Made by a program: the position numbers and the translations under genes. From Dongiaceae bacterium (GTDB lineage: Bacteria; Pseudomonadota; Alphaproteobacteria; SHNJ01): a stretch of 64,000 nucleotides of DNA. This document shows positions 1 to 64,000 of the stretch, in pieces. The stretch spans positions 2,285-66,284 of the forward strand of contig JBFXCK010000002.1 in NCBI GenBank assembly GCA_050182275.1, given 5' to 3'. How positions within the stretch are numbered: the first letter of the stretch is position 1; the number at the start of each line of letters is the position of its first letter. The notes below the pieces were generated by a model. That model saw only the letters and a program-made list of their open reading frames with translations. It was not told the origin of the DNA and ran no database searches.

Positions 1-2
1 AA

Positions 3-371
3 TTGGCTTTCAAATTTTGGATGCGCATGACCCGTTGGTACCTTGCCCAAGACCCGCCCAAGGAAGGGGGAGAAGATCCCGGCAGCGGCGTCGTGGTTAA
101 ATCAAAGCCCAAAACCAAAAAACCATCCATGTATAAGGTGGTTATGCTGAATGATGATTATACGCCGATGGAATTTGTGGTGCATGTGTTGGAGCGGTTT
201 TTCAATAAAACACATGAAGACGCCAGCCGGCTGATGTTGCAAGTTCACAACCGCGGCGCCGCTATATGCGGCGTGTACACTTACGAGGTTGCGGAAACCA
301 AAATTAGCCAAGTGATGGATTACGCTAGAGCCAATCAGCACCCGCTGCAATGCACGATGGAGAAGGAATAG
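3..371 (+). CDS. clpS: ATP-dependent Clp protease adaptor ClpS
   Basis: The protein carries the ClpS core ([28 protein letters not shown] ... [19 protein letters not shown]) and lies directly upstream of clpA. The true start is probably the ATG at 21 or 27 rather than the TTG at the window edge. Confidence 0.85.
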
Positions 372-375
372 ATAC

Positions 376-2679
376 ATGTTATCCCGCAATCTAGAACGCA
401 CCCTGCACCGCGCGATTGACGCTGCGACCGAGCGCCGTCACGAATTCGCGACCTTGGAGCATTTGCTATGGGCCTTGACCGAGGATCCTGATGCGTTGGC
501 GGTGATCCGTTCCTGCGGCGGCGACGTGGCCCGGTTGCGCCAGGTTTTATTGGAATATTTATTGACCAACATTCCGACCATCGCCTTAACTTCCACGGCC
601 AAGCCCACGGTTGCTTTTCAGCGTGTAATTCAGCGCGCGGTGGTGCATGTGCAATCGGCCGGCCGCGCCGAAGTGAACGGCGCCAATGTGCTGGTCGCGT
701 TATTCAACGAACCCGAATCGCATGCGGTCTATTATTTACAAAGCCAAGACATCACGCGCTTTGATGCGGTCAATTATTTATCGCACGGCATTGCCAAGGT
801 GCCGGGCGCGTCCAAGGCAAAAAGCGCCCCTTCAGGCGCGGCGGAAGAAACCTCTCAAGCAGAAAAAGATTCGGCTTCCAGCGCGCTGGCGGCCTATACC
901 GTTAATCTGAATGCCAAGGCGGCGGATGGCAAGATCGATACGCTGATCGGCCGTGCCGATGAAGTCGAGCGCACCATTCAAGTTCTATGCCGCCGCTCTA
1001 AAAATAATCCGTTATATGTTGGCGAGGCGGGGGTTGGTAAAACGGCGATTGCCGAGGGGCTGGCCTTACGCATTATAAAAGGCGAAGTGCCGGAAGTTTT
1101 ATCCAATGCGGTGATTTACGCCCTCGATATGGGCGCGTTATTGGCCGGCACGCGTTACCGCGGCGATTTTGAAGAGCGGTTGAAAGCGGTATTGGCCGAG
1201 CTGCAAAAACAGCCGCACGGCGTTTTATTTATCGATGAAATTCATACTTTAATCGGCGCGGGCGCCACGAGTGGCGGATCGATGGATGCTTCGAACTTAT
1301 TAAAACCCGCTTTGGCCAGCGGCGGTTTGCGCTGTATCGGTTCGACCACCTATAAGGAATACCGTAATTATTTTGAAAAAGACCGGGCGCTGGTGCGCCG
1401 CTTCCAAAAAATCGATGTGGCCGAGCCTTCGGTGGAAGACGCCTTTAAAATTCTGCAAGGTATTAAAGGCTATTATGAAAAGCATCATGACGTCACTTAC
1501 ACCACGCCCGCGATTAAGGCGGCGGTCGAGCTTTCCGCCAAATATATCGGCGACCGCAAATTACCGGATAAGGCGATTGACGTCATTGACGAAGCGGGGG
1601 CGGCGCAGAAAATGCGTAGCGCCGAAAATCGGAAATCGATTATCGATGTCACCGACATTGAAAATATCGTCGCCAAGATAGCGCGCATTCCGCCGAAATC
1701 GGTTTCAAGCGATGACCGCAAGGCGATGCAAAATCTGGAGGAAGATTTAAAACGCATGGTATTCGGCCAAGACCGCGCGATTGGCGCTTTGGCCAGCGCC
1801 ATCAAATTGGCGCGTGCGGGCCTGCGGGAAGGCGAAAAACCGATTGGCTGTTATTTATTCTCCGGCCCGACCGGCGTTGGTAAAACCGAAGTGGCCCGTC
1901 AATTGGCGCACATTATGGGGATTCAGCTAACCCGCTTTGACATGTCGGAATATATGGAGCGGCATTCGGTGTCGCGCCTGATTGGCGCCCCTCCCGGCTA
2001 TGTCGGATTTGAACAAGGCGGCTTGCTAACCGATGCGGTTGATCAGCATCCGCATTGCGTCTTGCTGTTGGATGAAATTGAAAAGGCCCATCCCGATTTA
2101 TTCAATATTCTGCTGCAGGTGATGGATCACGGTAAATTGACCGACCATAACGGTAAGACGGTTGATTTCAGGAATGTGATTTTAATTATGACCACCAATG
2201 CCGGCGCCGCCGACCTTGCCAAGCCGGGAATTGGTTTTGGAAACACCGTGCGCACCGGTGATGATGAAGAAGCGATCAAAAAAATGTTCACCCCTGAATT
2301 CCGCAACCGCTTGGATGCAATCATCCCCTTCGCTTCTTTAAGCGAGGAAAGCGTTCTCAAAGTGGTCGACAAGTTCATTTTGCAGCTGGAAGCTCAATTG
2401 GCCGACCGCCAAGTATCCCTCGAGCTATCTGCTGCGGCACGGCAAATCGTGGCGAAAAATGGATTTGATCCCCTTTATGGCGCCCGCCCCTTGGCCCGTT
2501 TTATCCAGGAAAAGGTCAAACAGCCTTTGGCCGAGCAATTGTTGTTTGGCGACCTGCGGGGCGGCGGCCATGTCAAAATTGACAGCGTCGATGGGAAGTT
2601 TACCTTTGATATCAAATCTTTGCCTAATAAAGCCCCATCCGATAAAAACTCCACTAGGCCAGAAGAACTGGTTCCTTAG
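376..2679 (+). CDS. clpA: ATP-dependent Clp protease ATP-binding subunit ClpA
   Basis: 767 aa with an N-terminal Clp repeat domain and two AAA+ modules ([10 protein letters not shown] and [13 protein letters not shown] Walker A motifs, [10 protein letters not shown] Walker B). It follows clpS. Confidence 0.95.
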
Positions 2680-2877
2680 GTGTGGCGCCCCCTTACTTCT
2701 CTGTAAGGCTGTTCAGCCATAAAATTTTTTTAAATTAGGCCACCCCATTTTACTTTTCTGGGGATAGGTAGCCATTACTCAAAGGGGAATAAGGGGAACT
2801 CGATTTTTTTCCTTTTCAATTATGATTAGCTGCGCTACAAACATATACTTAGGCAATAAAAACAAAGGCAGGCAATC

Positions 2878-5493
2878 ATGAAAAATCACCATAATAAGGG
2901 ATTTGGTGTTGGTTACGCCTTGGCCGTAATGGCTTTGGTAGCCGGCAGCAGCGTTTTAATGACTCAGCATATGAGCAGTGTCGCCCGTATGCAGGGGCGC
3001 ACGCAAGAAACTTTTAATGTGCAGCAAGCTTTGCAGCGCGCCGATGCTGAAATCAAACTAAGCATGCGCGAAGTAGTGGGGGGCATTGCTTATCCGCCCG
3101 CTTATAGCCGTCTTGATCAAGATGGCCAAACCATCACCTGGCCGCCGGCAGGGCGTTTTGCCAGCCGTCAATCGGCCGATGGCGGGTATTTGCCGAACAA
3201 TTTTGTCAATCGCGGCGATTCCCGCGGGCAATTTTTATATTGCGCTTATCGTAATAACACATCGCGGATTGATCCGACGATTGATCGTGATGGCAATCCT
3301 TTGCCGGCAAGCGATGCGCAAAACCGTATTTCTTTAAACAATGAAGCAATTGGCCGCGAACAAATCAGCGTAGCGCCGGCCTATGCGTTAATTGCGATGA
3401 ACGGTGCGGGCCAATATGGAATAGCTTGCGAAGATTTGTACCGCACCAATGAAGCGGGCGCGCAAGTGCGCCGCACCGCCGAGGAATTGAACGCTATCGC
3501 CAATGGCAGCCGTTTTATAATCGCCACCAACGATGAGGCTTTGGCGGGAGCCGCGAATAACCGGATCAATATTTTGGCCGGCACTGCCGGCAGCACATCG
3601 TGCGACGAAACCCGTGATAAATTGGTTTTCACCGTCGATCAAAACGGCATGACCCGTTTCATTTGCGTACCGGAAATTGCTTTCCCGGTCAGCGCGCATA
3701 ACCGCGATGGCGCCGGTGAAGGGATTTTGGTTAATCCGATCGAAAATGCCGATGTCGATAAGCCGTTTGAATTCCGGCGTATTCAAGGGATTGGCAATGT
3801 CAGCGTTACCACAGCGCCCGATGGCGGGATTTTGATTCAAGGCATGTCCGGTGAAGTTAATGCCCGCAATATCGGTGCAACCGGTCAAGATATTTTGAAT
3901 GTTGGCACCGATGGCGCCTTAGAGTTCCGGCGTTTGGAGGGCATCAATGGCCTTACCATTTTCCGCAGCCTAAGCGGTGAATTGATATTGGATGCCTCGG
4001 GCGCCATTGCCGGCGCTACCGAATTAGGCGTTAATATTCCTCTCACTACGGTTGCCGGCGAACAAAGCGTATTTGCGGGCAAAGTTGGCAACACTTTTCA
4101 ATTCCGCAAATTGGTTGGCAATAACGGCATCAATCTAACCAACGATACCGAAGGCAGAATCGTGGTTGGCATTGGCGGAACAACGCCGGGCGAATTATTA
4201 CAGCCTTTGGATTGTGATCCCATTACGCAAAAACTGCGTTGGAACACTAGTCTTAACCCGCCGCGTTGGGAATGCGCGCTTGATCAAGCCGGCGGCGGTG
4301 GCACCATTAACAATGCAGTCAATGGCGGCGGCGGCCAGGTGCAAGTATTCCGGAACATCACCAACGGCACTTTAAACTTCCGCAGCTTAACGGCAGGGCC
4401 GGGGATTGCTTTATCTCAGACCAATGATGTGATTACCATTGGCTTAAGCGGTGCGGTCGGGGGTGTAACGGTCGGCAGCACAGGCAGCGGCGCACGTTTA
4501 GTTGCCGAGGCTAATGGCCCGCAAAGCACTCTAACTTTCCGTAGTTTGGCGGCTTTGGCCGGCGGCGGCTTGGAAGTAAGCGATGGCAGCAATGGCACAA
4601 TCGCTTTTGGTTTACAAAGCTGTGCGGAAGGGCAAATCTTAGGGCGCATTGGTGGTACCTGGCAATGTCAAAACCCGCCGACAGGCGGAGGTGACGGCGT
4701 TAGCAATATTGTTTCTTGCAACAATCAGCAGACCCGTACCGCAGCATCGAATACCGCCTGTGGTAGCGCACGCCGGATTCAATTAAATACTTTTACCAAC
4801 AGCCCGCCCGCGCAAATTGCCGAACAGCTTAACACTCCTGGTTCTTGGGTGCCAGTTGGCTGCCGCGATTTGTTTGGAAACCGCATTAACACCTTTGCTT
4901 CGCAAATCTGGTGGGATCCGGCGGCAATTTATCCGGGCGCCAGTGTAACAGGTGCTTGGCGCACCTTCGCTGATAATAGCGCCAGATTCTGCGTCGATGG
5001 CACGCTGGTAGTTGCGCAAGTGGGAGGTTCGGGCACGCCCGGCACAATGACGATCGATTCGTTTGAGCAGACCTACCACATCGATGACAACATCGAAATC
5101 GCTCCCTTACTGCCCGGCAGATCATCGGCCACATCTTGGACCGACCTTGATCAAGCCAGATGGCGTACGGATGTAAGAAACGTTCAATTACGCCCAGGTT
5201 TGTGGAAAATCGATGTCTATGGAACGACATATATATGCAGCTCGGCCGATGCTTTCCAAACCACGCGGTTGCTGTTCCATGAAGACCGGCCAGCGAACGA
5301 TCCGAACCGTAAAACCGTCACACTTAAAGGCGCTAACTGCCCCGAGGGGAACGCGCCTTATAATATCTCGACTTTGGTGAGGGTGCCAGCCGATGGAAGA
5401 TTCGGCGTCATGTCGGTTCCCAGTAGCACCGGCGGTAATTTACAGCGTGTTGCCAATATCCAGGGTGTGACAGCTATACGCGTCGGCGATTAA
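2878..5493 (+). CDS. Large repeat protein of unknown function (paralogue 1); pseudopilin/PilX_N-like N-terminus and Cys-rich C-terminal domain
   Basis: Uninterrupted 871-aa ORF. A short basic leader is followed by G-F and a hydrophobic helix (KGFGVGYALAVMALVAGSSVLM). There are five F-R-x-L-x-x-G-x-G repeats and a conserved C-terminal domain shared with 5722..8424. The gene has its own terminator. Confidence 0.7.
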   Translation: MKNHHNKGFGVGYALAVMALVAGSSVLMTQHMSSVARMQGRTQETFNVQQALQRADAEIKLSMREVVGGIAYPPAYSRLDQDGQTITWPPAGRFASRQSADGGYLPNNFVNRGDSRGQFLYCAYRNNTSRIDPTIDRDGNPLPASDAQNRISLNNEAIGREQISVAPAYALIAMNGAGQYGIACEDLYRTNEAGAQVRRTAEELNAIANGSRFIIATNDEALAGAANNRINILAGTAGSTSCDETRDKLVFTVDQNGMTRFICVPEIAFPVSAHNRDGAGEGILVNPIENADVDKPFEFRRIQGIGNVSVTTAPDGGILIQGMSGEVNARNIGATGQDILNVGTDGALEFRRLEGINGLTIFRSLSGELILDASGAIAGATELGVNIPLTTVAGEQSVFAGKVGNTFQFRKLVGNNGINLTNDTEGRIVVGIGGTTPGELLQPLDCDPITQKLRWNTSLNPPRWECALDQAGGGGTINNAVNGGGGQVQVFRNITNGTLNFRSLTAGPGIALSQTNDVITIGLSGAVGGVTVGSTGSGARLVAEANGPQSTLTFRSLAALAGGGLEVSDGSNGTIAFGLQSCAEGQILGRIGGTWQCQNPPTGGGDGVSNIVSCNNQQTRTAASNTACGSARRIQLNTFTNSPPAQIAEQLNTPGSWVPVGCRDLFGNRINTFASQIWWDPAAIYPGASVTGAWRTFADNSARFCVDGTLVVAQVGGSGTPGTMTIDSFEQTYHIDDNIEIAPLLPGRSSATSWTDLDQARWRTDVRNVQLRPGLWKIDVYGTTYICSSADAFQTTRLLFHEDRPANDPNRKTVTLKGANCPEGNAPYNISTLVRVPADGRFGVMSVPSSTGGNLQRVANIQGVTAIRVGD

Positions 5494-5521
5494 GCCCTTA
5501 TCTAACTCTGTTCTTTATAAA

Positions 5522-5552
5522 AGGGGCGCTTTTTTAAGTGCCCCTTTTTTTG
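5522..5552 (+). terminator. Rho-independent terminator of paralogue 1
   Basis: aggggcgc / gtgcccct stem of 8 bp (one G-U), an 8-nt loop, then a T7 run. It starts 29 nt after the stop codon. Confidence 0.8.
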
Positions 5553-5721
5553 CCCATTTTTGGCGGGTCTTGGCAGGAAAATTAACCTTTCCTCAATAAT
5601 TGTCATTAATCTGTAACATTAGTCCTGTATTGTAAAAGATGACAAGTGGTTGTAATATAATCACGATTATGTTATTAAACTTATTAAGTATCTGATTTAC
5701 AACGAATATATAGGACGGGCC

Positions 5722-8424
5722 ATGAGAAGCAAAGTAAACACCCCCCTGGCGGCAAAAAGCTCCTTAAAGGAGTTCTTGCTTGGAAAAAATAGAAAATATC
5801 AACGCGGCATGATCGGTTATGCCATGGCGGTGGTGGTCGCAACCGCCATGGCCGGCGGCTTGATGATGAATAGTATGAGCACCGGCATACGCACCACCAA
5901 TGCAATTACCCGCTCCACCGACGCTAATAGCGTTTTACAGGCGGCACGGGTTCAATTGGCTCAATCCGCTAGTTTTGATAGCCTGGGCATTCCCGTTTCG
6001 GTGCCGGCGGAAGATAATCATATCCCTATGCGCTTTCCGGAAAACGATGATTTTCAAGAGCGTGCCCACAGCGAACAATCGGTAGTCAGCGCCGCCAGCT
6101 TCCGTGGGGAACAAATTATTTATGTCCCCTTTTATAACCGTAATTCAAATGAACCCAACGGCTATGTCAGGGGCAGGGTGGCTTCAACCCAAGTGGAGGC
6201 TTTAAACCGTCCGGTGTTTATGCTGATTCTGGGCGGACAAGATGGGGTGCAAACGCCTTATAACGATCCGAACACTTTTATGAATAGCGATGGCAGCATG
6301 CGTCCGGTTTCGGTATTAGCAGAACAATACCCGACCGACCGTTTTGCTGCGGCTACCATACAAGACGTTATGAATATTCAAGCGGCTAACGCCACGCAAA
6401 TGATCCGTGTGGCGGCGCAAGAAGAAGGCATGCCCCTAGGCGGCGCGCCCACCAGCACTTGCCCGGCGGCGACGCATAAATTGGTTTTTGCGGTTAACGC
6501 CAATGGCCAAACCGTGTTTGCCTGCGTGCCGGAACAAGACCCGAAAGTAACGGGAGAAAATATAATTCCGGAAACGGTAATGAACGGTGTTGGACAACTA
6601 TTCGCCGAGCGTATTTTTATTCCCAATGAACAAACCCCTGCTAATACGGTTAGCAAGCTGCGCTTCCGTTCAATTTTGGGCGGCCTCAATGTGAATGTTG
6701 GTCAAAGCGATGAGGCCGTGATGTTAAGCGTTAATGCCGAAAATGCCGGTCAAAACGGCGCCGGTATTTTCAGACAAGGCTTTAATGCGCAAGGTCATCA
6801 AACCATGCAGTTCCGCCGCTTGGTGGCGGGCGCGGGCGCTAGCGTACAAGAAGTGGGCGATACGATCGTTATCAGCGCCATGGGCTTGGGCGGCGGGCCG
6901 GTTGGTTTAACTGCGGTCAGCGCGCAACGTTTTGGCGATGATAATACGCATGCTATCTTCATGGGCGGTGACGGCACGCCCGGCAATCCGCTTTCTTTCA
7001 GTGATTTACGCGCTGGCGCTGGCATTGCCATGGGCCGCGGAAGTAAAGGCGAATTGATTATCGCCAATACCAGCCCGGCTTCAAGCGTTGAGGGTATTAA
7101 CGTCGGCGGCGGGCAAGATCCCAGCGTGACGGACGATAAGCCGGGAGCGAATGGCATTTATGCCGGGAAAGATGATGAAAACCGCCTGATGTTCCGGCGC
7201 CTTGTGGCTGGGCAGGGCATTAAAATATCCGCCAATAAGGATGATGAGGACAATGGTAAATCGGCCATTGTAATCGAGGTTGATGGTTCAGTCGGTGGCG
7301 TGGCGAATGCAACCAATATTGGTAGCGGCGCTTCGGTCTATGCCAATAATGCCAACGGCACTTTATCCTTCCGCCGCGTCAATGACGATGGCCAAGGTGT
7401 AACGGTACGTCAAGTCGGCGACAATGTTAGAGTAGGGGTTGATGTCGCCCAATTATCGCAAACCTTGAATTTAAGCCGCTTTGTGCAAATCGGCCAAGAG
7501 CAAGATCCGATCTTTGCCGCCTCACGTCCGGCGACGGCTTGCGAAGGTACGCAACGTTTAAGCTGGGATGGCACGGCCTTTGTATGTATGGCTCCGGCTG
7601 GACAATCTGGCGGCGGCGCAACGCCCTTGAGCAGCAATATCGTTTCTTGCACGAATGCGCAAACCCGCGGCGCTGCAAGCAGCGAAGCTTGCGGCAATGC
7701 GCGCCGGATTCAACGAGGCACTTTAACCACCAGCCCGCCCGCGCAAGTGGCGCTGCAAATGAACACACCCGGCTCGTGGGTGCCGATTGGTTGCCGTGAT
7801 TTATATGGCTCGCAAATTAACAGTTTTGCTTCGCAAATCTGGTGGGATCCAACGGCGACTTACCCCAGCTCCGGTGTGGCTGGCGCATGGATTACCTTTG
7901 CCGATAGTGGTGCTAGATATTGCGTCGATGGTACCTTAGTGATTGCTCAAGTCGGCGGCTCGGGTACGCCAGGCACCATGACGATCGATTCATTCGAGCA
8001 AACTTACTTTGTGGAAAACAATGCCGAAATCGCTCCCTTATTGCCTGGCAGATCATCGGCCGCATCTTGGACCGACCTTGATCAAACCAGATGGCGCACG
8101 GATGTACGGAACGTAACTTTGCGCGCCGGCTTATGGAAAGTGGATGTGTATGGCGGCGTATATATATGCGGCTCGGCCGATGCCTATCAAACTACGCATC
8201 TGTTGTTCCATCAAGACCGGCCGGTTAATGATCCGAACCGCAAAGTGGTGACGCTTAAATCGGCTAACTGCCCTGAAGGCAATGCGGCTTATAATGTCTC
8301 TACATTGGTTAGAGTGCCGGCAGATGGACGGTTTGGGGTTCAATCGGTGCCAGTCAGCACCGGCGGCAACTTGCAGCGGGTCTCGAATATCCAAGGAATC
8401 GTGGCGATCCGCGTCGGCGATTAG
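5722..8424 (+). CDS. Large repeat protein of unknown function (paralogue 2)
   Basis: 900-aa ORF with the same architecture as 2878..5493 (QRG-MIGYAMAVVVATAMAGG N-terminus, five F-R-x-L-type repeats). The C-terminal ~263 aa are roughly 80 percent identical to paralogue 1 by eye. Confidence 0.7.
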   Translation: MRSKVNTPLAAKSSLKEFLLGKNRKYQRGMIGYAMAVVVATAMAGGLMMNSMSTGIRTTNAITRSTDANSVLQAARVQLAQSASFDSLGIPVSVPAEDNHIPMRFPENDDFQERAHSEQSVVSAASFRGEQIIYVPFYNRNSNEPNGYVRGRVASTQVEALNRPVFMLILGGQDGVQTPYNDPNTFMNSDGSMRPVSVLAEQYPTDRFAAATIQDVMNIQAANATQMIRVAAQEEGMPLGGAPTSTCPAATHKLVFAVNANGQTVFACVPEQDPKVTGENIIPETVMNGVGQLFAERIFIPNEQTPANTVSKLRFRSILGGLNVNVGQSDEAVMLSVNAENAGQNGAGIFRQGFNAQGHQTMQFRRLVAGAGASVQEVGDTIVISAMGLGGGPVGLTAVSAQRFGDDNTHAIFMGGDGTPGNPLSFSDLRAGAGIAMGRGSKGELIIANTSPASSVEGINVGGGQDPSVTDDKPGANGIYAGKDDENRLMFRRLVAGQGIKISANKDDEDNGKSAIVIEVDGSVGGVANATNIGSGASVYANNANGTLSFRRVNDDGQGVTVRQVGDNVRVGVDVAQLSQTLNLSRFVQIGQEQDPIFAASRPATACEGTQRLSWDGTAFVCMAPAGQSGGGATPLSSNIVSCTNAQTRGAASSEACGNARRIQRGTLTTSPPAQVALQMNTPGSWVPIGCRDLYGSQINSFASQIWWDPTATYPSSGVAGAWITFADSGARYCVDGTLVIAQVGGSGTPGTMTIDSFEQTYFVENNAEIAPLLPGRSSAASWTDLDQTRWRTDVRNVTLRAGLWKVDVYGGVYICGSADAYQTTHLLFHQDRPVNDPNRKVVTLKSANCPEGNAAYNVSTLVRVPADGRFGVQSVPVSTGGNLQRVSNIQGIVAIRVGD

Positions 8425-8446
8425 TTAAGGGGAGGGTATAGGGAAG

Positions 8447-8476
8447 GGCCGGTGGCGACACCGGCCTTTTTCTTTT
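8447..8476 (+). terminator. Rho-independent terminator of paralogue 2
   Basis: ggccggtg-gcga-caccggcc hairpin followed by tttttctttt. Confidence 0.8.
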
Positions 8477-8601
8477 GTAATCCAATAGCTTAAGAAAATC
8501 TTGAATATGCGCCGTTAATGCGTATAGTTAACAAGATTTTAGTTTATTTCCTTTTATATTTCCTGTTCCTTGTAATTCTGTTTTTATCTTAGAGGGTATG
8601 T

Positions 8602-9243
8602 ATGGATATCAAATTCGATCTACGCGTGGTTGAGTTATTGTTCTCACGAGTGTGCCATGATTTAGTTGGCCCCGTTGGCGCTGCTTTGAATGGCGTTGAA
8701 TTGCTGGAAGAATATGGCGGTGAGATGGCCGATGAAGCATTGGGCTTGCTTGGCAATAGCGCACGGGTGGCTTCACGCCGTTTAAAAGTGTATCGCGTGG
8801 CTTATGGGATGGCGGCTGGCGCTGCGGTATCATCTTTGGCTGATGTGCGCTCGCTCGTACAGGAATTTATCGAAGGCAGCAAAGTTACCCTCGATTGGCC
8901 CGATTCGGCGATTCCGCAAATTGCGGTCGACCGTAACGGCATTAAGTTGATTTTAAACACCATGATTTTGGCGGCCGAATGTTTACCACGCGGTGGCGCC
9001 ATCGGTTTTCGCATCGAGCCGGATGGCAATAACAGCAAATGCACTATTACCGCCAAGGGCCAAGGCGCCCGCCTGGTCGATGGGGTAGCTGAAGCCATGC
9101 AGCCGGATGCGCAAATCGACCGGCTTGATCCCCGCACGGTGCATTCTTATTATTTAGGCCGCTTCGCCCAAGTGCATCAAGCTAACCTAACCCGCACCGA
9201 TCAGCCCGATTTGGTGACCTTTACCGGCCAGATTAATTCCTAG
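8602..9243 (+). CDS. chpT: Histidine phosphotransferase ChpT (CckA-ChpT-CtrA phosphorelay)
   Basis: 213 aa. The N-terminal motif LLFSRVCHDLVGPVGAALNGVELLEE matches the ChpT/HPTransfase His box as I recall it, followed by a pseudo-HK C-terminal fold. ctrA is present in the same window. Confidence 0.75.
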   Translation: MDIKFDLRVVELLFSRVCHDLVGPVGAALNGVELLEEYGGEMADEALGLLGNSARVASRRLKVYRVAYGMAAGAAVSSLADVRSLVQEFIEGSKVTLDWPDSAIPQIAVDRNGIKLILNTMILAAECLPRGGAIGFRIEPDGNNSKCTITAKGQGARLVDGVAEAMQPDAQIDRLDPRTVHSYYLGRFAQVHQANLTRTDQPDLVTFTGQINS

Positions 9244-9312
9244 ATCGCTGGTAATCGCTCTTCCCCTTAACTATATTCTCCGCTAGAACAAAGTTCGATA
9301 AACTGGCCATAT

Positions 9313-9397
9313 GCGGGCGTGGCGAAATTGGCAGACGCACAAGATTTAGGTTCTTGCGCCGCAAGGCGTGGGGGTTCAAGTCCCTCCGCCCGCACCA
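9313..9397 (+). tRNA. tRNA-Leu (anticodon TAG)
   Basis: Hand-folded cloverleaf: acceptor gcgggcg/cgcccgc, anticodon stem caaga/tcttg with loop tt-TAG-gt, a long variable arm, T-loop ttcaagt, and an encoded CCA. Confidence 0.9.
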
Positions 9398-9401
9398 CCC
9401 A

Positions 9402-9512
9402 CCCTACGCCTTCGGCTTCGGGTGGCAGGCCACGCTAGTGGACTGACACGCGAAGGCGATCTTAGGCGTAGGAGTGTCGCCCGAAGCTTTAGCGTAGGGG
9501 GACTGGTCGCCT
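9402..9512. repeat. Intergenic hairpin repeat family 1, copy A
   Basis: ccctacgccttcggcttcgggtggc ... cgcgaaggcgatcttaggcgtaggagtgtcgcccgaagc ... recurs at 16857..16958 and partly at 19690..19752. It contains inverted segments cctacgcc/ggcgtagg and gccttcg/cgaaggc. Confidence 0.7.
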
Positions 9513-9609
9513 TACCGCCGACCTTAAATTCTGTCTTGCTCCCGTCTAATTCAGGCCCTAAACTGCCTACTTCTCAAAAATCAACCTTCAACTAATAGCG
9601 ATTCATTCT

Positions 9610-10980
9610 ATGAAAGTTTCTGAAACATCGAATAAAGGCTTACAACGCCAATATAAAGTCATTGTACCGGCGAACGACATCAGCAAGCGCATGGATGCGC
9701 GGCTTAAGGAAATTTCGGGCAATGTGAATATTCCGGGCTTCCGTGCCGGGCATGCACCGTTGGCGATGATCAAGCAGCGCTATGGCTCTTCCGTTTTGGG
9801 CGAAGTCATCGAAGGTGCGGTGCGCGATACGATGGAAAAAGCATTGGAAGAAAAGGGCATCCGTCCCGCGATGCAGCCGAAAGTGGAAATCGGCGCGTTC
9901 GGCGAAGATAAGGATTTGGAATATAGCCTGACCGTCGATCTAATTCCTGAAATCAAGCCAATGGATTTTTCCAAGCTGAAATTGGAAAGGTTGATGGCTT
10001 CGCTTAATACGGAAGAAGTTGAAAAAACTTTGGAAGAAATGGCCAAACGCAGCCGTAAGACCGAGGCGGTTAAAGCTTTGCGCAAAGCCAAAAAGGGCGA
10101 TGTGGCAGTATTGGATTTCACCGGCAAAATGGATGGTGAAGAAATTAAGGGCGGCTCGGCCAAGGATATGGCCTTGGAATTGGGCAGCGGCCAATTTATC
10201 CCTGGCTTTGAAGATCAAGTCATTGGCATGGAAGCGGGCGAAACCCGTGATATTACAGTTTCTTTTCCGGCCGAATATGCCGAGAAAACCTTGGCCGGAA
10301 AGCCGGCGATTTTCACCATCACGCTAAAAGAATTGCGCGAGTATGTCGATTCCAAAATTGACGAAGAATTCGCCAAATCTTTAAATTTCACTTCCGTCGA
10401 TGATTTACGCGCCGCGGTGCGTCAGGAATTGGAAAAAGATTTCAGCCGCCTTTCCCGCCAGCGCTTGAAACAAGATGTGCTGGAAGCCATGGCCGAGGAG
10501 CATGATTTTGATGTTCCGCCGGGTTTGCTTGAGGCCGAGCTGGAAAGTATGCGTCAGCAGCTAAAACAGGCCAAGGAACGCGGGCTTGAGCCGGAAGAGC
10601 ATAAGGGCAAAAAAGAGGCCGAAATCGATGAAGAGCTGAAAGAATTAGCCCTGCGCCGCGTGCGTTTGGGCCTGCTTTTGGCGGAAATTGGCCGGATTAA
10701 TAAGATCGATGTCAGTGAAGACGAGCTTCGCCGCGCCGTGATGGGTGAAATTCAGCGCTATCCGGGCCGCGAGCAAGAAGTGCTGCAGTTTTACCAATCC
10801 ACGCCGCGCGCTTTGATGAGTTTGCGGGCGCCCCTGTTAGAAGACAAAGTAATTGACTATATTATAGAGATGGCGGCCGTTACCGACCGCAGCGTTTCCC
10901 GCGATGAATTATTTGCCAAGCCTGATGAGGAAAAATCTGAAGGCAAAGCAAAGAAATCGAAATCCAAGGCCAAAAAATAA
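9610..10980 (+). CDS. tig: Trigger factor
   Basis: 456 aa with an FKBP-type PPIase core (GGSAKDMALELGSGQFIPGFEDQVIGM). It is positioned upstream of clpP-clpX. Confidence 0.95.
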   Translation: MKVSETSNKGLQRQYKVIVPANDISKRMDARLKEISGNVNIPGFRAGHAPLAMIKQRYGSSVLGEVIEGAVRDTMEKALEEKGIRPAMQPKVEIGAFGEDKDLEYSLTVDLIPEIKPMDFSKLKLERLMASLNTEEVEKTLEEMAKRSRKTEAVKALRKAKKGDVAVLDFTGKMDGEEIKGGSAKDMALELGSGQFIPGFEDQVIGMEAGETRDITVSFPAEYAEKTLAGKPAIFTITLKELREYVDSKIDEEFAKSLNFTSVDDLRAAVRQELEKDFSRLSRQRLKQDVLEAMAEEHDFDVPPGLLEAELESMRQQLKQAKERGLEPEEHKGKKEAEIDEELKELALRRVRLGLLLAEIGRINKIDVSEDELRRAVMGEIQRYPGREQEVLQFYQSTPRALMSLRAPLLEDKVIDYIIEMAAVTDRSVSRDELFAKPDEEKSEGKAKKSKSKAKK

Positions 10981-10992
10981 AGGAGTTTGACC

Positions 10993-11631
10993 ATGCCCAA
11001 AGATATGATGGATGCGACAATGAATTACATGGTGCCGATTGTCATTGAACAAACGGCGCGCGGCGAACGTTCCTTTGATATTTATTCGCGGCTGTTGAAA
11101 GAGCGTATTATTTTTCTAACCGGCGCTGTCAACGACACTATTTCGGCGCTGGTTTGCGCGCAGCTTTTATTTTTGGAATCGGAAAATCCGAATAAAGATA
11201 TTTTCTTTTATATCAATTCGCCGGGCGGTGTTGTGACTTCCGGTTTAGCGATGTATGACACGATGCAATATATCCGCTGCCAAGTTTCCACCATTTGTAT
11301 TGGCCAAGCGGCGTCGATGGGTTCGTTCTTGCTGATGGGCGGGCATAAGGGCAAACGTTTTGCTTTGCCCAATGCGCGCATTATGATTCACCAGCCCTCC
11401 GGCGGTATGCAAGGGCAGGCGACCGACATTGAAATTCATGCCAAGGAAATTTTAAGCCTGCGTGAGCGCTTAAATTTGATTTATGCCAAACACACCGGCC
11501 AGCCGATTGACGTTATCGCCCGCAACATGGAGCGCGATCGTTTCATGTCGCCGCAGGAAGCCAAGGAATTCGGTTTGATTGATCAGGTCATCGATCAACG
11601 GCCCGAAGGCAAGGAAACGAAGGCGGCTTAG
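10993..11631 (+). CDS. clpP: ATP-dependent Clp protease proteolytic subunit ClpP
   Basis: Catalytic Ser context [11 protein letters not shown] and His context IMIHQPSGG. The ATG at 10993 lies 7 nt after aggag, whereas the ORF-track start at 10987 is a TTG. Confidence 0.95.
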
Positions 11632-11914
11632 AGCGGCTTTAATTTCTGCCTCGGATAAAAGAGCGATTCCTTCTTTCCTGGGGCTTCAAAACCTACATAA
11701 ATTTCAATCTTTTAGTGTGAAATAAAATTATCACACTCGTAAAGTATAGGCGGTTTTTTCCACATTGATAATCGCCAGCAGAACTCTTATTTCATGCTAA
11801 GATATTAAGGAATTAGCGTCTTTTTAACCTTAAATCGCCAGCATGGTACTTAGGAAGGCGTTGTTTTTTCTGGCTTTCTTTTTAGCCCGTTCGGGGAGGT
11901 TCGTTTAAATATCC

Positions 11915-13183
11915 ATGAGCAGATCCGGCAGCGACAGCAAAAATACTCTCTACTGCTCCTTTTGCGGCAAAAGCCAGCATGAAGTGCGCAAACTTATCGC
12001 CGGCCCGACCGTGTTCATTTGCGATGAATGTGTCGAACTTTGCATGGATATTATCCGCGAAGAAACAAAAACTTCGCTGGTTAAATCGGGCGATGGCATT
12101 CCAACTCCCTTACATATTCGCGGCGTGCTGGATGATTATGTCATCGGCCAGGATTACGCTAAAAAAGTTTTATCGGTCGCGGTGCATAACCACTATAAGC
12201 GCCTAGCCCATGGTCAAAAGAATCCTGATCTTGAAATCAACAAATCGAATATCTTAATGCTAGGGCCGACCGGTTCGGGTAAGACGCTTTTAGCGCAAAC
12301 CATGGCGCGTATTTTGGACGTGCCCTTCACCATGGCCGACGCCACGACCTTAACCGAAGCCGGTTATGTTGGCGAAGATGTTGAAAACATTATTCTGCGT
12401 TTGTTGCAAGCCGCCGATTATAATGTCGAACGCGCACAGCGCGGTATTGTGTATATTGATGAAATCGATAAAATTTCGCGCAAAGGCGATAACCCCTCGA
12501 TCACCCGTGACGTATCGGGCGAGGGTGTGCAGCAGGCTTTGCTCAAATTAATGGAAGGCACGATCGCCTCTGTCCCGCCGCAAGGGGGCCGCAAACATCC
12601 GCAGCAAGAATTTTTGCAAGTTGACACCACGAATATTTTATTCATTTGCGGCGGCGCTTTCGCCGGCATCGACAAGATTGTGGCGCAACGCACCAAGGGC
12701 AGCGGCATTGGTTTTGGCGCGCAAGTGCGGGCGCCGGAAGACCGCCGCACCGGCCAGCTTTTGCGCGAATTGGAGCCAGAGGATTTGCTGAAATACGGTT
12801 TAATCCCCGAATTTATCGGCCGTCTGCCGGTTATCGCCACGCTGGATGATTTAGACATCGGCGCGCTGGTTGAAATTTTAAGCAAGCCGAAAAATGCTTT
12901 GGTAAAACAATATCAGCGTTTATTCGAAATGGAAAATACCAAGCTCGAATTTACCGAAGATGCCTTACAGGGCATCGCCCAAAAAGCGATTGCCCGGAAA
13001 ACCGGGGCGCGTGGCTTGCGCACCATTATGGAAAGCATCTTATTGAATACGATGTATGATTTGCCGGGCATGGACAATGTCGCGGAAGTCATTATTAATA
13101 AAGAAGTGGTAGAAGGAAAAGCCGCACCTATATATGTTTATAAGGACAAGGCGAAAAAGGAGCCTGCCCCCGCCGCCAGCTAG
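11915..13183 (+). CDS. clpX: ATP-dependent Clp protease ATP-binding subunit ClpX
   Basis: N-terminal zinc finger CSFCGK...CDEC, Walker A GPTGSGKT, and Walker [10 protein letters not shown]. Confidence 0.97.
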
Positions 13184-13239
13184 GCGGCTAAGCTTGAAAA
13201 GGCGCCCACGATAAACCCATCAGGGTAAAAGGAGTTTCA

Positions 13240-15678
13240 ATGCCCGAGCCGTCTAAAACGACTTTATTTCCCGTTCTGCCATTGCGCGATATTGTGGTGT
13301 TCCCGCATATCTCAGTGGTGCTGTTCGTCGGGCGGGAAAAGTCGATTAACGCGATCGAAGACGTGCTGCAAGACGACCGCCGGATTTTTTTGGCGACCCA
13401 AGTGAATGCCGCGCAAGACGATCCCGAAAATAAAGATTTATATAAAGTCGGCACGATCGCCGAAATCGTCAAGGACACCGAAAGCGGCCGTCCCAATATT
13501 GCGCGCCTGCCCGATGGCACGGTAAAAGTGATGGTGCGCGGCTTGCAACGCGGCCGCATCGCCGATTTTGTCGAACATGCCCAGTTCTTCCAAGCCTATG
13601 TCGAACCGCAGCCCGAGGAGGAAAATTCGGATGCCGAGGTAACCGCCATGGTGCGCGCGCTTATCGGCCAGTTCGACCAGTATTTAAAACTCAATAAAAA
13701 ATTCACCCATCCGGGCGAAATCCTTTCGGCCCTGGCTGAAATGAACGATCCCAGCATGATTGTCGATACCATTGCCTCGCATTTGGTGTTGAAAATCGCT
13801 GAAAAGCAATCGCTGTTAGAAACCCACGGCTTGATCGCGCGGATTGAAAAAATCTTCGGCTTCATGGAAGGCGAAATCGGCGTATTGCAGGTTGAAAAGA
13901 AAATCCGCAACCGCGTCAAGCGGCAAATGGAAAAGACCCAGCGCGAATATTACTTGAACGAGCAATTAAAGGCGATTCAAAAAGAATTGGGCGAAGGCGA
14001 AGATGGCCGCGATGAATTGTCGGAACTTGAAGCCCGCATCAAAAAAACGCGCCTTTCGAAAGAAGCCCGCGAAAAAGCCACATCCGAATTAAAGAAGCTG
14101 AAATCGATGAGCCCGATGTCGGCCGAAGCCACCGTGGTGCGCAATTATTTGGATTGGATTCTGTCGATCCCCTGGCGCAAAACCACGCGCATTAAAACCG
14201 ATATTGTCGAAGCCGGCAAGGTATTAGACCGCGATCACTTTGGCTTAGAAAAAGTCAAAGAGCGGATTTTGGAACATTTGGCGGTGCAAGTGCGCACCAA
14301 GAAAATGCGCGGGCCTATTTTATGCCTGGTTGGCCCGCCCGGCGTTGGTAAAACCTCGCTTGGCAAATCTTTGGCCGAGGCGACAGGGCGCAATTTCGTG
14401 CGTGTGTCGCTCGGCGGCGTGCGTGATGAGGCGGAAATCCGCGGCCACCGGCGCACCTATATCGGCTCGATGCCGGGCAAATTAATTCAGGCGATGAAAA
14501 AGGCAAAATCATCGAATCCATTATTTATGCTGGATGAAATCGACAAAATGGCCTCCGACTGGCGGGGCGATCCGGCAGCGGCCTTGCTAGAGGTGTTGGA
14601 TCCTGAGCAAAACAGCAATTTTAACGACCATTATCTCGAAGTCGATTATGATTTATCGGATGTGATGTTCATTACCACGGCCAATACCTTGCGCATGCCC
14701 CAGCCTTTGCTGGACCGGATGGAAATCATCCGCCTGGCCGGTTATACCGAAGAAGAAAAACTGGAAATCGCCAAACGGCACTTGCTGCCTAAAGTGGTGA
14801 AAGCGCATGGCGTTAAAAATGAGGAATTCAAAGTCAGCGATGCCGCGATTATCGATGTGATCCGCTATTACACGCGGGAGGCGGGCGTCCGTAATTTGGA
14901 GCGCGAATTGGCGACACTCGCACGCAAAGCGATTAAAGAAATCTCGGTGCGCAAAATCGACCGTGTTTCGGTTACGCCGAAGAGCTTGGAAAAATTCCTT
15001 GGCGTGCGCAAATTCCGCTATGGCGAGGCCGAGCTGGAAGATGCGGTTGGCGTTACCACCGGCTTGGCCTGGACCGAAGTTGGCGGCGAATTATTATCAA
15101 TCGAAGCCGTGATGGTGCCGGGCAAGGGCAAGATGCAAATCACCGGCAAATTGGGCGATGTGATGCAGGAATCGGTGCAGGCGGCGGCGTCTTTCGTGCG
15201 CTCGCGGGCTACCAAATTCGGCATCAAGCCGCCTTTATTTGAAAAGCGCGATATCCATATCCACGTGCCTGAAGGCGCAACGCCAAAAGACGGCCCCTCG
15301 GCCGGCGTGGCGATGGTGACTTCCATCGTTTCGGTCTTAACCGGCATTCCGGTGCGTAAAGACGTGGCGATGACGGGTGAAATTACTTTGCGCGGCCGCG
15401 TCTTGGCCATTGGCGGCTTGAAGGAAAAATTGCTGGCGGCATTGCGCGGCGGTATTAAAACCGTTCTCATTCCGCAAGAGAATGAAAAAGATTTGGCCGA
15501 AATTCCCGATAATGTGAAAAAAGAATTGAAAATTATTCCGGTTTCCACGGCTGATGAAGTTCTTCAGCATGCCTTGGTTAGCCAGCCGATCGCCATTGAA
15601 TGGACCGAGCCGCCGATTGAATCGGTACCGGCCAAAGATAAAGGCGATGAAGATTCCTCCGGCCTGACCACGCATTAA
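13240..15678 (+). CDS. lon: Lon protease
   Basis: 812 aa with an LonN domain, AAA+ motif GPPGVGKTS and the proteolytic Ser motif PKDGPSAG. Confidence 0.97.
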
Positions 15679-15784
15679 TCATTTTCGACCTGGATAGATG
15701 GCTTTTGAAGGGCTAAAAACCCTCCAAAACCAATGGCTTGCCAAAGTTATCCCCAAAAAAGCATAGGAAAACCTAGTCCGATTG

Positions 15785-15812
15785 TTGACGGCGGTAAAAA
15801 GAGCCTTAGAAT
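15785..15812 (+). promoter_or_regulatory. Candidate sigma-70 promoter of hupB
   Basis: TTGACG, a 16-nt spacer, then TAGAAT, about 85 nt upstream of the hupB ATG. Confidence 0.45.
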
Positions 15813-15896
15813 CCGCCGTATTCCTGTACCCTGATTTAATATGTAAATCAGGCGTGTTCAGGTAACCCTGTGTTCTACCCCAAAGGAGGGGATATC

Positions 15897-16169
15897 ATGA
15901 GCAAAAGTTCTTTGATCGAAGCAGTAGCAAAAGAAACCAGCCTCTCAAAGGCCCAAATCAGTGAAGTGTTGGAAGCTTTCGCCACCACCATCACCAAGTT
16001 CTTGAAGAAGGGCGAAGAAGTAAACTTCCCCCCGATCTGCAAGATCATCGTCGCCAAGCGCCCGGCTTCCGTAGGCCGTAACCCGCGCACCGGCGAAACC
16101 ATCCAAATCAAAGCCCGCAAGCAGCCCAAGTTCAAAGCTGCCAAAGCTTTGAAGGATGCCTTGAACTAA
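15897..16169 (+). CDS. hupB: DNA-binding protein HU
   Basis: 90 aa with the HU/IHF signature (GRNPRTGETIQIKARKQPKFKAAKALKDAL). The ATG at 15897 is preceded by aaggagg. The lon-hupB-tRNA-Val synteny supports the call. Confidence 0.9.
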   Translation: MSKSSLIEAVAKETSLSKAQISEVLEAFATTITKFLKKGEEVNFPPICKIIVAKRPASVGRNPRTGETIQIKARKQPKFKAAKALKDALN

Positions 16170-16189
16170 TTCAAGTTTGCCTTCCAAAA

Positions 16190-16227
16190 AGCCGGAAAGC
16201 CAAAAGGCCTTCCGGCTTTTTTATTTT
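16190..16227 (+). terminator. Rho-independent terminator of hupB
   Basis: agccggaaagcc-aaaa-ggccttccggct stem-loop followed by ttttttatttt. Confidence 0.8.
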
Positions 16228-16229
16228 GT

Positions 16230-16258
16230 TTGGCACAGGCTCCGCGATTTGCTATGGA
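16230..16258 (+). promoter_or_regulatory. Candidate sigma-70 promoter of tRNA-Val
   Basis: TTGGCA, a 17-nt spacer, then TATGGA, ending about 10 nt before the tRNA 5' end. Confidence 0.3.
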
Positions 16259-16268
16259 AATAGGAATA

Positions 16269-16343
16269 GGGTGCTTAGCTCAGCGGTAGAGCATCTCGTT
16301 TACACCGAGAGGGTCGGGGGTTCGATCCCCTCAGCACCCACCA
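16269..16343 (+). tRNA. tRNA-Val (anticodon TAC)
   Basis: Acceptor gggtgct/agcaccc, D-arm agctcagcggtagagc, anticodon loop tt-TAC-ac, T-loop ggttcgatccc, and an encoded CCA. Confidence 0.9.
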
Positions 16344-16430
16344 GCGCTCCGGACCAAGGGTTCCGCCCATGGCCCAGCATGCCGGGCGATGTTAATCTCC
16401 CGGATCTCAAAGTAATGGAGAAACACCCCC

Positions 16431-16841
16431 ATGTTTGATGACCAAGCACAACCGCAGACCCAAGCTCAGCTTATCAAGCGTTTCATGGAGACAAATGTGA
16501 GGCAGATGACCGAGAGGCATCCGCAGGATATTACGGGAATCGCCCTGGCTTGGCGAGAAGGTGAACTGAAGCTAATCGTTCAGGCGGCGGATTCGACCGC
16601 GATCAGCCGCTTGCGGAACGAGTTGCCGGATTACGAGGGAGGATATCAAATCAAGATCCAAGTTAACACCTTTGCGTACCCGGCACCCGGATCGCCAGCC
16701 ATGTCCGTTCCGCTGCGCTCAGCTGCAACGGTTCGATGGGAGCAACGTTTTCCGTGGGTTCGATCATTGAAGCACTTTTTCTTGAGGGAGGGAAAACATC
16801 CGCCCATAAGACCTTGGCCGCGAGAGCGGTGCAGCCGTTAA
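16431..16841 (+). CDS. Hypothetical protein
   Basis: 136-aa ORF with no recognisable motif. The first ~85 aa look protein-like, but the tail is Arg/Pro/Trp-rich and may be read-through or a frameshift artefact. Confidence 0.3.
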   Translation: MFDDQAQPQTQAQLIKRFMETNVRQMTERHPQDITGIALAWREGELKLIVQAADSTAISRLRNELPDYEGGYQIKIQVNTFAYPAPGSPAMSVPLRSAATVRWEQRFPWVRSLKHFFLREGKHPPIRPWPRERCSR

Positions 16842-16856
16842 TCTCGGCCTGTCCCG

Positions 16857-16958
16857 CCCTACGTCTTCGGCTTCGGGTGGCTTACGCCAGTAAGACACGC
16901 GAAGACGATCTTAGGTGTAGGAGTGTCGTTCGAAGCAAAGCGAAGGCGGAATGGTTGC
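16857..16958. repeat. Intergenic hairpin repeat family 1, copy B
   Basis: ccctacgtcttcggcttcgggtggc ... cgcgaagacgatcttaggtgtaggagtgtcgttcgaagc aligns with copy A at 9402..9512. Confidence 0.7.
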
Positions 16959-16961
16959 AAT

Positions 16962-17492
16962 TTATCTGCCATCATGATTTCTTCCTCCGCGTCCAATTAC
17001 ATGGCCATGATCGCCGGTTTTGATGGTGGAGGGGTTAACAAGCAAGCCGCGTAAAACTTCGGTCATTTCAAAATCATGGCAAGTTAAAACTCTGGCGATT
17101 CCATAATTGCGGCTTGAAACAAGAATTTTAGCTTCGGGAAATTTGTCGCGAACAATTCTGGCGGCATCGACATAGGCATCATGTTCTTTCCAAAGAGGCG
17201 AGGCAACATTAATCTCCCTTCCAAAGAATCCGGTCAAATGTTTGGTAAACTCAGGCAAAGAGACGCCGCTTTCCTTTGCTGCGCAGGTATCCCAAAATCC
17301 TATCCGGCAGTTGCCGTCGATGACAATAATATCGAAAGCTTCACTGGCGGCTAATAAGGGAAAAGCGTCGATAAGCCATTTGGCTTGGCTTAAGTGAAAA
17401 TCCATCCCTAAACAGCCGCGCAATTCATCAATGGAGGGTGTGTCGCCGATATATAAAACTCTTTTGGGTTTGGCGGGGACGGCGGGGGTCAT
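16962..17492 (-). CDS. Hypothetical receiver-like (CheY-fold-like) protein, atypical
   Basis: 176 aa. A beta1-like segment (RVLYIGD) and DIIVIDGNCRIG resemble a receiver domain with an insertion. It is a paralogue of 18894..19499. Confidence 0.45.
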   Translation of the reverse strand: MTPAVPAKPKRVLYIGDTPSIDELRGCLGMDFHLSQAKWLIDAFPLLAASEAFDIIVIDGNCRIGFWDTCAAKESGVSLPEFTKHLTGFFGREINVASPLWKEHDAYVDAARIVRDKFPEAKILVSSRNYGIARVLTCHDFEMTEVLRGLLVNPSTIKTGDHGHVIGRGGRNHDGR

Positions 17493-17591
17493 TGGGGCAT
17501 CCTCCTGATTTATTATGTTATATCTTATTAGGAAATATTTTTGTGTTTGTCAATCTTGCCTTTTGTCAAAGGTTATGCGCTAAGATAGGAA

Positions 17592-18890
17592 ATGGCCGCC
17601 AATCTCTTTGCCGCTAAATTAACCCCTGCCGCTCCTTTGCCCGAGCGCCTGCGCCCGCAAAGCTTGGGCGAGGTGGTGGGGCAGGATCATATTTTGGGGC
17701 CATCTGGCACGCTTACCAAGCTTTTAAAGCAGGGGCATTTGCCTTCACTCATTTTCTGGGGGCCGCCCGGCTGCGGGAAGACCACTTTGGCGCGGCTTTT
17801 GGCGAAAGAGGCTAAGCTGCATTTTGAAAATGTCTCGGCCGTGTTCACCGGCGTTGCCGAGTTAAAAAAGATTTTCGAGGCGGCGCGCAGCAGGCGGCAA
17901 GATGGGATTGGCACGCTTTTGTTCGTCGATGAAATTCACCGTTTCAACCGCAGCCAGCAAGATAGTTTTTTGCCCTATGTTGAGGATGGAACAATTACAT
18001 TGCTGGGCGCCACCACCGAAAATCCGTCTTTCGAATTAAACGCCGCGCTTCTATCACGTGCGCAAGTGCTGATTTTACATCGTTTGGATGCCAAGGCGCT
18101 GGAAGAATTGTTAAGCCGCGCGGAGGATTTATTAGGCCGCAAGCTTCCTATCGCCAATGAAGCGCGGGAACAAGTAATCGCCATGGCCGATGGCGATGGG
18201 CGCTATTTATTGAATATGGCCGAGCAATTATTCACGCTGCCGCCTTCGGAAACATTGGGGATGGCGGAATTGCAGAATTTCCTGCAACGCCGCGCGCCGA
18301 TTTACGATAAAGATAGGGAAGAGCATTACAATTTAATCAGCGCCCTGCATAAATCCTTGCGTGGCTCTGATGTGGACGCCGCGCTTTATTGGATGGCGCG
18401 CATGGTAATTGGCGGCGAGGATATTCATTATATTTTGCGGCGTCTTACCCGTTTCGCCAGCGAGGATATCGGCATGGCCGATCCGAACGCCTTGCTGCAG
18501 GCGGTTGCGGCTTGGGAAACTTTCGATCGTTTGGGCCAGCCGGAAGGAGAGTTGGCGCTGGCGCAGTTAGTGATTTATCTGGCCACGGCGCCGAAATCGA
18601 ACGCCGCCTATACCGCGCAAAAATCGGCCTATGCGGCGGCTAAAAAGACCGGATCATTGATGCCGCCCAAGCATATTTTAAACGCGCCCACTAAATTAAT
18701 GCGGGATGTAGGGTATGGTGAAGGCTATGCCTATGACCACGACACGGAAGAAGGTTTTTCCGGCCAAAATTATTTTCCCGATGGCTTAAAACGCCAGCAA
18801 TTTTATCAGCCAGTTGAGCGCGGCTTCGAGCGGGAGATACAAAAAAGGCTGGAATATTGGAATAATTTGCGGAAAAAGAACGCGGGCTAA
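17592..18890 (+). CDS. rarA: Replication-associated recombination protein A (RarA/MgsA)
   Basis: 432 aa with AAA+ Walker A GPPGCGKTT, Walker B LFVDEIHRFN and the C-terminal MgsA domain (HYNLISALHKSLRGSDVDAALYW). Confidence 0.92.
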   Translation: MAANLFAAKLTPAAPLPERLRPQSLGEVVGQDHILGPSGTLTKLLKQGHLPSLIFWGPPGCGKTTLARLLAKEAKLHFENVSAVFTGVAELKKIFEAARSRRQDGIGTLLFVDEIHRFNRSQQDSFLPYVEDGTITLLGATTENPSFELNAALLSRAQVLILHRLDAKALEELLSRAEDLLGRKLPIANEAREQVIAMADGDGRYLLNMAEQLFTLPPSETLGMAELQNFLQRRAPIYDKDREEHYNLISALHKSLRGSDVDAALYWMARMVIGGEDIHYILRRLTRFASEDIGMADPNALLQAVAAWETFDRLGQPEGELALAQLVIYLATAPKSNAAYTAQKSAYAAAKKTGSLMPPKHILNAPTKLMRDVGYGEGYAYDHDTEEGFSGQNYFPDGLKRQQFYQPVERGFEREIQKRLEYWNNLRKKNAG

Positions 18891-18893
18891 TTA

Positions 18894-19499
18894 TTAGCGC
18901 CCGCCACGTTCGCGTTTCTTTTGCCGCTGCGCTGCTTTAATTTCGGGCATAAAGGGCAGCAAGGCTTCGGCCAGGTCTTCTTGTACACGAAAAGTGTTGA
19001 TGATTTCGGGATGGCCCAGGAAAGCCGGAATGTCGCCGCGCAATTCCTCCGGGGCGGTTGAAATAAAAACCAGCCCCATATGCTTGAATTTTTTCGAGCG
19101 GTGCAAGGCCTCGGCCAGGCGGATGCCGTTTAACATGCTATCCCGCGTCCATTGCGGTTTGGTAAGGTCAAGCTCGATGCCGGTTGAATCGAAAAATTGA
19201 CGGCTTAGGCGCGCTTTGGCTTCTTTGGGTTTTTCATTCGGATGCGCGGGCGCTATTTTTCCGATTCTAACGCCGCTATCCATGACCACCGCATCGAAAG
19301 GGGTGCGCATAAGAGCGATCAAGGCTTCGGCGATGGAGTGAGCGCGGATATGGCCATGAATCCCCGCCGCCACCAGCTTTTCGCGGAATTCTTGATCGGG
19401 TTCGGTGTCTTCCACCACCAATATTTTCATTTTGGTGGGGGGAAGTTTTTTTGAATCTTCAGGGCCGGGTGCTTGTTCCATAATTAATAAAGAATACAA
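18894..19499 (-). CDS. Atypical receiver-domain protein
   Basis: KILVVEDTE ... DAVVMDSGVRIG ... LVFISTAP is a receiver-like order of motifs interrupted by a ~40-aa insertion. The start is uncertain (TTG at 19499, ATG at 19481 or 19430). Confidence 0.55.
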   Translation of the reverse strand: MYSLLIMEQAPGPEDSKKLPPTKMKILVVEDTEPDQEFREKLVAAGIHGHIRAHSIAEALIALMRTPFDAVVMDSGVRIGKIAPAHPNEKPKEAKARLSRQFFDSTGIELDLTKPQWTRDSMLNGIRLAEALHRSKKFKHMGLVFISTAPEELRGDIPAFLGHPEIINTFRVQEDLAEALLPFMPEIKAAQRQKKRERGGR

Positions 19500-19598
19500 T
19501 AAATCTTTTAAAGATACAACATATTTGTAAGGCTAGGAGTGGCTTAAAATCCCCCTAGCATCTTGGGCCGGGATTTGCTAATCATCCCTTTCCTTTAA

Positions 19599-19675
19599 GG
19601 GGGCGTAGTTCAGTTGGTTAGAACGTCTGCCTGTCACGCAGAAGGTCGCGGGTTCGAGTCCCGTCGCTCCCGCCA
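19599..19675 (+). tRNA. tRNA-Asp (anticodon GTC)
   Basis: Acceptor gggggcg/cgctccc (one G-U), D-arm gttcagttggttagaac, anticodon loop ct-GTC-ac, T-loop ggttcgagtcc, and an encoded CCA. Confidence 0.9.
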
Positions 19676-19689
19676 TTAGAATTTCTTAT

Positions 19690-19752
19690 GAGCAAAGCGA
19701 ATTAGAAATTCTTATGTCCCCCGAAGCCTTGGCGTAGGGGGGCACTGGTGCC
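19690..19752. repeat. Intergenic hairpin repeat family 1, partial copy C
   Basis: gtcccccgaagccttggcgtaggggggcactggtgcc matches the 3' half of copy A (gtcgcccgaagctttagcgtagggggactggtcgcc). agcaaagcgaa matches copy B. Confidence 0.55.
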
Positions 19753-19778
19753 ATTTTATATTATACAGGAACCCTCGA

Positions 19779-20654
19779 ATGTCCCCCTCCCTCAAAACCT
19801 TTATGATCAGTCTGTTAACCGCCATTGTAGTGGTTATTATCATGCTGCGCTTTTATGGCCCGTCATCTTCAACCCCGGCGCTTGAAACCAAAAAAGCGGA
19901 AACGACTTTTGAGCGTATTGCGCGCACCGGCGTCATTCGCTGCGGCTATGGCACTTGGCCGCCTTATTTGATGAAGGATCCCAACACAGGCCAACTCAGC
20001 GGCATGAATTATGAAGTAATGGAAGCGATTGGCCGTAATTTAGAATTGAAAATCGAATGGACCGAAGAAGTAGGCTGGGGCAATTACATCGAAGGTATCA
20101 ATACCAAACGCTATGATATGTTTTGCGCCAGCGTATGGCCAAATGGCCCGCGCACCAAGAATACGACCTTAAGTAAGCCCACTTTTTATTCAGCGGCCTA
20201 TGCCTTGGCGCGGATTGATGACCACCGTTTTGACGGCGATTTATCGAAAGTAAATGATCCGGCTGTGAAAATTTCGGTGATCGAGGGCGATTATACGGAA
20301 AGCCTGGCCAAAGAAGATTATCCAAAAGCCAGCCGCAATGTTTTGTCTCCCAATAGCGATGGCGCGCAAGTTCTATTGGAAATCGCCAGCGGCAAGGCCG
20401 ACATTGCCTTCGCCGATTTGGGTTTATTCCGTGAATTTGAAAAAAATAATCCGGGTAAATTGACGTTAGTGCCGAATACGCCGCCTTCGCGCATTTTTGG
20501 CGAGCATTTATCGGTGGGATTGGGAGAGTTTGAGCTTAAAAACGCCCTGGATACAGCGATCACCACTTTATCCAATAGCGGCGTGATTGCTAAAATCATC
20601 AAGCAATATCAAGGTGGCAGCACCTATGCGCCGGCGCCGGATTTCGCGCAGTAA
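19779..20654 (+). CDS. Solute-binding protein, family 3 (amino-acid ABC type), membrane-anchored, orphan
   Basis: 291 aa with an N-terminal TM segment and a PBP type 2 fold pattern (GVIRCGY ... DMFCASVW ... GKADIAFAD). There is no adjacent permease or ATPase gene. Confidence 0.65.
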   Translation: MSPSLKTFMISLLTAIVVVIIMLRFYGPSSSTPALETKKAETTFERIARTGVIRCGYGTWPPYLMKDPNTGQLSGMNYEVMEAIGRNLELKIEWTEEVGWGNYIEGINTKRYDMFCASVWPNGPRTKNTTLSKPTFYSAAYALARIDDHRFDGDLSKVNDPAVKISVIEGDYTESLAKEDYPKASRNVLSPNSDGAQVLLEIASGKADIAFADLGLFREFEKNNPGKLTLVPNTPPSRIFGEHLSVGLGEFELKNALDTAITTLSNSGVIAKIIKQYQGGSTYAPAPDFAQ

Positions 20655-20769
20655 GCCTGATTCTTAAAGAATACAACGCTTCACGTTGTTGATAAGCTTA
20701 AAAAGGCCTAACCCTTGTTATTTTCAAGCACTTAGCGCATATTGCGGGCAGGAAAACCTTTAAAACCAA

Positions 20770-20830
20770 GCTCGTCCTGAGCTTGTCGAAGGATGAGCGT
20801 CGCTCATGATTCGACTAGCTCACCATGAGC
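20770..20830. repeat. Intergenic hairpin repeat family 2, copy 1 (modules B then A)
   Basis: gctcgtcctgagcttgtcgaaggatgagc followed by gctcatgattcgactagctcaccatgagc. Both modules recur at 22438..22511. Confidence 0.75.
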
Positions 20831-20843
20831 GAAAGAATTTGAG

Positions 20844-21221
20844 ATGGCCCATTACTACACCCAGTATTTACAGGAATATTTGCCCATTATCGTGTTTTTG
20901 GGCCTGGCGGCGGGTTTGTCGGTCATTATTTTGATTGCCTCTTATTTGCTGGCCGAACAAAAGCCGGATTCAGAAAAACTTTCGACCTATGAATGCGGTT
21001 TCGATGCGTTTAAGGATGCGCGCGGGAAATTCGATGTGCGGTTTTATTTGGTTTCGATTTTATTCATTATTTTTGATTTAGAAGTCGCCTTTCTTTTTCC
21101 CTGGGCCATTAGTTTAGGCAAAATCGGCTTCTTTGGTTTTTGGTCAATGGTAACCTTTTTGGGTGTGCTCACCATCGGTTTTATTTACGAATGGAAAAAG
21201 GGCGCGTTGGAGTGGGAATAA
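20844..21221 (+). CDS. nuoA: NADH-quinone oxidoreductase subunit A
   Basis: 125 aa with three TM segments and motifs YECGF and [12 protein letters not shown]. Confidence 0.92.
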
Positions 21222-21791
21222 ATGGGTAAGCAATTAATTGTCACGGCAAGCGGCAGCGGCCTAAGCATGGCCGACATCGCCCAGGATAATCTGGAAGCGG
21301 CCGCTTTGCGCCAAGAATATAGCGATAAGGGTTTTATCGTAACCCAGCTTGATAAATTGGTGCGCTGGGCGCAAACCGGATCGCTTTGGCCGATGACATT
21401 CGGTTTGGCTTGCTGCGCGGTTGAGATGATGCAAACCGCCGCCAGCCGCTATGATCTTGACCGTTTCGGCATGGTTTTCCGCCCCAGCCCCAGGCAGTCG
21501 GATGTGATGATTGTGGCGGGCACGCTGACCAACAAAATGGCGCCGGCCCTTCGCAAAGTGTATGACCAAATGGCTGAACCGCGCTGGGTGGTTTCGATGG
21601 GTTCCTGCGCCAATGGCGGCGGCTATTACCATTATTCCTATTCAGTGGTGCGCGGGTGCGACCGTGTGGTTCCGGTCGATATTTATGTGCCCGGTTGCCC
21701 GCCAACGGCTGAAGCTTTGCTTTATGGCTTAATGCAATTGCAGAAAAAAATTAAGGGCCGCAAAGTTATCCGCCGGCCGGAGGCCGCTTAG
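21222..21791 (+). CDS. nuoB: NADH-quinone oxidoreductase subunit B
   Basis: N2 cluster ligand context [20 protein letters not shown] and VPGCPP. Confidence 0.95.
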
Positions 21792-22433
21792 ATGGCGCTT
21801 GATCTAGCCAGCCTTGCCGCCCAGCTTGCCAATCATTTTGGCGCAAAAATGCAATCGCATGAGATTAAGCACGGCGAATTAACGCTGCTGGTGACGCGTG
21901 AATCGATTATCGAGGTTTTAACACATCTGCGCGATCAATGGTCGTTTACCATGCTGGCCGATTTATGCGGTGTTGATTATTTGAACCGGCCGGAACGTTT
22001 TGAGGTGGTTTATAATTTATTGTCGCTTTCTTTCAATGCGCGTATCCGCGTTAAAATTTCAACCGATGAGGCAACGCCGGTGCCAAGCGCTGCCGGCGTA
22101 TTCAGCGCCGCCGGCTGGTATGAACGTGAAGCCTGGGATTTGTATGGTATTACATTCGCCGGCAACCCTGATTTGCGCCGGATCTTGACCGATTATGGAT
22201 TTGAAGGCCATCCGTTGCGGAAAGACTTCCCCTTAACCGGCTATGTCGAAGTGCGCTATGACGAAGAGCAAAAGCGCGTGGTGTATGAACCGGTAAAATT
22301 GCCGCAAGATTTCCGCACTTTTGATTTTCTAAGCCCGTGGGAAGGGATGGATCAAATATTGCCCGGCGATGAAAAGGCAGGCCCTGCCCACCAACCCATC
22401 GGCACGCCGCAAGCAAAGAAGAGGAGTGCCTGA
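21792..22433 (+). CDS. nuoC: NADH-quinone oxidoreductase subunit C
   Basis: 213 aa with the 30-kDa subunit motif ERE(A)[30 protein letters not shown]. Confidence 0.93.
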
Positions 22434-22437
22434 TGAT

Positions 22438-22511
22438 CCTCATGGTTCGACAGGCTCACCATGAGCAGAGTCAAAATAAAAAGCTCATCCTGAGCTTGTC
22501 GAAGGATGAGC
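22438..22511. repeat. Intergenic hairpin repeat family 2, copy 2 (modules A then B), inside the nuo operon
   Basis: cctcatggttcgacaggctcaccatgagc and gctcatcctgagcttgtcgaaggatgagc occupy most of the 103-nt nuoC-nuoD gap. Confidence 0.75.
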
Positions 22512-22536
22512 TTAATAATACGAGTATTTTTAAATC

Positions 22537-23724
22537 ATGACACAAAACGCTGCCCTTAAAGACGAAAAATTTACGCTGAATTTTGGCCCGCAGCATCCGG
22601 CGGCGCACGGCGTGTTGCGCCTTGTCTTGGATATGGATGGCGAAGTGATCGAGCGCGCCGATCCGCATATTGGCTTGCTTCACCGCGGCACCGAAAAATT
22701 AATTGAATATAAAACCTATTTGCAGGCAGTGCCTTATTTCGACCGGCTGGATTATGTTGCGCCGATGAATCAGGAACATGCCTTTGCCTTGGCGGTTGAA
22801 AAGCTGATGGGCTTGGAAGTGCCCGAGCGCGGGCAATATATCCGCGTGCTTTATTGCGAAATCGGGCGGATTTTGAATCATTTATTGAATATCACCACTT
22901 TTGCGATCGACGTTGGTGCGATGACGCCCTTGCTCTGGGCTTTCGAAGAGCGCGAGGTGCTGATGGAATTTTACGAACGCGCCTCAGGCGCGCGGCTGCA
23001 CGCCAATTACTTCCGCCCCGGCGGCGTTGCTTTCGATATGCCGCCCGGCCTGGCCGAAGATATTTGGAAATTTACCGAACGCTTCCCCAAAACCATTGAC
23101 GATATCGAGGGGTTGCTGACCGAAAACCGCATTTTCCGCCAGCGCACCGTTGATATCGGCGTTATTTCGGCCAAGGATGCGCTGGATTGGGGGCTGTCTG
23201 GCCCGATGCTGCGCGGCAGCGGCGTGGCGTGGGATTTGCGTAAGTCCCAACCCTATGATGCCTATGCAAAAATGGATTTCGGCGTTCCGGTTGGCAAGAC
23301 GGGCGATTGTTTCGCGCGCTATTTGGTGCGGATCGAGGAAATGCGTGAATCATTAAAAATCATGCGTCAATGTTTGCAAAACATGCCGGGCGGCCCGGTG
23401 AAAAGCATTGACCGCAAAATTACGCCGCCGCCGCGCGAGGAAATGAAAATGTCGATGGAGGCTTTAATCCATCACTTTAAATTATTTACCGAAGGCTATC
23501 ATGTGCCGGAAGGCGAAACCTATACGGCGGTGGAGGCGCCTAAAGGCGAGTTCGGCGTTTATTTGGTTTCCGATGGCACGAACAAACCTTACCGCTGCAA
23601 AATCCGTGCGCCCGGATTTGCCTTTATGCAGGCGCTTGATTTCATGGCCAAGGGCCACATGCTGGCCGATGTGGTGGCGATTATCGGTTCCATGGATATT
23701 GTGTTCGGAGAAGTCGATCGATGA
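22537..23724 (+). CDS. nuoD: NADH-quinone oxidoreductase subunit D
   Basis: 395 aa with [16 protein letters not shown] and HRGTEKL, and the C-terminus DIVFGEVDR. Confidence 0.96.
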
Positions 23725-24278
23725 GCGAAGTTTTTACCTTCACCCCGGAAAATAAAAAACGCGCCGAGGAAATTGTCGCCAATTATCCCAAAGGCCGCCA
23801 GCAAAGCGCGATTTTGCCATTGCTTGATATGGCGCAGCGCCAAAATGATAATTGGCTGCCCAAGGCGGCCATGGATTATGTGGCGGAATATCTGGGTTTG
23901 GCCCCGATCCGGGTTTACGAGGTTGCGACCTTTTATTCGATGTTCAATTTAAAGCCGGTCGGCAAGCATTTTGTGCAAGTGTGCACCACTACGCCTTGCT
24001 GGCTGCGCGGTTCCTCTGAAATTATGGATGCTTGCCACCACAAAATCGGCGATGACAAAAATTTCAGCTTGGTGGAAGTCGAATGTTTGGGCGCTTGCGT
24101 GAATGCGCCGGTGGTGCAAATTAATGACGATTATTACGAAGATGTCACCCCGCAAATTATGGAACAAATGATTGCCGATTTAAAGGCCGGTAAAAAACTA
24201 AAACCCGGCTCGCAAACCGGCCGTCAAGGCTCGGCCCCCGAAGGCGGGCCAACCACATTGAAAAATAAGGTAGCCTAA
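23721..24278 (+). CDS. nuoE: NADH-quinone oxidoreductase subunit E
   Basis: 24-kDa subunit with 2Fe-2S Cys ligands ([11 protein letters not shown] ... [10 protein letters not shown]). It overlaps the nuoD stop by 4 nt. Confidence 0.94.
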
Positions 24279-25564
24279 TGCTGCAAGATCAAGACCGCAT
24301 TTTTACGAATCTTTATGGCCAGCATGATTGGCGCCTGGAAGGCGCCAAGGCGCGTGGCATTTGGTCGAATACCAAAGATTTCATTTTAAAGGGCCGTGAT
24401 TGGATTGTGGAAGAGGTAAAAAAATCGGGCTTACGCGGGCGCGGCGGCGCCGGTTTTCCAACCGGCACCAAATGGTCTTTCATGCCCAAGGGTTCGGTTG
24501 ATGGCCGTCCCAGCTATTTGGTGGTCAATGCCGATGAATCCGAGCCCGGCACCTGCAAAGACCGCGATATTTTACGCTTTGATCCGCACCGTTTGCTGGA
24601 GGGCATTGTACTGGCCGGTTGCGCGATGGGCGTTAGCGCCGCCTATATTTATATCCGCGGTGAATTTTATAACGAGGCCAGCAATTTAAGCGTCGCTATT
24701 AAAGAGGCGTATGCGGCTGGTTTGATCGGCAAAAATGCCTGCGGCTCGGGTTACGATATCGAAATTTATTTGCACCGGGGGGCAGGCGCCTATATTTGCG
24801 GTGAAGAAACGGCGCTTCTTGAAAGTTTAGAGGGTAAAAAGGGCCAGCCGCGCCTCAAGCCGCCTTTCCCCGCTGCTGTTGGTTTATATGGCTGCCCGAC
24901 TACCGTGAATAATGTTGAAACCATCGCCGTCACCGGTGAAATTTTGCGCCGGGGCGGGGAATGGTTCGCCAAAATCGGCCGCCCGAAAAATGAGGGCACC
25001 AAAATCTTTTGCATTTCAGGTCATGTGAACAAGCCCTGCAATGTGGAAGAAGAAATGGGCATTCCGCTCAAAGAATTGATCGAACGCCATGCTGGCGGCG
25101 TGCGCGGCGGGTGGGATAATTTATTGGCGATCATTCCGGGCGGATCTTCCGTGCCGTTATTGCCAAAATCAGTTTGCGACAATGTGCTGATGGATTTTGA
25201 TTCATTGCGCGCGGTGCAATCGGGCCTTGGCACGGCGGCGGTAATTGTCATGGATAAATCAACCGACATTGTGAAGGCCATCGCCCGTCTTTCCCGCTTT
25301 TATAAACATGAATCTTGCGGCCAATGCACTCCCTGCCGCGAAGGCACGGGCTGGCTGTGGCGCATGATGGAGCGTATGGCCATTGGCGATGCCAAGCCTG
25401 AGGAAATTGAAGTGTTATTAGACGTTACTAAACAAATCGAAGGCCACACTATTTGCGCGCTGGGCGATGCTGCCGCCTGGCCGGTGCAAGGTTTAATCCG
25501 CCATTTCCGCCCTGAGTTGGAGCGCCGGATTGAGGTTGCACGCAACAAACAAGCAGCCGCTTAA
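24278..25564 (+). CDS. nuoF: NADH-quinone oxidoreductase subunit F
   Basis: FMN/NADH site [13 protein letters not shown] and 4Fe-4S motif [12 protein letters not shown]. Confidence 0.96.
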
Positions 25565-25578
25565 AAAAGGAGCAGACG

Positions 25579-25995
25579 ATGAAAGACTCTATTTATATGA
25601 CACCTGAGGAAAGAGCTGTTGTAGTAACTAAGGCGAATAATTTTTCAACTTTTGTAGTAACTTCAAGGCTTAGGGATATTGCTGCCCCCTTCATGCCTTT
25701 TACTGGTTGGGGCACTATTCTTGGCTCTTGCTTCCTAGCGGTTGTTGCTTTGAACGCGGTAACTCTTATGGCTTTGGCTACGTGGATGGTTGCAGCGGCT
25801 GTAACTATGGGTTTAGGAATTTTGCAATGTTATTTGGGCCGTGATTGGCGGGCAACGAAAGAAGTTAGAGCCGATATTCTTATTTTGGCAGGCAGACATC
25901 TTCATCCACGCAATCAGGCAAGACCGGTTAATGTCGTTGCTTGTAACTCTGCTTCTTCGCAATCACCGCCGCGTGGGCCTGTGCGTGAACGGTAA
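25579..25995 (+). CDS. Small membrane protein of unknown function inserted between nuoF and nuoG
   Basis: 138-aa ORF with aaggag 7 nt upstream of the ATG and two predicted TM helices (WGTILGSCFLAVVALNAVTLMALATWMVAAAVTMGLGIL). Its codon usage is visibly more AT-rich than the flanking nuo genes. Confidence 0.55.
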   Translation: MKDSIYMTPEERAVVVTKANNFSTFVVTSRLRDIAAPFMPFTGWGTILGSCFLAVVALNAVTLMALATWMVAAAVTMGLGILQCYLGRDWRATKEVRADILILAGRHLHPRNQARPVNVVACNSASSQSPPRGPVRER

Positions 25996-26009
25996 TTAAG
26001 GATATTTAA

Positions 26010-28064
26010 ATGCCCAAAATTGTCATTAACGGAAAAGAAATCGAAGTTGCGGCCGGGCGCACGGTGTTTCAGGCTTGCCAGGATATAGGTGTTGAGGTTC
26101 CGCATTTCTGTTTTCATGAGCGGCTGGCAATCGCCGGCAATTGCCGCATGTGTTTGGTGGAGATGGAAAAGGCGCCAAAGCCGATTGCTTCCTGCGCCAT
26201 GCCGGTCGCCGATGGGATGGTGATTAAAACCGATACGCCGCTTGTGCACAAAGCGCGGCAAGGGGTAATGGAATTTTTGCTGCTCAACCATCCGCTTGAT
26301 TGTCCGATTTGCGATCAGGGCGGCGAATGCGATTTGCAAGATCAGGCCATGGCCTATGGCTATGACCGTGGCCGCACCAAGGAAATGCGCCGCGCCGTGC
26401 CCGATAAATATATGGGGCCGCTGGTTAAAACCGTAATGAACCGCTGCATTCACTGCACGCGCTGCATCCGCTTTATTGATGAGGTCGCGGGCGTGCCGGA
26501 ATTGGGCGCGGTGGGGCGCGGCGAGAATATGGAAGTCACCAATTATGTTGAAAAAGCACTCACTTCCGAACTTTCCGCCAATATTATCGATCTGTGCCCG
26601 GTTGGCGCGCTTACCTCAAAACCCTATGAATTCGCCGCGCGGCCTTGGGAATTGACCAATACGTTAAGTGTTGATGTGCATGATGCGGTCGGCAGCAATA
26701 TCCGCATCGATTCGCGTGGCCGTGAAGTCATGCGCATTCTGCCGCGTTTGAACGAGGCTATTAACGAAGAATGGCTGGCCGATAAATCGCGCTATGCCTG
26801 TGACGGTTTAAAGCGCCAGCGGCTTGACCGCTGCTATATCCGCGTTGAGGGCAAGCTGCAGCCGGCTGCTTGGGAAGAGGCGTTCGCCTTCATTGCCAAG
26901 CGCCTGAAAAAAGTGCCGGGTCAAAAAATCGCGGCTCTAGCTGGCGATTTGTGCGATATCGAATCGATGTTGCTGTTGAAAGAATTGATGCAATCGCTCG
27001 GCTCTAATAATTATGATTGCCGCCAAGATGGCGCGAAGTTAGATGCCAGCACACGCGCCGGATATTTATTCAACACCACCATCGCCGGCATCGAGCAGGC
27101 CGATGCGTGCCTGTTGATCGGCGCCAATCCACGTGTTGAGGCGCCCTTGGTGATGGCGCGCTTGCGCAAGCGTTTCTTGCAGAATGGCCTGAAAATCGGC
27201 TTGCTCGGCGCACCCGCCAATTTGACCGCGAAATATGAAGATTTGGGCGATAAACCCGAAACTTTAGTGGCTATTGCGCATGGCAAACATCCTTTCCATC
27301 AAATTTTAAAGGGCGCTAAGAAACCGATGCTTATCATTGGTATGGGCGCTTTAACGCGGAATGACGGCGCTTATTTGCTGCATTTGGCGCGCCATATCGC
27401 TGATTCTTGCAACTTGATTCAGCATGATTGGAACGGTTTTAACGTGCTGCATACCGCGGCCGCACGGGTAGGGGGCCTTGATGTTGGCTTCATTCCGCCC
27501 AAGGGCGGAAAAGATACAGCCGGAATTATGGCGGCTTGCGAATCGGGTGAGATCGAGGCGCTTTATTTATTAGGCGCCGATGAAATCGATACCGAAAAAT
27601 TGGGCAAGGCCTTTGTGATTTATCAGGGCCATCACGGCGATAAGGGCGCGCACCGGGCCGATGTTATTTTGCCGGGCGCCGCATACACTGAAAAAGACGG
27701 GCTTTATGTAAATATGGAAGGCCGCGCGCAATATGGCTTTGCTGCCGTATTGCCGCCCGGCGAGGCTAAGGAAGATTGGAAGATTTTGCGCGCCTTATCC
27801 GAGCGTTTGGGTCATACGCTGCCCTATAATACCCAAAGTCAAATCCGTGAAAAATTGGCCAGCATCAATGCCTGCTTCACGCAAATTGAAGATGTGGTTG
27901 AAGCCCCCTGGGGCCCGTTCGGCCAAGTGGGCACGCTGGATAACCGGCCTTTCGACAAATTCATTGAAAATTACTACATGACCGATGCCATCAGCCGCGC
28001 CTCGCCCACCATGGCGAAATGCACGGCGGAATTTTTATATGGCACCACCGCGGAGGCGGCGTAA
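26010..28064 (+). CDS. nuoG: NADH-quinone oxidoreductase subunit G
   Basis: 684 aa with an N-terminal 2Fe-2S region (CRMCLVE), 4Fe-4S motifs ([17 protein letters not shown]) and a molybdopterin-like domain. Confidence 0.96.
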
Positions 28065-28065
28065 T

Positions 28066-29106
28066 ATGAACGAATTTTTCACTGTCTATGGCATTCCGGC
28101 GCTCATCATGGCGGGCAAGGTGCTGGCGCTGGTGGTGCCTTTGCTGGTGGCGGTTGCGTTCTTAACGCTGGCCGAGCGCAAAGTGATTGGCGCGATTCAA
28201 TTGCGCAAAGGGCCGAATGTGGTGGGGCCGTTTGGCTTATTGCAGCCTTTCGCCGATGCTCTAAAATTATTGATGAAAGAAACCATTATTCCGGCGGCGG
28301 CGAATAAGCTTTTGTTTATTCTGGCGCCGATTGTGACTTTCAGCCTAAGCCTGGTCGCCTGGGCGGTGATTCCGGTAAGCGTTGGCGTGGTTTTGGCCGA
28401 TATTAATGTCGGAATTTTATATTTATTTGCAATTTCCTCGCTCAGCGTATACGGCATCATCATCGCCGGCTGGGCCAGCAATTCCAAATACCCGTTCTTG
28501 GGCGCGCTGCGCTCGGCGGCGCAGATGGTTTCTTACGAGGTTTCGATCGGCTTTGTGATTGTGACGGTGTTGCTATGCGCGGGCAGCATGAATTTAACCG
28601 CAATTGTTGAATCACAGCGCACAGGATGGATTCCGGGCGTGCCGATTTTGGGCGGCTGGTATTTATTGCCGCTGTTGCCGATGTTCGTGATTTTTGTAGT
28701 GTCGGCCTTGGCTGAAACCAACCGCTCGCCCTTTGATTTGGTGGAGGGGGAATCGGAATTGGTAGCGGGCTATTTTGCCGAATATTCCGGAATGCCTTTT
28801 GCCTTGTTCTATTTAGGCGAATATGCCGCGATGATTTTAATGAGCGCCATGGCCTCGATCCTGTTCCTGGGCGGCTGGGTGCCCCCGGTTGAGGCTTTGC
28901 CCTTTACCCTAATTCCAGGCCCGGTATGGTTCGCCTTGAAAATCGCCTTTGTGCTGTTTATCTTTTTATGGGTAAGGGCCACTTTTCCGCGCTACCGCTA
29001 TGACCAATTAATGCGGCTGGGGTGGAAGGTATTTTTGCCGCTTTCCCTGTTTTGGGTTGTTTTAACGGCGGGCGCCTTGCTTGCCAGCGGCCAATTGCCG
29101 CAGTAA
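28066..29106 (+). CDS. nuoH: NADH-quinone oxidoreductase subunit H
   Basis: Polytopic ND1 homologue ([34 protein letters not shown]). The start is set to the ATG at 28066, 1 nt after the nuoG stop. The ORF-track extension from 27985 overlaps nuoG. Confidence 0.93.
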
Positions 29107-29115
29107 AGAGGAAGT

Positions 29116-29601
29116 ATGCCATTAAACCGCACCGCGCGTAGTTTTTTATTGGGCGAATTGCTGGGAGGCCTGTGGCTTACCTTCAAATATATTTTCAAGC
29201 CCAAATACACGCTGAATTACCCGTTTGAAAAGGGCAAGATCAGCGCGCGCTTTCGTGGCGAGCATGCTTTGCGCCGCTATGCCAATGGCGAGGAACGCTG
29301 CATTGCCTGCAAATTGTGCGAAGCGGTGTGTCCCGCCCAGGCTATCACCATCGAATCCGAACCGCGCGAAGATGGCAGTAGGCGCACCACGCGCTATGAT
29401 ATCGATATGACTAAATGCATCTATTGCGGCCTATGCCAGGAAAGCTGCCCGGTCGATGCGATTGTACAGGGCCCAAATTTTGAATTCTCGACCGAAACGC
29501 GGGAAGAATTATTTTATAATAAAGAAAAATTGCTGGCCAATGGCGATAGGTGGGAGCCTGAAATCGCCGCCAACTTAAAAGCCGAAGCGCCGTTCAGGTA
29601 A
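29116..29601 (+). CDS. nuoI: NADH-quinone oxidoreductase subunit I
   Basis: Two ferredoxin-type motifs: [12 protein letters not shown] and [12 protein letters not shown]. Confidence 0.95.
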
Positions 29602-29603
29602 TT

Positions 29604-30815
29604 TTACAAAAACTGTTTAAGCTTGTTCCATACGCTGGTGCTGCCTAGGTAAAAGGTAGCTTCTGCCGTCATGCCGTCCAATAACGGATAATTTTGATCG
29701 CGGGCGCGGATTTCTTTTTCAACGCTGCGGATAATGAAATGTTTGGCCGGTTTTTCACCAAAGCGGGGAACGGCGGCATCTAGTTCCCGCTCCACGGTGC
29801 CGGTAACAGTGGCGAAAGCGGCAGTCGGGCGCGGTTGCAGGCGCAAATGGGCGCGGGTGCCGGGGGTAATTTGAGTTAAAGCCGGGTCAACAAAGGCTTC
29901 AAAGAACACCGTATCGGGTTCAGGGGATAGGGTGGCCACCACCGTCCCGGCCGCCACTTCTTGATTCGGCGCAACGGAAAAACGCACAATTCCATCAGCA
30001 GGGGCGACAACAATTAAAGAGGCCTGTTCGATTTTAATATCGGCTAAACGGGTGGCGGCTTCTTTTAGGTTTTTGGCAATAACCCGGTTTTCAGCGGCCA
30101 AAGAAGCGGCGCGGTCGGCGCTTAAACGTTCGATCCCGCGCTCGGTTTCCTGGCGGCTTTTAATAAGAGCGGCTTGCTGCTGCACCCAGGATTGGCGTTC
30201 GGCGACCAGAGCGGCCTGGCGACGGCTTTGGGTAGCCGCCCATTCTTCCGGCGAGTCGGGATCGCCCGGAATATTTACGATCACCGAGGGGCGTTCCGGC
30301 TGGTCTTTCAAGCGTTTATCGACATTGGCAATGGAAGAGAGGATTTTATCCTCGGCTTCTTGCAGGGGCGCCAGACGGTCTTGCAATTCGCTGAGGCGGC
30401 GGGTGAATTCCTCTTGCCGCGCTTGATACAACTCATATTGTTCTTGCTTGAATTGTTCGGGCAAGTCGGTCGGCAATACCAATTCCTGGCCGGTCATTTC
30501 GGCTTCAAGGCGGGCTTGCTGAGCTTCGATCAGCAGGATTTGATCTTGCAGATCTTTGGCTTCCTGCTCCAAATCGGGACGCTGCAGACGCAATAAAGGA
30601 GCGCCTTCTTTTACAAGAGTTTCCATGCTCACCAGCGGCGCTATGAGGCCGGGCAAAGGAGCTTTAATTTCTTGCGGCGGCAGAGTTGCAATCACGCGCG
30701 CCGGCATGACTTTCACTTCCTCCACTTGCAGCCAAAAAACCCCCGAACCAATCATGGCCGCCAGCAAAAGCACGACAATAATGTTCAAAGGAAGGAAAGG
30801 GGAAAAACGGGGCAT
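29604..30815 (-). CDS. HlyD-family membrane fusion protein
   Basis: N-terminal TM segment (LNIIVVLLLAAMIGSGVFWL), a lipoyl-like hairpin (KAPLPGLIAPLVSMETLVKEGAPLLRL), a long coiled coil and a C-terminal beta-barrel. The start is set to the MPRFSPF ATG at 30815, 8 nt after the upstream stop. Confidence 0.75.
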   Translation of the reverse strand: MPRFSPFLPLNIIVVLLLAAMIGSGVFWLQVEEVKVMPARVIATLPPQEIKAPLPGLIAPLVSMETLVKEGAPLLRLQRPDLEQEAKDLQDQILLIEAQQARLEAEMTGQELVLPTDLPEQFKQEQYELYQARQEEFTRRLSELQDRLAPLQEAEDKILSSIANVDKRLKDQPERPSVIVNIPGDPDSPEEWAATQSRRQAALVAERQSWVQQQAALIKSRQETERGIERLSADRAASLAAENRVIAKNLKEAATRLADIKIEQASLIVVAPADGIVRFSVAPNQEVAAGTVVATLSPEPDTVFFEAFVDPALTQITPGTRAHLRLQPRPTAAFATVTGTVERELDAAVPRFGEKPAKHFIIRSVEKEIRARDQNYPLLDGMTAEATFYLGSTSVWNKLKQFL

Positions 30816-30823
30816 GGGCTTGC

Positions 30824-32785
30824 TCAATTGAAATGCCCGCGCACGGCGGCGGCAATATCGCCTGGCGCGCCCTGCTGTTCGATGCGCCCTTGGTGCAGCC
30901 AATAAGCATCCTCGCACAAGGCTAAAAGCGAAAGGCGGGAGGTTAAAATAATCAAGGTTGGTACTTTGCCGGATAATTTTTGCAAAAGCGCCTCTTCTTC
31001 GTCTTGCGGCAAGGCGGGCAGGCCTTCATCCAAAATCAAGACGCTGGGTTTTTGGCACAGGGCGCGGGCAAGGCGCAAAAGCTGCCATAGACGGCTGTTT
31101 AAATGCAATCCGCCGGGCCCAAGCTTGGTATAAATTTCCTGTGGCAATCTTTTTACCCAGCTTTCTAAATTAGCCAGGCGCAAAGCCGCCATGACTTCAG
31201 CATGGCTGTGAATGGAAGCAGGGCTTAAATAATCGAATATAGCGCCGTTGAAATTTTCCTCTTCCCCTGCCGTAAGAAGCTGAATTTGCCGGCGCCACTG
31301 AGGGGCCAATTCTAGGAAGGAATAGCCATCCAGGCGCAACTGGCCGGTGCTGGGTTCATAAAAACCCGCCAAAACTTTCGCTAAGCAAGTCTTGCCAGAA
31401 CCGGCTTGGCCATAAATACCGGCGACGCCCGGCTTAAAGCTTAAATTAATCCGCTGTAAAATTTGCGCTTCGGCGTGAAAGGCGAAGCTGGCATTATCCA
31501 GCGTTAGAAAGCCCTGTACATTTTCCGCGGGCTGAATATTGGCCTGGGGTTTTTTGTATTGAAACAAATGGGCGCTTACTTGGCGAAGCTTGATTTCTTC
31601 CCACCAAACGCGGCGCAGCTTAGTGGTCCCGGCAAAGGGGGAAAGAATAATGTAAAACAACAATCCTGATCCCAGCATTTGGCCCAAGCTCAAGCTTTCC
31701 GCCATAAACATCCGCCCCGCCAGCAACACGCCAATCGCCACCGCCATTACCACCGTAAAGCTTTGCAAAAACACGCTAAGACGAATGGCAAGCGGGGTTG
31801 TATTGGCGGTTTCATTTAAAGGCTGGTTGTCATCAAAAGCCTGGCGGCGCCATAAGCGCTGCAATAGTGTTTTGCTATCAAAGCCGCTGGCGCCGGGATT
31901 TTCCCGCAAATAATTTTCTACCATCCAGGTAGGCAGCAAGATTAAAGGCAATGCCGCCACCGCCACCACCGCCAGCGGCAGGGAAAGGGAGGCCAGGATC
32001 ACCAAGCCTAAAGCGCTTATTAGTATGTCCGCCGCTAAAATACTAAGAAGGGGGCGGTTTAAAATGGCGGCTTTTTTCATTTGCGCGGCCACAAAATCGC
32101 TAAAGCCGTTTTCTAACTTTGGCCAGGGAATATAGTGCAAACCTTCGCTTAAAAGCTGTTGATACGCATTTCGCGCTTGGCGCTTGGACCAATTAGCAGT
32201 GGCAAGACGCAATGACGATAATAAAATATAGAATACTCCGCCCATTAAAGTCGCAATGCCCAAGCTCATCCAAGTTTGCCCGGCGCGCAAAGCAAGCACG
32301 TGATCGGTCAATACAATGGCGCCGCCTGCCAGGCTTAAACGCAAGCCGCCCAATAATAAGGACAAGCCGAACATTTCAGCGGCGCCTGCTTCCGGCAGGG
32401 CGGGGGTTTTATCGGGAGCCAGACGGGTATTAGCTGCCGTGATGGGGCGCAACGCTAAAATAAGATCGGTTGGCGCCAGCGAGGTTTCTTGGCCCGGTAA
32501 AATCAATTCGGCTTGGCCATTGCGCCAGGCGATAAAAGGGGTATTAGCGAAATCGGGCACCCATTCGGCTACCGGCTTAACAATCGTGGCATAGCCCCAG
32601 GCCTTGGCCATTTGGGTTAAATCGTCATTGGCGGTATGGGGCAGGCGCACCGGCTCCTTGCGGCCATAATAGCGGTCAAGGGCGGCCAGGCATTCGGCGA
32701 AACTGCCGGCATCGAGCGTGGGCGGCAGATTCTGATTTTCCGCCGCTGCCGCTTCTTGCACCATTAAAGTAAAAGATTGGGTCAT
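30824..32785 (-). CDS. ABC half-transporter (type I secretion-like) with an N-terminal C39-like domain and a degenerate NBD
   Basis: 653 aa. The N-terminal ~150 aa resemble a peptidase C39-like domain, followed by a TMD and an NBD. Walker A is GQAGSGKT and Walker B is VLILDE. The signature reads LNSRL and the H-loop reads TSRLS. Confidence 0.75.
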   Translation of the reverse strand: MTQSFTLMVQEAAAAENQNLPPTLDAGSFAECLAALDRYYGRKEPVRLPHTANDDLTQMAKAWGYATIVKPVAEWVPDFANTPFIAWRNGQAELILPGQETSLAPTDLILALRPITAANTRLAPDKTPALPEAGAAEMFGLSLLLGGLRLSLAGGAIVLTDHVLALRAGQTWMSLGIATLMGGVFYILLSSLRLATANWSKRQARNAYQQLLSEGLHYIPWPKLENGFSDFVAAQMKKAAILNRPLLSILAADILISALGLVILASLSLPLAVVAVAALPLILLPTWMVENYLRENPGASGFDSKTLLQRLWRRQAFDDNQPLNETANTTPLAIRLSVFLQSFTVVMAVAIGVLLAGRMFMAESLSLGQMLGSGLLFYIILSPFAGTTKLRRVWWEEIKLRQVSAHLFQYKKPQANIQPAENVQGFLTLDNASFAFHAEAQILQRINLSFKPGVAGIYGQAGSGKTCLAKVLAGFYEPSTGQLRLDGYSFLELAPQWRRQIQLLTAGEEENFNGAIFDYLSPASIHSHAEVMAALRLANLESWVKRLPQEIYTKLGPGGLHLNSRLWQLLRLARALCQKPSVLILDEGLPALPQDEEEALLQKLSGKVPTLIILTSRLSLLALCEDAYWLHQGRIEQQGAPGDIAAAVRGHFN

Positions 32786-33873
32786 CCGTATTTATTGCCT
32801 GCAGCTGCCAGCTTGCGGGCATATTTGGCCTTGGCTTTATTGAGAATATCCAATAATTCCACGCCGCTTTCCCCGCCAAGCCCTTTAATGTCTTCCCGGA
32901 TCACCGCTTGAATCCCGTCAATATGGGCGCGGATAAGTTCAAGAAGTTTTTCATCCAATTCCAGATGTTTGCTTTCGGTGTAATCGCATAAGGATTTGCC
33001 GAAAGTGGTGATTAAATTATAGCCGAACGTATCGCCCTGGCCGCGCAGTTCGTGCGCGATATTATAGATGGTTTGGTAGTATTTCCAAGGATTTTTAGGC
33101 TGTTTGGCCAGTTCGGTATATTGCCCCATAAGCTTTTCGACATTGCCTTGCACCCAAGTGGTGTAATCGTCTTTGCGCGAGCGCAATTGTTTTTCGGCGG
33201 CGCGAAGGAGCTTGGGATCGATTTTGCCCTCTTCTTCCACGCTTTTTGGCGCCAATTTCACCTTTAGTTTGTTGGGCAGATGGAAATACCAAATCTTGGC
33301 CTTGGTATTAAGCGTATCGGGATTTTTTTGAACAGTGATAATTTCACAATCTTCTTCTGAAACCAGGCGGCGCTCCTCGCCGGGATGGGGCAAAGCTTGC
33401 TTGCGCCGGTCGGGGCCGAAATAGGTGCCGCTATGCAGGAAATGATTGGGCGCCTCGATCAAGGCTTCTAGGCGTTGAGTGACGGTGGAAATGGAATAGG
33501 GTTTGGTCAAAAAGTCATTGATACCCAAATCACGGGCTTCTTCAACGGTATGGCGGCTGACATCGCCGCTGACCGCGATAAAGGGTATATAGCGGTCGGG
33601 CGATTCTTCGGATCTGCGTAACCAACGCAATAACATCGCACCGCTAACGGGGAGCATCAGCCAGTCGGCCATAATTAAATCAATTCCGCAATCGCCGGGG
33701 GAAGGGGCGGTAATCGCCGCGGTTTTCAGCTGCTGAATCGCTTCGCTGCCGTCATGAGCAATCAAAAGCTTGCCCACCTTTAAGGCGCGTAAAACAGACA
33801 CTAGCGTGTTGCGTGAAAACTCATCATCATCGACGACTAGCACGGAAAGTTTTTCTAGATTATAATTTGCCAT
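32782..33873 (-). CDS. Response regulator: receiver domain, Arg-rich linker and C-terminal HPt-like domain
   Basis: Canonical REC motifs (VLVVDDDE, LIMADWLM, AVSG, TKP). The C-terminal IAHELRGQGDTFGY matches the HPt H-x-x-[KR]-G motif. Its stop overlaps the ABC gene start by 4 nt. Confidence 0.75.
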   Translation of the reverse strand: MANYNLEKLSVLVVDDDEFSRNTLVSVLRALKVGKLLIAHDGSEAIQQLKTAAITAPSPGDCGIDLIMADWLMLPVSGAMLLRWLRRSEESPDRYIPFIAVSGDVSRHTVEEARDLGINDFLTKPYSISTVTQRLEALIEAPNHFLHSGTYFGPDRRKQALPHPGEERRLVSEEDCEIITVQKNPDTLNTKAKIWYFHLPNKLKVKLAPKSVEEEGKIDPKLLRAAEKQLRSRKDDYTTWVQGNVEKLMGQYTELAKQPKNPWKYYQTIYNIAHELRGQGDTFGYNLITTFGKSLCDYTESKHLELDEKLLELIRAHIDGIQAVIREDIKGLGGESGVELLDILNKAKAKYARKLAAAGNKYG

Positions 33874-33950
33874 TGTTTACAAAGCGGTTGGAAAATTCAC
33901 ATCCGGAGGATTTTAACCACTTTGCCTTATAAGATAAAGGGTTAACCCGC

Positions 33951-34265
33951 ATGAGTGTTCATTTCGTTTATTTAACCGCCAAAGACCGCAAATCCGCGCT
34001 AAAATTGGCCCGTCAATTGGTTAAGGAAAAATATTTGGCTTGCGCTAATATTATAGATGGGGCCACCTCGGTCTATCATTGGCAGGGGAAGGTCGAAGAA
34101 AGCGCCGAATGCCTTATTATCGGCAAAACCACCAAGCCTAAGCTGGCCGGTCTTATCCGCCGCGCCAAGGCGCTGCATTCATACGATTGTCCTTGCGTGG
34201 TGGCGATCCCCATCGCTGCCGGCAATAAGGATTATCTGAAATGGGTTGAAAAAAGCCTCGTCTAG
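33951..34265 (+). CDS. cutA: Divalent-cation tolerance protein CutA
   Basis: 104 aa with the CutA1 pattern (LACANI...SVY.WQGKVE...E..LI.KT......L......HSYD.P). Confidence 0.85.
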   Translation: MSVHFVYLTAKDRKSALKLARQLVKEKYLACANIIDGATSVYHWQGKVEESAECLIIGKTTKPKLAGLIRRAKALHSYDCPCVVAIPIAAGNKDYLKWVEKSLV

Positions 34266-34709
34266 CTTTTGTCCTTAGGGTTTTTTAGGACGGTTGGAAA
34301 GTCCGAAGAAACGGGGGTTTTACCAGGAGAATCCGGTGAAAATGCCGAAAAAGCCCGTAAAAACGGGGCATGAATTAATAGACGTTCCATCCAGGCCGGG
34401 GCTTCGGGCGCAGAGCCTTTAGCCGGCGGCGGGGAGGATAAGAATGGGGGAATTGAGCGTTGCCCCATGATAATCGCCTCCTTGTAACGAGTGAGAGATA
34501 GTACTTGAAGAATAGCAGACACAAAGGTTCCAGGGGGAGAGAAGGGAAGCCGCTCCGAACCCGGATAGAATATTTATTTACCATACTGAAGGATTAGTTT
34601 TGCCCGAATTTTTTCCTTTTCCAACTGTTTATTGGTATAGGGGAGCCGTATGTAGGATTAAGGTCAAAAACCGGAATATTAACCTTTTCCTCCGCTTTTT
34701 CGAAACCCC

Positions 34710-34737
34710 TTGACATTTATGGCTTAACCGTTAAAAA
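34710..34737 (+). promoter_or_regulatory. Candidate sigma-70 promoter of rplM-rpsI
   Basis: TTGACA, a 16-nt spacer, then TAAAAA. The -10 element is weak. Confidence 0.3.
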
Positions 34738-34807
34738 GCAAAGGCTTATGGCCATGCCTTGGGCAGGGGCTAAAAGTGTTATTTTGTTTTTATTTGGCAG
34801 GTTTAAG

Positions 34808-35389
34808 ATGGCAACAACGAAAAAAACGGCAACGAAGAAAACCACTGGAGCGAAGAAAGCAGCGCCGGCGAAAACCGCCGTTTCCGGGGCTATTGAAAGC
34901 CGCGGCACGCGCCGCAAGCAACCGCAAACCATCTCCGCCCGCGCGCAAGACATCAAGCGTCAATGGCATTTGGTTGATGCCGATGGCGTGGTGGTGGGCC
35001 GCATGGCTTCGCGCATTGCTAATATTTTGCGCGGCAAGAATAAAACGAATTTCACCCCGCACACTGATTGCGGCGATTTCGTTATTGTTATTAACGCCGC
35101 CAAGGCCGTGCTGACCGGCAATAAAATGGAAGGCAAGCTGTATCGTTGGCACACCGGCTATCCCGGCGGCTTGAAACAGCGTACGCCAAAAGATGTGATG
35201 GCTGGCAAATTCCCGGAACGCATCATCAAGGACGCCGTAAAAAATATGGTCCCGCGCGGACCGCTCGGCCGTCATGTGCTAACGAAGTTGTTTGTTTATG
35301 CTGACGCCGCGCATCCACATGAGGCGCAGCAACCCAAGCCTTTGGATATTGCCGGCATGAACCCCAAAAATAAACGCCAAGCGGCTTAA
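34808..35389 (+). CDS. rplM: 50S ribosomal protein L13 with an N-terminal Lys/Ala/Thr-rich extension
   Basis: L13 core ([43 protein letters not shown]). The start is taken as ATG 34808 ([11 protein letters not shown]...). The ATG at 34748 would add 20 implausible residues. Confidence 0.85.
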
Positions 35390-35400
35390 GGAGAATAAGA

Positions 35401-35856
35401 ATGGAATTACCTTCCCTCGCTACCACCTCTGTTGCGGCCCCGCCTAAGCGCGAGCGCAAAGTCGATGAAAAAGGCCGCGCCCGCACGCATGGCAAACGCA
35501 AAAACGCCATCGCCCGCGTTATTTTAAAGCCGGGTTCGGGCAAAATCACCGTCAATGGCCGCACGCTGGAGCAATATTTTGGCCGCCCCGCTTTGCGCAT
35601 GATTATCAACCAGCCCTTTGGCATCACCAACCGCGCCGGTCAATTCGATGTGATTTGCAATGTGAATGGCGGCGGATTATCCGGCCAAGCAGGCGCTGTG
35701 CGTCACGCAATTTCCAAGGCTTTGAACGATTATGAACCCGATTTGCGCCCGGCTTTAAAGGTCGCCGGCTTGCTCACCCGCGATCCGCGCGTGGTTGAGC
35801 GCAAAAAATACGGCCGCTATAAAGCGCGCCGCCGCTTCCAATTCTCGAAGCGCTAG
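35401..35856 (+). CDS. rpsI: 30S ribosomal protein S9
   Basis: 151 aa with [19 protein letters not shown] and the C-terminal [17 protein letters not shown]. Confidence 0.93.
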
Positions 35857-35915
35857 TTTTTATTCCGGTTTTCTACTACAGTGGGCGGGCTTAAAACCCC
35901 GCCCATTTTGTTTTC

Positions 35916-36440
35916 ATGAAAAATTCCATTCTTCCTTACAAAAAAATCCTTCCCAAGCTTGGCAAAGATGTTTTTATCGCGCCCACTGCCGCCGTGATTG
36001 GCGATGTGCATTTGGGCGATCAAGTAAGCGTATGGTTTAGCGCCGTGGTGCGGGGCGATGTCAATTACATCCGCATTGGCGCTGGCACCAATATTCAAGA
36101 TGGCGTCATCATTCATACCGCCTCAAAAGAAAATGGCGATATTCCCACATTCGTGGGCGAAGATTGCACCATAGGCCATGCCGCGATTTTGCATGCCTGC
36201 ACCATCGGCAGCCGTGTTTTAATCGGCATGCAAGCCTGCATTTTGGATGGCGCGACCATCGAAGATGAGGCGATGATCGCGGCAGGGGCGCTTGTAACGC
36301 CTGGCAAGCGCATTCCCAAGCATCAATTATGGGGCGGTTCGCCCGCGCGCTTCATGCGGAATTTAACGGGTGATGAAATCAAACATCTGAAATGGTCGGC
36401 GGAACATTATGTAAGGCTGGCGGCGGATTATTTGGCCTAA
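35916..36440 (+). CDS. Gamma-class carbonic anhydrase-like / hexapeptide-repeat protein (YrdA/PaaY family)
   Basis: 174 aa with left-handed beta-helix hexapeptide repeats and a His context (VWFSAVVRGDVNYIRIG..TNIQDG.IIH). Confidence 0.8.
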   Translation: MKNSILPYKKILPKLGKDVFIAPTAAVIGDVHLGDQVSVWFSAVVRGDVNYIRIGAGTNIQDGVIIHTASKENGDIPTFVGEDCTIGHAAILHACTIGSRVLIGMQACILDGATIEDEAMIAAGALVTPGKRIPKHQLWGGSPARFMRNLTGDEIKHLKWSAEHYVRLAADYLA

Positions 36441-36445
36441 AAACA

Positions 36446-36472
36446 AATCCCCCGCCCAACGGGCAGGGGATT
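36446..36472. terminator. Hairpin between convergent genes (possible bidirectional terminator)
   Basis: aatcccccgccc-aac-gggcaggggatt stem-loop between the gamma-CA-like gene and ctrA. It is flanked by an A-rich run on one side and only ttg on the other. Confidence 0.5.
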
Positions 36473-36492
36473 GCTCTGTAACCTCAACTTCT

Positions 36493-37233
36493 TTAAGCGT
36501 TTGCGGCTTGGGGCGGGGTGCTTTCAGCGGTGGGCGGTTTAATGCCAGCAGCTTGCGCTTCCGGATCGCGCAAGACATAGCCGCGGCCCCAAACGGTTTC
36601 AATGTAATTGATACCGCCGGCGGCGACTTCCAGCTTTTTGCGCAATTTGCACACGAATACGTCGATAATTTTTTGCTCGGGTTCATCCATACCGCCATAA
36701 AGATGGTTTAGGAACTGTTCCTTGGTCAGGGTTGAGCCTTTACGCAAAGATAGCAATTCGAGAATGGAATATTCTTTGCCGGTTAAATGAACGGGCTTGC
36801 TTTCCACTTCGACGGTGCGGGAATCAAGATTCACCACCAGCTTGCCGGTGCGGATAATCGATTCGGCATGGCCTTTGGAGCGGCGGACAATAGTTTGCAC
36901 GCGGGCAACCAATTCGCGTTTGTCGAAAGGCTTGGTCAAATAATCATCGGCGCCAAAGCCAAAGCCTTTCAGCTTGTTATCCAGCTCAGCCAAGCCGGAA
37001 AGGATTAAAATCGGGGTGCGTACCTTGGCGGCGCGCAGGCGGCGTAAAACTTCATACCCGTCGATATCGGGCAACATCAAATCCAAGATGATGATGTCGT
37101 AATCGTATAATTTGCCGATTTCGAGTCCATCTTCACCTAAATCCGTGGTATCAACAATATAACCGGCCGACTTCAGCATCACTTCGATGCTTTTGGCGAC
37201 TGAGGAATCATCTTCGACGAGTAGAACACGCAT
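36493..37233 (-). CDS. ctrA: Cell-cycle response regulator CtrA (OmpR family)
   Basis: MRVLLVEDD..., [22 protein letters not shown], and the winged-helix segment [53 protein letters not shown] closely match CtrA as I remember it. Confidence 0.9.
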
Positions 37234-37290
37234 GACAGGCTCCTTTGAGAAATTTCGTGGCAGACGGCCTTAGGGAAGGTTACGCTTGTC

Positions 37291-37378
37291 TTAACAATAT
37301 CTCTATAATCCTTTAATATTGGTTAACATCTCTTAACATTAACTATTATTACCTGGCTAAAGTTTACTGATGGTTAAC
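37291..37378. promoter_or_regulatory. Cluster of TTAAC / TTAACCAT-type candidate CtrA sites in the ctrA-fliI divergent region
   Basis: TTAAC occurs at 37291, 37323, 37333, 37339 and 37374. TTAA at 37313, 37323 and 37333 is phased at exactly 10 bp. TTAACCAT is on the minus strand at 37370..37377. Confidence 0.4.
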
Positions 37379-37486
37379 GCGGCTTTGGCATTCTAAGTAT
37401 GGGGAAAATACATCATTTCTTGCTAGATCAATGGGTTATTCCGGGGGATTCAAGCCATTACTACCAATCATAATATCCTTTCTCAG

Positions 37487-38791
37487 ATGCAAGGTGAGGT
37501 CGACCAAATCGACCCTATACGTTATTTTGGCCAAGTGACCGGGGTTTTGGGCATGTTGGTTGAATTGACGGGGGTAACCAACCGGTTATCGGTCGGTGAC
37601 CGCTGCGTTGTTCTGGGCCGGAACGACAAACGCGTTCCTTGCGAAGTGGTAGGCTTCCGCGACAATAAAGCCTTAGCCATGCCCTTTGCCGATTTAGCCG
37701 GGATCGGGATGGGATCGACGGTTGAAATCGCCAATGCCGCCGGTCAAATTTATCCAACCTTTGGATGGCTGGGGCGCATCATCAACGCGCTAGGCGAACC
37801 CATCGATCAATTAGGGCCGCTGCCTTTGGGCGGCCAGGCTTGGGCAGTTAAAGGAACGCCGCCGCCGGCGCATGCGCGCCAGCGCGTAACGGGCAAGATT
37901 GATTTGGGCGTGCGCTCGATCAACACTTTCACCACTTGCTGCCGTGGGCAGCGTTTGGGGATTTTCTCCGGTTCCGGTGTGGGTAAATCGACCGTCATTT
38001 CAATGATGGCGAAATATACCAATGCCGATGTCACCGTCATCGGGCTGGTCGGCGAACGGGGCCGTGAGGTGCAAGAATTCGTGCAAGATGATTTAGGGCC
38101 GGAAGGCTTAAAGCGTGCCGTGCTGGTGGTCGCCACTTCCGATGAATCGCCTTTGATGCGCCGCCAGGCGGCCTATATGACCTTGGCGGTTGCGGAATAT
38201 TTCCGCGATCAAGGCAAGAATGTTTTATGCTTGATGGATTCGGTCACCCGTTTTGCTATGGCGCAACGGGAAATCGGCCTATCGGTTGGCGAGCCGCCAA
38301 CCAGCAAAGGCTATACCCCAACCGTCTTCACCGAACTGCCGAAATTGCTGGAACGCGCGGGGCCGGGGTTGAAAAATAGCGGCTCGATCACCGCCTTATT
38401 CAGCGTGCTGGTCGAGGGGGATGACACCAACGAACCCATCTCCGACGCCGTGCGCGGGATTTTAGACGGCCACATCGTTCTCGACCGCGCTATTGCCGAA
38501 CGCGGCCGGTATCCGGCGATCAATATTTTGCGCTCGCTTTCCCGGAGCTTGCCCGATTGCAATTCGCCGGATGAAAATAAATTGGTCAGCCGCGCCCGGC
38601 AATTGCTGGCTTCTTATGAAGATATGGCGGAAATGATCAGGCTTGGCGCTTACCGCCCCGGCAGCGATCCGAAAACCGATGAGGCGATTAAATATTATCC
38701 GGCGCTGGAAGATTTCCTGCGCCAGGGCGAGCATGAACCCAGCCGCTTTGCCGACGGCTATGCGCAATTGGCGAAGATTTTGCAGTCCTAA
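37487..38791 (+). CDS. fliI: Flagellum-specific ATPase FliI
   Basis: 434 aa, F1-beta-like, with Walker A GSGVGKST and Walker [11 protein letters not shown]. Confidence 0.93.
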
Positions 38792-38794
38792 GCC

Positions 38795-39214
38795 ATGAAA
38801 AAAATCGGCACGCTCATCCGCTTGCATAAGCTAGAGCTTGATGAAAAGCGCCGCCGCCTGCGGGGCTTGGAAGAAGAGCTGGCGGCTTTAAAGGCGGCGC
38901 GCAAAAATTTAGATATTGAATTAAAAAATGAGCAAAAAACCGCCGGCAGCGATGTATCTTATTCCGTTACCTATGCCGGCTACGCCAAACGCTTCATGCA
39001 GCGCCGGGAGGAATTAGAGGCGGCATTGGAAGTAAAAGCGGTGGAAGTCGATGTCGCCGCCGAATTTGTGCGGGAGGCGTTTCAAGAGCTGAAAAAATAC
39101 GAAATCACCGCCGGGCGTCAAAAGGCCAAGGCGAAAAAAGAGCGCGAGACGATAGAGCAGAACGAGCTGGATGAAGCGGCGGGCGATAAGCACCAGCGCA
39201 AGAAAAAGGGCTAA
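38795..39214 (+). CDS. fliJ: Flagellar export protein FliJ (coiled-coil)
   Basis: 139-aa, highly charged coiled-coil protein immediately after fliI. The call rests on position and composition. Confidence 0.6.
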   Translation: MKKIGTLIRLHKLELDEKRRRLRGLEEELAALKAARKNLDIELKNEQKTAGSDVSYSVTYAGYAKRFMQRREELEAALEVKAVEVDVAAEFVREAFQELKKYEITAGRQKAKAKKERETIEQNELDEAAGDKHQRKKKG

Positions 39215-40884
39215 ACCGCGACGATGTCGTGGCTGCCGGCGGCGATTTCATTTAACGGTTGCACGGCAAAGGGCGATTCCACTTGAAACAGCAATTGGCC
39301 TTTTAATCCGGCGGCTTCACTGTAGTCTTGAAAAATTTTTGTAATATCTTCCCGCATATTGGGCGCCAGGGCTTGGGCCGTGCGCACCATTAAATCAAAG
39401 CGCTGTTTGGCGACATAGCCATCCAATTGAAAGGGCCCAAGCCGCGTGAAATCGACCTCAACAATAAAACGCTGGTGGTCTTTTCCTTCCTGTTCTTCAT
39501 GGGCTTTCCGGTGCCAGAAAAAGCGTATGGGATGAAATTGCGCACCGTCAAACATGGGAATGAAAGCGGCCTGCCATTCGCCGCTTTTGGTCGCGGCGTA
39601 ACGCGCTTGCTCTTGCCAATCGGCGGTTAGTTTTTTGGCGCCTTCCTCGCCGATCGTTTCCTGCAAAAGGCGGAAAATTTCCGGTGTCAGCCATAAATTC
39701 ATTTCGCTTTTTTGCAAGCCTTGCAGGAAAGCGAAAACCGTATTTGCCAGATGAGCCGGGTTTTGGCCGTTCAAATGCTGCGCCAGTTGTGCGGCGATCG
39801 GCGGATTTTTTTGCTGGAAAATCGCTAAGGCATCGCTTAGGGCGGGCCAAGCGCGCGCTAGGGCGGGCAAAGCGGCGCTTTGCTGCCAGGTAATAGGGGC
39901 CGTGGAGAGGGGCATAGGCGCTGGGGTGCTTACTTCCAGCCAAACTTGCGTGCCAGGAGGCACGTTAAATGATTTGGAAAAATGCGCAACTCCTTGCGGT
40001 AATTGTAACAGGGTTTGCCCTTGGCTGGTGGTGCCGATCACGGTTGCGGGCACCATTTTACCCGGCCCCGGCAATTTGGCATTGCCTTGCGGCGCGCCAT
40101 CGGGCGTTAGGATCATCAGCACCTTGGCTTGGACGGGCGGCGGCAGGGCCGAATAAGTTTTATTTTCCGCAGGCGCATAAGTGGGAATAGAACTCTTGGA
40201 CATAAGGGCAGGATTTTTTTGTGGTTGGCTTTCAGCCTCCGGCAAAAACAAGGCCGCGGCGGGCGAAGCGGGAACCGGCGGATTGGCAGGAGGGGTGTTC
40301 GCTGCTTTAGCGCCAGGCGGCGGCGTTTTAGCCGGGTCATTTTTCGCCGCTTCTTCTTTGATGGGCAAAGCCGGGCGCGCCAGAACGGCTAACAGCGCAT
40401 TAGTGGCGGCCTCAAGCGCCAGCGCCTGCGGATTTTGCCCCGCGGTATAGACATGCGCGGCAGCGCCTCCGGTTTCAATAAAATTCAACATTCCGGTAAA
40501 ACCCGGCTCTAAAGGAATCGCCGGCGCAGGCGTAGCAGCGGGAAGCGGGGCGTTCGCCACCGGCGCGCCCGGCTTAGGCAAAGCTTGAATCAAAGCTTGC
40601 AAAATATTCGGCTGGCCCGGCTGTTGTTTCAGTTCGATAATAACGGCGGCGCCGGGCGGCAAAGGCAAAGGGGTTTGCACCACGATTTTGCCTTGCGGGG
40701 TTTGGATTTCTAAGGCGCCTGCCTGGGGGCCTTGATGCAGGCGGCCAATGACTTCACCGCTGATGGAAACGGGTTTGACGCTTTGCGCCAGCAGGGCAGG
40801 CGAGGCTTCCAAGACACGGCTGGGAGCCACGGCCGGCAGGGCGGAAGAAGGAGAGGGGCCAGTAGGACCGCTGATGCGGCTCAC
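39211..40884 (-). CDS. Pro/Ala-rich protein with a FliK-C-like (Flg_hook-like) C-terminal segment; last gene of the flhA-flhF-flhG unit
   Basis: 557 aa with long P/A-rich low-complexity stretches. The C-terminal FIVEVDFTRLGPFQLDGYVAKQRFDLMVRTAQ...GLKGQLLFQV follows the L.P..LG.v.v pattern of hook-length-control C-domains. Its start overlaps the flhG stop by 4 nt. Confidence 0.5.
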   Translation of the reverse strand: MSRISGPTGPSPSSALPAVAPSRVLEASPALLAQSVKPVSISGEVIGRLHQGPQAGALEIQTPQGKIVVQTPLPLPPGAAVIIELKQQPGQPNILQALIQALPKPGAPVANAPLPAATPAPAIPLEPGFTGMLNFIETGGAAAHVYTAGQNPQALALEAATNALLAVLARPALPIKEEAAKNDPAKTPPPGAKAANTPPANPPVPASPAAALFLPEAESQPQKNPALMSKSSIPTYAPAENKTYSALPPPVQAKVLMILTPDGAPQGNAKLPGPGKMVPATVIGTTSQGQTLLQLPQGVAHFSKSFNVPPGTQVWLEVSTPAPMPLSTAPITWQQSAALPALARAWPALSDALAIFQQKNPPIAAQLAQHLNGQNPAHLANTVFAFLQGLQKSEMNLWLTPEIFRLLQETIGEEGAKKLTADWQEQARYAATKSGEWQAAFIPMFDGAQFHPIRFFWHRKAHEEQEGKDHQRFIVEVDFTRLGPFQLDGYVAKQRFDLMVRTAQALAPNMREDITKIFQDYSEAAGLKGQLLFQVESPFAVQPLNEIAAGSHDIVAV

Positions 40885-41675
40885 TGCTCACCAATCAACA
40901 GGCGGGCGATGCTCGAGACATCGACCGCGGCTTCGGTATTTGGATGCCGGGTTAATAGCGGCGTTTGATGGCGGATCGATTCGCTCACTTTGCGGTCGCG
41001 GCGGATAATGCCAGCCAGTTTCGGCTCGAATTTCAAGAAGCCCTTGCATGCTTTCAACAGAGTGGCGTAAGTTTTTTCGCCATCTAATTTTGAATGCGCC
41101 ATGTTCACAACCAAGCGCATATCGGTGTTTGGCTTTTCACTCAGAGAAACTTTGATGAAAGTATAAGCATCGGTAAGCGATGTTGGTTCATCGGTGGAGA
41201 CGATTAAAAAAGCATCGGCATCAACCGCCAGCGCGCGCACCGAACGTTCCACACCTGCGCCCAAATCGATAATGACATGGTCGTATTTTGCCGCCAGCTC
41301 CATCAATTTGACGCGGATTTCCGACAGACGCGAAGCGGGCAGGGAAGCCAGTTGGCCTGAACCCGAACGCCCGGCGATCACATCGAAGCCGCCGGTTTGA
41401 TAATGCGTGATAACTTTTTCCAGCGGCAAATTACCAGTGACCGCCGTGCTTAAATCTTTTTCCGGCATTAAGCCCAATTGAATATCGGCATTAGCCAAGC
41501 CCAAATCGGCATCGAATAACAATACACGTTTGCCAAGGCGGGTGAGAGCGTGGCTTAAGGTGATAGAGAACCAAGTTTTGCCAACCCCCCCTTTACCGGA
41601 TGCAACCGCTATTACACGCGGTACTTTTAAGGCAGTGGATGCCTGGGTTTCTGGGGTGGTTACTGGGGTGGTCAT
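40881..41675 (-). CDS. flhG: MinD/ParA-type flagellar number regulator FlhG (FleN/MotR)
   Basis: Deviant Walker A ASGKGGVGKT, a 264-aa MinD-like protein located after flhF. Confidence 0.8.
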   Translation of the reverse strand: MTTPVTTPETQASTALKVPRVIAVASGKGGVGKTWFSITLSHALTRLGKRVLLFDADLGLANADIQLGLMPEKDLSTAVTGNLPLEKVITHYQTGGFDVIAGRSGSGQLASLPASRLSEIRVKLMELAAKYDHVIIDLGAGVERSVRALAVDADAFLIVSTDEPTSLTDAYTFIKVSLSEKPNTDMRLVVNMAHSKLDGEKTYATLLKACKGFLKFEPKLAGIIRRDRKVSESIRHQTPLLTRHPNTEAAVDVSSIARLLIGEQ

Positions 41676-42652
41676 GACGCTCTCCTCCGAAGAGTATTGA
41701 TAGCATTTAAATTGTCAATATCTGGTAAAATTAACCGGGCCAAAGAGACCGGATTGATGGGATTTAAGCCCTCGGCAATCAAGGGGGTGATGCTTACCTG
41801 GGAAAAGGCCAGTTTTCCCGCATCCGCGACCGCCAGGACGCTGCCAAAGCGCCTTGTCATATCTAGGCGGGTAACGATCATTTTCGCCGCTCCTACCTCT
41901 TTAAAAGTGACCCCAATATCGAAAGCATCCAGGGCATCGCCCCCGGCGCCGTAAACTAGGATAATTTCCCCATCTGTAGCTTTTAACAAGTCTTTAAGAT
42001 GTTCCAGCTCTTCGTTTTTCAGGATGTTAATGCCGGATGTATCAATTAAAATAGGGGTATTGGGGGGATATTTGGCAATTGCAGCAGTCAATTCTTGTTT
42101 GTTTCCAGCACGTAAGAGGTCGATCTTTAGGATATTGGTGAAATATTGAAGCTGTTCATACCCGCCGGTTTTCAAGGAGTCGGTAGTAATGCAAACCGGC
42201 TTTTTGCCCTGAATCACCAATTGGGCGGCTAATTTAGCGATCGTCACCGTTTTACCTACGCCGGGCAAGCCAACCAAAAATACCGGTTTGGCAAAATTAA
42301 TCGCGGTAAAGCGGAATTCGGCATCGAGCGTGCCGGCCAGCGCCATAATAGGATCATCGATTTCTAAACGGCCCAGCGTTTTCAGCAAGCGGTCGGCCAA
42401 TTTGCGCGGCACGCCCATTTTATCGAAAGCCTCGCCAACCACATCGATCGGATCGACATATACCAGCTCGGGCGCAGGCGTTTCGGCGGATTCGGCGGGA
42501 ACAATAGAAGTATCAATTGCGGCAGTGACTTGAATGCCCTGGCCGCCGGTGGCTGGGCCGGATGTAACAATGATCGCATCTTCGCCCAAGGCTTCCCGCA
42601 CCTGGCGCATGGCTTCTTGCATGGTGGCGGCGGTAAAGCTGCGTAAACGCAT
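41672..42652 (-). CDS. flhF: Flagellar biosynthesis GTPase FlhF (short form)
   Basis: SRP-type GTPase motifs GLPGVGKT, DTSG and TRLD, in a 326-aa protein located after flhA. Confidence 0.8.
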   Translation of the reverse strand: MRLRSFTAATMQEAMRQVREALGEDAIIVTSGPATGGQGIQVTAAIDTSIVPAESAETPAPELVYVDPIDVVGEAFDKMGVPRKLADRLLKTLGRLEIDDPIMALAGTLDAEFRFTAINFAKPVFLVGLPGVGKTVTIAKLAAQLVIQGKKPVCITTDSLKTGGYEQLQYFTNILKIDLLRAGNKQELTAAIAKYPPNTPILIDTSGINILKNEELEHLKDLLKATDGEIILVYGAGGDALDAFDIGVTFKEVGAAKMIVTRLDMTRRFGSVLAVADAGKLAFSQVSITPLIAEGLNPINPVSLARLILPDIDNLNAINTLRRRAS

Positions 42653-42674
42653 TGAGTATATACCTGGCTAAGGA

Positions 42675-44774
42675 TTAAATTTGCCCTAAAGTTTTAAGCC
42701 GGGCTTTAGGGTGAACTTCATTTTGCGACATAACGGTGGTAGAGGGACGAAAACGTTCAACGATAGAGCGAACATAGGGCCTAACCATGGGGCTCGTCAA
42801 TAATACCGGGTTTTCGCCGATCATCGAGAAACGGTCAAAAGCCGACCGCACGGCGGCGATGAATTGCTGCAGTTTCGAAGGCGCCATGGATAATTGGCGG
42901 TCTTCGCCCTGGCCGATTAGGGATTCAGCAAAAGTTTGTTCCCATTCGGGAGAGAGGGTGACTAACGAAATCACGCCGTTAAAGGTATTCGATTCGCTCA
43001 GCTGGCGCGCCAAACGGGCGCGGACATGTTCGGTGATATTGGTGATGCTGCGGCTAAAACCGCTGGCCTCGGCGATGCCTTCCAAAATAGTGGGAAGGTC
43101 ACGGATGCTGACCCGTTCCGCCAGCAGATTTTGCAAGACGCGCTGAATGCCGCCGGTGCCAATTTTGCCGGGCACCACTTCGGCGATCAGTTTTTGGTGT
43201 TCTTTGCCTAACTCTTCCATCAATTTTTGCGCTTCGGCGTAAGATAATAATTCCGACATATTATCTTTGATGATTTCGGTTAAGTGCGTGGTCACCACCG
43301 TGGCGGCGTCTACCACCGTATAGCCGCGGAATTGCGCCTCTTCGCGCAATGCTTCGGAAACCCACATCGCCGGCAATCCGAAAGTGGGTTCGGTGGTGGC
43401 TTCGCCCGCTAATTGCAAAGGCTGTCCCCGTGGATCCATCACCAGCAGCATGCCGGGACGGATATCGCCGCGCCCAGCCTCGATTTCCTTGATGCGTAAA
43501 ACATAAACATTGGCTGGCAATTGCAAATTATCCTGGATACGGATCGAGGGCATGACAAAACCCATTTCAGCAGCCAATTGACGGCGCAAGGCTTTGATTT
43601 GATCGGTGATCAACACGCCGCCCTTGGGATTATTCACCAATGCCAAAAGCCCATAACCAAGTTCGATGCGCACCAAATCGATTTGCAAGGAATTGGCGAT
43701 TGGCGCCTCGGCGACCGGCGCCGGCGCAACCTTGCTGGCTATCTGTGCCTCTTGCAGAACGCGCGCCGCCACTTGTTCCTGGCGCTGGGTTAAAAACCAA
43801 GCCATTGCGCCAGCGCCGCCGCCTAAAATCACGAAGGGAATAAAAGGAACGCCCGGTAAAACCGACATGCCCAGCATCAAGAAACTGCTTACACCCCAGG
43901 CGCTGGGATAACCGCTTAACTGGCCGAATACCGCCTTATCGGTCGAGCCGACCACGCCGGTTTTGGTTACCAAAATACCGGCGGCGGTGGAAATAATCAG
44001 CGCCGGCATTTGAGTAACCAGTCCATCGCCCACGGTAAGGGTAGTATAGGCGTGGGTTGCCTGGCTAATGCTTAAATCCATTTGCGCGGTGCCGATAATA
44101 ATGCCGCCTACAATATTGATCAGCGTGATGATCAGGCCGGCGATTGCATCGCCGCGCACGAATTTAGCGGCGCCGTCCATTGAACCGAAAAAGTTACTTT
44201 CATTTTCCAGTTCTTTACGGCGGTCGCGGGCTTGGGTTTCGGTGATCAGGCCGGCGGATAAATCGGCGTCGATCGCCATTTGCTTGCCGGGCATGGCGTC
44301 TAAAGTAAAGCGGGCGGAAACTTCGGCAATGCGCCCCGAACCTTTGGTGATGACGACGAAATTGATCAACACCAAAATCGAAAAGACAATCAGCCCAATC
44401 ACAAAATTACCGCCCATGATGAAATTGCCGAAAGCTTCGATCACATGGCCTGCCGCAGCCGGGCCTTCATGGCCATTGGCCAGAATCAGACGGGTCGAAG
44501 CCAAATTTAGCGACAAGCGCAATAAGGTTGAGACCAGCAACACGGTTGGAAAGGAGCTGAAATCAAGCGGTTTTTGAATGAACAAAACCGTCATCAAGAT
44601 CAGCACGGCGAGCGAGAAGGACAGCGCCAAGGCAATATCCAAAAGCCAGGTCGGCATCGGCAAAATCAAAATCGCGATGATGGCAATAATGCCCAGCGCC
44701 AAGGCAATATCGCCACGGCGCATTAAATTGCCCATCATATCGTCGGGGCTGGGAGCGTTGGCAGTATCGACCAT
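42675..44774 (-). CDS. flhA: Flagellar export gate protein FlhA
   Basis: 699 aa with the FHIPEP motif region (ITKGSGRIAEVSARFTLDAMPGKQMAIDADL) and a cytoplasmic C-domain. Confidence 0.96.
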   Translation of the reverse strand: MVDTANAPSPDDMMGNLMRRGDIALALGIIAIIAILILPMPTWLLDIALALSFSLAVLILMTVLFIQKPLDFSSFPTVLLVSTLLRLSLNLASTRLILANGHEGPAAAGHVIEAFGNFIMGGNFVIGLIVFSILVLINFVVITKGSGRIAEVSARFTLDAMPGKQMAIDADLSAGLITETQARDRRKELENESNFFGSMDGAAKFVRGDAIAGLIITLINIVGGIIIGTAQMDLSISQATHAYTTLTVGDGLVTQMPALIISTAAGILVTKTGVVGSTDKAVFGQLSGYPSAWGVSSFLMLGMSVLPGVPFIPFVILGGGAGAMAWFLTQRQEQVAARVLQEAQIASKVAPAPVAEAPIANSLQIDLVRIELGYGLLALVNNPKGGVLITDQIKALRRQLAAEMGFVMPSIRIQDNLQLPANVYVLRIKEIEAGRGDIRPGMLLVMDPRGQPLQLAGEATTEPTFGLPAMWVSEALREEAQFRGYTVVDAATVVTTHLTEIIKDNMSELLSYAEAQKLMEELGKEHQKLIAEVVPGKIGTGGIQRVLQNLLAERVSIRDLPTILEGIAEASGFSRSITNITEHVRARLARQLSESNTFNGVISLVTLSPEWEQTFAESLIGQGEDRQLSMAPSKLQQFIAAVRSAFDRFSMIGENPVLLTSPMVRPYVRSIVERFRPSTTVMSQNEVHPKARLKTLGQI

Positions 44775-44807
44775 TATAAAACCGACCCTTGCGAGCTATC
44801 CGCCCGA

Positions 44808-46181
44808 TTATAAGGAGGCGCGTTCACCTTCGCCAGGCGAAGGGACATCCACGCCCTCATCCGCGTATTGTTTGAGCTTATTGCGCAACGTCCGAATCGA
44901 AATGCCCAGAATATTGGCCGCATGGGTGCGATTGCCCAGGCAATGATTGAGCGTATTGATAATCAAGGTTTTTTCAACTTCCGCCACTGTTTTGCCGACC
45001 AAAGGCTGGGGCGCCGCATCATTGGCCGAAGGATGATTGCCCGTTGGTGAAGGGATTGAGGGCGTAGCGCCGCCCAAAGTCGGGCTGCTGGTTAGGACAA
45101 TGGCGTCAGCGCCGGTTTCAGCGCCCGTGGCCAACAGCACAGCGCGGTGCAGGCAGTTTTCCAACTCCCGCACATTGCCGCGCCAGGGATGATGCAGGAT
45201 TTTTTGCCGCGCCTCGTTCGAAAGCGGGCGCACCGGCACGCCATTGGCCTCGGCATATTTTTTAATAAAATGAGTAGCCAAGAGCTCAATATCGTTAGGC
45301 CGTTCACGCAAAGCCGGCAGCCGCAAATTCACCACGTTCAAGCGATAGTATAAATCTTCGCGGAATTTACCGGCGCGCACTTCGGCTTCCAAGTCGCGGT
45401 TGCTGGTGGTGATGAGGCGCAGATTAACTTTAACCGGGGTAGTGCCGCCAACACGGTCGATCTCCCGTTCTTGAATCGCGCGCAATAATTTTGCCTGCAA
45501 GCGCGGGTCCATTTCACTGATTTCATCCAGCAACAAGGTGCCGCCATTGGCTTCTTCGAATTTACCGATGCGCCGGGCGACGGCGCCGGTAAAAGAGCCT
45601 TTTTCATGGCCGAATAACTCGGATTCCAGCAAATTTTCCGGAATCGCGGCGCAATTGACCGAAACGAATTTTTCCTTGGCGCGCTTGCTTTTACTGTGAA
45701 TATAGCGCGACATTACTTCTTTACCGGTGCCGGATTCGCCAGTGATTAATACTGTGGCCTCGCTGGAGGCGATTTGATCGGCCATCGCGACAACGCGCGC
45801 CATGACGGGATCTTTAAAAATGATGGAAGTAGTTTCCTCGGTCACCGCTTCCAGCACGGCGGCGATTAACTCGGCATCGGGCGGGAGAGGGATGTATTCC
45901 TTGGCGCCGGCCTTAATGGCGCGGACGGCGGCCTCGGCGTCATTGCCAATGCCGCAGGCGACGACCGGAATGCTGATGCGTTCGGTCGCAAGCGAGATAA
46001 TGAATTTTGCGATATTCAAATTGTAATCGATCATTACCAAATCGGCGCCTTGGCCGCTGCGTAAGGCGTTCATGGCGCTTTCAATATCTTCGACATGCGA
46101 GACTTTGGCGCCGCGGTTCAGCGCGATCTTGCCGGCGGCGGAGATGTGCCCGTTTAAATGGCCGACGATTAACAAACGCAT
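44808..46181 (-). CDS. flbD: Sigma-54-dependent flagellar transcriptional activator FlbD
   Basis: Receiver-like N-terminus, AAA+ domain (GESGTGKE, GSFTGA, sigma-54 interaction region) and a C-terminal Fis-type HTH (AANILGISIRTLRNKL). It lies in a fliF-type operon, as flbD does in Caulobacter. Confidence 0.8.
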   Translation of the reverse strand: MRLLIVGHLNGHISAAGKIALNRGAKVSHVEDIESAMNALRSGQGADLVMIDYNLNIAKFIISLATERISIPVVACGIGNDAEAAVRAIKAGAKEYIPLPPDAELIAAVLEAVTEETTSIIFKDPVMARVVAMADQIASSEATVLITGESGTGKEVMSRYIHSKSKRAKEKFVSVNCAAIPENLLESELFGHEKGSFTGAVARRIGKFEEANGGTLLLDEISEMDPRLQAKLLRAIQEREIDRVGGTTPVKVNLRLITTSNRDLEAEVRAGKFREDLYYRLNVVNLRLPALRERPNDIELLATHFIKKYAEANGVPVRPLSNEARQKILHHPWRGNVRELENCLHRAVLLATGAETGADAIVLTSSPTLGGATPSIPSPTGNHPSANDAAPQPLVGKTVAEVEKTLIINTLNHCLGNRTHAANILGISIRTLRNKLKQYADEGVDVPSPGEGERASL

Positions 46182-46192
46182 GACTTAACTCC

Positions 46193-47065
46193 CTATTCCT
46201 TGAAATACTGAATCCGCTTGTCGGCGGGCAGGATGGTGTTCAAAACCATTTCCAGGCGGCGCGGGTTTTCTTTGCGCGCGATGGAAGTGCTTCCCACCAG
46301 ATAAATCGTATTGACCAATTCTTCTTCCCCGGCGGTGCGTTCTAATTTCGTGGCCAGAGGCAAGAACAATAAATTCGACAGCAAGGCGCCGTACAAGGTG
46401 GTGAGCAAGGCCAACGCCATGCTGGGGCCGATTTTGCTGGCATCGTCTAAAAAGCTGAGCATTTGCACCAGCCCTACCAGCGTGCCGATCAGGCCCATGG
46501 CGGGGGAAACATCGGCGGCTCTGCGCAATACGTTGACGCTGCGTTGAAGCTGGGCGCTTGAAGTCGATAATTCTTTGCGCATAATGCGTTCAATTTCGGT
46601 AGGGCCAAGATTATCGACCACCATTGAGATGGATTTAGCGAAAAAAACTTCGCGGGCGATCTTAGGCAGGAATTTTTGTAAAGTGAGAATGCCGCCTTTG
46701 CGGGCGATTTCCGCCATGCCAAGCACGGTGGTTGCGGCCTGGCTGGCGTCGCGCACCGAATAGACAAGGGTTTTGCCGATGTGGCGGAAAGTTTGCACAA
46801 TATCGCCAAAAGAATAACAGGCGGTGGTGACCGCAAGAGTCGCGCCCAGCACTAAAAGAATCGAGGGCAAATCGATGAAACCGCGCAACGAACCGCTCAT
46901 GGTGATCGCCAGCATGACCAAACCGATCGCCAAGAGCAGGCCTAAAATCGTGGCTAAATCCAGCGTGCTTTCAACATTGCGCAATTTCCGGACCGCTTCT
47001 TGCGCTTCGCGGGCGGCGTTTTGCGCTTGTTCGTTAGGATCGGAGGGGCTGAGAGAAGTAACCAC
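46193..47065 (-). CDS. motA: Flagellar stator protein MotA (MotA/TolQ/ExbB channel family)
   Basis: 290 aa with four TM segments and the conserved C-terminal channel region (PAMGLIGTLVGLVQML ... LLTTLYGALLSNLLFLPLA). The context is flagellar. It has a GTG start and a ~35-aa N-terminal extension, so the start is uncertain. Confidence 0.7.
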   Translation of the reverse strand: MVTSLSPSDPNEQAQNAAREAQEAVRKLRNVESTLDLATILGLLLAIGLVMLAITMSGSLRGFIDLPSILLVLGATLAVTTACYSFGDIVQTFRHIGKTLVYSVRDASQAATTVLGMAEIARKGGILTLQKFLPKIAREVFFAKSISMVVDNLGPTEIERIMRKELSTSSAQLQRSVNVLRRAADVSPAMGLIGTLVGLVQMLSFLDDASKIGPSMALALLTTLYGALLSNLLFLPLATKLERTAGEEELVNTIYLVGSTSIARKENPRRLEMVLNTILPADKRIQYFKE

Positions 47066-47088
47066 GGGACAACTACCTTTTAAGTTAA

Positions 47089-47421
47089 TTAGGCTTTATC
47101 GGATTTAATGATTTCAGTCATGGTTACGCCCAGACGTTCATCGACGATAACAACTTCGCCGCGGGCAACCAGCCGGTTATTGACATAAATATCGATCGCT
47201 TCCCCAACACGGCGGTCGAGTTCGACAACCGCGCCGCGGCCAAGTTTCAGCAATTGATTGACCGGCATATCGGCGCGGCCCAGCACAGCCATCACCTGTA
47301 CCGGAATTTCGCCGATTGCATCCAGCTCACGGCCGCTTTGCGGGGCCTTATCACCCGCTTCAGCGGGCAGTTCTGTGCCCTTGCCTAATTCATTTAAGTT
47401 TAAATTATTATCGGTGGTCAT
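47089..47421 (-). CDS. fliN: Flagellar motor switch protein FliN
   Basis: 110 aa with a SpoA-type domain (IPVQVMAVLGRADMPVNQLLKLGRGAVVELDRRVGEAIDIYVNNRLVARGEVVIVDERLGV). Confidence 0.9.
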   Translation of the reverse strand: MTTDNNLNLNELGKGTELPAEAGDKAPQSGRELDAIGEIPVQVMAVLGRADMPVNQLLKLGRGAVVELDRRVGEAIDIYVNNRLVARGEVVIVDERLGVTMTEIIKSDKA

Positions 47422-47447
47422 GGTCGGCTCCTTTGAGAAGAGAAAAT

Positions 47448-48110
47448 CTATGAGAAGAGGGGTAGTTCGGGTTCGCTATCATCGCCGTTAAAGGCCCGGT
47501 AGGCAACCGCTTCAAGCTGTTGCCATAAGGATTTGATCCGATGTTCGGCACCGCCGTCACGCCAAGTCACCTTGGCATCGGGCATTTGCATGGAAGAATC
47601 GCCGGAAACTTGCACGCGGCCCTCGAATCCCTTGGCTTTTAGGATTTGCTGGAGGCGGCCTTGCAAAAGGGGCATGGCGGCTTCGCTAATCGTGATAACC
47701 AATTGCTGTTCGCCTAATGCGGCCTCTAAGGTGCGGTTCAATAATGTTTCCACTTCGACCAAAGTTTCACGCCCTGCCATATAGGGCAGCAATTTTTTAA
47801 TCATGGTGAAAGCCAGTTTGGCCGCCTGTTCGGCGTGCGCCTTGGCTATTTGATCCATTTGCTGTTGGGTGGCGGTGATTTGCTGTTCCAGGCGCGTCAA
47901 GGTTTGCGCAGTCAAGCCTTCAACTGTCGCCATGGCATCGGCTTTGCTGGCGGTTTTACCTTGATTAAAGGCGGCATGTTGGATGGCTTCGATTTGCGCA
48001 TGAGTATAGACCCGGGGCTTGGCCGCGCCGGCGGCAGGCGCTGCAGCATTAGCTAAAACGCCGCCATCAAACGAGGTTTCAAATAAGAATTTGGTAGGAG
48101 TGGTGGTCAT
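47448..48110 (-). CDS. fliH: Flagellar assembly protein FliH (FlbE-position gene)
   Basis: 220-aa protein between fliG and fliN, the same position as Caulobacter flbE/fliH. Sequence motifs are weak. Confidence 0.5.
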   Translation of the reverse strand: MTTTPTKFLFETSFDGGVLANAAAPAAGAAKPRVYTHAQIEAIQHAAFNQGKTASKADAMATVEGLTAQTLTRLEQQITATQQQMDQIAKAHAEQAAKLAFTMIKKLLPYMAGRETLVEVETLLNRTLEAALGEQQLVITISEAAMPLLQGRLQQILKAKGFEGRVQVSGDSSMQMPDAKVTWRDGGAEHRIKSLWQQLEAVAYRAFNGDDSEPELPLFS

Positions 48111-48130
48111 AACCGGTTCTCGAATCTTCC

Positions 48131-49135
48131 CTAGTAAATAAGTTGATCTTCGCCGCCTTGATCGGCGATGATAATTTCACCCTTGTTCGCTAAATCTTTG
48201 GCCACATTAACGATGTAAAGCTGGGCTTCATCGACGTCGCGCAAGCGCACAGGACCCATTGATTCCATATCTTCCTTCATGATCTTACCGGCGCGTTCGG
48301 ACATATTTTTAAAGAACATATCTTTAATCGTTTCCGAAGCGCCTTTAAGCGCGCGGGTAAGCTTGTCTTTTTCCACCACGCGCAAGATGGTTTGGAAGGC
48401 GGTGTTGTCGAGGCGCGCCAGATCGTCGAAGGTGAACATCAAAGCCTTGATCTTCTCGGCCGAATCGCGCGCCCGTTCTTCCAGGGCCGACATAAAGCGG
48501 GCTTCGGTGCCGCGGTCGAAGCTGTTGAAAATTTCAGCAATATCTTCATGCGGATCGCGGCGGTTGGTGCGGGCGAGGTTACTCATAAACTCGGTACGCA
48601 AGGTTTTTTCGACGTCGCTTAATACTTCTTTTTGCACCGATTCCATCCGCAGCATGCGCAAAATGACTTCCATCGAAAAGTTTTCCGGCAGCACGCCCAA
48701 AACTTTGGCGGCATGTTCGGCGCCGATTTTCGACATCACCACCGCAACGGTTTGCGGATATTCGTTTTTCAAATAGTTGGCCAACAGCACTTCATTGACG
48801 TTGGCCAGCTTATCCCAAATCGTGCGGCCAGCGGGGCCGCGGATTTCATCCATAATCCCGTCCAGGCGGCCTTTATCCAAGATTTTGGACAACATCCGCT
48901 CGGTGGTTTCAAAGCTGCCGACAGCACCGGCGGTTGAGAAGTTTTCGGCGAATTCCAGCACCAGTTTTTCAACCAAGTTCGAGTTGACCGAACCGAGCGA
49001 AGCCATCAACTGCGATAATTCGCGAATTTCGTCGTCGTGCATTTTTCCTAAAATGCGCGCGGCGTTTTCTTCGCCCATCGAGAGGAGGAGAAGGGCGGCT
49101 TTTTCCGGGCCATTAAGATTGCGTGACGGATCCAT
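48131..49135 (-). CDS. fliG: Flagellar motor switch protein FliG
   Basis: 334 aa with [15 protein letters not shown] at the N-terminus, the MFTFDDL motif and the C-terminal torque helix region. Confidence 0.94.
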
Positions 49136-49149
49136 AATTTTATTCTCCT

Positions 49150-50841
49150 CTAATCACCGCGGTTGCTGCCTTCGTAGAGCCAGGTGCGGACCACGGAAAG
49201 AGTTTCTTCAGGGTGTTTCTCAACAATTTCGCTCAAGCGTTTTAAGGATGAAGCTTTGATGCGGCCTTCGATCTGTTTCATATTGATCATCTCATCAAGC
49301 TCCGAGTTGGTCACTTCGGGTAACTCCGGGGCTGCGGACTGGCCGCCACCTCCTGACGGGCCCGGCAGCTGTGCCATGTTCCGGCTTGGGCCCGGTAACA
49401 TAGCGGAACTGCTACCCATATAGCCGCCGCCCATTGGTGCACCGCTCATTAAGCGCGATAGGATGGGTTTGACGACAATTAACAAGGCCAAGATTCCCAA
49501 TACCGCCAAGATCAGCAATTCGGCCAAGCGCATAATTTCTTGTTTGGTAAAGCCCATGATCAGGCCTTCCTTGGCATCGCCGCCAGCATCGGCCGGGAGG
49601 GAAATTTGTTTGAATTGCAAGTTAACGATTTCCACCTTATCGCCGCGTTCTTCGTTAAAGCCGATAGCGGTTTTGATCAGGCCCTCGATTTTCTTTAACT
49701 CATCTTCATTGCGCGGGGCATAGGTTTGCTTGCCTTCTTCATTGGCAGTATAGGTTCCGTCAACCAGCACGGCGACCGATAGGCGTTTGATTTCACCGCC
49801 TTCGCGCACTTGTTGTTTTACCGTTTTCGAGATTTCGTAATTTACCGTTTCTTCGGTGCGGTTGTTTTGATTATTAGCGCCGCCGCCGCCGCCAGCAGAG
49901 CTTCCGCCTTCCGGCAGGTTATTTTGGACGCTGACTGCGCCGCCGCCGGATTCTTGCGATTTTTGAGTTTCTTCAACGGTTTGTTGCGAGCGGGCGACAC
50001 GGCCTTCCGGATCGTACGTTTCGGAAGATATGGTTTGGCGGTCGAAATTCATTTCGGCGCTTACTTGAGCGCGCACCGCGCCATTGCCGAAAGATTTTTC
50101 CAATAAAGTTTCGACTTCGCGCGCCAAGCGGTTTTCAAAGCCCATGCGCATTTCTTCGCTAGTGGCAAGGCCGGCATTGCCGCTGTTGTTGTCATTGCTG
50201 CCGCGGGCAAGCAAATTGCCTTGATCGTCAACAATTGAAATATTATTCGGCTGCAAATTGGGCACGGCGGCTGCTACCAAATGCTGAATCGCCGCAATTT
50301 GGGCGCGTTCTAGACCGATGGCCGAGCGCAATTGCAAAACAATCGAAGCGCTGGGCGGCTGTTTGTCGCGGCTGAATAATTCGCGCGCCGGTAAAACCAA
50401 ATGCACCCGCGCCGAGCGGACGATGGATAAAGAACCGATAGTGCGCGCCAATTCGCCTTCGAGGGCGCGGACATGGTTAATGCTTTGCACGAAGTTGCTG
50501 GTGCCAAGCCCTTCGGCTTTATCAAAAATCTCGTACCCTACCGAACCTCCTTTGGGCAAACCTTCTTGGGCCATTAACATGCGCAGGCGGCCGACTTGAT
50601 CCGAGGGAACTAAAATTTGATTGCCATCGCCCCGCACTTGGACAGGAATATTTAATGATTCTAATTTTTGCACGATTTGGCCGCTGTCACGGGCGTCAAG
50701 GTCGGTATATAAGAGTGACATGCCGGGGGCGGAGAAGCGCGACATTACATAGGCAAAGAAAGCCAAGCACCCCAACAAGGTTAAAAAGATGGGGGCCAAT
50801 CGCATGGGGCCTAAACTGCGTAAGGTATTTACAAAGCTCAC
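49150..50841 (-). CDS. fliF: Flagellar MS-ring protein FliF
   Basis: 563 aa with an N-terminal TM segment, a YscJ/FliF domain ([15 protein letters not shown]) and a second TM segment near the C-terminus. Confidence 0.94.
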
Positions 50842-51031
50842 GATTATCTCCGCTCGATCAGGTTGTTTCCTGCAACCTTTGCCAGGCCACTAGGAATTTT
50901 TTGCTTACCTCCTTAATTAAACGGTAGGGCCGTGAAGAATTTATTAACGGCAGGAACTTTTTGCCTAGCACCTATACTTTTCCTCGACCTTTGATCTTTT
51001 TGCCACAGGGGCAAGGCGCTATTATTGAGCT

Positions 51032-51046
51032 TTAATCTTATCTTAA
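51032..51046. promoter_or_regulatory. Candidate CtrA box (TTAA-N7-TTAA) upstream of the fliF operon
   Basis: Exact ttaatcttatcttaa, about 190 nt upstream of the fliF start and downstream of the flgE terminator. Confidence 0.45.
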
Positions 51047-51083
51047 GAACTTAAATAAACCCCTAATACTAAGTATAATTTTG

Positions 51084-51120
51084 CACAAAAAAAGGATCCC
51101 AGCTTTTTAAGGCTGGGATC
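51084..51120 (-). terminator. Rho-independent terminator of the fliK-flgD-flgE unit
   Basis: On the minus strand, gatcccagc-cttaaaaa-gctgggatc followed by cttttttt. It lies 46 nt after the flgE stop. Confidence 0.8.
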
Positions 51121-51165
51121 AAGGGAGGGTCGAGGGGAAACTGTTAAGCCAACCTATCCGGAAGC

Positions 51166-52530
51166 TTAGCCGCGGATGGTTTGCAGCAATTCCTGCAACA
51201 TTTGGTCGGCGGTAGAGATGACCTTGGTGTTGGCGGAGTAGGCGCGCTGCGTCAGAATCATGTTGGCGAATTCTTTGGCGACGTCGACGGTCGAATTTTC
51301 CAAACCGCCAGGCGACATACTGCCGGCGCCGCCTTCGGAAGGCAGGCGCAAGATGTAAAGGCCCGAACGTTCAGTTTGCGAATAGGCGTTGCCGTTTCTT
51401 GGTTCCAAGCCATTGATGGCGGGGAAGTCGGCTACCGGCAGGCGGTAAATCGCACGGGTTTCGCCGTTATCGAAGTTGGCGAATAAAGTTCCGTTTACCG
51501 AGAAGTTAACCCCGGTGAAAGAACCCGGCGCCACACCGTCTTGGTTGGCGAAGTTCAAACGGTAAGCCGCGCCCAGCTGAGTGACTTGCGCGGGCAAATC
51601 GCCGCCGGTGGGAGTTACGGCTGTCGCATCGCCAAAATTAAAGCTGATATTTTGGGTAGTCGAAGCGGGAGCAAAGCTGAATTGCATATCTACATAACCG
51701 GTGGCGGTATCGATCAGCGATGTTGCCGTTGTGCCGGCGAATACGTTGACCAAATTTCCACTTGAATCGAAAACCACACGCAAATGGTCGTCGGCGCTGC
51801 TGCCGTCATAGTTTCCGGGAATCGCTACGCCCGCACCGCTGTAAACGTTGGTGACGGCAGTGTTGCCGGTGGGGAAGGTCAGGCGCCATTCATTGGCCGC
51901 CGCCAGTTTGGTCCAATTGAAGGTGGTGTTTTGGTTGATGCCGAGCGTGTCAAACAACTGAATCGGCGTACCGCCCGTCACCGTTTCGCCGGTGGCGGCG
52001 TTAGCCGGTAAGTTCAGGCCGACATTCACCAGCGAGGTCGCGCGCGGCGTGCCGGTGATATTGCCGATATTGACGGTTTCCAGCGAAGCAACGTCGGAAG
52101 TATTGCTTGGCAAGTTGCCCGAAGCATCCAGACGGAAGCCTTGCAAATAAAGACCGGCGGTGTTTTTCAAATAGCCTTGCGCATCGGGGCGGAACGAGCC
52201 GGCGCGGGTATACAAATATTCATCCCCCGTGCCAGGTGTGCGTGACGTATTAACTACGAACAAGCCGGTGCCGATAACACCTAAGTCCAGATCGTTACCT
52301 GTCGCTTGCACCAAGCCTTGCACGTCGATCGAGTGGAACGGGTTCGAGGCCACACCGCCCGGCGAGTGAATACTTTGGTTCGATTGGGTAACCAAGGTTG
52401 AGAAACGCGTATCAACGCGTTTATAACCGGCAGTGTTAACGTTAGCGATGTTATCCGAAATGGTAGCGAGCGATTGCGCTTGCGCCGACAAACCCGACAC
52501 ACCGGTAACGAGGGCATTAAAAACACTCAT
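51166..52530 (-). CDS. flgE: Flagellar hook protein FlgE
   Basis: N-terminal rod/hook motif (ALVTGVSGLSAQAQSLATISDNIANVNTAGYKR) and C-terminal MILTQRAYSANTKVISTADQML. Confidence 0.93.
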   Translation of the reverse strand: MSVFNALVTGVSGLSAQAQSLATISDNIANVNTAGYKRVDTRFSTLVTQSNQSIHSPGGVASNPFHSIDVQGLVQATGNDLDLGVIGTGLFVVNTSRTPGTGDEYLYTRAGSFRPDAQGYLKNTAGLYLQGFRLDASGNLPSNTSDVASLETVNIGNITGTPRATSLVNVGLNLPANAATGETVTGGTPIQLFDTLGINQNTTFNWTKLAAANEWRLTFPTGNTAVTNVYSGAGVAIPGNYDGSSADDHLRVVFDSSGNLVNVFAGTTATSLIDTATGYVDMQFSFAPASTTQNISFNFGDATAVTPTGGDLPAQVTQLGAAYRLNFANQDGVAPGSFTGVNFSVNGTLFANFDNGETRAIYRLPVADFPAINGLEPRNGNAYSQTERSGLYILRLPSEGGAGSMSPGGLENSTVDVAKEFANMILTQRAYSANTKVISTADQMLQELLQTIRG

Positions 52531-52631
52531 GATAAACTCCTATGCAAGACCTATCCTCTACCTGCTTTTCATCCAAGGTGGTTCCTAACTGTCCCACCTA
52601 TTTCGTTTTCCTCAAGACCCGGTCTTACTTT

Positions 52632-53303
52632 TTAATTAGCGGCGATTCCCACTCTCATAATACGGTCGAAAGTGTAGGGCGTATTGCCGAATAACAGCGC
52701 TTTATTGTTCAAGGCGGTGTTAACGCCGGTTACGGTGCCGATAAAGCTGGTAACCGTGGTAACGCGTTCAGTTGCAACGCCATTATTTCTGCTGGCGATC
52801 ACTTCAATTTTATAAGTGCCTGCGGGAAGATCGTTGCCGTTGGCGTCTTTGCCGTCCCAGGTAATTTCATGGCGGCCCGCGGCGGTGGGATTATCGGTTA
52901 ATGTACGAACAATGGTGCGGCCATCTTCGCTGCGGATATTGATTCTAACTTCGCTAGCGGCATTTTCCATCGTATAAGCAAATCTTGATTGGCCATCGGC
53001 AAGATTGATCATATCACCCAAGACTTCAACACTCTTGCCCAGGAAGCCCAGGCTGTTGATGGTGGCTGTATCGCTTTGCAGGCTGATCAATGTTTCAAGG
53101 TTCTGATTGGTGCTGATCGCTTGTTCAACATTGGCATATTGCACCAATTGATTGGTGAATTCGGCCGTATCCATCGGCTGCAGCGGGTCTTGGTTCTGCA
53201 ATTGCGTGGTTAGCAAGAACAAGAACTTGTCAAAATTATCCGCCAGCGCCGCACGCGAAGTCGTGGTATGCGGGGTAGAGGATGAAACGGGTGAAACAGC
53301 CAT
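52632..53303 (-). CDS. flgD: Flagellar hook assembly (cap) protein FlgD
   Basis: FLFLLTTQLQNQDPLQPMDTAEFTNQLVQYANVEQ plus a C-terminal FlgD Ig-like region. Confidence 0.9.
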   Translation of the reverse strand: MAVSPVSSSTPHTTTSRAALADNFDKFLFLLTTQLQNQDPLQPMDTAEFTNQLVQYANVEQAISTNQNLETLISLQSDTATINSLGFLGKSVEVLGDMINLADGQSRFAYTMENAASEVRINIRSEDGRTIVRTLTDNPTAAGRHEITWDGKDANGNDLPAGTYKIEVIASRNNGVATERVTTVTSFIGTVTGVNTALNNKALLFGNTPYTFDRIMRVGIAAN

Positions 53304-53315
53304 TAGTCTATACTC

Positions 53316-54743
53316 CTAAACACGGATATCGAGACGTTCATTGTTAGACAGATGCAAGTTATATGCCGTTGCCTGTTCTTCCGCCGCCGTTATGCCGTTG
53401 GCGCCGGCATATTTGCCGGAAGAGCCGGATTGCTGGTCATGGGCATCTTGGAAGCGGTGGGCCAAATTGTCTTGGCGCAAGTTAAAGCTTAATTGGTTGG
53501 AATCGGTTTTTAAGCCGGCGTCTTGCAAGGCGCGCTCAAGGCTTTTCGCGTCATGCTGCAGCCATTGATAAGTTTCGGGCTTGTCGGCGGAAATTACCGC
53601 TTTAACGCTGCCGTCTTTATGTAAATCCAAACGCACTTCAACCCGGCCTAAATCTTCCGGGTTTAGATTAATTCTGATGCGGTCAACGCCTTCTTTAACG
53701 GCCTTGACGATATGCACGGCAACTTGTTCAGTGGCGGCGGGCAAATGGGGGTTTCTCGCGGCTGCGGCGATTGTCGAATTAATGGCGGCGCTTTGGGCGG
53801 GAAGATTGATGCCTTGACCGGTGAATTGCACATTGACCGAAGATTTATCTTCCGCGCTTTGCGCTAAGGTAAAGCCGGCTTTAGCAAGATTATCCTTGCC
53901 TTCTTTATTTTGAACGGCAGAGGCAAGTTTTTCGAGGATTTTTTGATCGGCTGAGGAAGAGGTTTCATCCTCGTTTACAGACAGGCTGCTAAATGTTTGT
54001 TCGCCCGGCAATTGAGCGGCGAAAGCGGGTTTATTATCCTTTTGCGGAGCCGCCGCGGCAATTATTTGCGCTTGCGGCATAACCTGTTCTTGAACGCCTT
54101 GCTTTAATAAAGCCAAGGCTTCTTTATTGGCTTGGGCAAGCAGCGTATCAACTGGCGCTTTACCATCATCTAACAGCGGATCTAAAGAATTAGGCGACGC
54201 CGCTGCAATAACCAAATCACCTGTAATCAAGGGTAAGGCGGGCATAGCCGGAATATTGCCGATTTTGGCTTCAGTTTTAACGGCTGCGGCGGCTGACTGG
54301 GCTGTTGGCAAGAAAGTCTCGCCCGCGGCAACTACCGGCTGGCTTTGAACGGCGGCGACTAAAGCGGTGATAGAAAAATCTGCTGCTTCGGCGGTTTCTG
54401 CTTTTTCACTTTGATCTTCTTCTTTTTTATTATAAACCGGCTTTGGTTCGGCTTGTTTTTGAGCGGTTTTAAATTCTTGATTATCTTCAAGCTCATTGGA
54501 AACATCGGTTGCCTTTTGCTCTTCGGATTTTGGCGCATCCGGACGCGATGGGGAAAGGGTTTTTTCCGCGCGTGGCGTTAAAGTTTCTTTAATTTTGGCC
54601 GGCGCTGAAGGCAAAGTAAAACGAGCGGGAGAGCTAACGGAAGTTGATTTGAGCAAATCGCTAAATTGATCGCGCACAAAGCCGCTTGCACCGCCTGGGG
54701 CGATTAGACTCATCAGATCAATATTGGTCGGTTTGATTTGCAT
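53316..54743 (-). CDS. fliK: Flagellar hook-length control protein FliK
   Basis: 475 aa with a low-complexity N-terminal region and a C-terminal Flg_hook-type segment (RIRINLNPEDLGRVEVRLDLHKDGSVKAVISADKPETYQWL). It lies upstream of flgD-flgE. Confidence 0.8.
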   Translation of the reverse strand: MQIKPTNIDLMSLIAPGGASGFVRDQFSDLLKSTSVSSPARFTLPSAPAKIKETLTPRAEKTLSPSRPDAPKSEEQKATDVSNELEDNQEFKTAQKQAEPKPVYNKKEEDQSEKAETAEAADFSITALVAAVQSQPVVAAGETFLPTAQSAAAAVKTEAKIGNIPAMPALPLITGDLVIAAASPNSLDPLLDDGKAPVDTLLAQANKEALALLKQGVQEQVMPQAQIIAAAAPQKDNKPAFAAQLPGEQTFSSLSVNEDETSSSADQKILEKLASAVQNKEGKDNLAKAGFTLAQSAEDKSSVNVQFTGQGINLPAQSAAINSTIAAAARNPHLPAATEQVAVHIVKAVKEGVDRIRINLNPEDLGRVEVRLDLHKDGSVKAVISADKPETYQWLQHDAKSLERALQDAGLKTDSNQLSFNLRQDNLAHRFQDAHDQQSGSSGKYAGANGITAAEEQATAYNLHLSNNERLDIRV

Positions 54744-54768
54744 GATATTTTATCTCAACCCCTTGTCT

Positions 54769-54784
54769 TGCAAATTTTGGGCCA
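54769..54784 (-). promoter_or_regulatory. Candidate sigma-54 promoter of fliK-flgD-flgE
   Basis: The minus strand reads TGGCCC-AAAAT-TTGCA with GG-N10-GC spacing, 26 nt upstream of the fliK ATG. Confidence 0.6.
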
Positions 54785-54905
54785 AGGCGGGGCATACATT
54801 AAGTAACTGAAATAAATGGTTTTTTTCTCCTCCAAAGCCGGTAAAACCGGCAGGGAGGAAAATTCGTTCAGGCGGCAGGTAGGCAATCTTTCGCATTATG
54901 CTTTT

Positions 54906-54940
54906 CACAAAAAATAAAGGCAGGCGCTCATGCCTGCCTT
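54906..54940 (-). terminator. Rho-independent terminator after the class A flagellin / fliS unit
   Basis: On the minus strand, aaggcaggc-atgagc-gcctgcctt followed by tattttttg. It lies 26 nt after the stop of 54966..55409. Confidence 0.75.
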
Positions 54941-54965
54941 TTACGAGGAGGATCAACAGGAAATT

Positions 54966-55409
54966 TTACGCGCCAACGCCCATACCGGCAGTGTCGGCAG
55001 TCGCCATGCTGGCGGCTTGTGCGGTTAAAGTTAAATCCACTTCCGACCAAGAATCGCGCAAATTTTTCAAGATGCCGATAATGTGGCGGGCAGTGTGGAC
55101 GTCATTATAAAAGCTGATGCGCGGCAGGCGCGACAAGATAAAGCCATACAAGCTGCCCAAATTATTGGCGATTTCGCCGCCTTGCTCATGATCCAAGCTC
55201 ATATACAATTCGGTTACCAAATCGCTGGCTTTGGTCATCGCCATGCAACGGGCTTCGATATCGCCCTTTTCGATCGATTCGCAAGCTTGCTCCAAGCAGC
55301 CGATCGCCATGTCATAGCTAAGAACGATCAAGCCGGCGGGCGTTGCGCCCATAACGGTGCTTTCAAGTTCGCTGTAAGATAAGGAAAGAGGATTCATTTT
55401 AATCTCCAT
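54966..55409 (-). CDS. fliS: Flagellar export chaperone FliS, second copy
   Basis: 147 aa with a four-helix FliS pattern (LIVLSYDMAIGCLEQACESIEKGDIEARCMAMTKASDLVTELYMSLDHEQGGEIANNLGSLYGFI). It lies directly downstream of the class A flagellin pair. Confidence 0.8.
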   Translation of the reverse strand: MEIKMNPLSLSYSELESTVMGATPAGLIVLSYDMAIGCLEQACESIEKGDIEARCMAMTKASDLVTELYMSLDHEQGGEIANNLGSLYGFILSRLPRISFYNDVHTARHIIGILKNLRDSWSEVDLTLTAQAASMATADTAGMGVGA

Positions 55410-55420
55410 TGGCTAGGCTT

Positions 55421-56608
55421 CTATTGGAACAGTTTGAGTAAGTTTTGCGGGATTTGGTTGGCCTGCGCGATCATGGCGATGCCGGCTTCCTGTAAAATCC
55501 GCAGATTGGTGAACTTCGACATTTCGGCAGCCGTGTCGAGATCGAGGTAAGCCGAACGGGCGGCTTCCAGATTTTCGATAACGACGGCGACGTTCGAGGC
55601 GGTGGATTCCATCCGCGACTGAGCCGCGCCGATTTCCGATCTTGCATTCAAAAGCAAGTCGATGGCGATTGAAGAGGCGGCGTAGGCCGAATCGGCGCCG
55701 GCTTGCGTCGAGATATCGCTGTTGGTGATGCCTAAAGCAGTTGAGTTAACCGCTTTGACGCCGATGCTGATTTCATTGTTCGAGGCGCTAGCGCCAACCG
55801 CAACGCGGTAGCTTAAGTTGGTCACGCCGTTGATGGTGCCCGATAAGCTGCCCGAAGCGCTGGCGATAGTCGCTTGCGAGTTAAAGGAGGTGTTCAGCGA
55901 AATGGTGACATATCCGTTATCGCCAGCCACCTGCGTAGCGCCGGTGCCGAAGCTTCCGACACGGTATAAACGCACGGCGGTGCCGTTGGTTAAACTGTTG
56001 CCGGTGCTAAGCGTGCTATCCAAGGTTCCTTGATAGCTGGAGCCGCCGACTTGGGCGCGGAAAGTATAATCGCCGCTGGAATATTGCAAAGCCAGCAAGT
56101 TGTTGCCGGTCGAAGCCATGCCGCCAACGCCGATTTCCAAAACGCCGGCGCCGGTGCCGAAACCGGTAACCGCGCCAAGCAATTGGTTCGAATTGACCAA
56201 GGTAACGCTATTAAAGGTGGTTGAAGCCGCAACCCGGTCGATTTCACTGATCAGTTGCTGATATTCGGTGTTCAACATGCCGCGTTCAACGTTGGATAAT
56301 TGGTTAGAACCGGCTTGGGCGGAAAGCGATTTCAAGCGCACCAGCATGTCATAAACACGGGTCATCGCGCCTTCGCCGATTTGCAACATCGAGATTGCTT
56401 GAGTGGTGTTGACTTGAATTTGGCGGAAAGCGATAACGTCGGAGCGGATACGGGAACCGATCGCTAACGAAGCAGCATCGTCTTTTGCCGAGGCGACACG
56501 TTGGCCGGAAGATAGACGGGCCAAAGATTGCGTCATGTCCATGTCGGAGGCGACAAGGTTACGGTGCGCAATGCTTGCGGTTTGGTTGGTGATTAAATTT
56601 AAAGCCAT
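55421..56608 (-). CDS. Flagellin, class A, copy 2
   Basis: 395 aa with a conserved flagellin N-domain (LARLSSGQRVASAKDDAASLAIGSRI) and C-domain (IGAAQSRMESTASNV...QANQIPQNLLKLFQ). Confidence 0.96.
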   Translation of the reverse strand: MALNLITNQTASIAHRNLVASDMDMTQSLARLSSGQRVASAKDDAASLAIGSRIRSDVIAFRQIQVNTTQAISMLQIGEGAMTRVYDMLVRLKSLSAQAGSNQLSNVERGMLNTEYQQLISEIDRVAASTTFNSVTLVNSNQLLGAVTGFGTGAGVLEIGVGGMASTGNNLLALQYSSGDYTFRAQVGGSSYQGTLDSTLSTGNSLTNGTAVRLYRVGSFGTGATQVAGDNGYVTISLNTSFNSQATIASASGSLSGTINGVTNLSYRVAVGASASNNEISIGVKAVNSTALGITNSDISTQAGADSAYAASSIAIDLLLNARSEIGAAQSRMESTASNVAVVIENLEAARSAYLDLDTAAEMSKFTNLRILQEAGIAMIAQANQIPQNLLKLFQ

Positions 56609-56631
56609 GACAATAACCTCGCTTTAAGTTG

Positions 56632-57846
56632 CTATTGGAACAGTTTGAGTAAGTTTTGCGGGATTTGGTTGGCCTGCGCGATCATGGCGATGCCGGCTTC
56701 CTGTAAAATCCGCAGATTGGTGAACTTCGACATTTCGGCAGCCGTGTCGAGATCGAGGTAAGCCGAACGGGCGGCTTCCAGATTTTCGATAACGACGGCG
56801 ACGTTCGAGGCGGTGGATTCCATCCGCGACTGAGCCGCGCCGATTTCCGATCTTGCATTCAAAAGCAAGTCGATGGCGATTGAAGAAGCGGCGTAAGAAG
56901 AATCGGCTCCGGCTTGCGTCGAGATGTCGCTGCGGTTAATGCCGAGCGCGCGGGTGTTAACGCCACGCACGGCGATAGCGATTTCATTGTTCGAGGCGCT
57001 GGCGCCGACTGCGACACGGAAAGATAGATTCGTTGTGCTGGAGGTAGTGCCAATGCTGACGTTGTCGCTCGAGCCTTGCGTGCCGGTGCCGGTATTGATA
57101 TCGGCGGCGCTGTTAAAGGCGGTGCTAAGGCTGATAGTAATGTAGCTGTTATCGCCGGCGACGATCGATGCGCCGGTGCCAAGCGTGCTGACGCGGTATA
57201 AACGGACGGCGGTGCCGTTGGTTAAAGCGGTGCCGGTAGCTAAAGAACTGTCCAAGGTGCCTTGGTAGTAAACGCTGGTGGTGCCGACTTGGATGCGGAA
57301 AGAATAATCGGTTGAGGAATAACGGGCGGTTAAAAGAGTGCCGGTTGCAAAACCCCCGGCGGCCAAATCGATAATACCGTTTGCGCCGATCGAAAAACCG
57401 CTGCCATTGCTTTGAATCGTATTATTGGCGTTGGTGATAGTGGTGCCGTTGAAAGTGGTGGAGGCGGTCACGCGGTCGATTTCATCCAGCAATTGCTGAT
57501 ATTCGGTGTTCAACATGCCGCGCTCGACGTTGGATAATTGATTGGAGCCGGCTTGGGCGGAAAGCGATTTCAAGCGCACCAGCATGTCATAAACACGGGT
57601 CATCGCGCCTTCGCCGATTTGCAGCATCGAGATTGCTTGGGTGGTGTTGACTTGAATTTGGCGGAAAGCGATAACGTCGGAGCGGATTCTGGAGCCGATA
57701 GCGAGTGAGGCGGCATCGTCTTTTGCCGAGGCTACACGTTGGCCGGAAGATAGACGGGCCAAAGATTGCGTCATGTCCATGTCGGAAGTGACAAGGTTGC
57801 GGTGCGCAATGCTTGCGGTTTGGTTGGTGATTAAATTTAAAGCCAT
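56632..57846 (-). CDS. Flagellin, class A, copy 1
   Basis: 404 aa. The termini are near-identical to 55421..56608, and the central domain has diverged. Confidence 0.96.
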   Translation of the reverse strand: MALNLITNQTASIAHRNLVTSDMDMTQSLARLSSGQRVASAKDDAASLAIGSRIRSDVIAFRQIQVNTTQAISMLQIGEGAMTRVYDMLVRLKSLSAQAGSNQLSNVERGMLNTEYQQLLDEIDRVTASTTFNGTTITNANNTIQSNGSGFSIGANGIIDLAAGGFATGTLLTARYSSTDYSFRIQVGTTSVYYQGTLDSSLATGTALTNGTAVRLYRVSTLGTGASIVAGDNSYITISLSTAFNSAADINTGTGTQGSSDNVSIGTTSSTTNLSFRVAVGASASNNEIAIAVRGVNTRALGINRSDISTQAGADSSYAASSIAIDLLLNARSEIGAAQSRMESTASNVAVVIENLEAARSAYLDLDTAAEMSKFTNLRILQEAGIAMIAQANQIPQNLLKLFQ

Positions 57847-57917
57847 ATGCTATCTCCCTTAGATGCAGCAACCGGATAAGCAGATGCCGCGAAAAACTTG
57901 TTACCTGGGGAGATAAG

Positions 57918-57934
57918 AGCAAAGGGCGGGCCAA
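57918..57934 (-). promoter_or_regulatory. Candidate sigma-54 promoter of the class A flagellin unit
   Basis: The minus strand reads TTGGCCC-GCCCT-TTGCT with GG-N10-GC spacing, about 72 nt upstream of the flagellin ATG. Confidence 0.6.
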
Positions 57935-58146
57935 GTCGCGCCACCCTTTTGTAACTATATGGAAAATAAAACTAATTTAGTAAAAAAGAAAATGCTCAGC
58001 GGCTAAAAACGGTAATAAAAAGGAAAGACAATTGGCCGGCCCGGTAAATTTTGCCGCCTGTTCTGGGAAAGATTTACCAAAAGTTACCGCGTTTTTTATC
58101 ATGCCGGTGGATCCTGAAACAAATTCAGGATGACATGCCGGAATTT

Positions 58147-58608
58147 TTAGGCGGAAAAAGAAAGATTGGGCGCCGAGGCGGACGATGGCGTGGTTGTGCT
58201 GGCCGGAGCTGTGGCTGGAATGGGGGCAGGGGCCGGCTGGTTTTGCGCGGCTAGTTGCACCCAGGCATCGCGCAAGGGTTCCAGTAATTTAATAACGTCA
58301 AGCGCCGGCTGCGGATCATTTTTGAAATCAACCTGCGGCAAACGGTGCATCATGGTATTGTAAAGCGCATCCAGATTTCTAGCGATGTCGCCGCCGCGTT
58401 CCAAATCCAGCGTGGCCCATAGATGGCTGATAATTTCCATTGCTTTGCTGTTGGCTTTCCAGCGGCCCTCGATGTCGCCGCGTTCAATCGCGGCGATCGC
58501 TTCCTGCAAACAAGAAATGGTTTTTTCATAACACATCGCCACCAGTTTGGCGGGCGATGAGAACATCACTTGCTGTTGGGCATAGGTGTTATGGGGGACC
58601 TTGCTCAC
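58147..58608 (-). CDS. fliS: Flagellar export chaperone FliS, first copy
   Basis: 153 aa with an FliS pattern (LVAMCYEKTISCLQEAIAAIERGDIEGRWKANSKAMEIISHLWATLDLERGGDIARNLDALYNTM) and a Pro/Ala/Thr-rich tail. It lies downstream of fliD. Confidence 0.85.
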   Translation of the reverse strand: MSKVPHNTYAQQQVMFSSPAKLVAMCYEKTISCLQEAIAAIERGDIEGRWKANSKAMEIISHLWATLDLERGGDIARNLDALYNTMMHRLPQVDFKNDPQPALDVIKLLEPLRDAWVQLAAQNQPAPAPIPATAPASTTTPSSASAPNLSFSA

Positions 58609-58619
58609 TTTTTCCTACT

Positions 58620-60746
58620 TTAATTATCTCTTGGTGTTAAAGCTTTTACCGACTGGCTAAGGCTGTCCATAATATTTTTAGCGCGGGATAATGATTGTTC
58701 CATGCGAATGAACTTATCCAGCTGGGTTTGGCGGAATTCCTCCAGACGGATTAGCAGCGTATCGATCCGCTCTTGGGTTTTGGTGTTTAGTTCTTTTAGA
58801 GTGTCGATTTCAGTATCGATAACGCCAGTATCCAGCGCCACCAAGCGGTCCAGCACCGTATAGCCGGTGGCGCCAAAACCGACCGTATAATTCGCCGTCA
58901 TCGAGCCGCTGGCGGCCGAAGTGCCTGAATAAAATAAGGTCATTCCCTTGGCGGGGCCTTTAAGAATAATAAGCGAGCGGCCGTCGGCGCCGATTTGCAC
59001 CGCGCTGGAATCGCCGCCGATTGAAGCCGCAGTAAAAGCGCTGCCATCGAAAGTATAGTCAATGGAAACACCGCTGGCGCTATATTGCATATCGCCGGAA
59101 AAGCCGGTGATATTGAAAAGCGCATTATTGGTGGTGCCGGTAAAGGAAAATAATTTCCGGATATCGGAAGCGTGATTCAACAGCGCCCCATCCAATACGC
59201 CTTCGTCAATTGTAAGCAGATTCTTGAGAAGCGGGTCGCTTACATTTTGGTCATTCCGGAAAACAATCCCGGCTTGGGAAATGGTGCTGAAATCGCTGCT
59301 TACGCCTTTAACCGCTCCGGAAATAAGATTGCCCAGCTGCGCCCGCACATCGGCCAATGCGCGGTCGCCGAATAATATGCCGGTATCCTCGGTCGGCTCG
59401 CCGGTGACGGGATCAACAATGGTTTGTTGATTGATGAATTGAACCAGGTCATTATAGGCTTCAACAAAAGTAGCGATTTGATTCTTTACCGCCGAGAGAT
59501 TTTGTTCAACATCTATTTTAATGTTGGTGCCGCCTTCAGCTTGGAACAGATTCAATGTCACGCCGGAAATCACATCGGTTACTGTATTGCTGCTGCGTTC
59601 TAAAATCGCAGGATCGGTAAAGCTAAAAGCGCTGATAAATCCACCAGTATCATTGGATAAATTAATAGTATCACCACTGCTATCCTTAATAACCAGGCGG
59701 AAACCGCCGGCACCGCCATTGACTTGTTCAACCGTGGCGGTGACATCGACCATGGCCACCGCTGCTGCGGCGTTGATAGCGTTTGCTATGTCGTTGATGC
59801 TGTCGGCATTGTCATAATTGACGGTGAATAAAGGAGTTGCGCTCGAGTCGGTTACTTGAAAACTTTGCGCGCCACCGGTAACTAAACCAGGAGTAAGAGT
59901 TGAAAGGGTGGCCCCTGGGCTATAGAAAATATCCGATTGTTTGCGGCTTAAATCGCGTAAACCATTGGCTGACAGCAAAGCGGTTTGGGCGGCTTGAAGT
60001 TGATTGGCGGGGTTTACTTCGTCGCCAATAATGATTCCTAGCTCATTTAAAGGTGTTGACAGAGAATAAAGAATAGGGGTGCCAGTATCATTGGCGGTTA
60101 CTACCAGGCGGTATTGACCATCCGCTACGGTTAAAATGCTTGCGGTAACGTCAGCGTCCATATTGTTGATGGTATCACGCACATCTTGCAAAGAGGCGGT
60201 GGCATCGATGACGGCGAATTTATTATTGATGCCTAAGTTCCCGCCGGTAAAGCCGATAAGGCCGTTTAGCGCGGCGCTGCTAGAGCTTACAATATTGGAG
60301 GCATCGCGCTCGGCCTTAGCGGTTCGGATAATTTCGACATCATAGCTTCCGGTCAGCGCCGAGTTACTGACTGTAACCCCTAATAAGTTTTCAGCCAGGG
60401 AAGGAGCCTGGCGGTAAGGGTTGGTGATATAAGAATTAGCCCGGCTGCTGCTGGCAAAAGCTTGTTTATTTTCAAAGATGTTATTCTTGCCGCCAACGCT
60501 GATTTTGCCGCGCAGGGCGTCAATACTGTCCCGCAATGCGGCGGCTTTGGAGGATAAATCGGTATAAGCGCGGATTTTATCGCTGTTGGTTTTAACCGTT
60601 TTTTCAAGCCGGTCGATAGGAACGCGCTTGGCGGTCACCAAGCTTTCAACAGCGGATTGAAAATCGATGCCAGAGCCCAACCCCGAAAACGAGGCGCGGC
60701 CATTATTGTCGACAACTAACCGGTTGGTAATGGAAGATGTTGTCAT
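58620..60746 (-). CDS. fliD: Flagellar filament cap protein FliD
   Basis: 708 aa with an N-terminal FliD_N coiled coil (SGIDFQSAVESLVTAKRVPIDRLE) and a C-terminal FliD_C coiled coil. Confidence 0.9.
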   Translation of the reverse strand: MTTSSITNRLVVDNNGRASFSGLGSGIDFQSAVESLVTAKRVPIDRLEKTVKTNSDKIRAYTDLSSKAAALRDSIDALRGKISVGGKNNIFENKQAFASSSRANSYITNPYRQAPSLAENLLGVTVSNSALTGSYDVEIIRTAKAERDASNIVSSSSAALNGLIGFTGGNLGINNKFAVIDATASLQDVRDTINNMDADVTASILTVADGQYRLVVTANDTGTPILYSLSTPLNELGIIIGDEVNPANQLQAAQTALLSANGLRDLSRKQSDIFYSPGATLSTLTPGLVTGGAQSFQVTDSSATPLFTVNYDNADSINDIANAINAAAAVAMVDVTATVEQVNGGAGGFRLVIKDSSGDTINLSNDTGGFISAFSFTDPAILERSSNTVTDVISGVTLNLFQAEGGTNIKIDVEQNLSAVKNQIATFVEAYNDLVQFINQQTIVDPVTGEPTEDTGILFGDRALADVRAQLGNLISGAVKGVSSDFSTISQAGIVFRNDQNVSDPLLKNLLTIDEGVLDGALLNHASDIRKLFSFTGTTNNALFNITGFSGDMQYSASGVSIDYTFDGSAFTAASIGGDSSAVQIGADGRSLIILKGPAKGMTLFYSGTSAASGSMTANYTVGFGATGYTVLDRLVALDTGVIDTEIDTLKELNTKTQERIDTLLIRLEEFRQTQLDKFIRMEQSLSRAKNIMDSLSQSVKALTPRDN

Positions 60747-60817
60747 AATGTCCCATCCTACCTGACAGGTATTAATGGTTTACTAATTACCGGCCGTGGC
60801 AAAAGCTTAAGCGGTTT

Positions 60818-61237
60818 TTACGTCACCACATCGACGCTGGGCACTTCGGCCCGTTCAGCCGCTGGCTTGGGTGCAGGTGCTGGTGCGACCGGCGCAGGGG
60901 CTGGAGCGCTTCCCGCTTTCCGGTTGATTTCAGCAACTTCCAATTTGCGGGCTTCTTCCCGGGCGATAGCGGCAGCTTTGATTTTTTCTTTGGAAGGTAA
61001 GGTTTCTTTAACCCTGCCGTCCTCCAAAGTTTTTAAAACAACTAGGCCTGATTCACGGTCTGGTTCCAGTTGCCGGCGCTCTTGGGGCGTTCTGTCTGCC
61101 TGGTTCGGTTGACGCACAGCTTCTTCTTGCTGACGTGTCCCGGCCGCTTTGGCATTCGCCTCTTCTTGCCGTTGCTGACGCAATTGTGGGAATTCGAATG
61201 GCGGCGGCCCCACACCGCCTGCATTATTAAAGTCCAT
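60818..61237 (-). CDS. flaG: FlaG-like protein
   Basis: 139-aa charged protein between a flagellin gene and fliD. The segment GLVVLKTLEDGRVKETLPSKEKI resembles the FlaG core. Confidence 0.55.
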   Translation of the reverse strand: MDFNNAGGVGPPPFEFPQLRQQRQEEANAKAAGTRQQEEAVRQPNQADRTPQERRQLEPDRESGLVVLKTLEDGRVKETLPSKEKIKAAAIAREEARKLEVAEINRKAGSAPAPAPVAPAPAPKPAAERAEVPSVDVVT

Positions 61238-61267
61238 AGTCCCCTCCCTTGATCCGTACCCTTAACA

Positions 61268-61308
61268 GGCGGAGGAGGATTATTCCTCTCTCCGCCTTTT
61301 ATTTTTTT
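61268..61308 (+). terminator. Strong hairpin with a T-tract only on the plus strand, between two minus-strand genes
   Basis: ggcggaggagga-ttat-tcctc(t)ctccgcc (12 bp, one bulge) followed by ttttattttttt on the plus strand. Read on the minus strand, it is preceded by A-runs and followed by no U-tract. Confidence 0.5.
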
Positions 61309-62545
61309 ACTGGAACAACTTGAGCAAGCTTTGCGGAACTTGGTTGGCTTGGGCCAGCATCGAAATACCGGCTTGAACCAAGATCTGTTTGCTCGTGAAG
61401 TTGGCCATTTCCGAAGCCACGTCGACGTCTAAGTAAGAGGCGCGGGCGGCTTCTAAGTTTTCTAGAATCGTCGCAATGTTGTTTTGCGCGGATTCCAAGC
61501 GGTTCTGAACGGCGCCGACTTCAGCGCGGCTGTTCAATACTAAGTCGATGGCGATGGTCACAGCGGCTGCTGCGGCGTCGGCGCGGACTTGAGTTGTAAT
61601 GTCCGTGTCGATTTGGTTAGCAGCCGAGTTGGTAGTTCTTAAGCCCAAGGCATAGGTGTTGACACCGCGGATAGCCAGCGAAATTTCGTCGTTCGAAGAC
61701 ACGCCGCTGATACCGACTTTGAAAGCGAAGGTTGATAAGCCGGTAGTGGTGTTCGCGCCCACCGAAGCCGTAAAGGTCGTGGTAGCTTGCGATGTAGCGC
61801 CGAAAGAGTTGTTCAGATTGACCACGATATAAGCGTTATCGCCGGCAACCGTGTTGGCGCCCGTACCGAAAGCGTCAACGCGGTACAGACGAACAGCGGT
61901 ACCCGAAGACAATGTGCTGGCGCCCGAAGCGATCAACGAGCTGTCCAACGTACCTTGGTAGCTGCGGCCACCGTTTAGTACGCGGAAAGTGAAGTCGCCC
62001 GAAGAATATTGAATTTGGAAGGCGCTGGAGTTGGTGGCGGGGCTTAACGAAGACAATCCGCCAACTGCAATGTTCATCACCCCTTGGCCGGTGCCGAAGT
62101 TGGTGATCGAGCCAATGCTTTGCGCAGCGTTGACCAGAGTATTGCCGTTGAAAGTGGTGTTGGCGGTCAAGCGGTCGATTTCAGATAACATCGCCGCATA
62201 TTCGGTATTCAACATACCGCGTTCGACAGACGATAACTGAGAAGAACCGGCTTGTGAAGCCAAGGATTTCAAGCGTACGAGAATGTCGTACACGCGGGAA
62301 AGAGTACCTTCAGCGATCTGAAACACGGCCACGCCTTGCTGGGCGTTGGTCGAAACGGTTTTCAGAGCGGAAAGCTGAGATTTGATGCGCGAACCAATGG
62401 CGCCTGCGGCGACGTTATCGGCGAAACGTTCAACAGCCAAACCGGAAGATAACTTCCGCAAGCTGGACGTCATGTCCATATCTGCAATTTTAAGCGAGCG
62501 GTTAGCGATGCTAGACGCTTGGTTTGAAGAAATATTGAGAGACAT
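61307..62545 (-). CDS. Flagellin, class B, copy 2
   Basis: 412 aa. Its flagellin N- and C-domains (LRKLSSGLAVERFADNVAAGAIGSRI ... VGAVQNRLESAQNNI ... QANQVPQSLLKLFQ) are distinct from class A. Confidence 0.96.
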   Translation of the reverse strand: MSLNISSNQASSIANRSLKIADMDMTSSLRKLSSGLAVERFADNVAAGAIGSRIKSQLSALKTVSTNAQQGVAVFQIAEGTLSRVYDILVRLKSLASQAGSSQLSSVERGMLNTEYAAMLSEIDRLTANTTFNGNTLVNAAQSIGSITNFGTGQGVMNIAVGGLSSLSPATNSSAFQIQYSSGDFTFRVLNGGRSYQGTLDSSLIASGASTLSSGTAVRLYRVDAFGTGANTVAGDNAYIVVNLNNSFGATSQATTTFTASVGANTTTGLSTFAFKVGISGVSSNDEISLAIRGVNTYALGLRTTNSAANQIDTDITTQVRADAAAAAVTIAIDLVLNSRAEVGAVQNRLESAQNNIATILENLEAARASYLDVDVASEMANFTSKQILVQAGISMLAQANQVPQSLLKLFQ

Positions 62546-62576
62546 GGTATCCTCCTACGTGGATTGTAAACTCTTT

Positions 62577-62593
62577 GAAGGCATCCTGCCTTC
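62577..62593 (-). promoter_or_regulatory. Conserved 5'-UTR hairpin presenting GGA in the loop (class B flagellin copy 2 leader)
   Basis: In mRNA sense, GAAGGCA-GGA-UGCCUUC sits about 40 nt upstream of the ATG. The SD is AGGAGGA. Confidence 0.5.
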
Positions 62594-62654
62594 TATTGTT
62601 ACTATAACGCACTAACCTCTAATAAACCGTTAACAAACTCATACTCTATATAGA

Positions 62655-62678
62655 GAAGAGCGGTTTTAGCCGCCCTTC
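62655..62678 (-). terminator. Hairpin after class B flagellin copy 1 (weak terminator or stabiliser)
   Basis: On the minus strand, gaagggcgg-ctaaaa-ccgctcttc (9 bp, one G-U), followed by only ucuauaua. Confidence 0.4.
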
Positions 62679-62689
62679 TTATAATTTTC

Positions 62690-63940
62690 TTACTGCTGGA
62701 ACAACTTGAGCAAGCTTTGCGGAACTTGGTTGGCTTGGGCCAGCATCGAAATACCGGCTTGAACCAAGATCTGCTTGCTGGTGAAGTTGGCCATTTCAGT
62801 CGCTACGTCGACGTCTAGGTATGACGCACGGGCAGCTTCTAAGTTTTCTAGAATCGTCGCAATATTGTTTTGCGCGGATTCCAAGCGGTTCTGAACGGCG
62901 CCGACTTCAGCGCGGCTGTTCAATACCAAGTCGATGGCGATGGTGACGGCGGCGGCGGCCGAGTCAGCGCGCACCTGGGTTGTAATGTTGCTGTCCAAAG
63001 CGCCGGTGGTGTCACTGGCGTTACGCAAGCCTAAAGCATAGGTGTTGACACCGCGGATGCCGAGCGAAATTTCATCGTTCGAAGACACGCCGCTGATACC
63101 AACTTTGAAAGCGAAAGTCGATAAGCCGGTTGCCGAAGCCGAGTTAACGCCAACGTTACCCGAAGCCGAACCAATAGCGGCGTTGGGATTGAAAGACTGG
63201 TCAAGGGTCAAAACGATATAAGAGTTATCGCCGGCCACTTGTGAAGCTGCGGTCGAAGTACCCGAAGAGTCAACCCGGAATAAACGAACGGCAGTACCCG
63301 ACACAAGGTTGGTGCCGCCGGTGCCGCCCGATTCCAAAGTGGTTTCCAACGTACCGCGGTAATAGCGGCCGCCGTTGGTGGCGTAAAAGATGTTCGAGGC
63401 CGAACCGGTGGCGAATTCAAGCACCAGGCCGTTAGCCGCAACCGAGCTCAATCCGCCGATTGCAATATTGCGGACACCAGCGGCTGTGCCGAAACCGGTA
63501 ATGGCGCCGGCGCTTTGATTGGCGTTGACCAGGGTATTGCCGTTGAAAGTGGTGTTGGCGGTCAAACGGTCGATTTCAGATAACATCGCCGCATATTCGG
63601 TATTTAACATACCGCGTTCAACAGACGATAATTGAGAAGAACCGGCTTGTGAAGCCAAGGATTTCAAGCGTACTAAGATGTCATAGACGCGGGAAAGAGT
63701 ACCTTCCGCGATTTGGAATACGGCCACGCCTTGCTGGGCGTTGGTCGAAACGGTTTTCAGAGCGGAAAGCTGAGATTTGATGCGCGAACCAATGGCGCCT
63801 GCGGCGACGTTATCGGCGAAACGTTCAACAGCCAAACCGGAAGATAACTTCCGCAAGCTGGAGGTCATGTCCATATCCGCCATCTTAAGCGAGCGGTTGG
63901 CAATGCTTGAAGCTTGATTCGATGAGATGTTTAGTGACAT
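62690..63940 (-). CDS. Flagellin, class B, copy 1
   Basis: 416 aa. The termini are about 90 percent or more identical at DNA level to 61307..62545, and the central domain has diverged. Confidence 0.96.
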   Translation of the reverse strand: MSLNISSNQASSIANRSLKMADMDMTSSLRKLSSGLAVERFADNVAAGAIGSRIKSQLSALKTVSTNAQQGVAVFQIAEGTLSRVYDILVRLKSLASQAGSSQLSSVERGMLNTEYAAMLSEIDRLTANTTFNGNTLVNANQSAGAITGFGTAAGVRNIAIGGLSSVAANGLVLEFATGSASNIFYATNGGRYYRGTLETTLESGGTGGTNLVSGTAVRLFRVDSSGTSTAASQVAGDNSYIVLTLDQSFNPNAAIGSASGNVGVNSASATGLSTFAFKVGISGVSSNDEISLGIRGVNTYALGLRNASDTTGALDSNITTQVRADSAAAAVTIAIDLVLNSRAEVGAVQNRLESAQNNIATILENLEAARASYLDVDVATEMANFTSKQILVQAGISMLAQANQVPQSLLKLFQQ

Positions 63941-63977
63941 TTTTCTGCTCCTACTTGGACCTTTGCTGTTTAGCGGA

Positions 63978-63994
63978 GAAGGCGTCCTGCCTTC
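63978..63994 (-). promoter_or_regulatory. Conserved 5'-UTR hairpin presenting GGA in the loop (class B flagellin copy 1 leader)
   Basis: In mRNA sense, GAAGGC-AGGAC-GCCUUC sits about 46 nt upstream of the ATG. The SD is AGGAG. Confidence 0.5.
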
Positions 63995-64000
63995 TTATCT

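Follow-up and report, generated by a model that had tools for sequence, protein, structure and literature searches.

To our knowledge, the reuse of phage receptor-binding fibres as cell adhesins has so far been proven experimentally only in Bdellovibrio. The fibres with which Bdellovibrio bacteriovorus grabs its prey form the mosaic adhesive trimer (MAT) family (Caulton et al. 2024, PMC10769870), and the phage protein P5 is likewise a trimeric fibre, composed of a shaft and a knob (PMC5850374). For type IV filaments, large size combined with a hydrophobic residue at position 5 has been proposed as the signature of tip-forming GspK-type subunits, the first subunit of a filament not needing Glu5 (PMC5207764), and CofB is a trimeric minor pilin located at the tip (PMC6048534). 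Here, a wholly computational analysis was applied to a pair of genes found in a 64-kb stretch of alphaproteobacterial DNA (hereafter, the window) and to their relatives, all carried by uncultured organisms. The reading that we favor, with a probability of roughly 0.45, is that the two genes encode mosaic homotrimeric surface fibres, acting as adhesins or receptor-binding proteins, that are displayed via a GspK-like pilin start devoid of Glu5.

The two fibre genes lie in tandem between a gene at 376-2679, which we take from its translation to be clpA and which is preceded by clpS, and a gene at 8602-9243 belonging to a 90% cluster with the NCBI name 'histidine phosphotransferase family protein' (ChpT), beyond which a tRNA, tig, clpP, clpX and lon are found (Table 1). 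An earlier note on this DNA had described adjacent paralogues of 871 and 900 aa between clpA and chpT, and the open reading frames, the neighboring genes and a BLASTP comparison of the two proteins (39% identity, E = 2e-168) all agree with that description. Identity is unevenly distributed along the pair, at 72-86% over the last ~265 aa, which form the tips, and 20-40% over the remainder. The first protein (P0001) is present as an identical copy on 3 public contigs and matches the family profile with E = 0, and the second (P0004) has a 90%-identity cluster mate, MGD9649979.1, named 'hypothetical protein [Dongiaceae bacterium]'. The observation that each gene has its own AT-rich upstream region and its own terminator also held, with a GC content of 0.44-0.45 in the intergenic regions versus ~0.53 in genes and with stable hairpins downstream of gene 1 (dG -20.3 kcal/mol, z = -5.2, 0 of 200 shuffles being equally stable) and gene 2 (dG -29.8, z = -5.3). 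Neither a sigma-70 consensus nor a full CtrA box was found upstream of fibre gene 1. The fibre genes match their neighbors in GC content and, because this host-like composition is accompanied by housekeeping flanks and by an N-domain that is absent from 2.9 million viral contigs, they are resident cellular genes rather than parts of a prophage.

Table 1. Features of the fibre gene pair and its control regions, in window coordinates.
Feature	Positions	Strand	Details
AT-rich intergenic region between clpA stop and fibre gene 1	2680..2877	+	GC 0.45 in 2501-3000
Fibre gene 1	2878..5493	+	ORF, 871 aa, non-S74 family member
Gene 1 basic leader	2878..2901	+	aa 1-8 (MKNHHNKG), ending in invariant Gly(-1)
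Gene 1 hydrophobic segment and amphipathic stretch	2902..3060	+	aa 9-61; Phe(+1), 28 uncharged Gly/Ala/Met-rich residues, then amphipathic stretch
Gene 1 N-domain core	3061..3675	+	aa 62-266, predicted beta-rich (AF2, family alignment)
Gene 1 shaft	3703..4617	+	five ~50-60-aa repeats; cores at aa 297, 348, 407, 499, 552
Gene 1 hairpin module	4621..4668	+	Cys582-Cys597 (SCAEGQILGRIGGTWQC)
Gene 1 C-terminal tip domain	4702..5490	+	aa 609-871; 6 conserved Cys
Gene 1 intrinsic terminator	5519..5548	+	13-bp stem, 4-nt loop, T-run
AT-rich intergenic region 5' of fibre gene 2	5549..5721	+	GC 0.44-0.45
Fibre gene 2	5722..8424	+	ORF, 900 aa, non-S74 family member
Gene 2 leader	5722..5808	+	aa 1-29, ending in Q-R-G
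Gene 2 hydrophobic segment and amphipathic stretch	5809..5967	+	aa 30-82; Met(+1)
Gene 2 N-domain core	5968..6534	+	extends to Cys247...Cys268 hairpin (FACVPEQD)
Gene 2 shaft	6589..7491	+	five repeats; cores at aa 313, 362, 424, 489, 548
Gene 2 hairpin module	7540..7587	+	Cys607-Cys622
Gene 2 C-terminal tip domain	7633..8421	+	aa 638-900; similar to gene 1 tip
Gene 2 intrinsic terminator	8440..8473	+	15-bp stem, 4-nt loop, T-run

An exhaustive HMMER search returned 683 matches, among which ~20 clusters (50% identity) align with the N-domain starting at the first residues of the proteins and share the same start, consisting of a leader, G, F or Y and a hydrophobic segment. This survey of homologues, recommended in the earlier note, traced the family to uncultured alphaproteobacteria in every cluster found. 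The genes always form tandem arrays of 2-4 members inside housekeeping DNA. All eight distinct related loci were located there, and six are flanked by rpoD-dnaG-yqeY on one side and carA-carB-greA on the other. No match to either window protein was obtained in Pfam, NCBIfam, PHROG or PDB-sequence searches, and the same scans detected no RTX repeats, autotransporter barrel or sortase signal (LPXTG) in the two proteins, just as had been read from the sequence. The family is rare and lacks database annotation. The idea of a fibre or adhesin belonging to an undescribed family is upheld by the fibre-like character of the proteins, by relatives with Peptidase_S74 and collagen segments and by the P5-like repeat, but the concept itself is not entirely new, the Bdellovibrio MAT proteins being an analogue described before.

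The ~300-aa N-domain that defines the family, and which constitutes an unannotated domain, comprises a helix and a globular domain of ~200 aa closed by a disulfide hairpin. In gene 1 this hairpin spans Cys242...Cys263 at the end of the domain (C-x5-KLVF-x-FxCVPE) and in gene 2 C247-C268, matching the Cys-bracketed module previously noticed in both proteins. Residues N126, P167, C242, K248, G257, C263 and E266 are invariant across the family. The AF2 model of the gene 1 N-domain reaches a pLDDT of ~90 at aa 150-230. A fold search had also been suggested, and Foldseek, run with the AF2 model (mean pLDDT 63) against PDB and BFVD, returned neither a pilin fold nor any other at E <= 1e-3, its best match, the AtaA stalk, being itself below significance.

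Beyond the N-domain, the fivefold repeat array reported earlier was recovered by regular expression and inspection as five cores per protein with the consensus x-L-x-F-R-x-L-x-x-G-x-G-I. A Cys446-Cys466 hairpin module is inserted in the gene 1 shaft. Modules of the C-x3-Q-x-L...C type, exemplified by Cys582-Cys597 of gene 1, recur in 1-6 copies per family member. Comparison of family profiles with the PR772/PRD1 spike P5 yielded E = 7e-5 for profile A1 against 6q5u_O, and E = 0.01 and E = 0.03 for profile A4 against 6q5u_O and 1yq8_A, respectively; the motif common to P5 and the family is x-L-x-F/V-[KR]-R-[IL]-x-G-G-x-G-I-x-V-x-x-x-G-D-x-[IV]-x-I. A tblastn search with the window repeat alone gave no phage match. 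Hundreds of phage-like proteins have the shaft region alone in common with the family. An N-terminal hydrophobic segment is missing from 123 of the 129 repeat-only proteins, a group whose matches are annotated tail fibres of phages and the PHROG 'major spike protein'. At the level of sequence, the family repeat is homologous to phage fibre shafts, and it represents a repeat that is widespread in phages and has no Pfam model.

The C-termini of the family are a mosaic of Peptidase_S74 domains, collagen runs and swapped tips. The S74 trimerisation chaperone (Peptidase_S74, E ~1e-17) is found at the C-terminus of P0010, P0011, P0030 and P0032, and collagen G-X-Y runs occur in P0003, P0005 and the 963-aa third fibre gene of locus L007. 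Neither element is present in the two window proteins, and their probable trimerisation is therefore deduced from their relatives and from the P5-like repeat. Both end instead in a Cys-rich domain, correctly anticipated, with eight conserved Cys in the last ~290 aa. No PDB or Pfam match was obtained for the tip domain. The last ~110 aa of gene 1 correspond to a module common to P0002, P0003, P0039 and P0012 (alignment A7) and present also in a second fibre gene upstream of P0002 (locus L001). Similarity within the last 200 aa was detected in only 29 of 171 family pairs, and in these pairs the identities of tip and N-domain do not go together: identity in the window pair is 81% in the tip versus 25% in the N-domain, rising abruptly at about aa 610, whereas P0020 and P0027 share 53% in the tip versus 86% in the N-domain.

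The sole strong hydrophobic segment of either protein is N-terminal, and the basic leader followed by a single hydrophobic helix is arranged in both as claimed earlier: MKNHHNKG↓FGVGYALAV... in gene 1 and ...KYQRG↓MIGYAMAV... in gene 2, the arrow marking the putative cleavage site from which positions are numbered. Leaders vary from 8 to 29 aa among the 19 aligned family members, yet all 19 have Gly at -1, with F (14), Y (4) or M (1) at +1 and, in 12 of 19, Q at -3. Position +5 is occupied by Y, A, G, T or S and by E in 0 of 19 members, in line with the missing Glu+5 pointed out previously. The uncharged run after the leader has a median length of 28 residues in the family. Using the 19-sequence alignment, AF2 predicted one continuous helix of 52 residues in gene 1 (aa 10-61, +2 to +53), predictions from the single sequence being uninformative; aa 30-82 of gene 2, with a hydropathy peak at aa 29-34, are homologous to this predicted helix (alignment A4).

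Comparison of the family N-terminus with E. coli GspG/H/I/J/K by hhalign gave P = 1.4e-4 with a probability of only 53%, in register at Q-x-G↓F and above 300 of 300 shuffles, the match being confined to the short motif and the hydrophobic helix. The family N-terminal profile was further scored against E. coli pseudopilins and prepilin-like proteins, on the one hand, and other N-terminal membrane anchors and signal peptides, on the other. The 10 pilin-like N-termini obtained a median score of 16.7, with 9 in register, versus 8.7 for the 15 other sequences (Mann-Whitney p = 5.7e-5), a similarity that is low in absolute terms, yet consistent. The N-terminus hence appears to resemble pseudopilins in register. 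None of the 19 members was matched by the N_methyl, TIGR02532-type (NCBIfam prepilin-type), PilX_N or TadE/G models with E up to 5-10; specifically, PilX_N (PF14341), TadE-like (PF07811) and TadG-like (PF13400) matched neither the window proteins at E <= 1 nor the 19 N-termini at E <= 5-10. Genes for a prepilin peptidase, pilus, T2SS, Tad or other secretion system are absent from the window, as is any canonical G-F-T-L-I-E protein, and no prepilin peptidase, pilus or secretion genes were found within 10 kb of the eight distinct related loci. The pilin-like N-terminus put forward in the earlier note therefore survives as a layout, present in 19 of 19 members and accompanied by an in-register profile, but not as an affiliation with PilX_N or TadE/G, for which the proposed HMM check was negative.

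Under the favored reading, a fibre protein would run from a prepilin-like start through a disulfide-closed ~200-aa domain and a phage-type shaft with Cys-stapled hairpins to an exchangeable tip. Its N-terminal helix would insert it into the inner membrane, and the protein would trimerise along the shaft. Display might then follow a type-IV-filament-like route on which the fibre, lacking Glu5, would serve as the 'first subunit' in the manner of GspK and occupy the filament tip, in a position comparable to that of CofB and TcpB, both trimeric minor pilins, at the pilus tip. The tip domain would bind a ligand presented by another cell or by a surface, and a repertoire of specificities could arise from tandem paralogues that differ in anchor, shaft and tip. 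For the two window proteins, we infer surface or pilus display and an adhesive function. A point against the pilus-tip route is that the secretin would need to admit a trimer of ~900-aa proteins. A bolder version, which we regard as unlikely, envisages 'fibre-pilins' as a hitherto undescribed class: whole phage-type trimeric receptor-binding fibres, complete with S74 chaperones, collagen and swappable tips, would be fused to a Glu5-less type-IV-pilin start and would both nucleate a type IV filament and serve as its cap. If true, a retractable pilus would bear an exchangeable phage-like targeting repertoire at its tip, in an uncultured alphaproteobacterial lineage that is possibly predatory or epibiotic.

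The same trimeric mosaic fibre could also be held by an uncleaved bitopic anchor or a small-residue transmembrane bundle with no pilus involved, either as an inner-membrane tether spanning or probing the periplasm or after reaching the surface by an unknown route. A single helix whose uncharged portion, 21-28 residues long, is ~50% Gly/Ala/Ser/Thr suits tight helix packing, the prepilin HMMs were unmatched, no pilin fold was found, pilus genes are absent near every locus examined and the anchoring partner of Bdellovibrio MAT is likewise unknown (PMC10769870). We nonetheless hold this arrangement to be rather doubtful: an invariant Gly(-1) and an aromatic residue or Met at +1 across proteins that are ~25% identical argue for a site that is recognized or processed, beyond hydrophobicity alone, the N-terminal profile separates pilin-like sequences from other anchors, and an adhesin tip tethered to the inner membrane would have no obvious target in a diderm cell.

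Alternatively, an ordinary Sec signal might be cleaved by signal peptidase I, leaving a soluble fibre held outside by its N-domain as a functional equivalent of MAT, whose proteins consist of a signal peptide, a conserved N-domain and variable tips and include S74 and non-S74 members (PMC10769870), a split also present in the alphaproteobacterial family. This is quite improbable, because the uncharged run, at a median of 28 residues, is too long for an ordinary Sec h-region; it continues unbroken into the predicted 52-residue helix, no conserved A-x-A-type site was apparent in alignment A4, and the conserved residues lie at the beginning, not the end, of the hydrophobic segment. Lastly, the two gene products could belong, as fibres or spikes, to a virus-like particle whose other genes reside elsewhere, namely a membrane-containing prophage, gene transfer agent or tailocin. 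In favor of this origin, PRD1-type P5 and phage tail fibres contain the same shaft repeat, chpT directly adjoins the pair, and alphaproteobacterial gene transfer agents have fibre/spike genes apart from their main cluster and are under CtrA/ChpT control. However, the full CtrA box is absent upstream, there are 0 capsid, packaging or tail genes within 10 kb of the eight related loci with their housekeeping flanks, the N-domain is in none of the viral contigs searched, the fibre genes have the composition of host genes and a transmembrane N-terminus is unsuited to a particle assembled in the cytoplasm, making such an origin highly improbable.

Display via a Glu5-less pilin start thus remains the reading that we favor, and since the anchor carries a readable prepilin-like signature, it offers a testable hypothesis on the export and anchoring of such fibres, namely that a type IV filament may carry them at its tip. 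Tandem fibre arrays in a deep-branching uncultured lineage suggest cell-cell targeting, be it for predation, epibiosis or host attachment. In being long, repetitive and probably trimeric, these proteins resemble the trimeric autotransporter and RTX/T1SS giant adhesins of Gram-negative surfaces, but they have no YadA-type barrel, RTX nonapeptides or C-terminal T1SS-type features, and their anchor is N-terminal. With GspK, CofB and TcpB they share a basic leader with a Q-x-G end, hydrophobicity at +1 and an extended helix at the N-terminus. GspK is also large and without Glu at +5 (E. coli start MNNEQRG↓VALLI), whereas CofB and TcpB, which provide the precedent for a trimeric tip adhesin, keep Glu5. 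Unlike all three, the fibre proteins are 2-5 times larger, contain phage-fibre shafts and are encoded outside pilus or T2SS operons. The common shaft repeat and trimeric fibre logic link them to P5 of PRD1/PR772 (PDB 1yq8, 6q5u), and the collagen-like runs and knob-type C-terminal tips of relatives to P5 and tail fibres, which differ in their virion-attachment N-termini and phage genomes from a family with a membrane pilin-like N-terminus and a housekeeping location; each window protein moreover has five repeats, compared with one recognizable unit in P5.

Like MAT, finally, the family comprises multiple chromosomal genes for long fibres whose modules are those of phage tail fibres or tailspikes, with Peptidase_S74-ended and non-S74 members (the window pair among the latter), a conserved N-domain without structural homologue followed by variable, swappable tips, and an unknown surface-anchoring partner. 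MAT fragments in the PDB showed no sequence match to the family. In MAT proteins, a signal peptide precedes a beta-rich N-domain of ~130 aa, whereas the ~300-aa N-domain described here includes a pilin-like helix of ~52 residues; identity of the two domains, compared by description only, is unlikely because of this size and helical start. The hosts also differ, being uncultured alphaproteobacteria versus Bdellovibrionota, as does the organization in tandem arrays at one housekeeping locus. By this comparison, the family appears to be an independent alphaproteobacterial version of phage-fibre-derived adhesins.

The two fibre genes are same-strand neighbours, as an earlier note had claimed in describing a tandem pair of paralogues, and their products are 39% identical overall (BLASTP, E = 2e-168). 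In a codon-level scan, amino-acid identity stays at 20-40% up to approximately residue 610 and then jumps abruptly to 72-86% over the last ~265 residues, where nucleotide identity is 69-85%. The placement between clpA and chpT proposed in that note also holds: clpS and clpA, read from translations, lie upstream, and the gene directly downstream of gene 2 belongs to a 90% cluster named 'histidine phosphotransferase family protein' by NCBI, i.e. ChpT, beyond which follow a tRNA, tig, clpP, clpX and lon. The spacers upstream of the two genes are both AT-rich (GC 0.44-0.45), each fibre gene ends in its own strong hairpin and T-run, and the N-terminal layout, five-fold repeat, Cys-bracketed hairpins and eight conserved C-terminal cysteines were all found in both proteins. 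No sigma-70 consensus was found upstream of the fibre genes, and the CtrA box (TTAA-N7-TTAA) matches four times in the window, no more often than by chance and never upstream of these genes. Elsewhere in the window lie nuo genes, a gene for a CtrA-like regulator, and a large flagellar cluster with two tandem flagellin paralogue pairs.

Coordinates of the features discussed, in the window unless a locus is named
Feature	Coordinates or locus	Strand	Detail
Gene 1, fibre gene	2878-5493	+	871 aa
Gene 1 stretch compared with paramyxovirus F	2899-3060		aa 8-61
Gene 1 tip	4702-5490		aa 609-871
Gene 1 C-terminus R-[VI]-[GS]-[DN]	5479-5490		
Gene 1 terminator	5519-5548		dG -20.3, z about -5.2, 0/200 shuffles as stable
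Gene 2, paralogue	5722-8424	+	900 aa
Gene 2 tip	7633-8421		aa 638-900
Gene 2 C-terminus R-[VI]-[GS]-[DN]	8410-8421		
Gene 2 terminator	8440-8473		dG -29.8, z about -5.2, 0/200 shuffles as stable
Possible type I secretion unit	29604-33873	-	HlyD-like protein (437 aa), ABC transporter (653 aa), receiver-domain protein (363 aa)
Flagellar cluster (gene names from translations read by eye only)	37487-63940		fliI, Pro/Ala-rich 557-aa protein, flhG/flhF-like, flhA, sigma-54-type activator, motA-like, fliG, fliF, flgE, flgD, fliK-like, fliD
Tandem flagellin pair	55421-57846		
Tandem flagellin pair	61307-63940		
C-terminus R-[VI]-[GS]-[DN] in a related locus	L001:3036-3047		
Retroelement-like cassette in a related locus	L001:13255-15914	-	reverse transcriptase (RVT_1, 376 aa), bAvd (119 aa), 230-aa ORF
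Arrays at the usual site	L001, L002, L005, L004/L006/L007, L010, L011, L012		
Family member at a contig end	L009		adjoins cca and MoxR/BatA genes

Neither protein matches Pfam, NCBIfam, PHROGs or PDB sequences, in agreement with the earlier view of an undescribed family. A word-indexed search of 5.8 billion proteins with the gene 1 protein returned just two distant relatives, and the same kind of search with the N-domain alignment returned none; the word index was apparently swamped, and an exhaustive HMMER search was therefore needed. Run with a four-sequence profile against 1.84 billion representatives, it produced 683 matches in three clean groups: the family proper, consisting of ~20 proteins that match the N-terminal ~370 profile positions from their own N-terminus; hundreds of proteins matching the repeat region alone, often in many stretches; and a single 325-aa protein (P0039) matching the tip alone. 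Among GTDB species representatives, the N-domain pattern occurs in one uncultured alphaproteobacterial MAG. Scanning genome contigs for tip-domain motifs gave no match, and the viral-contig scan yielded a short repeat-region match alone, with the N-domain absent. Near-identical copies of the window proteins lie on contigs labelled 'Dongiaceae bacterium' by NCBI. The Lon protein encoded in the window has no match above 74% identity in the searched collection. On these grounds the host is a deep-branching, uncultured alphaproteobacterium. The best named Lon matches come from Stellaceae, Rhodospirillales and Alphaproteobacteria MAGs; a Micavibrio-like predator identity was not supported.

The alignment of 19 family N-termini defines a basic leader of 8-29 residues, with Q at -3 in 12 sequences, A/S/R/K at -2 and an invariant Gly at -1, followed by F (14 sequences), Y (4) or M (1) at +1, an uncharged Gly/Ala/Met-rich run (median 28 residues) and an amphipathic stretch. 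The invariant Gly and the F/Y/M residue mark where the hydrophobic segment begins, and they do so in proteins with only ~25% identity. An AF2 model of the gene 1 N-domain built with the 19-sequence alignment, of medium confidence (mean pLDDT 63), predicts a single helix at residues 10-61 (+2 to +53 from the invariant Gly), followed by a beta-rich core in which residues 150-230 reach a pLDDT of about 90. It also predicts a further helix at 218-239 and a beta-hairpin closed by Cys242 and Cys263, both of them invariant (C-x5-K-L-V-[FY]...F-x-C-V-P-E). The single-sequence model of the full-length protein was uninformative (pLDDT 33).

The claim of a pseudopilin-like N-terminus stood in part: the layout and a weak but consistent in-register match to a pseudopilin profile speak for it, but searches with pilin models and folds do not. 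Against PilX_N, TadE/G, N_methyl and the NCBIfam prepilin domain no family member matches, even at E = 5-10, and Foldseek found no significant match of the N-domain model to a pilin or any other fold in PDB and BFVD. A profile of the N-terminus only likewise found no pilin in the PDB. Its best matches there (E ~1.4, not significant) include the fusion peptide and heptad-repeat A of paramyxovirus F, a trimer whose hydrophobic N-terminus is likewise rich in Gly and Ala and preceded by a basic site, a likeness recorded as a curiosity only. Since defining features fail, membership of the pilin families is not established. On the other side, when the N-terminal profile was aligned by hhalign to the corresponding regions of GspG/H/I/J/K from E. 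coli K-12, Q-x-G-F fell on Q-R-G-F in register (P = 1.4e-4, probability 53%), with a score above those of 150/150 column shuffles and 150/150 block-preserving shuffles; the signal consists of the short motif plus the hydrophobic helix. In a discrimination test, the median profile score was 16.7 for ten E. coli pilin-like N-termini, nine of which aligned in register at the Gly, versus 8.7 for 15 other N-terminal anchors or signal peptides, four of these from the window (one-sided Mann-Whitney p = 5.7e-5). The lack of Glu at +5, pointed out in the earlier note, extends to all 19 N-termini and counts against membership. A rationale for it comes from the GspK family, whose subunits are large, hydrophobic at position 5 and confined to the tip, Glu5 being dispensable in a filament's first subunit (PMC5207764); in CofB and TcpB, moreover, a trimeric minor pilin is able to cap the pilus (PMC6048534).

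How a fibre of ~900 residues might reach the surface of a diderm cell is, on these observations, best explained by its acting like a tip pseudopilin, an overall reading to which we tentatively assign slightly less than even odds (about 0.45). Its strong form, in which the fibre itself nucleates and caps the filament, is unlikely, and would, if true, amount to a new class of modular pilin. A tie to the T1SS-like genes at 29.6-32.8 kb is not supported, as they lie 21 kb away and the fibres are N-terminally anchored and devoid of RTX repeats. All of the evidence is computational, and leader processing, oligomeric state, surface localisation and ligand binding are predictions.

Beyond the ~300-aa N-domain, the proteins continue with x-L-x-F-R-x-L-x-x-G-x-G-I-x-[IV]...I-x-I repeats and with short hairpin modules of the form C-x3-Q-x-L...C, before C-terminal parts that differ widely between members. 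The family profile gives a modest match to the spike protein P5 of PR772/PRD1 (6q5u_O, E = 7e-5) over the segment GKILVKRISGGSGITVTDYGDEVEIEAS, and a profile of the N-domain plus repeat retrieves 6q5u_O at 0.01 and 1yq8_A at 0.03. Repeat-only proteins, 123 of 129 of which have no N-terminal hydrophobic segment, match two kinds of phage protein, the PHROG 'major spike protein' and proteins annotated as tail fibres (e.g. that of Pseudomonas phage Rollin). The P5 match and these relatives together identify the shaft as a phage fibre module; phage tail fibres are matched only through the repeat-only relatives, since the window shaft itself had no tblastn match in phage genomes. Many phage-like proteins (P0006-P0150), some as long as 3459 aa, carry this ~50-aa repeat, N-[IV]-G-x-G-x-x-[VI]-[FY]...L-x-F-[KR]-x-[LI]-x-x-G-x-x-[IV]-x-[IV], in up to 24 copies. 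It has no Pfam model of its own, and its only matches, to PRD1_P5_C and NMB0315_dom_I, are weak. Collagen G-X-Y runs, which are obligate trimers, occur in two family proteins (P0003, P0005) and in the 963-aa product of the third of three fibre genes in L007. Four others (P0010, P0011, P0030, P0032) end in Peptidase_S74 domains (E ~1e-17). In phage fibres this domain is an intramolecular chaperone that forces the chains to trimerise, after which it is removed by cleavage (PMC10769870). P5 is itself a trimeric fibre whose shaft and knob resemble adenovirus fibre (PMC5850374). By extension from these relatives and from the repeat, the window proteins, with neither S74 nor collagen, would be predicted to be trimeric.

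The remaining C-termini of the family comprise several unrelated tip types. Similarity in the last 200 residues is seen in only 29 of 171 family pairs, and tip and N-domain identities are discordant (81% vs 25% for the window pair, 53% vs 86% for P0020/P0027), so the family is a mosaic. A tip-module profile found no match in the PDB, and neither the window tip nor P0039 nor any of four other family proteins had one in Pfam. The C-terminal end R-[VI]-[GS]-[DN] is kept across otherwise divergent tips, including those of P0002, P0003 and P0039. The window pair reverses the pattern of phage fibres and Bdellovibrio MAT fibres, in which the anchor is conserved and the tip varies: here it is the tip that has stayed similar, and divergence is confined to anchor and shaft. 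This suggests that the tip is strongly constrained by a single ligand or that tips were exchanged in the more distant past. Any such exchange was not recent, because the genes use different codons for about half of their identical residues and long identical tracts are missing; for the same reasons, and given the lack of inverted repeats, recent gene conversion and shufflon-type inversion were rejected.

The context survey covered eight distinct related loci (L004/L006/L007 being one locus recovered three times), in which 2-4 paralogous fibre genes follow one another in tandem, a separate intergenic spacer belonging to each. At the usual site, rpoD-dnaG-yqeY (minus strand) lie on one side and carA-(SBP)-carB-greA (plus strand) on the other; the window array, in the clpA-chpT gap, differs. 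A horizontal-transfer island or prophage at the window pair is rejected on composition, GC and GC3 of both genes matching those of their neighbours, and on gene context, and no capsid, tail, secretion or pilus genes lie within 10 kb at any of the eight loci. Rather than remnants of prophage, the fibre genes are residents of the cellular genome, inserted at junctions between housekeeping genes. In L002, L004/L007, L011 and L012 the 2-4-gene arrays always occupy the same yqeY-dnaG-rpoD/carA-carB gap, with the S74-type gene, where present, in first position; this pattern suggests a stable 'fibre island' growing by tandem duplication. In L001, a cassette resembling, by its sequence, a diversity-generating retroelement lies ~6 kb downstream of the related organism's fibre pair, past carA-carB-greA.

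The closest described system is the MAT family of Bdellovibrio, which comprises 21 chimeric fibres; S74 is present in 13 of them and absent from 8. MATs combine a conserved N-domain lacking structural homologues with tips that vary, and their anchor at the surface is unknown (PMC10769870). None of the papers in the literature collection searched describes an alphaproteobacterial equivalent. The fibre family described here follows the same modular logic as the MATs, in another phylum and with a different N-terminal module.

Follow-up and report, generated by a model that had tools for sequence, protein, structure and literature searches.

A candidate Cle-like regulator gene and a divergent ABC/HlyD-type pair that look like recent neighbours in a Dongiaceae bacterium

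Introduction

In type I secretion pairs such as HlyB-HlyD of Escherichia coli and LssB-LssD of Legionella, the ABC exporter is half-size, carries an additional N-terminal region and is followed by a TM-anchored adaptor of the HlyD family, and in the case of hlyBD the TolC-type channel is encoded elsewhere. ABC exporters with a degenerate site are also well known; the heterodimeric TM287/288, CFTR and TAP1/2 carry a non-consensus signature, Q-loop or H-loop and retain ATP binding, and one consensus site is kept in each. A connection between c-di-GMP signalling and type I secretion is found in the LapD/LapG system of Pseudomonas, where a c-di-GMP signalling protein is tied functionally to type I secreted adhesins; the target of LapD/LapG is the adhesin after its secretion, at the outer membrane, and not the ABC protein.

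A further class of signalling proteins is formed by the Cle proteins. As reported, they contain the c-di-GMP-binding motif [YF]XGP[DE][RK]R and a conserved arginine in helix alpha4; CleD has a glutamate (E70) at the phospho-acceptor site, and Cle proteins are activated without the need for phosphorylation (Nesper 2017, PMC5677366). Here we describe a locus of an uncultured Dongiaceae bacterium in which features of these systems stand side by side: a regulator gene (gene 1), a gene for an ABC half-transporter (gene 2) and a gene for an HlyD-type membrane fusion protein, MFP (gene 3).

Results

Layout of the locus

All three genes lie on the minus strand of the window, which is the whole stretch of 64,000 nucleotides that was analysed. 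Gene 1 (32782..33873) encodes 363 aa, gene 2 (30824..32785) encodes 653 aa, and gene 3 (29604..30815) encodes 403 aa from the ATG at 30815, its full ORF spanning 29604..30917 on the same strand. The tight packing described in an earlier note on this DNA was seen at both junctions: the stop TGA of gene 1 (32784-32782) and the start ATG of gene 2 (32785-32783) share an ATGA at 32782..32785 (minus strand; junction sequence ggATGAcc), and a minus-strand spacer of 8 nt (30816..30823) separates the stop TGA of gene 2 (30826-30824) from the ATG of gene 3 (30815-30813). Since 4-nt same-strand overlaps are common in the window (23721-23724, 40881-40884 and 41672-41675, among others), the ATGA is ordinary operon packing and nothing special.

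The sole non-coding space around the trio is the divergent intergenic region of 77 nt between gene 1 and cutA (33874..33950, assigned to neither strand), which is presumed to hold the promoter; a promoter scan gave consensus-level matches only. At the other end, the stop of gene 3 lies 2 nt from the stop of the convergent nuoI. With spacings of 2, 8, -4 and 77 nt from nuoI to cutA, a hidden substrate gene has no space at the trio, and it was borne out that no OEP/TolC, RTX or small-peptide gene adjoins it. The lack of outer-membrane and substrate genes is not unusual: eight TolC-like (OEP-family) ORFs and a canonical RTX/ABC/HlyD type I locus (contig C10) are present elsewhere in the genome.

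Gene 1 combines a receiver, a Cle-type motif and an HPt-like domain

Gene 1 begins with a CheY-like receiver domain (residues 11-135; 33469..33843, minus strand; Pfam Response_reg, 54.8 bits). The nearest solved structures of this domain were those of CheY (Foldseek top matches, TM-score to target 0.87-0.92), and CheY3 was the best hit of a profile search of the PDB (7.6e-20). The receiver is followed by an arginine-rich region (residues 151-169; 33367..33423, minus strand) made up of YFGPDRR and then a half repeat, GEERR; the region fits the published Cle motif. In the family alignment, D16, D70, S102 and K124 of the receiver are invariant, likewise R114, Y151-R157 (YFGPDRR) and R169; the first motif repeat is present in 113 of the best 120 of 304 family members. 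The Cle motif occurs four times in the six-frame translated genome, in three proteins, and each time directly after a receiver domain.

The C-terminal part is a helical, HPt-like domain (residues about 220-361; 32791..33216, minus strand), the AF2 model having helices at 220-361. It resembles HPt domains (PF01627) in carrying an H-x-L-[KR]-G-x-G-like motif, here H274-E-L-R-G-Q-G, on a helix of a helical bundle, but differs from them in its sub-cut-off Pfam score (16 vs 24.6 bits) and in the histidine position itself, which among the best 120 of 304 relatives is His in 85 and Leu in 26, the motif being absent from 9. The Hpt model was matched at E<=0.1 by 10 of 17 aligned relatives (best 3.4e-5). 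As the histidine is replaced by leucine so often while LRGQG..FGY around it is invariant in the family alignment, the conserved role of this domain is not phosphotransfer alone.

Gene 1 shares with the Cle proteins a receiver that runs directly into an arginine-rich region, the conserved arginine of helix alpha4 and an alphaproteobacterial family; flagellar genes lie 3.6 kb away, and the genome encodes three GGDEF proteins, with neither a CheA dimerisation domain nor an MCP found in it. It departs from the Cle proteins in its only partial second repeat (GEERR), and from CleD in its invariant phospho-acceptor Asp and partner residues. Another difference is the C-terminal region of about 190 residues, a long HPt-like domain; the term 'hpt' occurs 0 times in PMC5677366. 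The description of gene 1 as a REC-HPt phosphorelay protein thus holds for the receiver and the HPt-like H-x-x-R-G motif; as a plain relay protein it does not stand, because of the Cle-type motif and a histidine that is not conserved in the family. Gene 1 is better described, from its sequence, as a Cle-like CheY/ARR protein that ends in an HPt-like tail and is a candidate for c-di-GMP binding.

Relatives of gene 1 were numerous: 304 database proteins matched at E<=0.001, and species-representative genomes contained at least 573 loci. The family is large and alphaproteobacterial, most of its members being stand-alone genes, and gene 1 is an old, conserved signalling gene that normally stands alone.

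A divergent ABC/MFP pair

The earlier calls of an ABC half-transporter and an HlyD-type MFP agreed with the Pfam matches of gene 2 (ABC_tran, 54.4 bits) and gene 3 (HlyD_3, 29 bits), just as Response_reg and the weak Hpt match agreed for gene 1; ABC_membrane was undetected in gene 2. Gene 2, a very divergent half-transporter of the LssB/HlyB type, consists of a weakly C39-like N-terminal region (residues 1-135), about six TM helices (135-407) whose intracellular loops (ICL1 and ICL2) are shortened, and an NBD (about 420-653; 30824..31528, minus strand). When the NBD was aligned residue by residue to ABCB1 and six ABC proteins of type I secretion, both Walker motifs proved intact, A as GQAGSGKT and B with its Glu as LILDE; the Q-loop Gln was replaced by Gly, the signature LSGGQ by LNSRL, the D-loop SALD by PALP and the H-loop His by Ser. 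This loss of most catalytic motifs had been missed by the earlier note. Because both Walker motifs and the catalytic Glu are intact, the NBD probably binds ATP; canonical hydrolysis is unlikely, given the loss of all four other motifs (Q-loop Gln, LSGGQ, D-loop and H-loop His). Unlike TM287/288, CFTR and TAP1/2, a homodimer of gene 2 would have two degenerate sites, and in a heterodimer with a canonical partner both sites would be compromised, since the changes affect the loops on the Walker side as well as the signature.

The architecture of the pair is that of HlyB-HlyD and LssB-LssD, and gene 2 could be aligned over its full length with an LssB-type protein (P0212; 25%). The pair differs from them in lacking the Q-loop, signature, D-loop and H-loop, in its short ICL1 and ICL2, in having no cognate substrate gene and in the N-terminus of gene 3, where only about eight cytoplasmic residues precede the TM helix. 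Neither does the trio include a LapD-, LapG- or LapA-like gene. Against the NCBIfam models for type I secretion pairs (TIGR01846, TIGR03375 and TIGR01843), the nearest were the LssB/HlyB-type TIGR03375 for gene 2 (139.5 bits vs a curated cut-off of 693) and the HlyD model TIGR01843 for gene 3 (87.9 vs 208.65 bits), both scores being far below the cut-offs.

Both products are on record in a protein collection at exactly these lengths (653 aa and 403 aa). No orthologue of either was found in any database searched. The best non-self match of gene 2 among 5.8 billion proteins had 26% identity over 35% of the query; 1.84 billion representatives gave generic NBD matches only, at about 33% identity or less, and 0 of 5 same-family genomes gave a match at E<=1e-20. 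The database search with gene 3 gave one match (E 3.4e-5), and a metagenome scan gave none.

Could the pair be what is left of a decaying type I secretion system, no longer functional and carried behind the regulator gene? The loss of four of the six NBD motifs, the shortened loops, the undetected ABC_membrane, the low model scores, the missing orthologues and the complete canonical type I system elsewhere would all fit. However, both ORFs are intact, and their codon usage is native (percentiles 29 for the ABC and 50 for the MFP gene among 918 long ORFs). The gene 2 ORF is intact in three database sequences, and in one strain 5 of 653 residues differ on a contig in which 50 of 3486 nt differ (about 1.4% DNA divergence), an argument that assumes an even spread of the 50 differences, four positions being listed in that contig; among the strain differences listed for gene 3, five of seven are synonymous. 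These differences suggest that the pair is kept by purifying selection. From a small (1.8 Mb), tightly packed genome, dead DNA should moreover be purged, and we consider decay quite improbable.

The pair is absent from related loci

An ABC or MFP gene adjoining a gene 1 relative was found in 0 of 78 loci, 62 of which held at least 3.2 kb of downstream sequence. An ABC-like match at E<=1e-3 was present in only four of the 78, at distances of 1.6-4 kb from the regulator, three of these four lying on the opposite strand; no neighbour family was common to more than 11 of the 61 scorable loci. The two closest relatives, L013 and L014 of a sister genus, are 62% identical to gene 1 and occupy the same cutA/nuoI slot, from which the pair is missing; the genes there run hexapeptide transferase, rpsI, rplM, cutA, regulator and then convergent nuoI, nuoH and nuoG. 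In L014 the stops of the regulator and nuoI are only 68 nt apart; in L013 an unrelated small ORF lies where the ABC and MFP genes stand in the Dongiaceae bacterium. No remnant of the pair was found in the sister genus; the pair may nevertheless have been lost there instead of gained here.

A second assembly also has genes 1 and 2 side by side, on a single contig of 5881 bp from the same species. This retained adjacency, together with the translational coupling, would suit a functional module in which the regulator, in response to phosphorylation or c-di-GMP, docks on the ABC protein to gate an exporter with a degenerated ATPase cycle. The regulator retains its phospho-acceptor set and ARR, and an NBD without catalytic motifs yet seemingly under purifying selection could be controlled by another input. 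A dedicated partnership is nevertheless unlikely: the regulator family occurs in hundreds of genomes, the 78 loci yielded no such partner, the sister genus has the regulator in the corresponding slot but lacks the pair there, gene 1 here does not depart from the family invariants, and a published precedent was not found in the literature with the terms searched. The proposal of the earlier note that a phosphotransfer protein is hard-wired to a transporter is therefore not upheld; recurrence of REC-HPt/ABC/MFP trios elsewhere was not seen, the sister-genus slot is free of the pair, and the ABC and MFP proteins are without orthologues.

An inverse arrangement, in which the pair would be a transporter-like sensor that informs the regulator as in flux-sensing ABC systems, an input device and not an output, draws on the degenerate NBD and the co-orientation with a signalling gene. 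It is very improbable, as no histidine kinase lies in or beside the trio (all 16 HisKA genes of the genome are away from it), the pair has exporter-type HlyB/HlyD architecture, and the regulator family functions elsewhere without such a partner.

Discussion

The explanation that we prefer, with a probability of roughly 0.55, is a species- or genus-specific juxtaposition of an old stand-alone regulator and an added 3.2-kb pair, which is co-expressed with it and kept by selection. Gene 1 would hold its position, with cutA on one side and the end of nuoA-I on the other, as in the sister genus, and a lineage-specific segment of 3.2 kb with the ABC and MFP genes would have come to lie between gene 1 and nuoI. 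As the start codon of gene 2 overlaps the stop of gene 1, read-through from the regulator promoter is the most likely way in which the pair is transcribed. A sigma70-like match within gene 1 (33088-33061, 10 of 12 positions) could also drive the pair independently, such matches numbering 10 vs 5.7 +/- 2.5 in shuffles, barely above expectation. Selection, to go by the strain differences, would maintain the pair.

By analogy with hlyBD and tolC, the pair probably docks to one of the eight unlinked TolC-like channels. Since ATP binding is probable and canonical hydrolysis unlikely, it would act as a slow or non-canonical exporter of unlinked cargo, or as an envelope-spanning scaffold. The link between regulator and pair would most simply be co-expression, rather than direct switching of the pump by phosphorylation or c-di-GMP.

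Given that the regulator is widely conserved and that no close relative of the pair turned up in the databases searched, the trio has the look of recent neighbours and not of a conserved machine. A functional link may have been acquired after the insertion; this is conceivable, since the two junctions, with their ATGA overlap and 8-nt gap, are consistent with a real operon, and genes 1 and 2 stay together in the second assembly.

Organisation of the three-gene locus

Three genes on the minus strand, each within a long ORF, make up the locus: gene 1 (32782..33873) encodes a 363-aa regulator (P0001), gene 2 (30824..32785) a 653-aa ABC protein (P0002), and gene 3 an HlyD-type MFP (P0242) of 403 aa when read from the ATG at 30815 within a long ORF at 29604..30917. 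The junctions were found as the earlier note had described them: the regulator stop and the ABC start are joined in an ATGA (32785-32782, minus strand), and an 8-nt spacer (30816-30823) separates the ABC stop (30826-30824) from the ATG of the MFP gene. The 653-aa and 403-aa products also occur letter for letter as entries in the protein collection. Overlaps of 4 nt were frequent among same-strand genes of the window, so the close spacing within the trio is that of an ordinary operon in a compact genome of 1.8 Mb.

The stop of the MFP gene lies 2 nt from that of the convergent nuoI (29599-29606), with no terminator-like structure between the two stops, and gene 1 is separated from the divergent cutA by 77 nt. 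No free coding space was found around the trio, which bears out the earlier statement that neither a TolC gene nor a substrate gene stands beside it. On the side of the MFP gene the trio is bordered by nuoA-I (20844-29601, plus strand), which ends in nuoI; the other flank carries cutA, rplM, rpsI, a hexapeptide transferase gene and an OmpR-type regulator gene, and flagellar genes (fliI, fliJ, flhA, flhF, a MinD-like ATPase gene, a sigma-54 activator gene and motA) follow from 37487. A scan for promoters and terminators returned counts near shuffle expectation.

The surroundings contained some further features. The nuo cluster ends at nuoI, where it meets a convergent gene, and nuoJ-N must therefore be located elsewhere; two loci of the sister genus (L013 and L014) show the same break. 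A 138-aa ORF (25579-25995, plus strand) between nuoF and nuoG, and a 557-aa ORF (39211-40884, minus strand) inside the flagellar cluster, which overlaps the MinD/FlhG-like ATPase gene by 4 nt, matched no Pfam family, the former at E<=0.001.

Gene 1 belongs to a large family with a Cle-like arginine-rich region

The receiver domain of gene 1 was confirmed by Pfam (54.8 bits), and the phospho-acceptor set D16, D70, S102 and K124 was invariant in an alignment of 17 members. The HPt-like domain of the earlier note scored below the Pfam gathering cut-off (PF01627, 16 bits against 24.6), and ten of 17 relatives gave an Hpt match at E<=0.1, the best being 3.4e-5. In the AF2 model (pLDDT 81.5, pTM 0.77) the receiver fold is followed by a linker of low confidence (159-168) and then by a domain of helices (220-361). 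CheY was the nearest solved structure both by fold (Foldseek) and by profile (PDB), and the Foldseek matches obtained with the whole model were confined to the receiver domain.

Directly after the receiver, gene 1 carries the sequence YFGPDRR, an exact fit to the Cle motif [YF]XGP[DE][RK]R of Nesper et al. 2017 (PMC5677366). This first repeat of the arginine-rich region (ARR) was found in 113 of 120 relatives, and a second repeat is partial in gene 1 (G165-E-E-R-R169). According to the same paper (Nesper et al. 2017, PMC5677366), an arginine in receiver helix alpha4, R113 of CleD, contributes as well; R114 of gene 1, which is family-invariant and lies within model helix 107-116, may be its counterpart. 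The other invariant positions of the 17-member alignment were Y151-F-G-P-D-R-R157, R169, L276-R-G-Q-G...F-G-Y285 and H317.

The C-terminal domain is predicted to be HPt-like and contains the motif H274-E-L-R-G. At the position of this histidine, the relatives carried H in 85 of 120 and L in 26, and the motif was missing in nine; the conserved role of the family thus cannot depend on the histidine. On its sequence, gene 1 is read as a CheY/ARR protein of Cle-like type with an HPt-like domain fused to it, and is a candidate for integrating c-di-GMP and phosphorylation. At E<=0.001 the family counts 304 database proteins, the named members among them coming from Oceanibaculum, Marivibrio, Aestuariispira, Magnetospirillum and Magnetospira, and in species-representative genomes it was confirmed at 573 loci or more. 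It is a large, uncharacterised, Rhodospirillales-type family in which a putative Cle c-di-GMP-binding peptide and an HPt-like domain are joined in one protein. The literature searched yielded no paper on a Cle-ARR/HPt fusion, and none that ties a REC-HPt protein to a type I secretion operon.

A six-frame scan of the genome recovered four occurrences of the Cle motif. Each closely follows a receiver domain, and they are spread over three proteins: gene 1 and the products of two further ORFs, on contigs C1 and C10, C1:267623-268240 (7675-8244 of the stretch L113) and C10:20124-20762 (6149-6766 of the stretch L112). The receiver on C1 is followed by a separate 275-aa ORF (L113:8259-9086) which matches the HPt-like half of gene 1, and the two together make up a split version of the gene 1 fusion. 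The receiver on C10 has a perfect tandem motif and is located just upstream of kdpABC. The genome encodes three GGDEF proteins and 16 HisKA kinases, and flagellar genes are present. Neither a CheA dimerisation domain nor an MCP signalling domain was found in it (estimated completeness 100%).

The transporter pair does not accompany the regulator elsewhere

The ABC and MFP proteins were searched by tblastn against 78 loci encoding relatives of gene 1, in 62 of which the sequence continues for 3.2 kb or more on the downstream side of the regulator. An adjacent ABC or MFP gene was found at none of the 78. ABC-like matches at E<=1e-3 were obtained at four loci, in every case at a distance of 1.6-4 kb and in three on the other strand, and the single MFP-like match was distant, at the far end of its locus. 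No neighbour family of the regulator was common to more than 11 of the 61 scored loci; the other 17 were dropped from this count, their regulator ORF having been missed by the crude ORF caller.

The closest relatives of gene 1, encoded at L013 and L014, are 62% identical to it and share its surroundings, with the order hexapeptide transferase, rpsI, rplM, cutA, regulator, and then convergent nuoI, nuoH and nuoG. At L014, 68 nt separate the regulator stop from the nuoI stop. At L013 the slot measures 575 nt and holds an unrelated 140-aa ORF, partly masked (X); as an ABC or MFP remnant this partly masked ORF was rejected, since it showed no similarity to either protein (E 39 and E 10). The slot is filled by the pair in this genome alone and is empty of ABC and MFP genes in the nearest relatives. 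From these two loci, a gain of the pair here would be more parsimonious than its loss in the sister genus.

The proposal that the trio forms a conserved phosphorelay-transporter unit was thus refuted, by the absence of an adjacent pair from all 78 relative loci and from the sister-genus slot, and the refutation of this machine reading spares follow-up on a family that does not exist. A regulator that truly gates the exporter would suit the joined stop and start codons and is poorly matched by the separate distribution of the genes; we regard such an arrangement as unlikely.

Gene 2 encodes a divergent ABC protein and gene 3 an HlyD-type adaptor

Among NCBIfam models, those nearest to the ABC protein describe type I secretion ABC proteins of the LssB and HlyB types, with scores far below their cut-offs: TIGR03375 scored 139.5 bits against 693.1, over residues 306-648 only, and TIGR01846 scored 108.1 bits against 725.55. 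Pfam ABC_membrane was not detected at E<=0.1; the TMD can be aligned to those of type I ABC proteins (21-25% identity), with ICL1 shortened by about 5 residues and ICL2 by about 22. The AF2 model, built on an alignment of seven rows, had a mean pLDDT of 60, with helices at 135-407 (pLDDT about 55-83) and an N-terminal region below 50, a quality insufficient for classifying the N-terminal domain.

Motifs were called from residue-level alignments to ABCB1 and to six type I ABC proteins. Walker A (GQAGSGKT) and Walker B with the catalytic glutamate (LILDE) were intact. Four of the six ATPase motifs were lost: the Q-loop Gln is replaced by Gly, the signature LSGGQ by LNSRL, the D-loop SALD by PALP and the H-loop His by Ser. 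Among the six type I comparators the H-loop His was kept in all and LSGGQ in five. The NBD therefore lacks the full set of six motifs expected of a catalytically competent domain. Because the Walker-side loops and the signature are both altered, a consensus ATP site would be absent from a homodimer and equally from a heterodimer with a canonical partner, and the protein may bind ATP without canonical hydrolysis.

The N-terminal 135 residues are weakly C39-like. Pfam C39 gave no match, and hhalign against six N-terminal domains returned a probability of 55% (E 1.2e-4); the HMM score of 5.9 bits ranked second among the real sequence and 500 shuffles. No Cys or His was found at the C39 catalytic positions of the alignment, and pLDDT was below 50 over most of residues 1-133. 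The sole full-length resemblance was to P0212 (25% identity), a database protein of 719 aa. P0212 is itself a divergent LssB-type protein with a non-consensus signature, LPAGL, and a kept H-loop His. Type I ABC proteins whose signature is altered may form a wider group, of which P0212 would be one member.

For gene 3 the domain assignment held, with Pfam HlyD_3 at 29 bits (cut-off 22.2), and the adjacent HlyD-family adaptor of a type I secretion system is thus present. Its nearest NCBIfam models were those of HlyD-type adaptors, far below the curated cut-off (TIGR01843, 87.9 bits against 208.65, aligned over 43-428 of the long ORF). A transporter-like sensor, which the earlier note had also suggested, would agree with the loss of ATPase motifs and less readily with an accompanying adaptor, and we consider it highly improbable.

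The pair is an orphan of normal composition

No orthologue of the ABC protein was found among 5.8 billion proteins, where the best non-self match showed 26% identity over 35% of the query, or among 1.84 billion representatives by filter-free HMMER, where only generic NBD matches of <=33% identity appeared. None of five same-family genomes held a relative at E<=1e-20, and none was found in a metagenome scan. The MFP had a single database match (E 3.4e-5). The pair has an orthologue nowhere that was searched.

A foreign origin was rejected on composition, since codon-usage log-likelihood, GC3 and GC fell within the normal range of the genome; among 918 long ORFs, the log-likelihood percentiles were 29 for the ABC gene and 50 for the MFP gene. 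No mobile-element signature was found around 29400-33000, where the direct and inverted repeats were short and at chance level. Recent duplication from the canonical type I system on contig C10 was likewise rejected: the ABC protein is 21% identical to that of C10, no closer than foreign ABC proteins are, and the MFP query did not recover the C10 HlyD gene at E<=0.01, which also counts against duplication.

The ABC ORF was intact in three database sequences, and one full-length variant differed at five of 653 residues. Between the 3486-nt contig of this variant (run X3, 30235-33720) and the window there are 50 differences. If these are evenly spread, about 28 of the 50 would lie in the ABC gene (four positions are listed), with only five changing the protein; of the seven differences listed in the MFP gene, five are synonymous. 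All strain sequences for the pair come from a single study. With modest confidence, we infer from these strain differences that the pair is under purifying selection and has kept a function. A decaying relic would account for the lost motifs; normal composition, intact ABC ORFs and few protein-changing differences favour kept function over decay, and we hold a relic to be somewhat less probable still than a regulator-gated exporter.

Outer-membrane and substrate partners lie elsewhere in the genome

OEP/TolC-family domains gave 15 matches in eight ORFs, none adjacent to the trio. A canonical type I locus was located at C10:50000-60010 (L111:1-10010). Its products are two RTX-repeat proteins (at least 991 aa and 1040 aa), an ABC protein of 727 aa in which C39, ABC_membrane and ABC_tran domains are combined, and an HlyD protein of 451 aa. 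With these eight ORFs and this locus elsewhere, the lack of a TolC or substrate gene beside the trio is unremarkable. No cognate RTX or GG-leader substrate was linked to the transporter, around which there is no coding room. Both RTX proteins of the genome adjoin the separate canonical ABC/HlyD pair of C10 and have a transporter of their own there.

Interpretation

We favour, at a probability of roughly 0.55, a reading in which the signalling gene is conserved and Cle-like and the type I-like pair behind it is a non-canonical addition specific to this lineage; the two would be connected through co-expression, with no mechanistic link. The pair would be transcribed by read-through from the promoter of the regulator and would assemble with an unlinked TolC-like channel, its ABC protein binding ATP without canonical hydrolysis, and purifying selection would act on the pair.

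A bolder reading makes the ABC protein a pseudo-ATPase and places the HlyD/TolC conduit under the control of the Cle-like protein, so that c-di-GMP binding or phosphorylation would open or assemble the exporter in place of ATP hydrolysis. We give this reading little credence. If true, it would describe a second-messenger-gated type I-like secretion device, recently made by insertion of the pair behind a conserved signalling gene.

With four of six ATPase motifs lost, signs of selection and no close relative among the proteins searched, the pair is a natural test case for the capabilities of an ABC exporter scaffold from which canonical hydrolysis would be missing. No c-di-GMP/phosphorelay junction of the kind that gene 1 may represent was described in the literature searched. 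The joining of the Cle-type peptide to an HPt-like domain, in a genome with flagellar genes and neither CheA nor chemoreceptors, suggests such a junction, one that would control motility.
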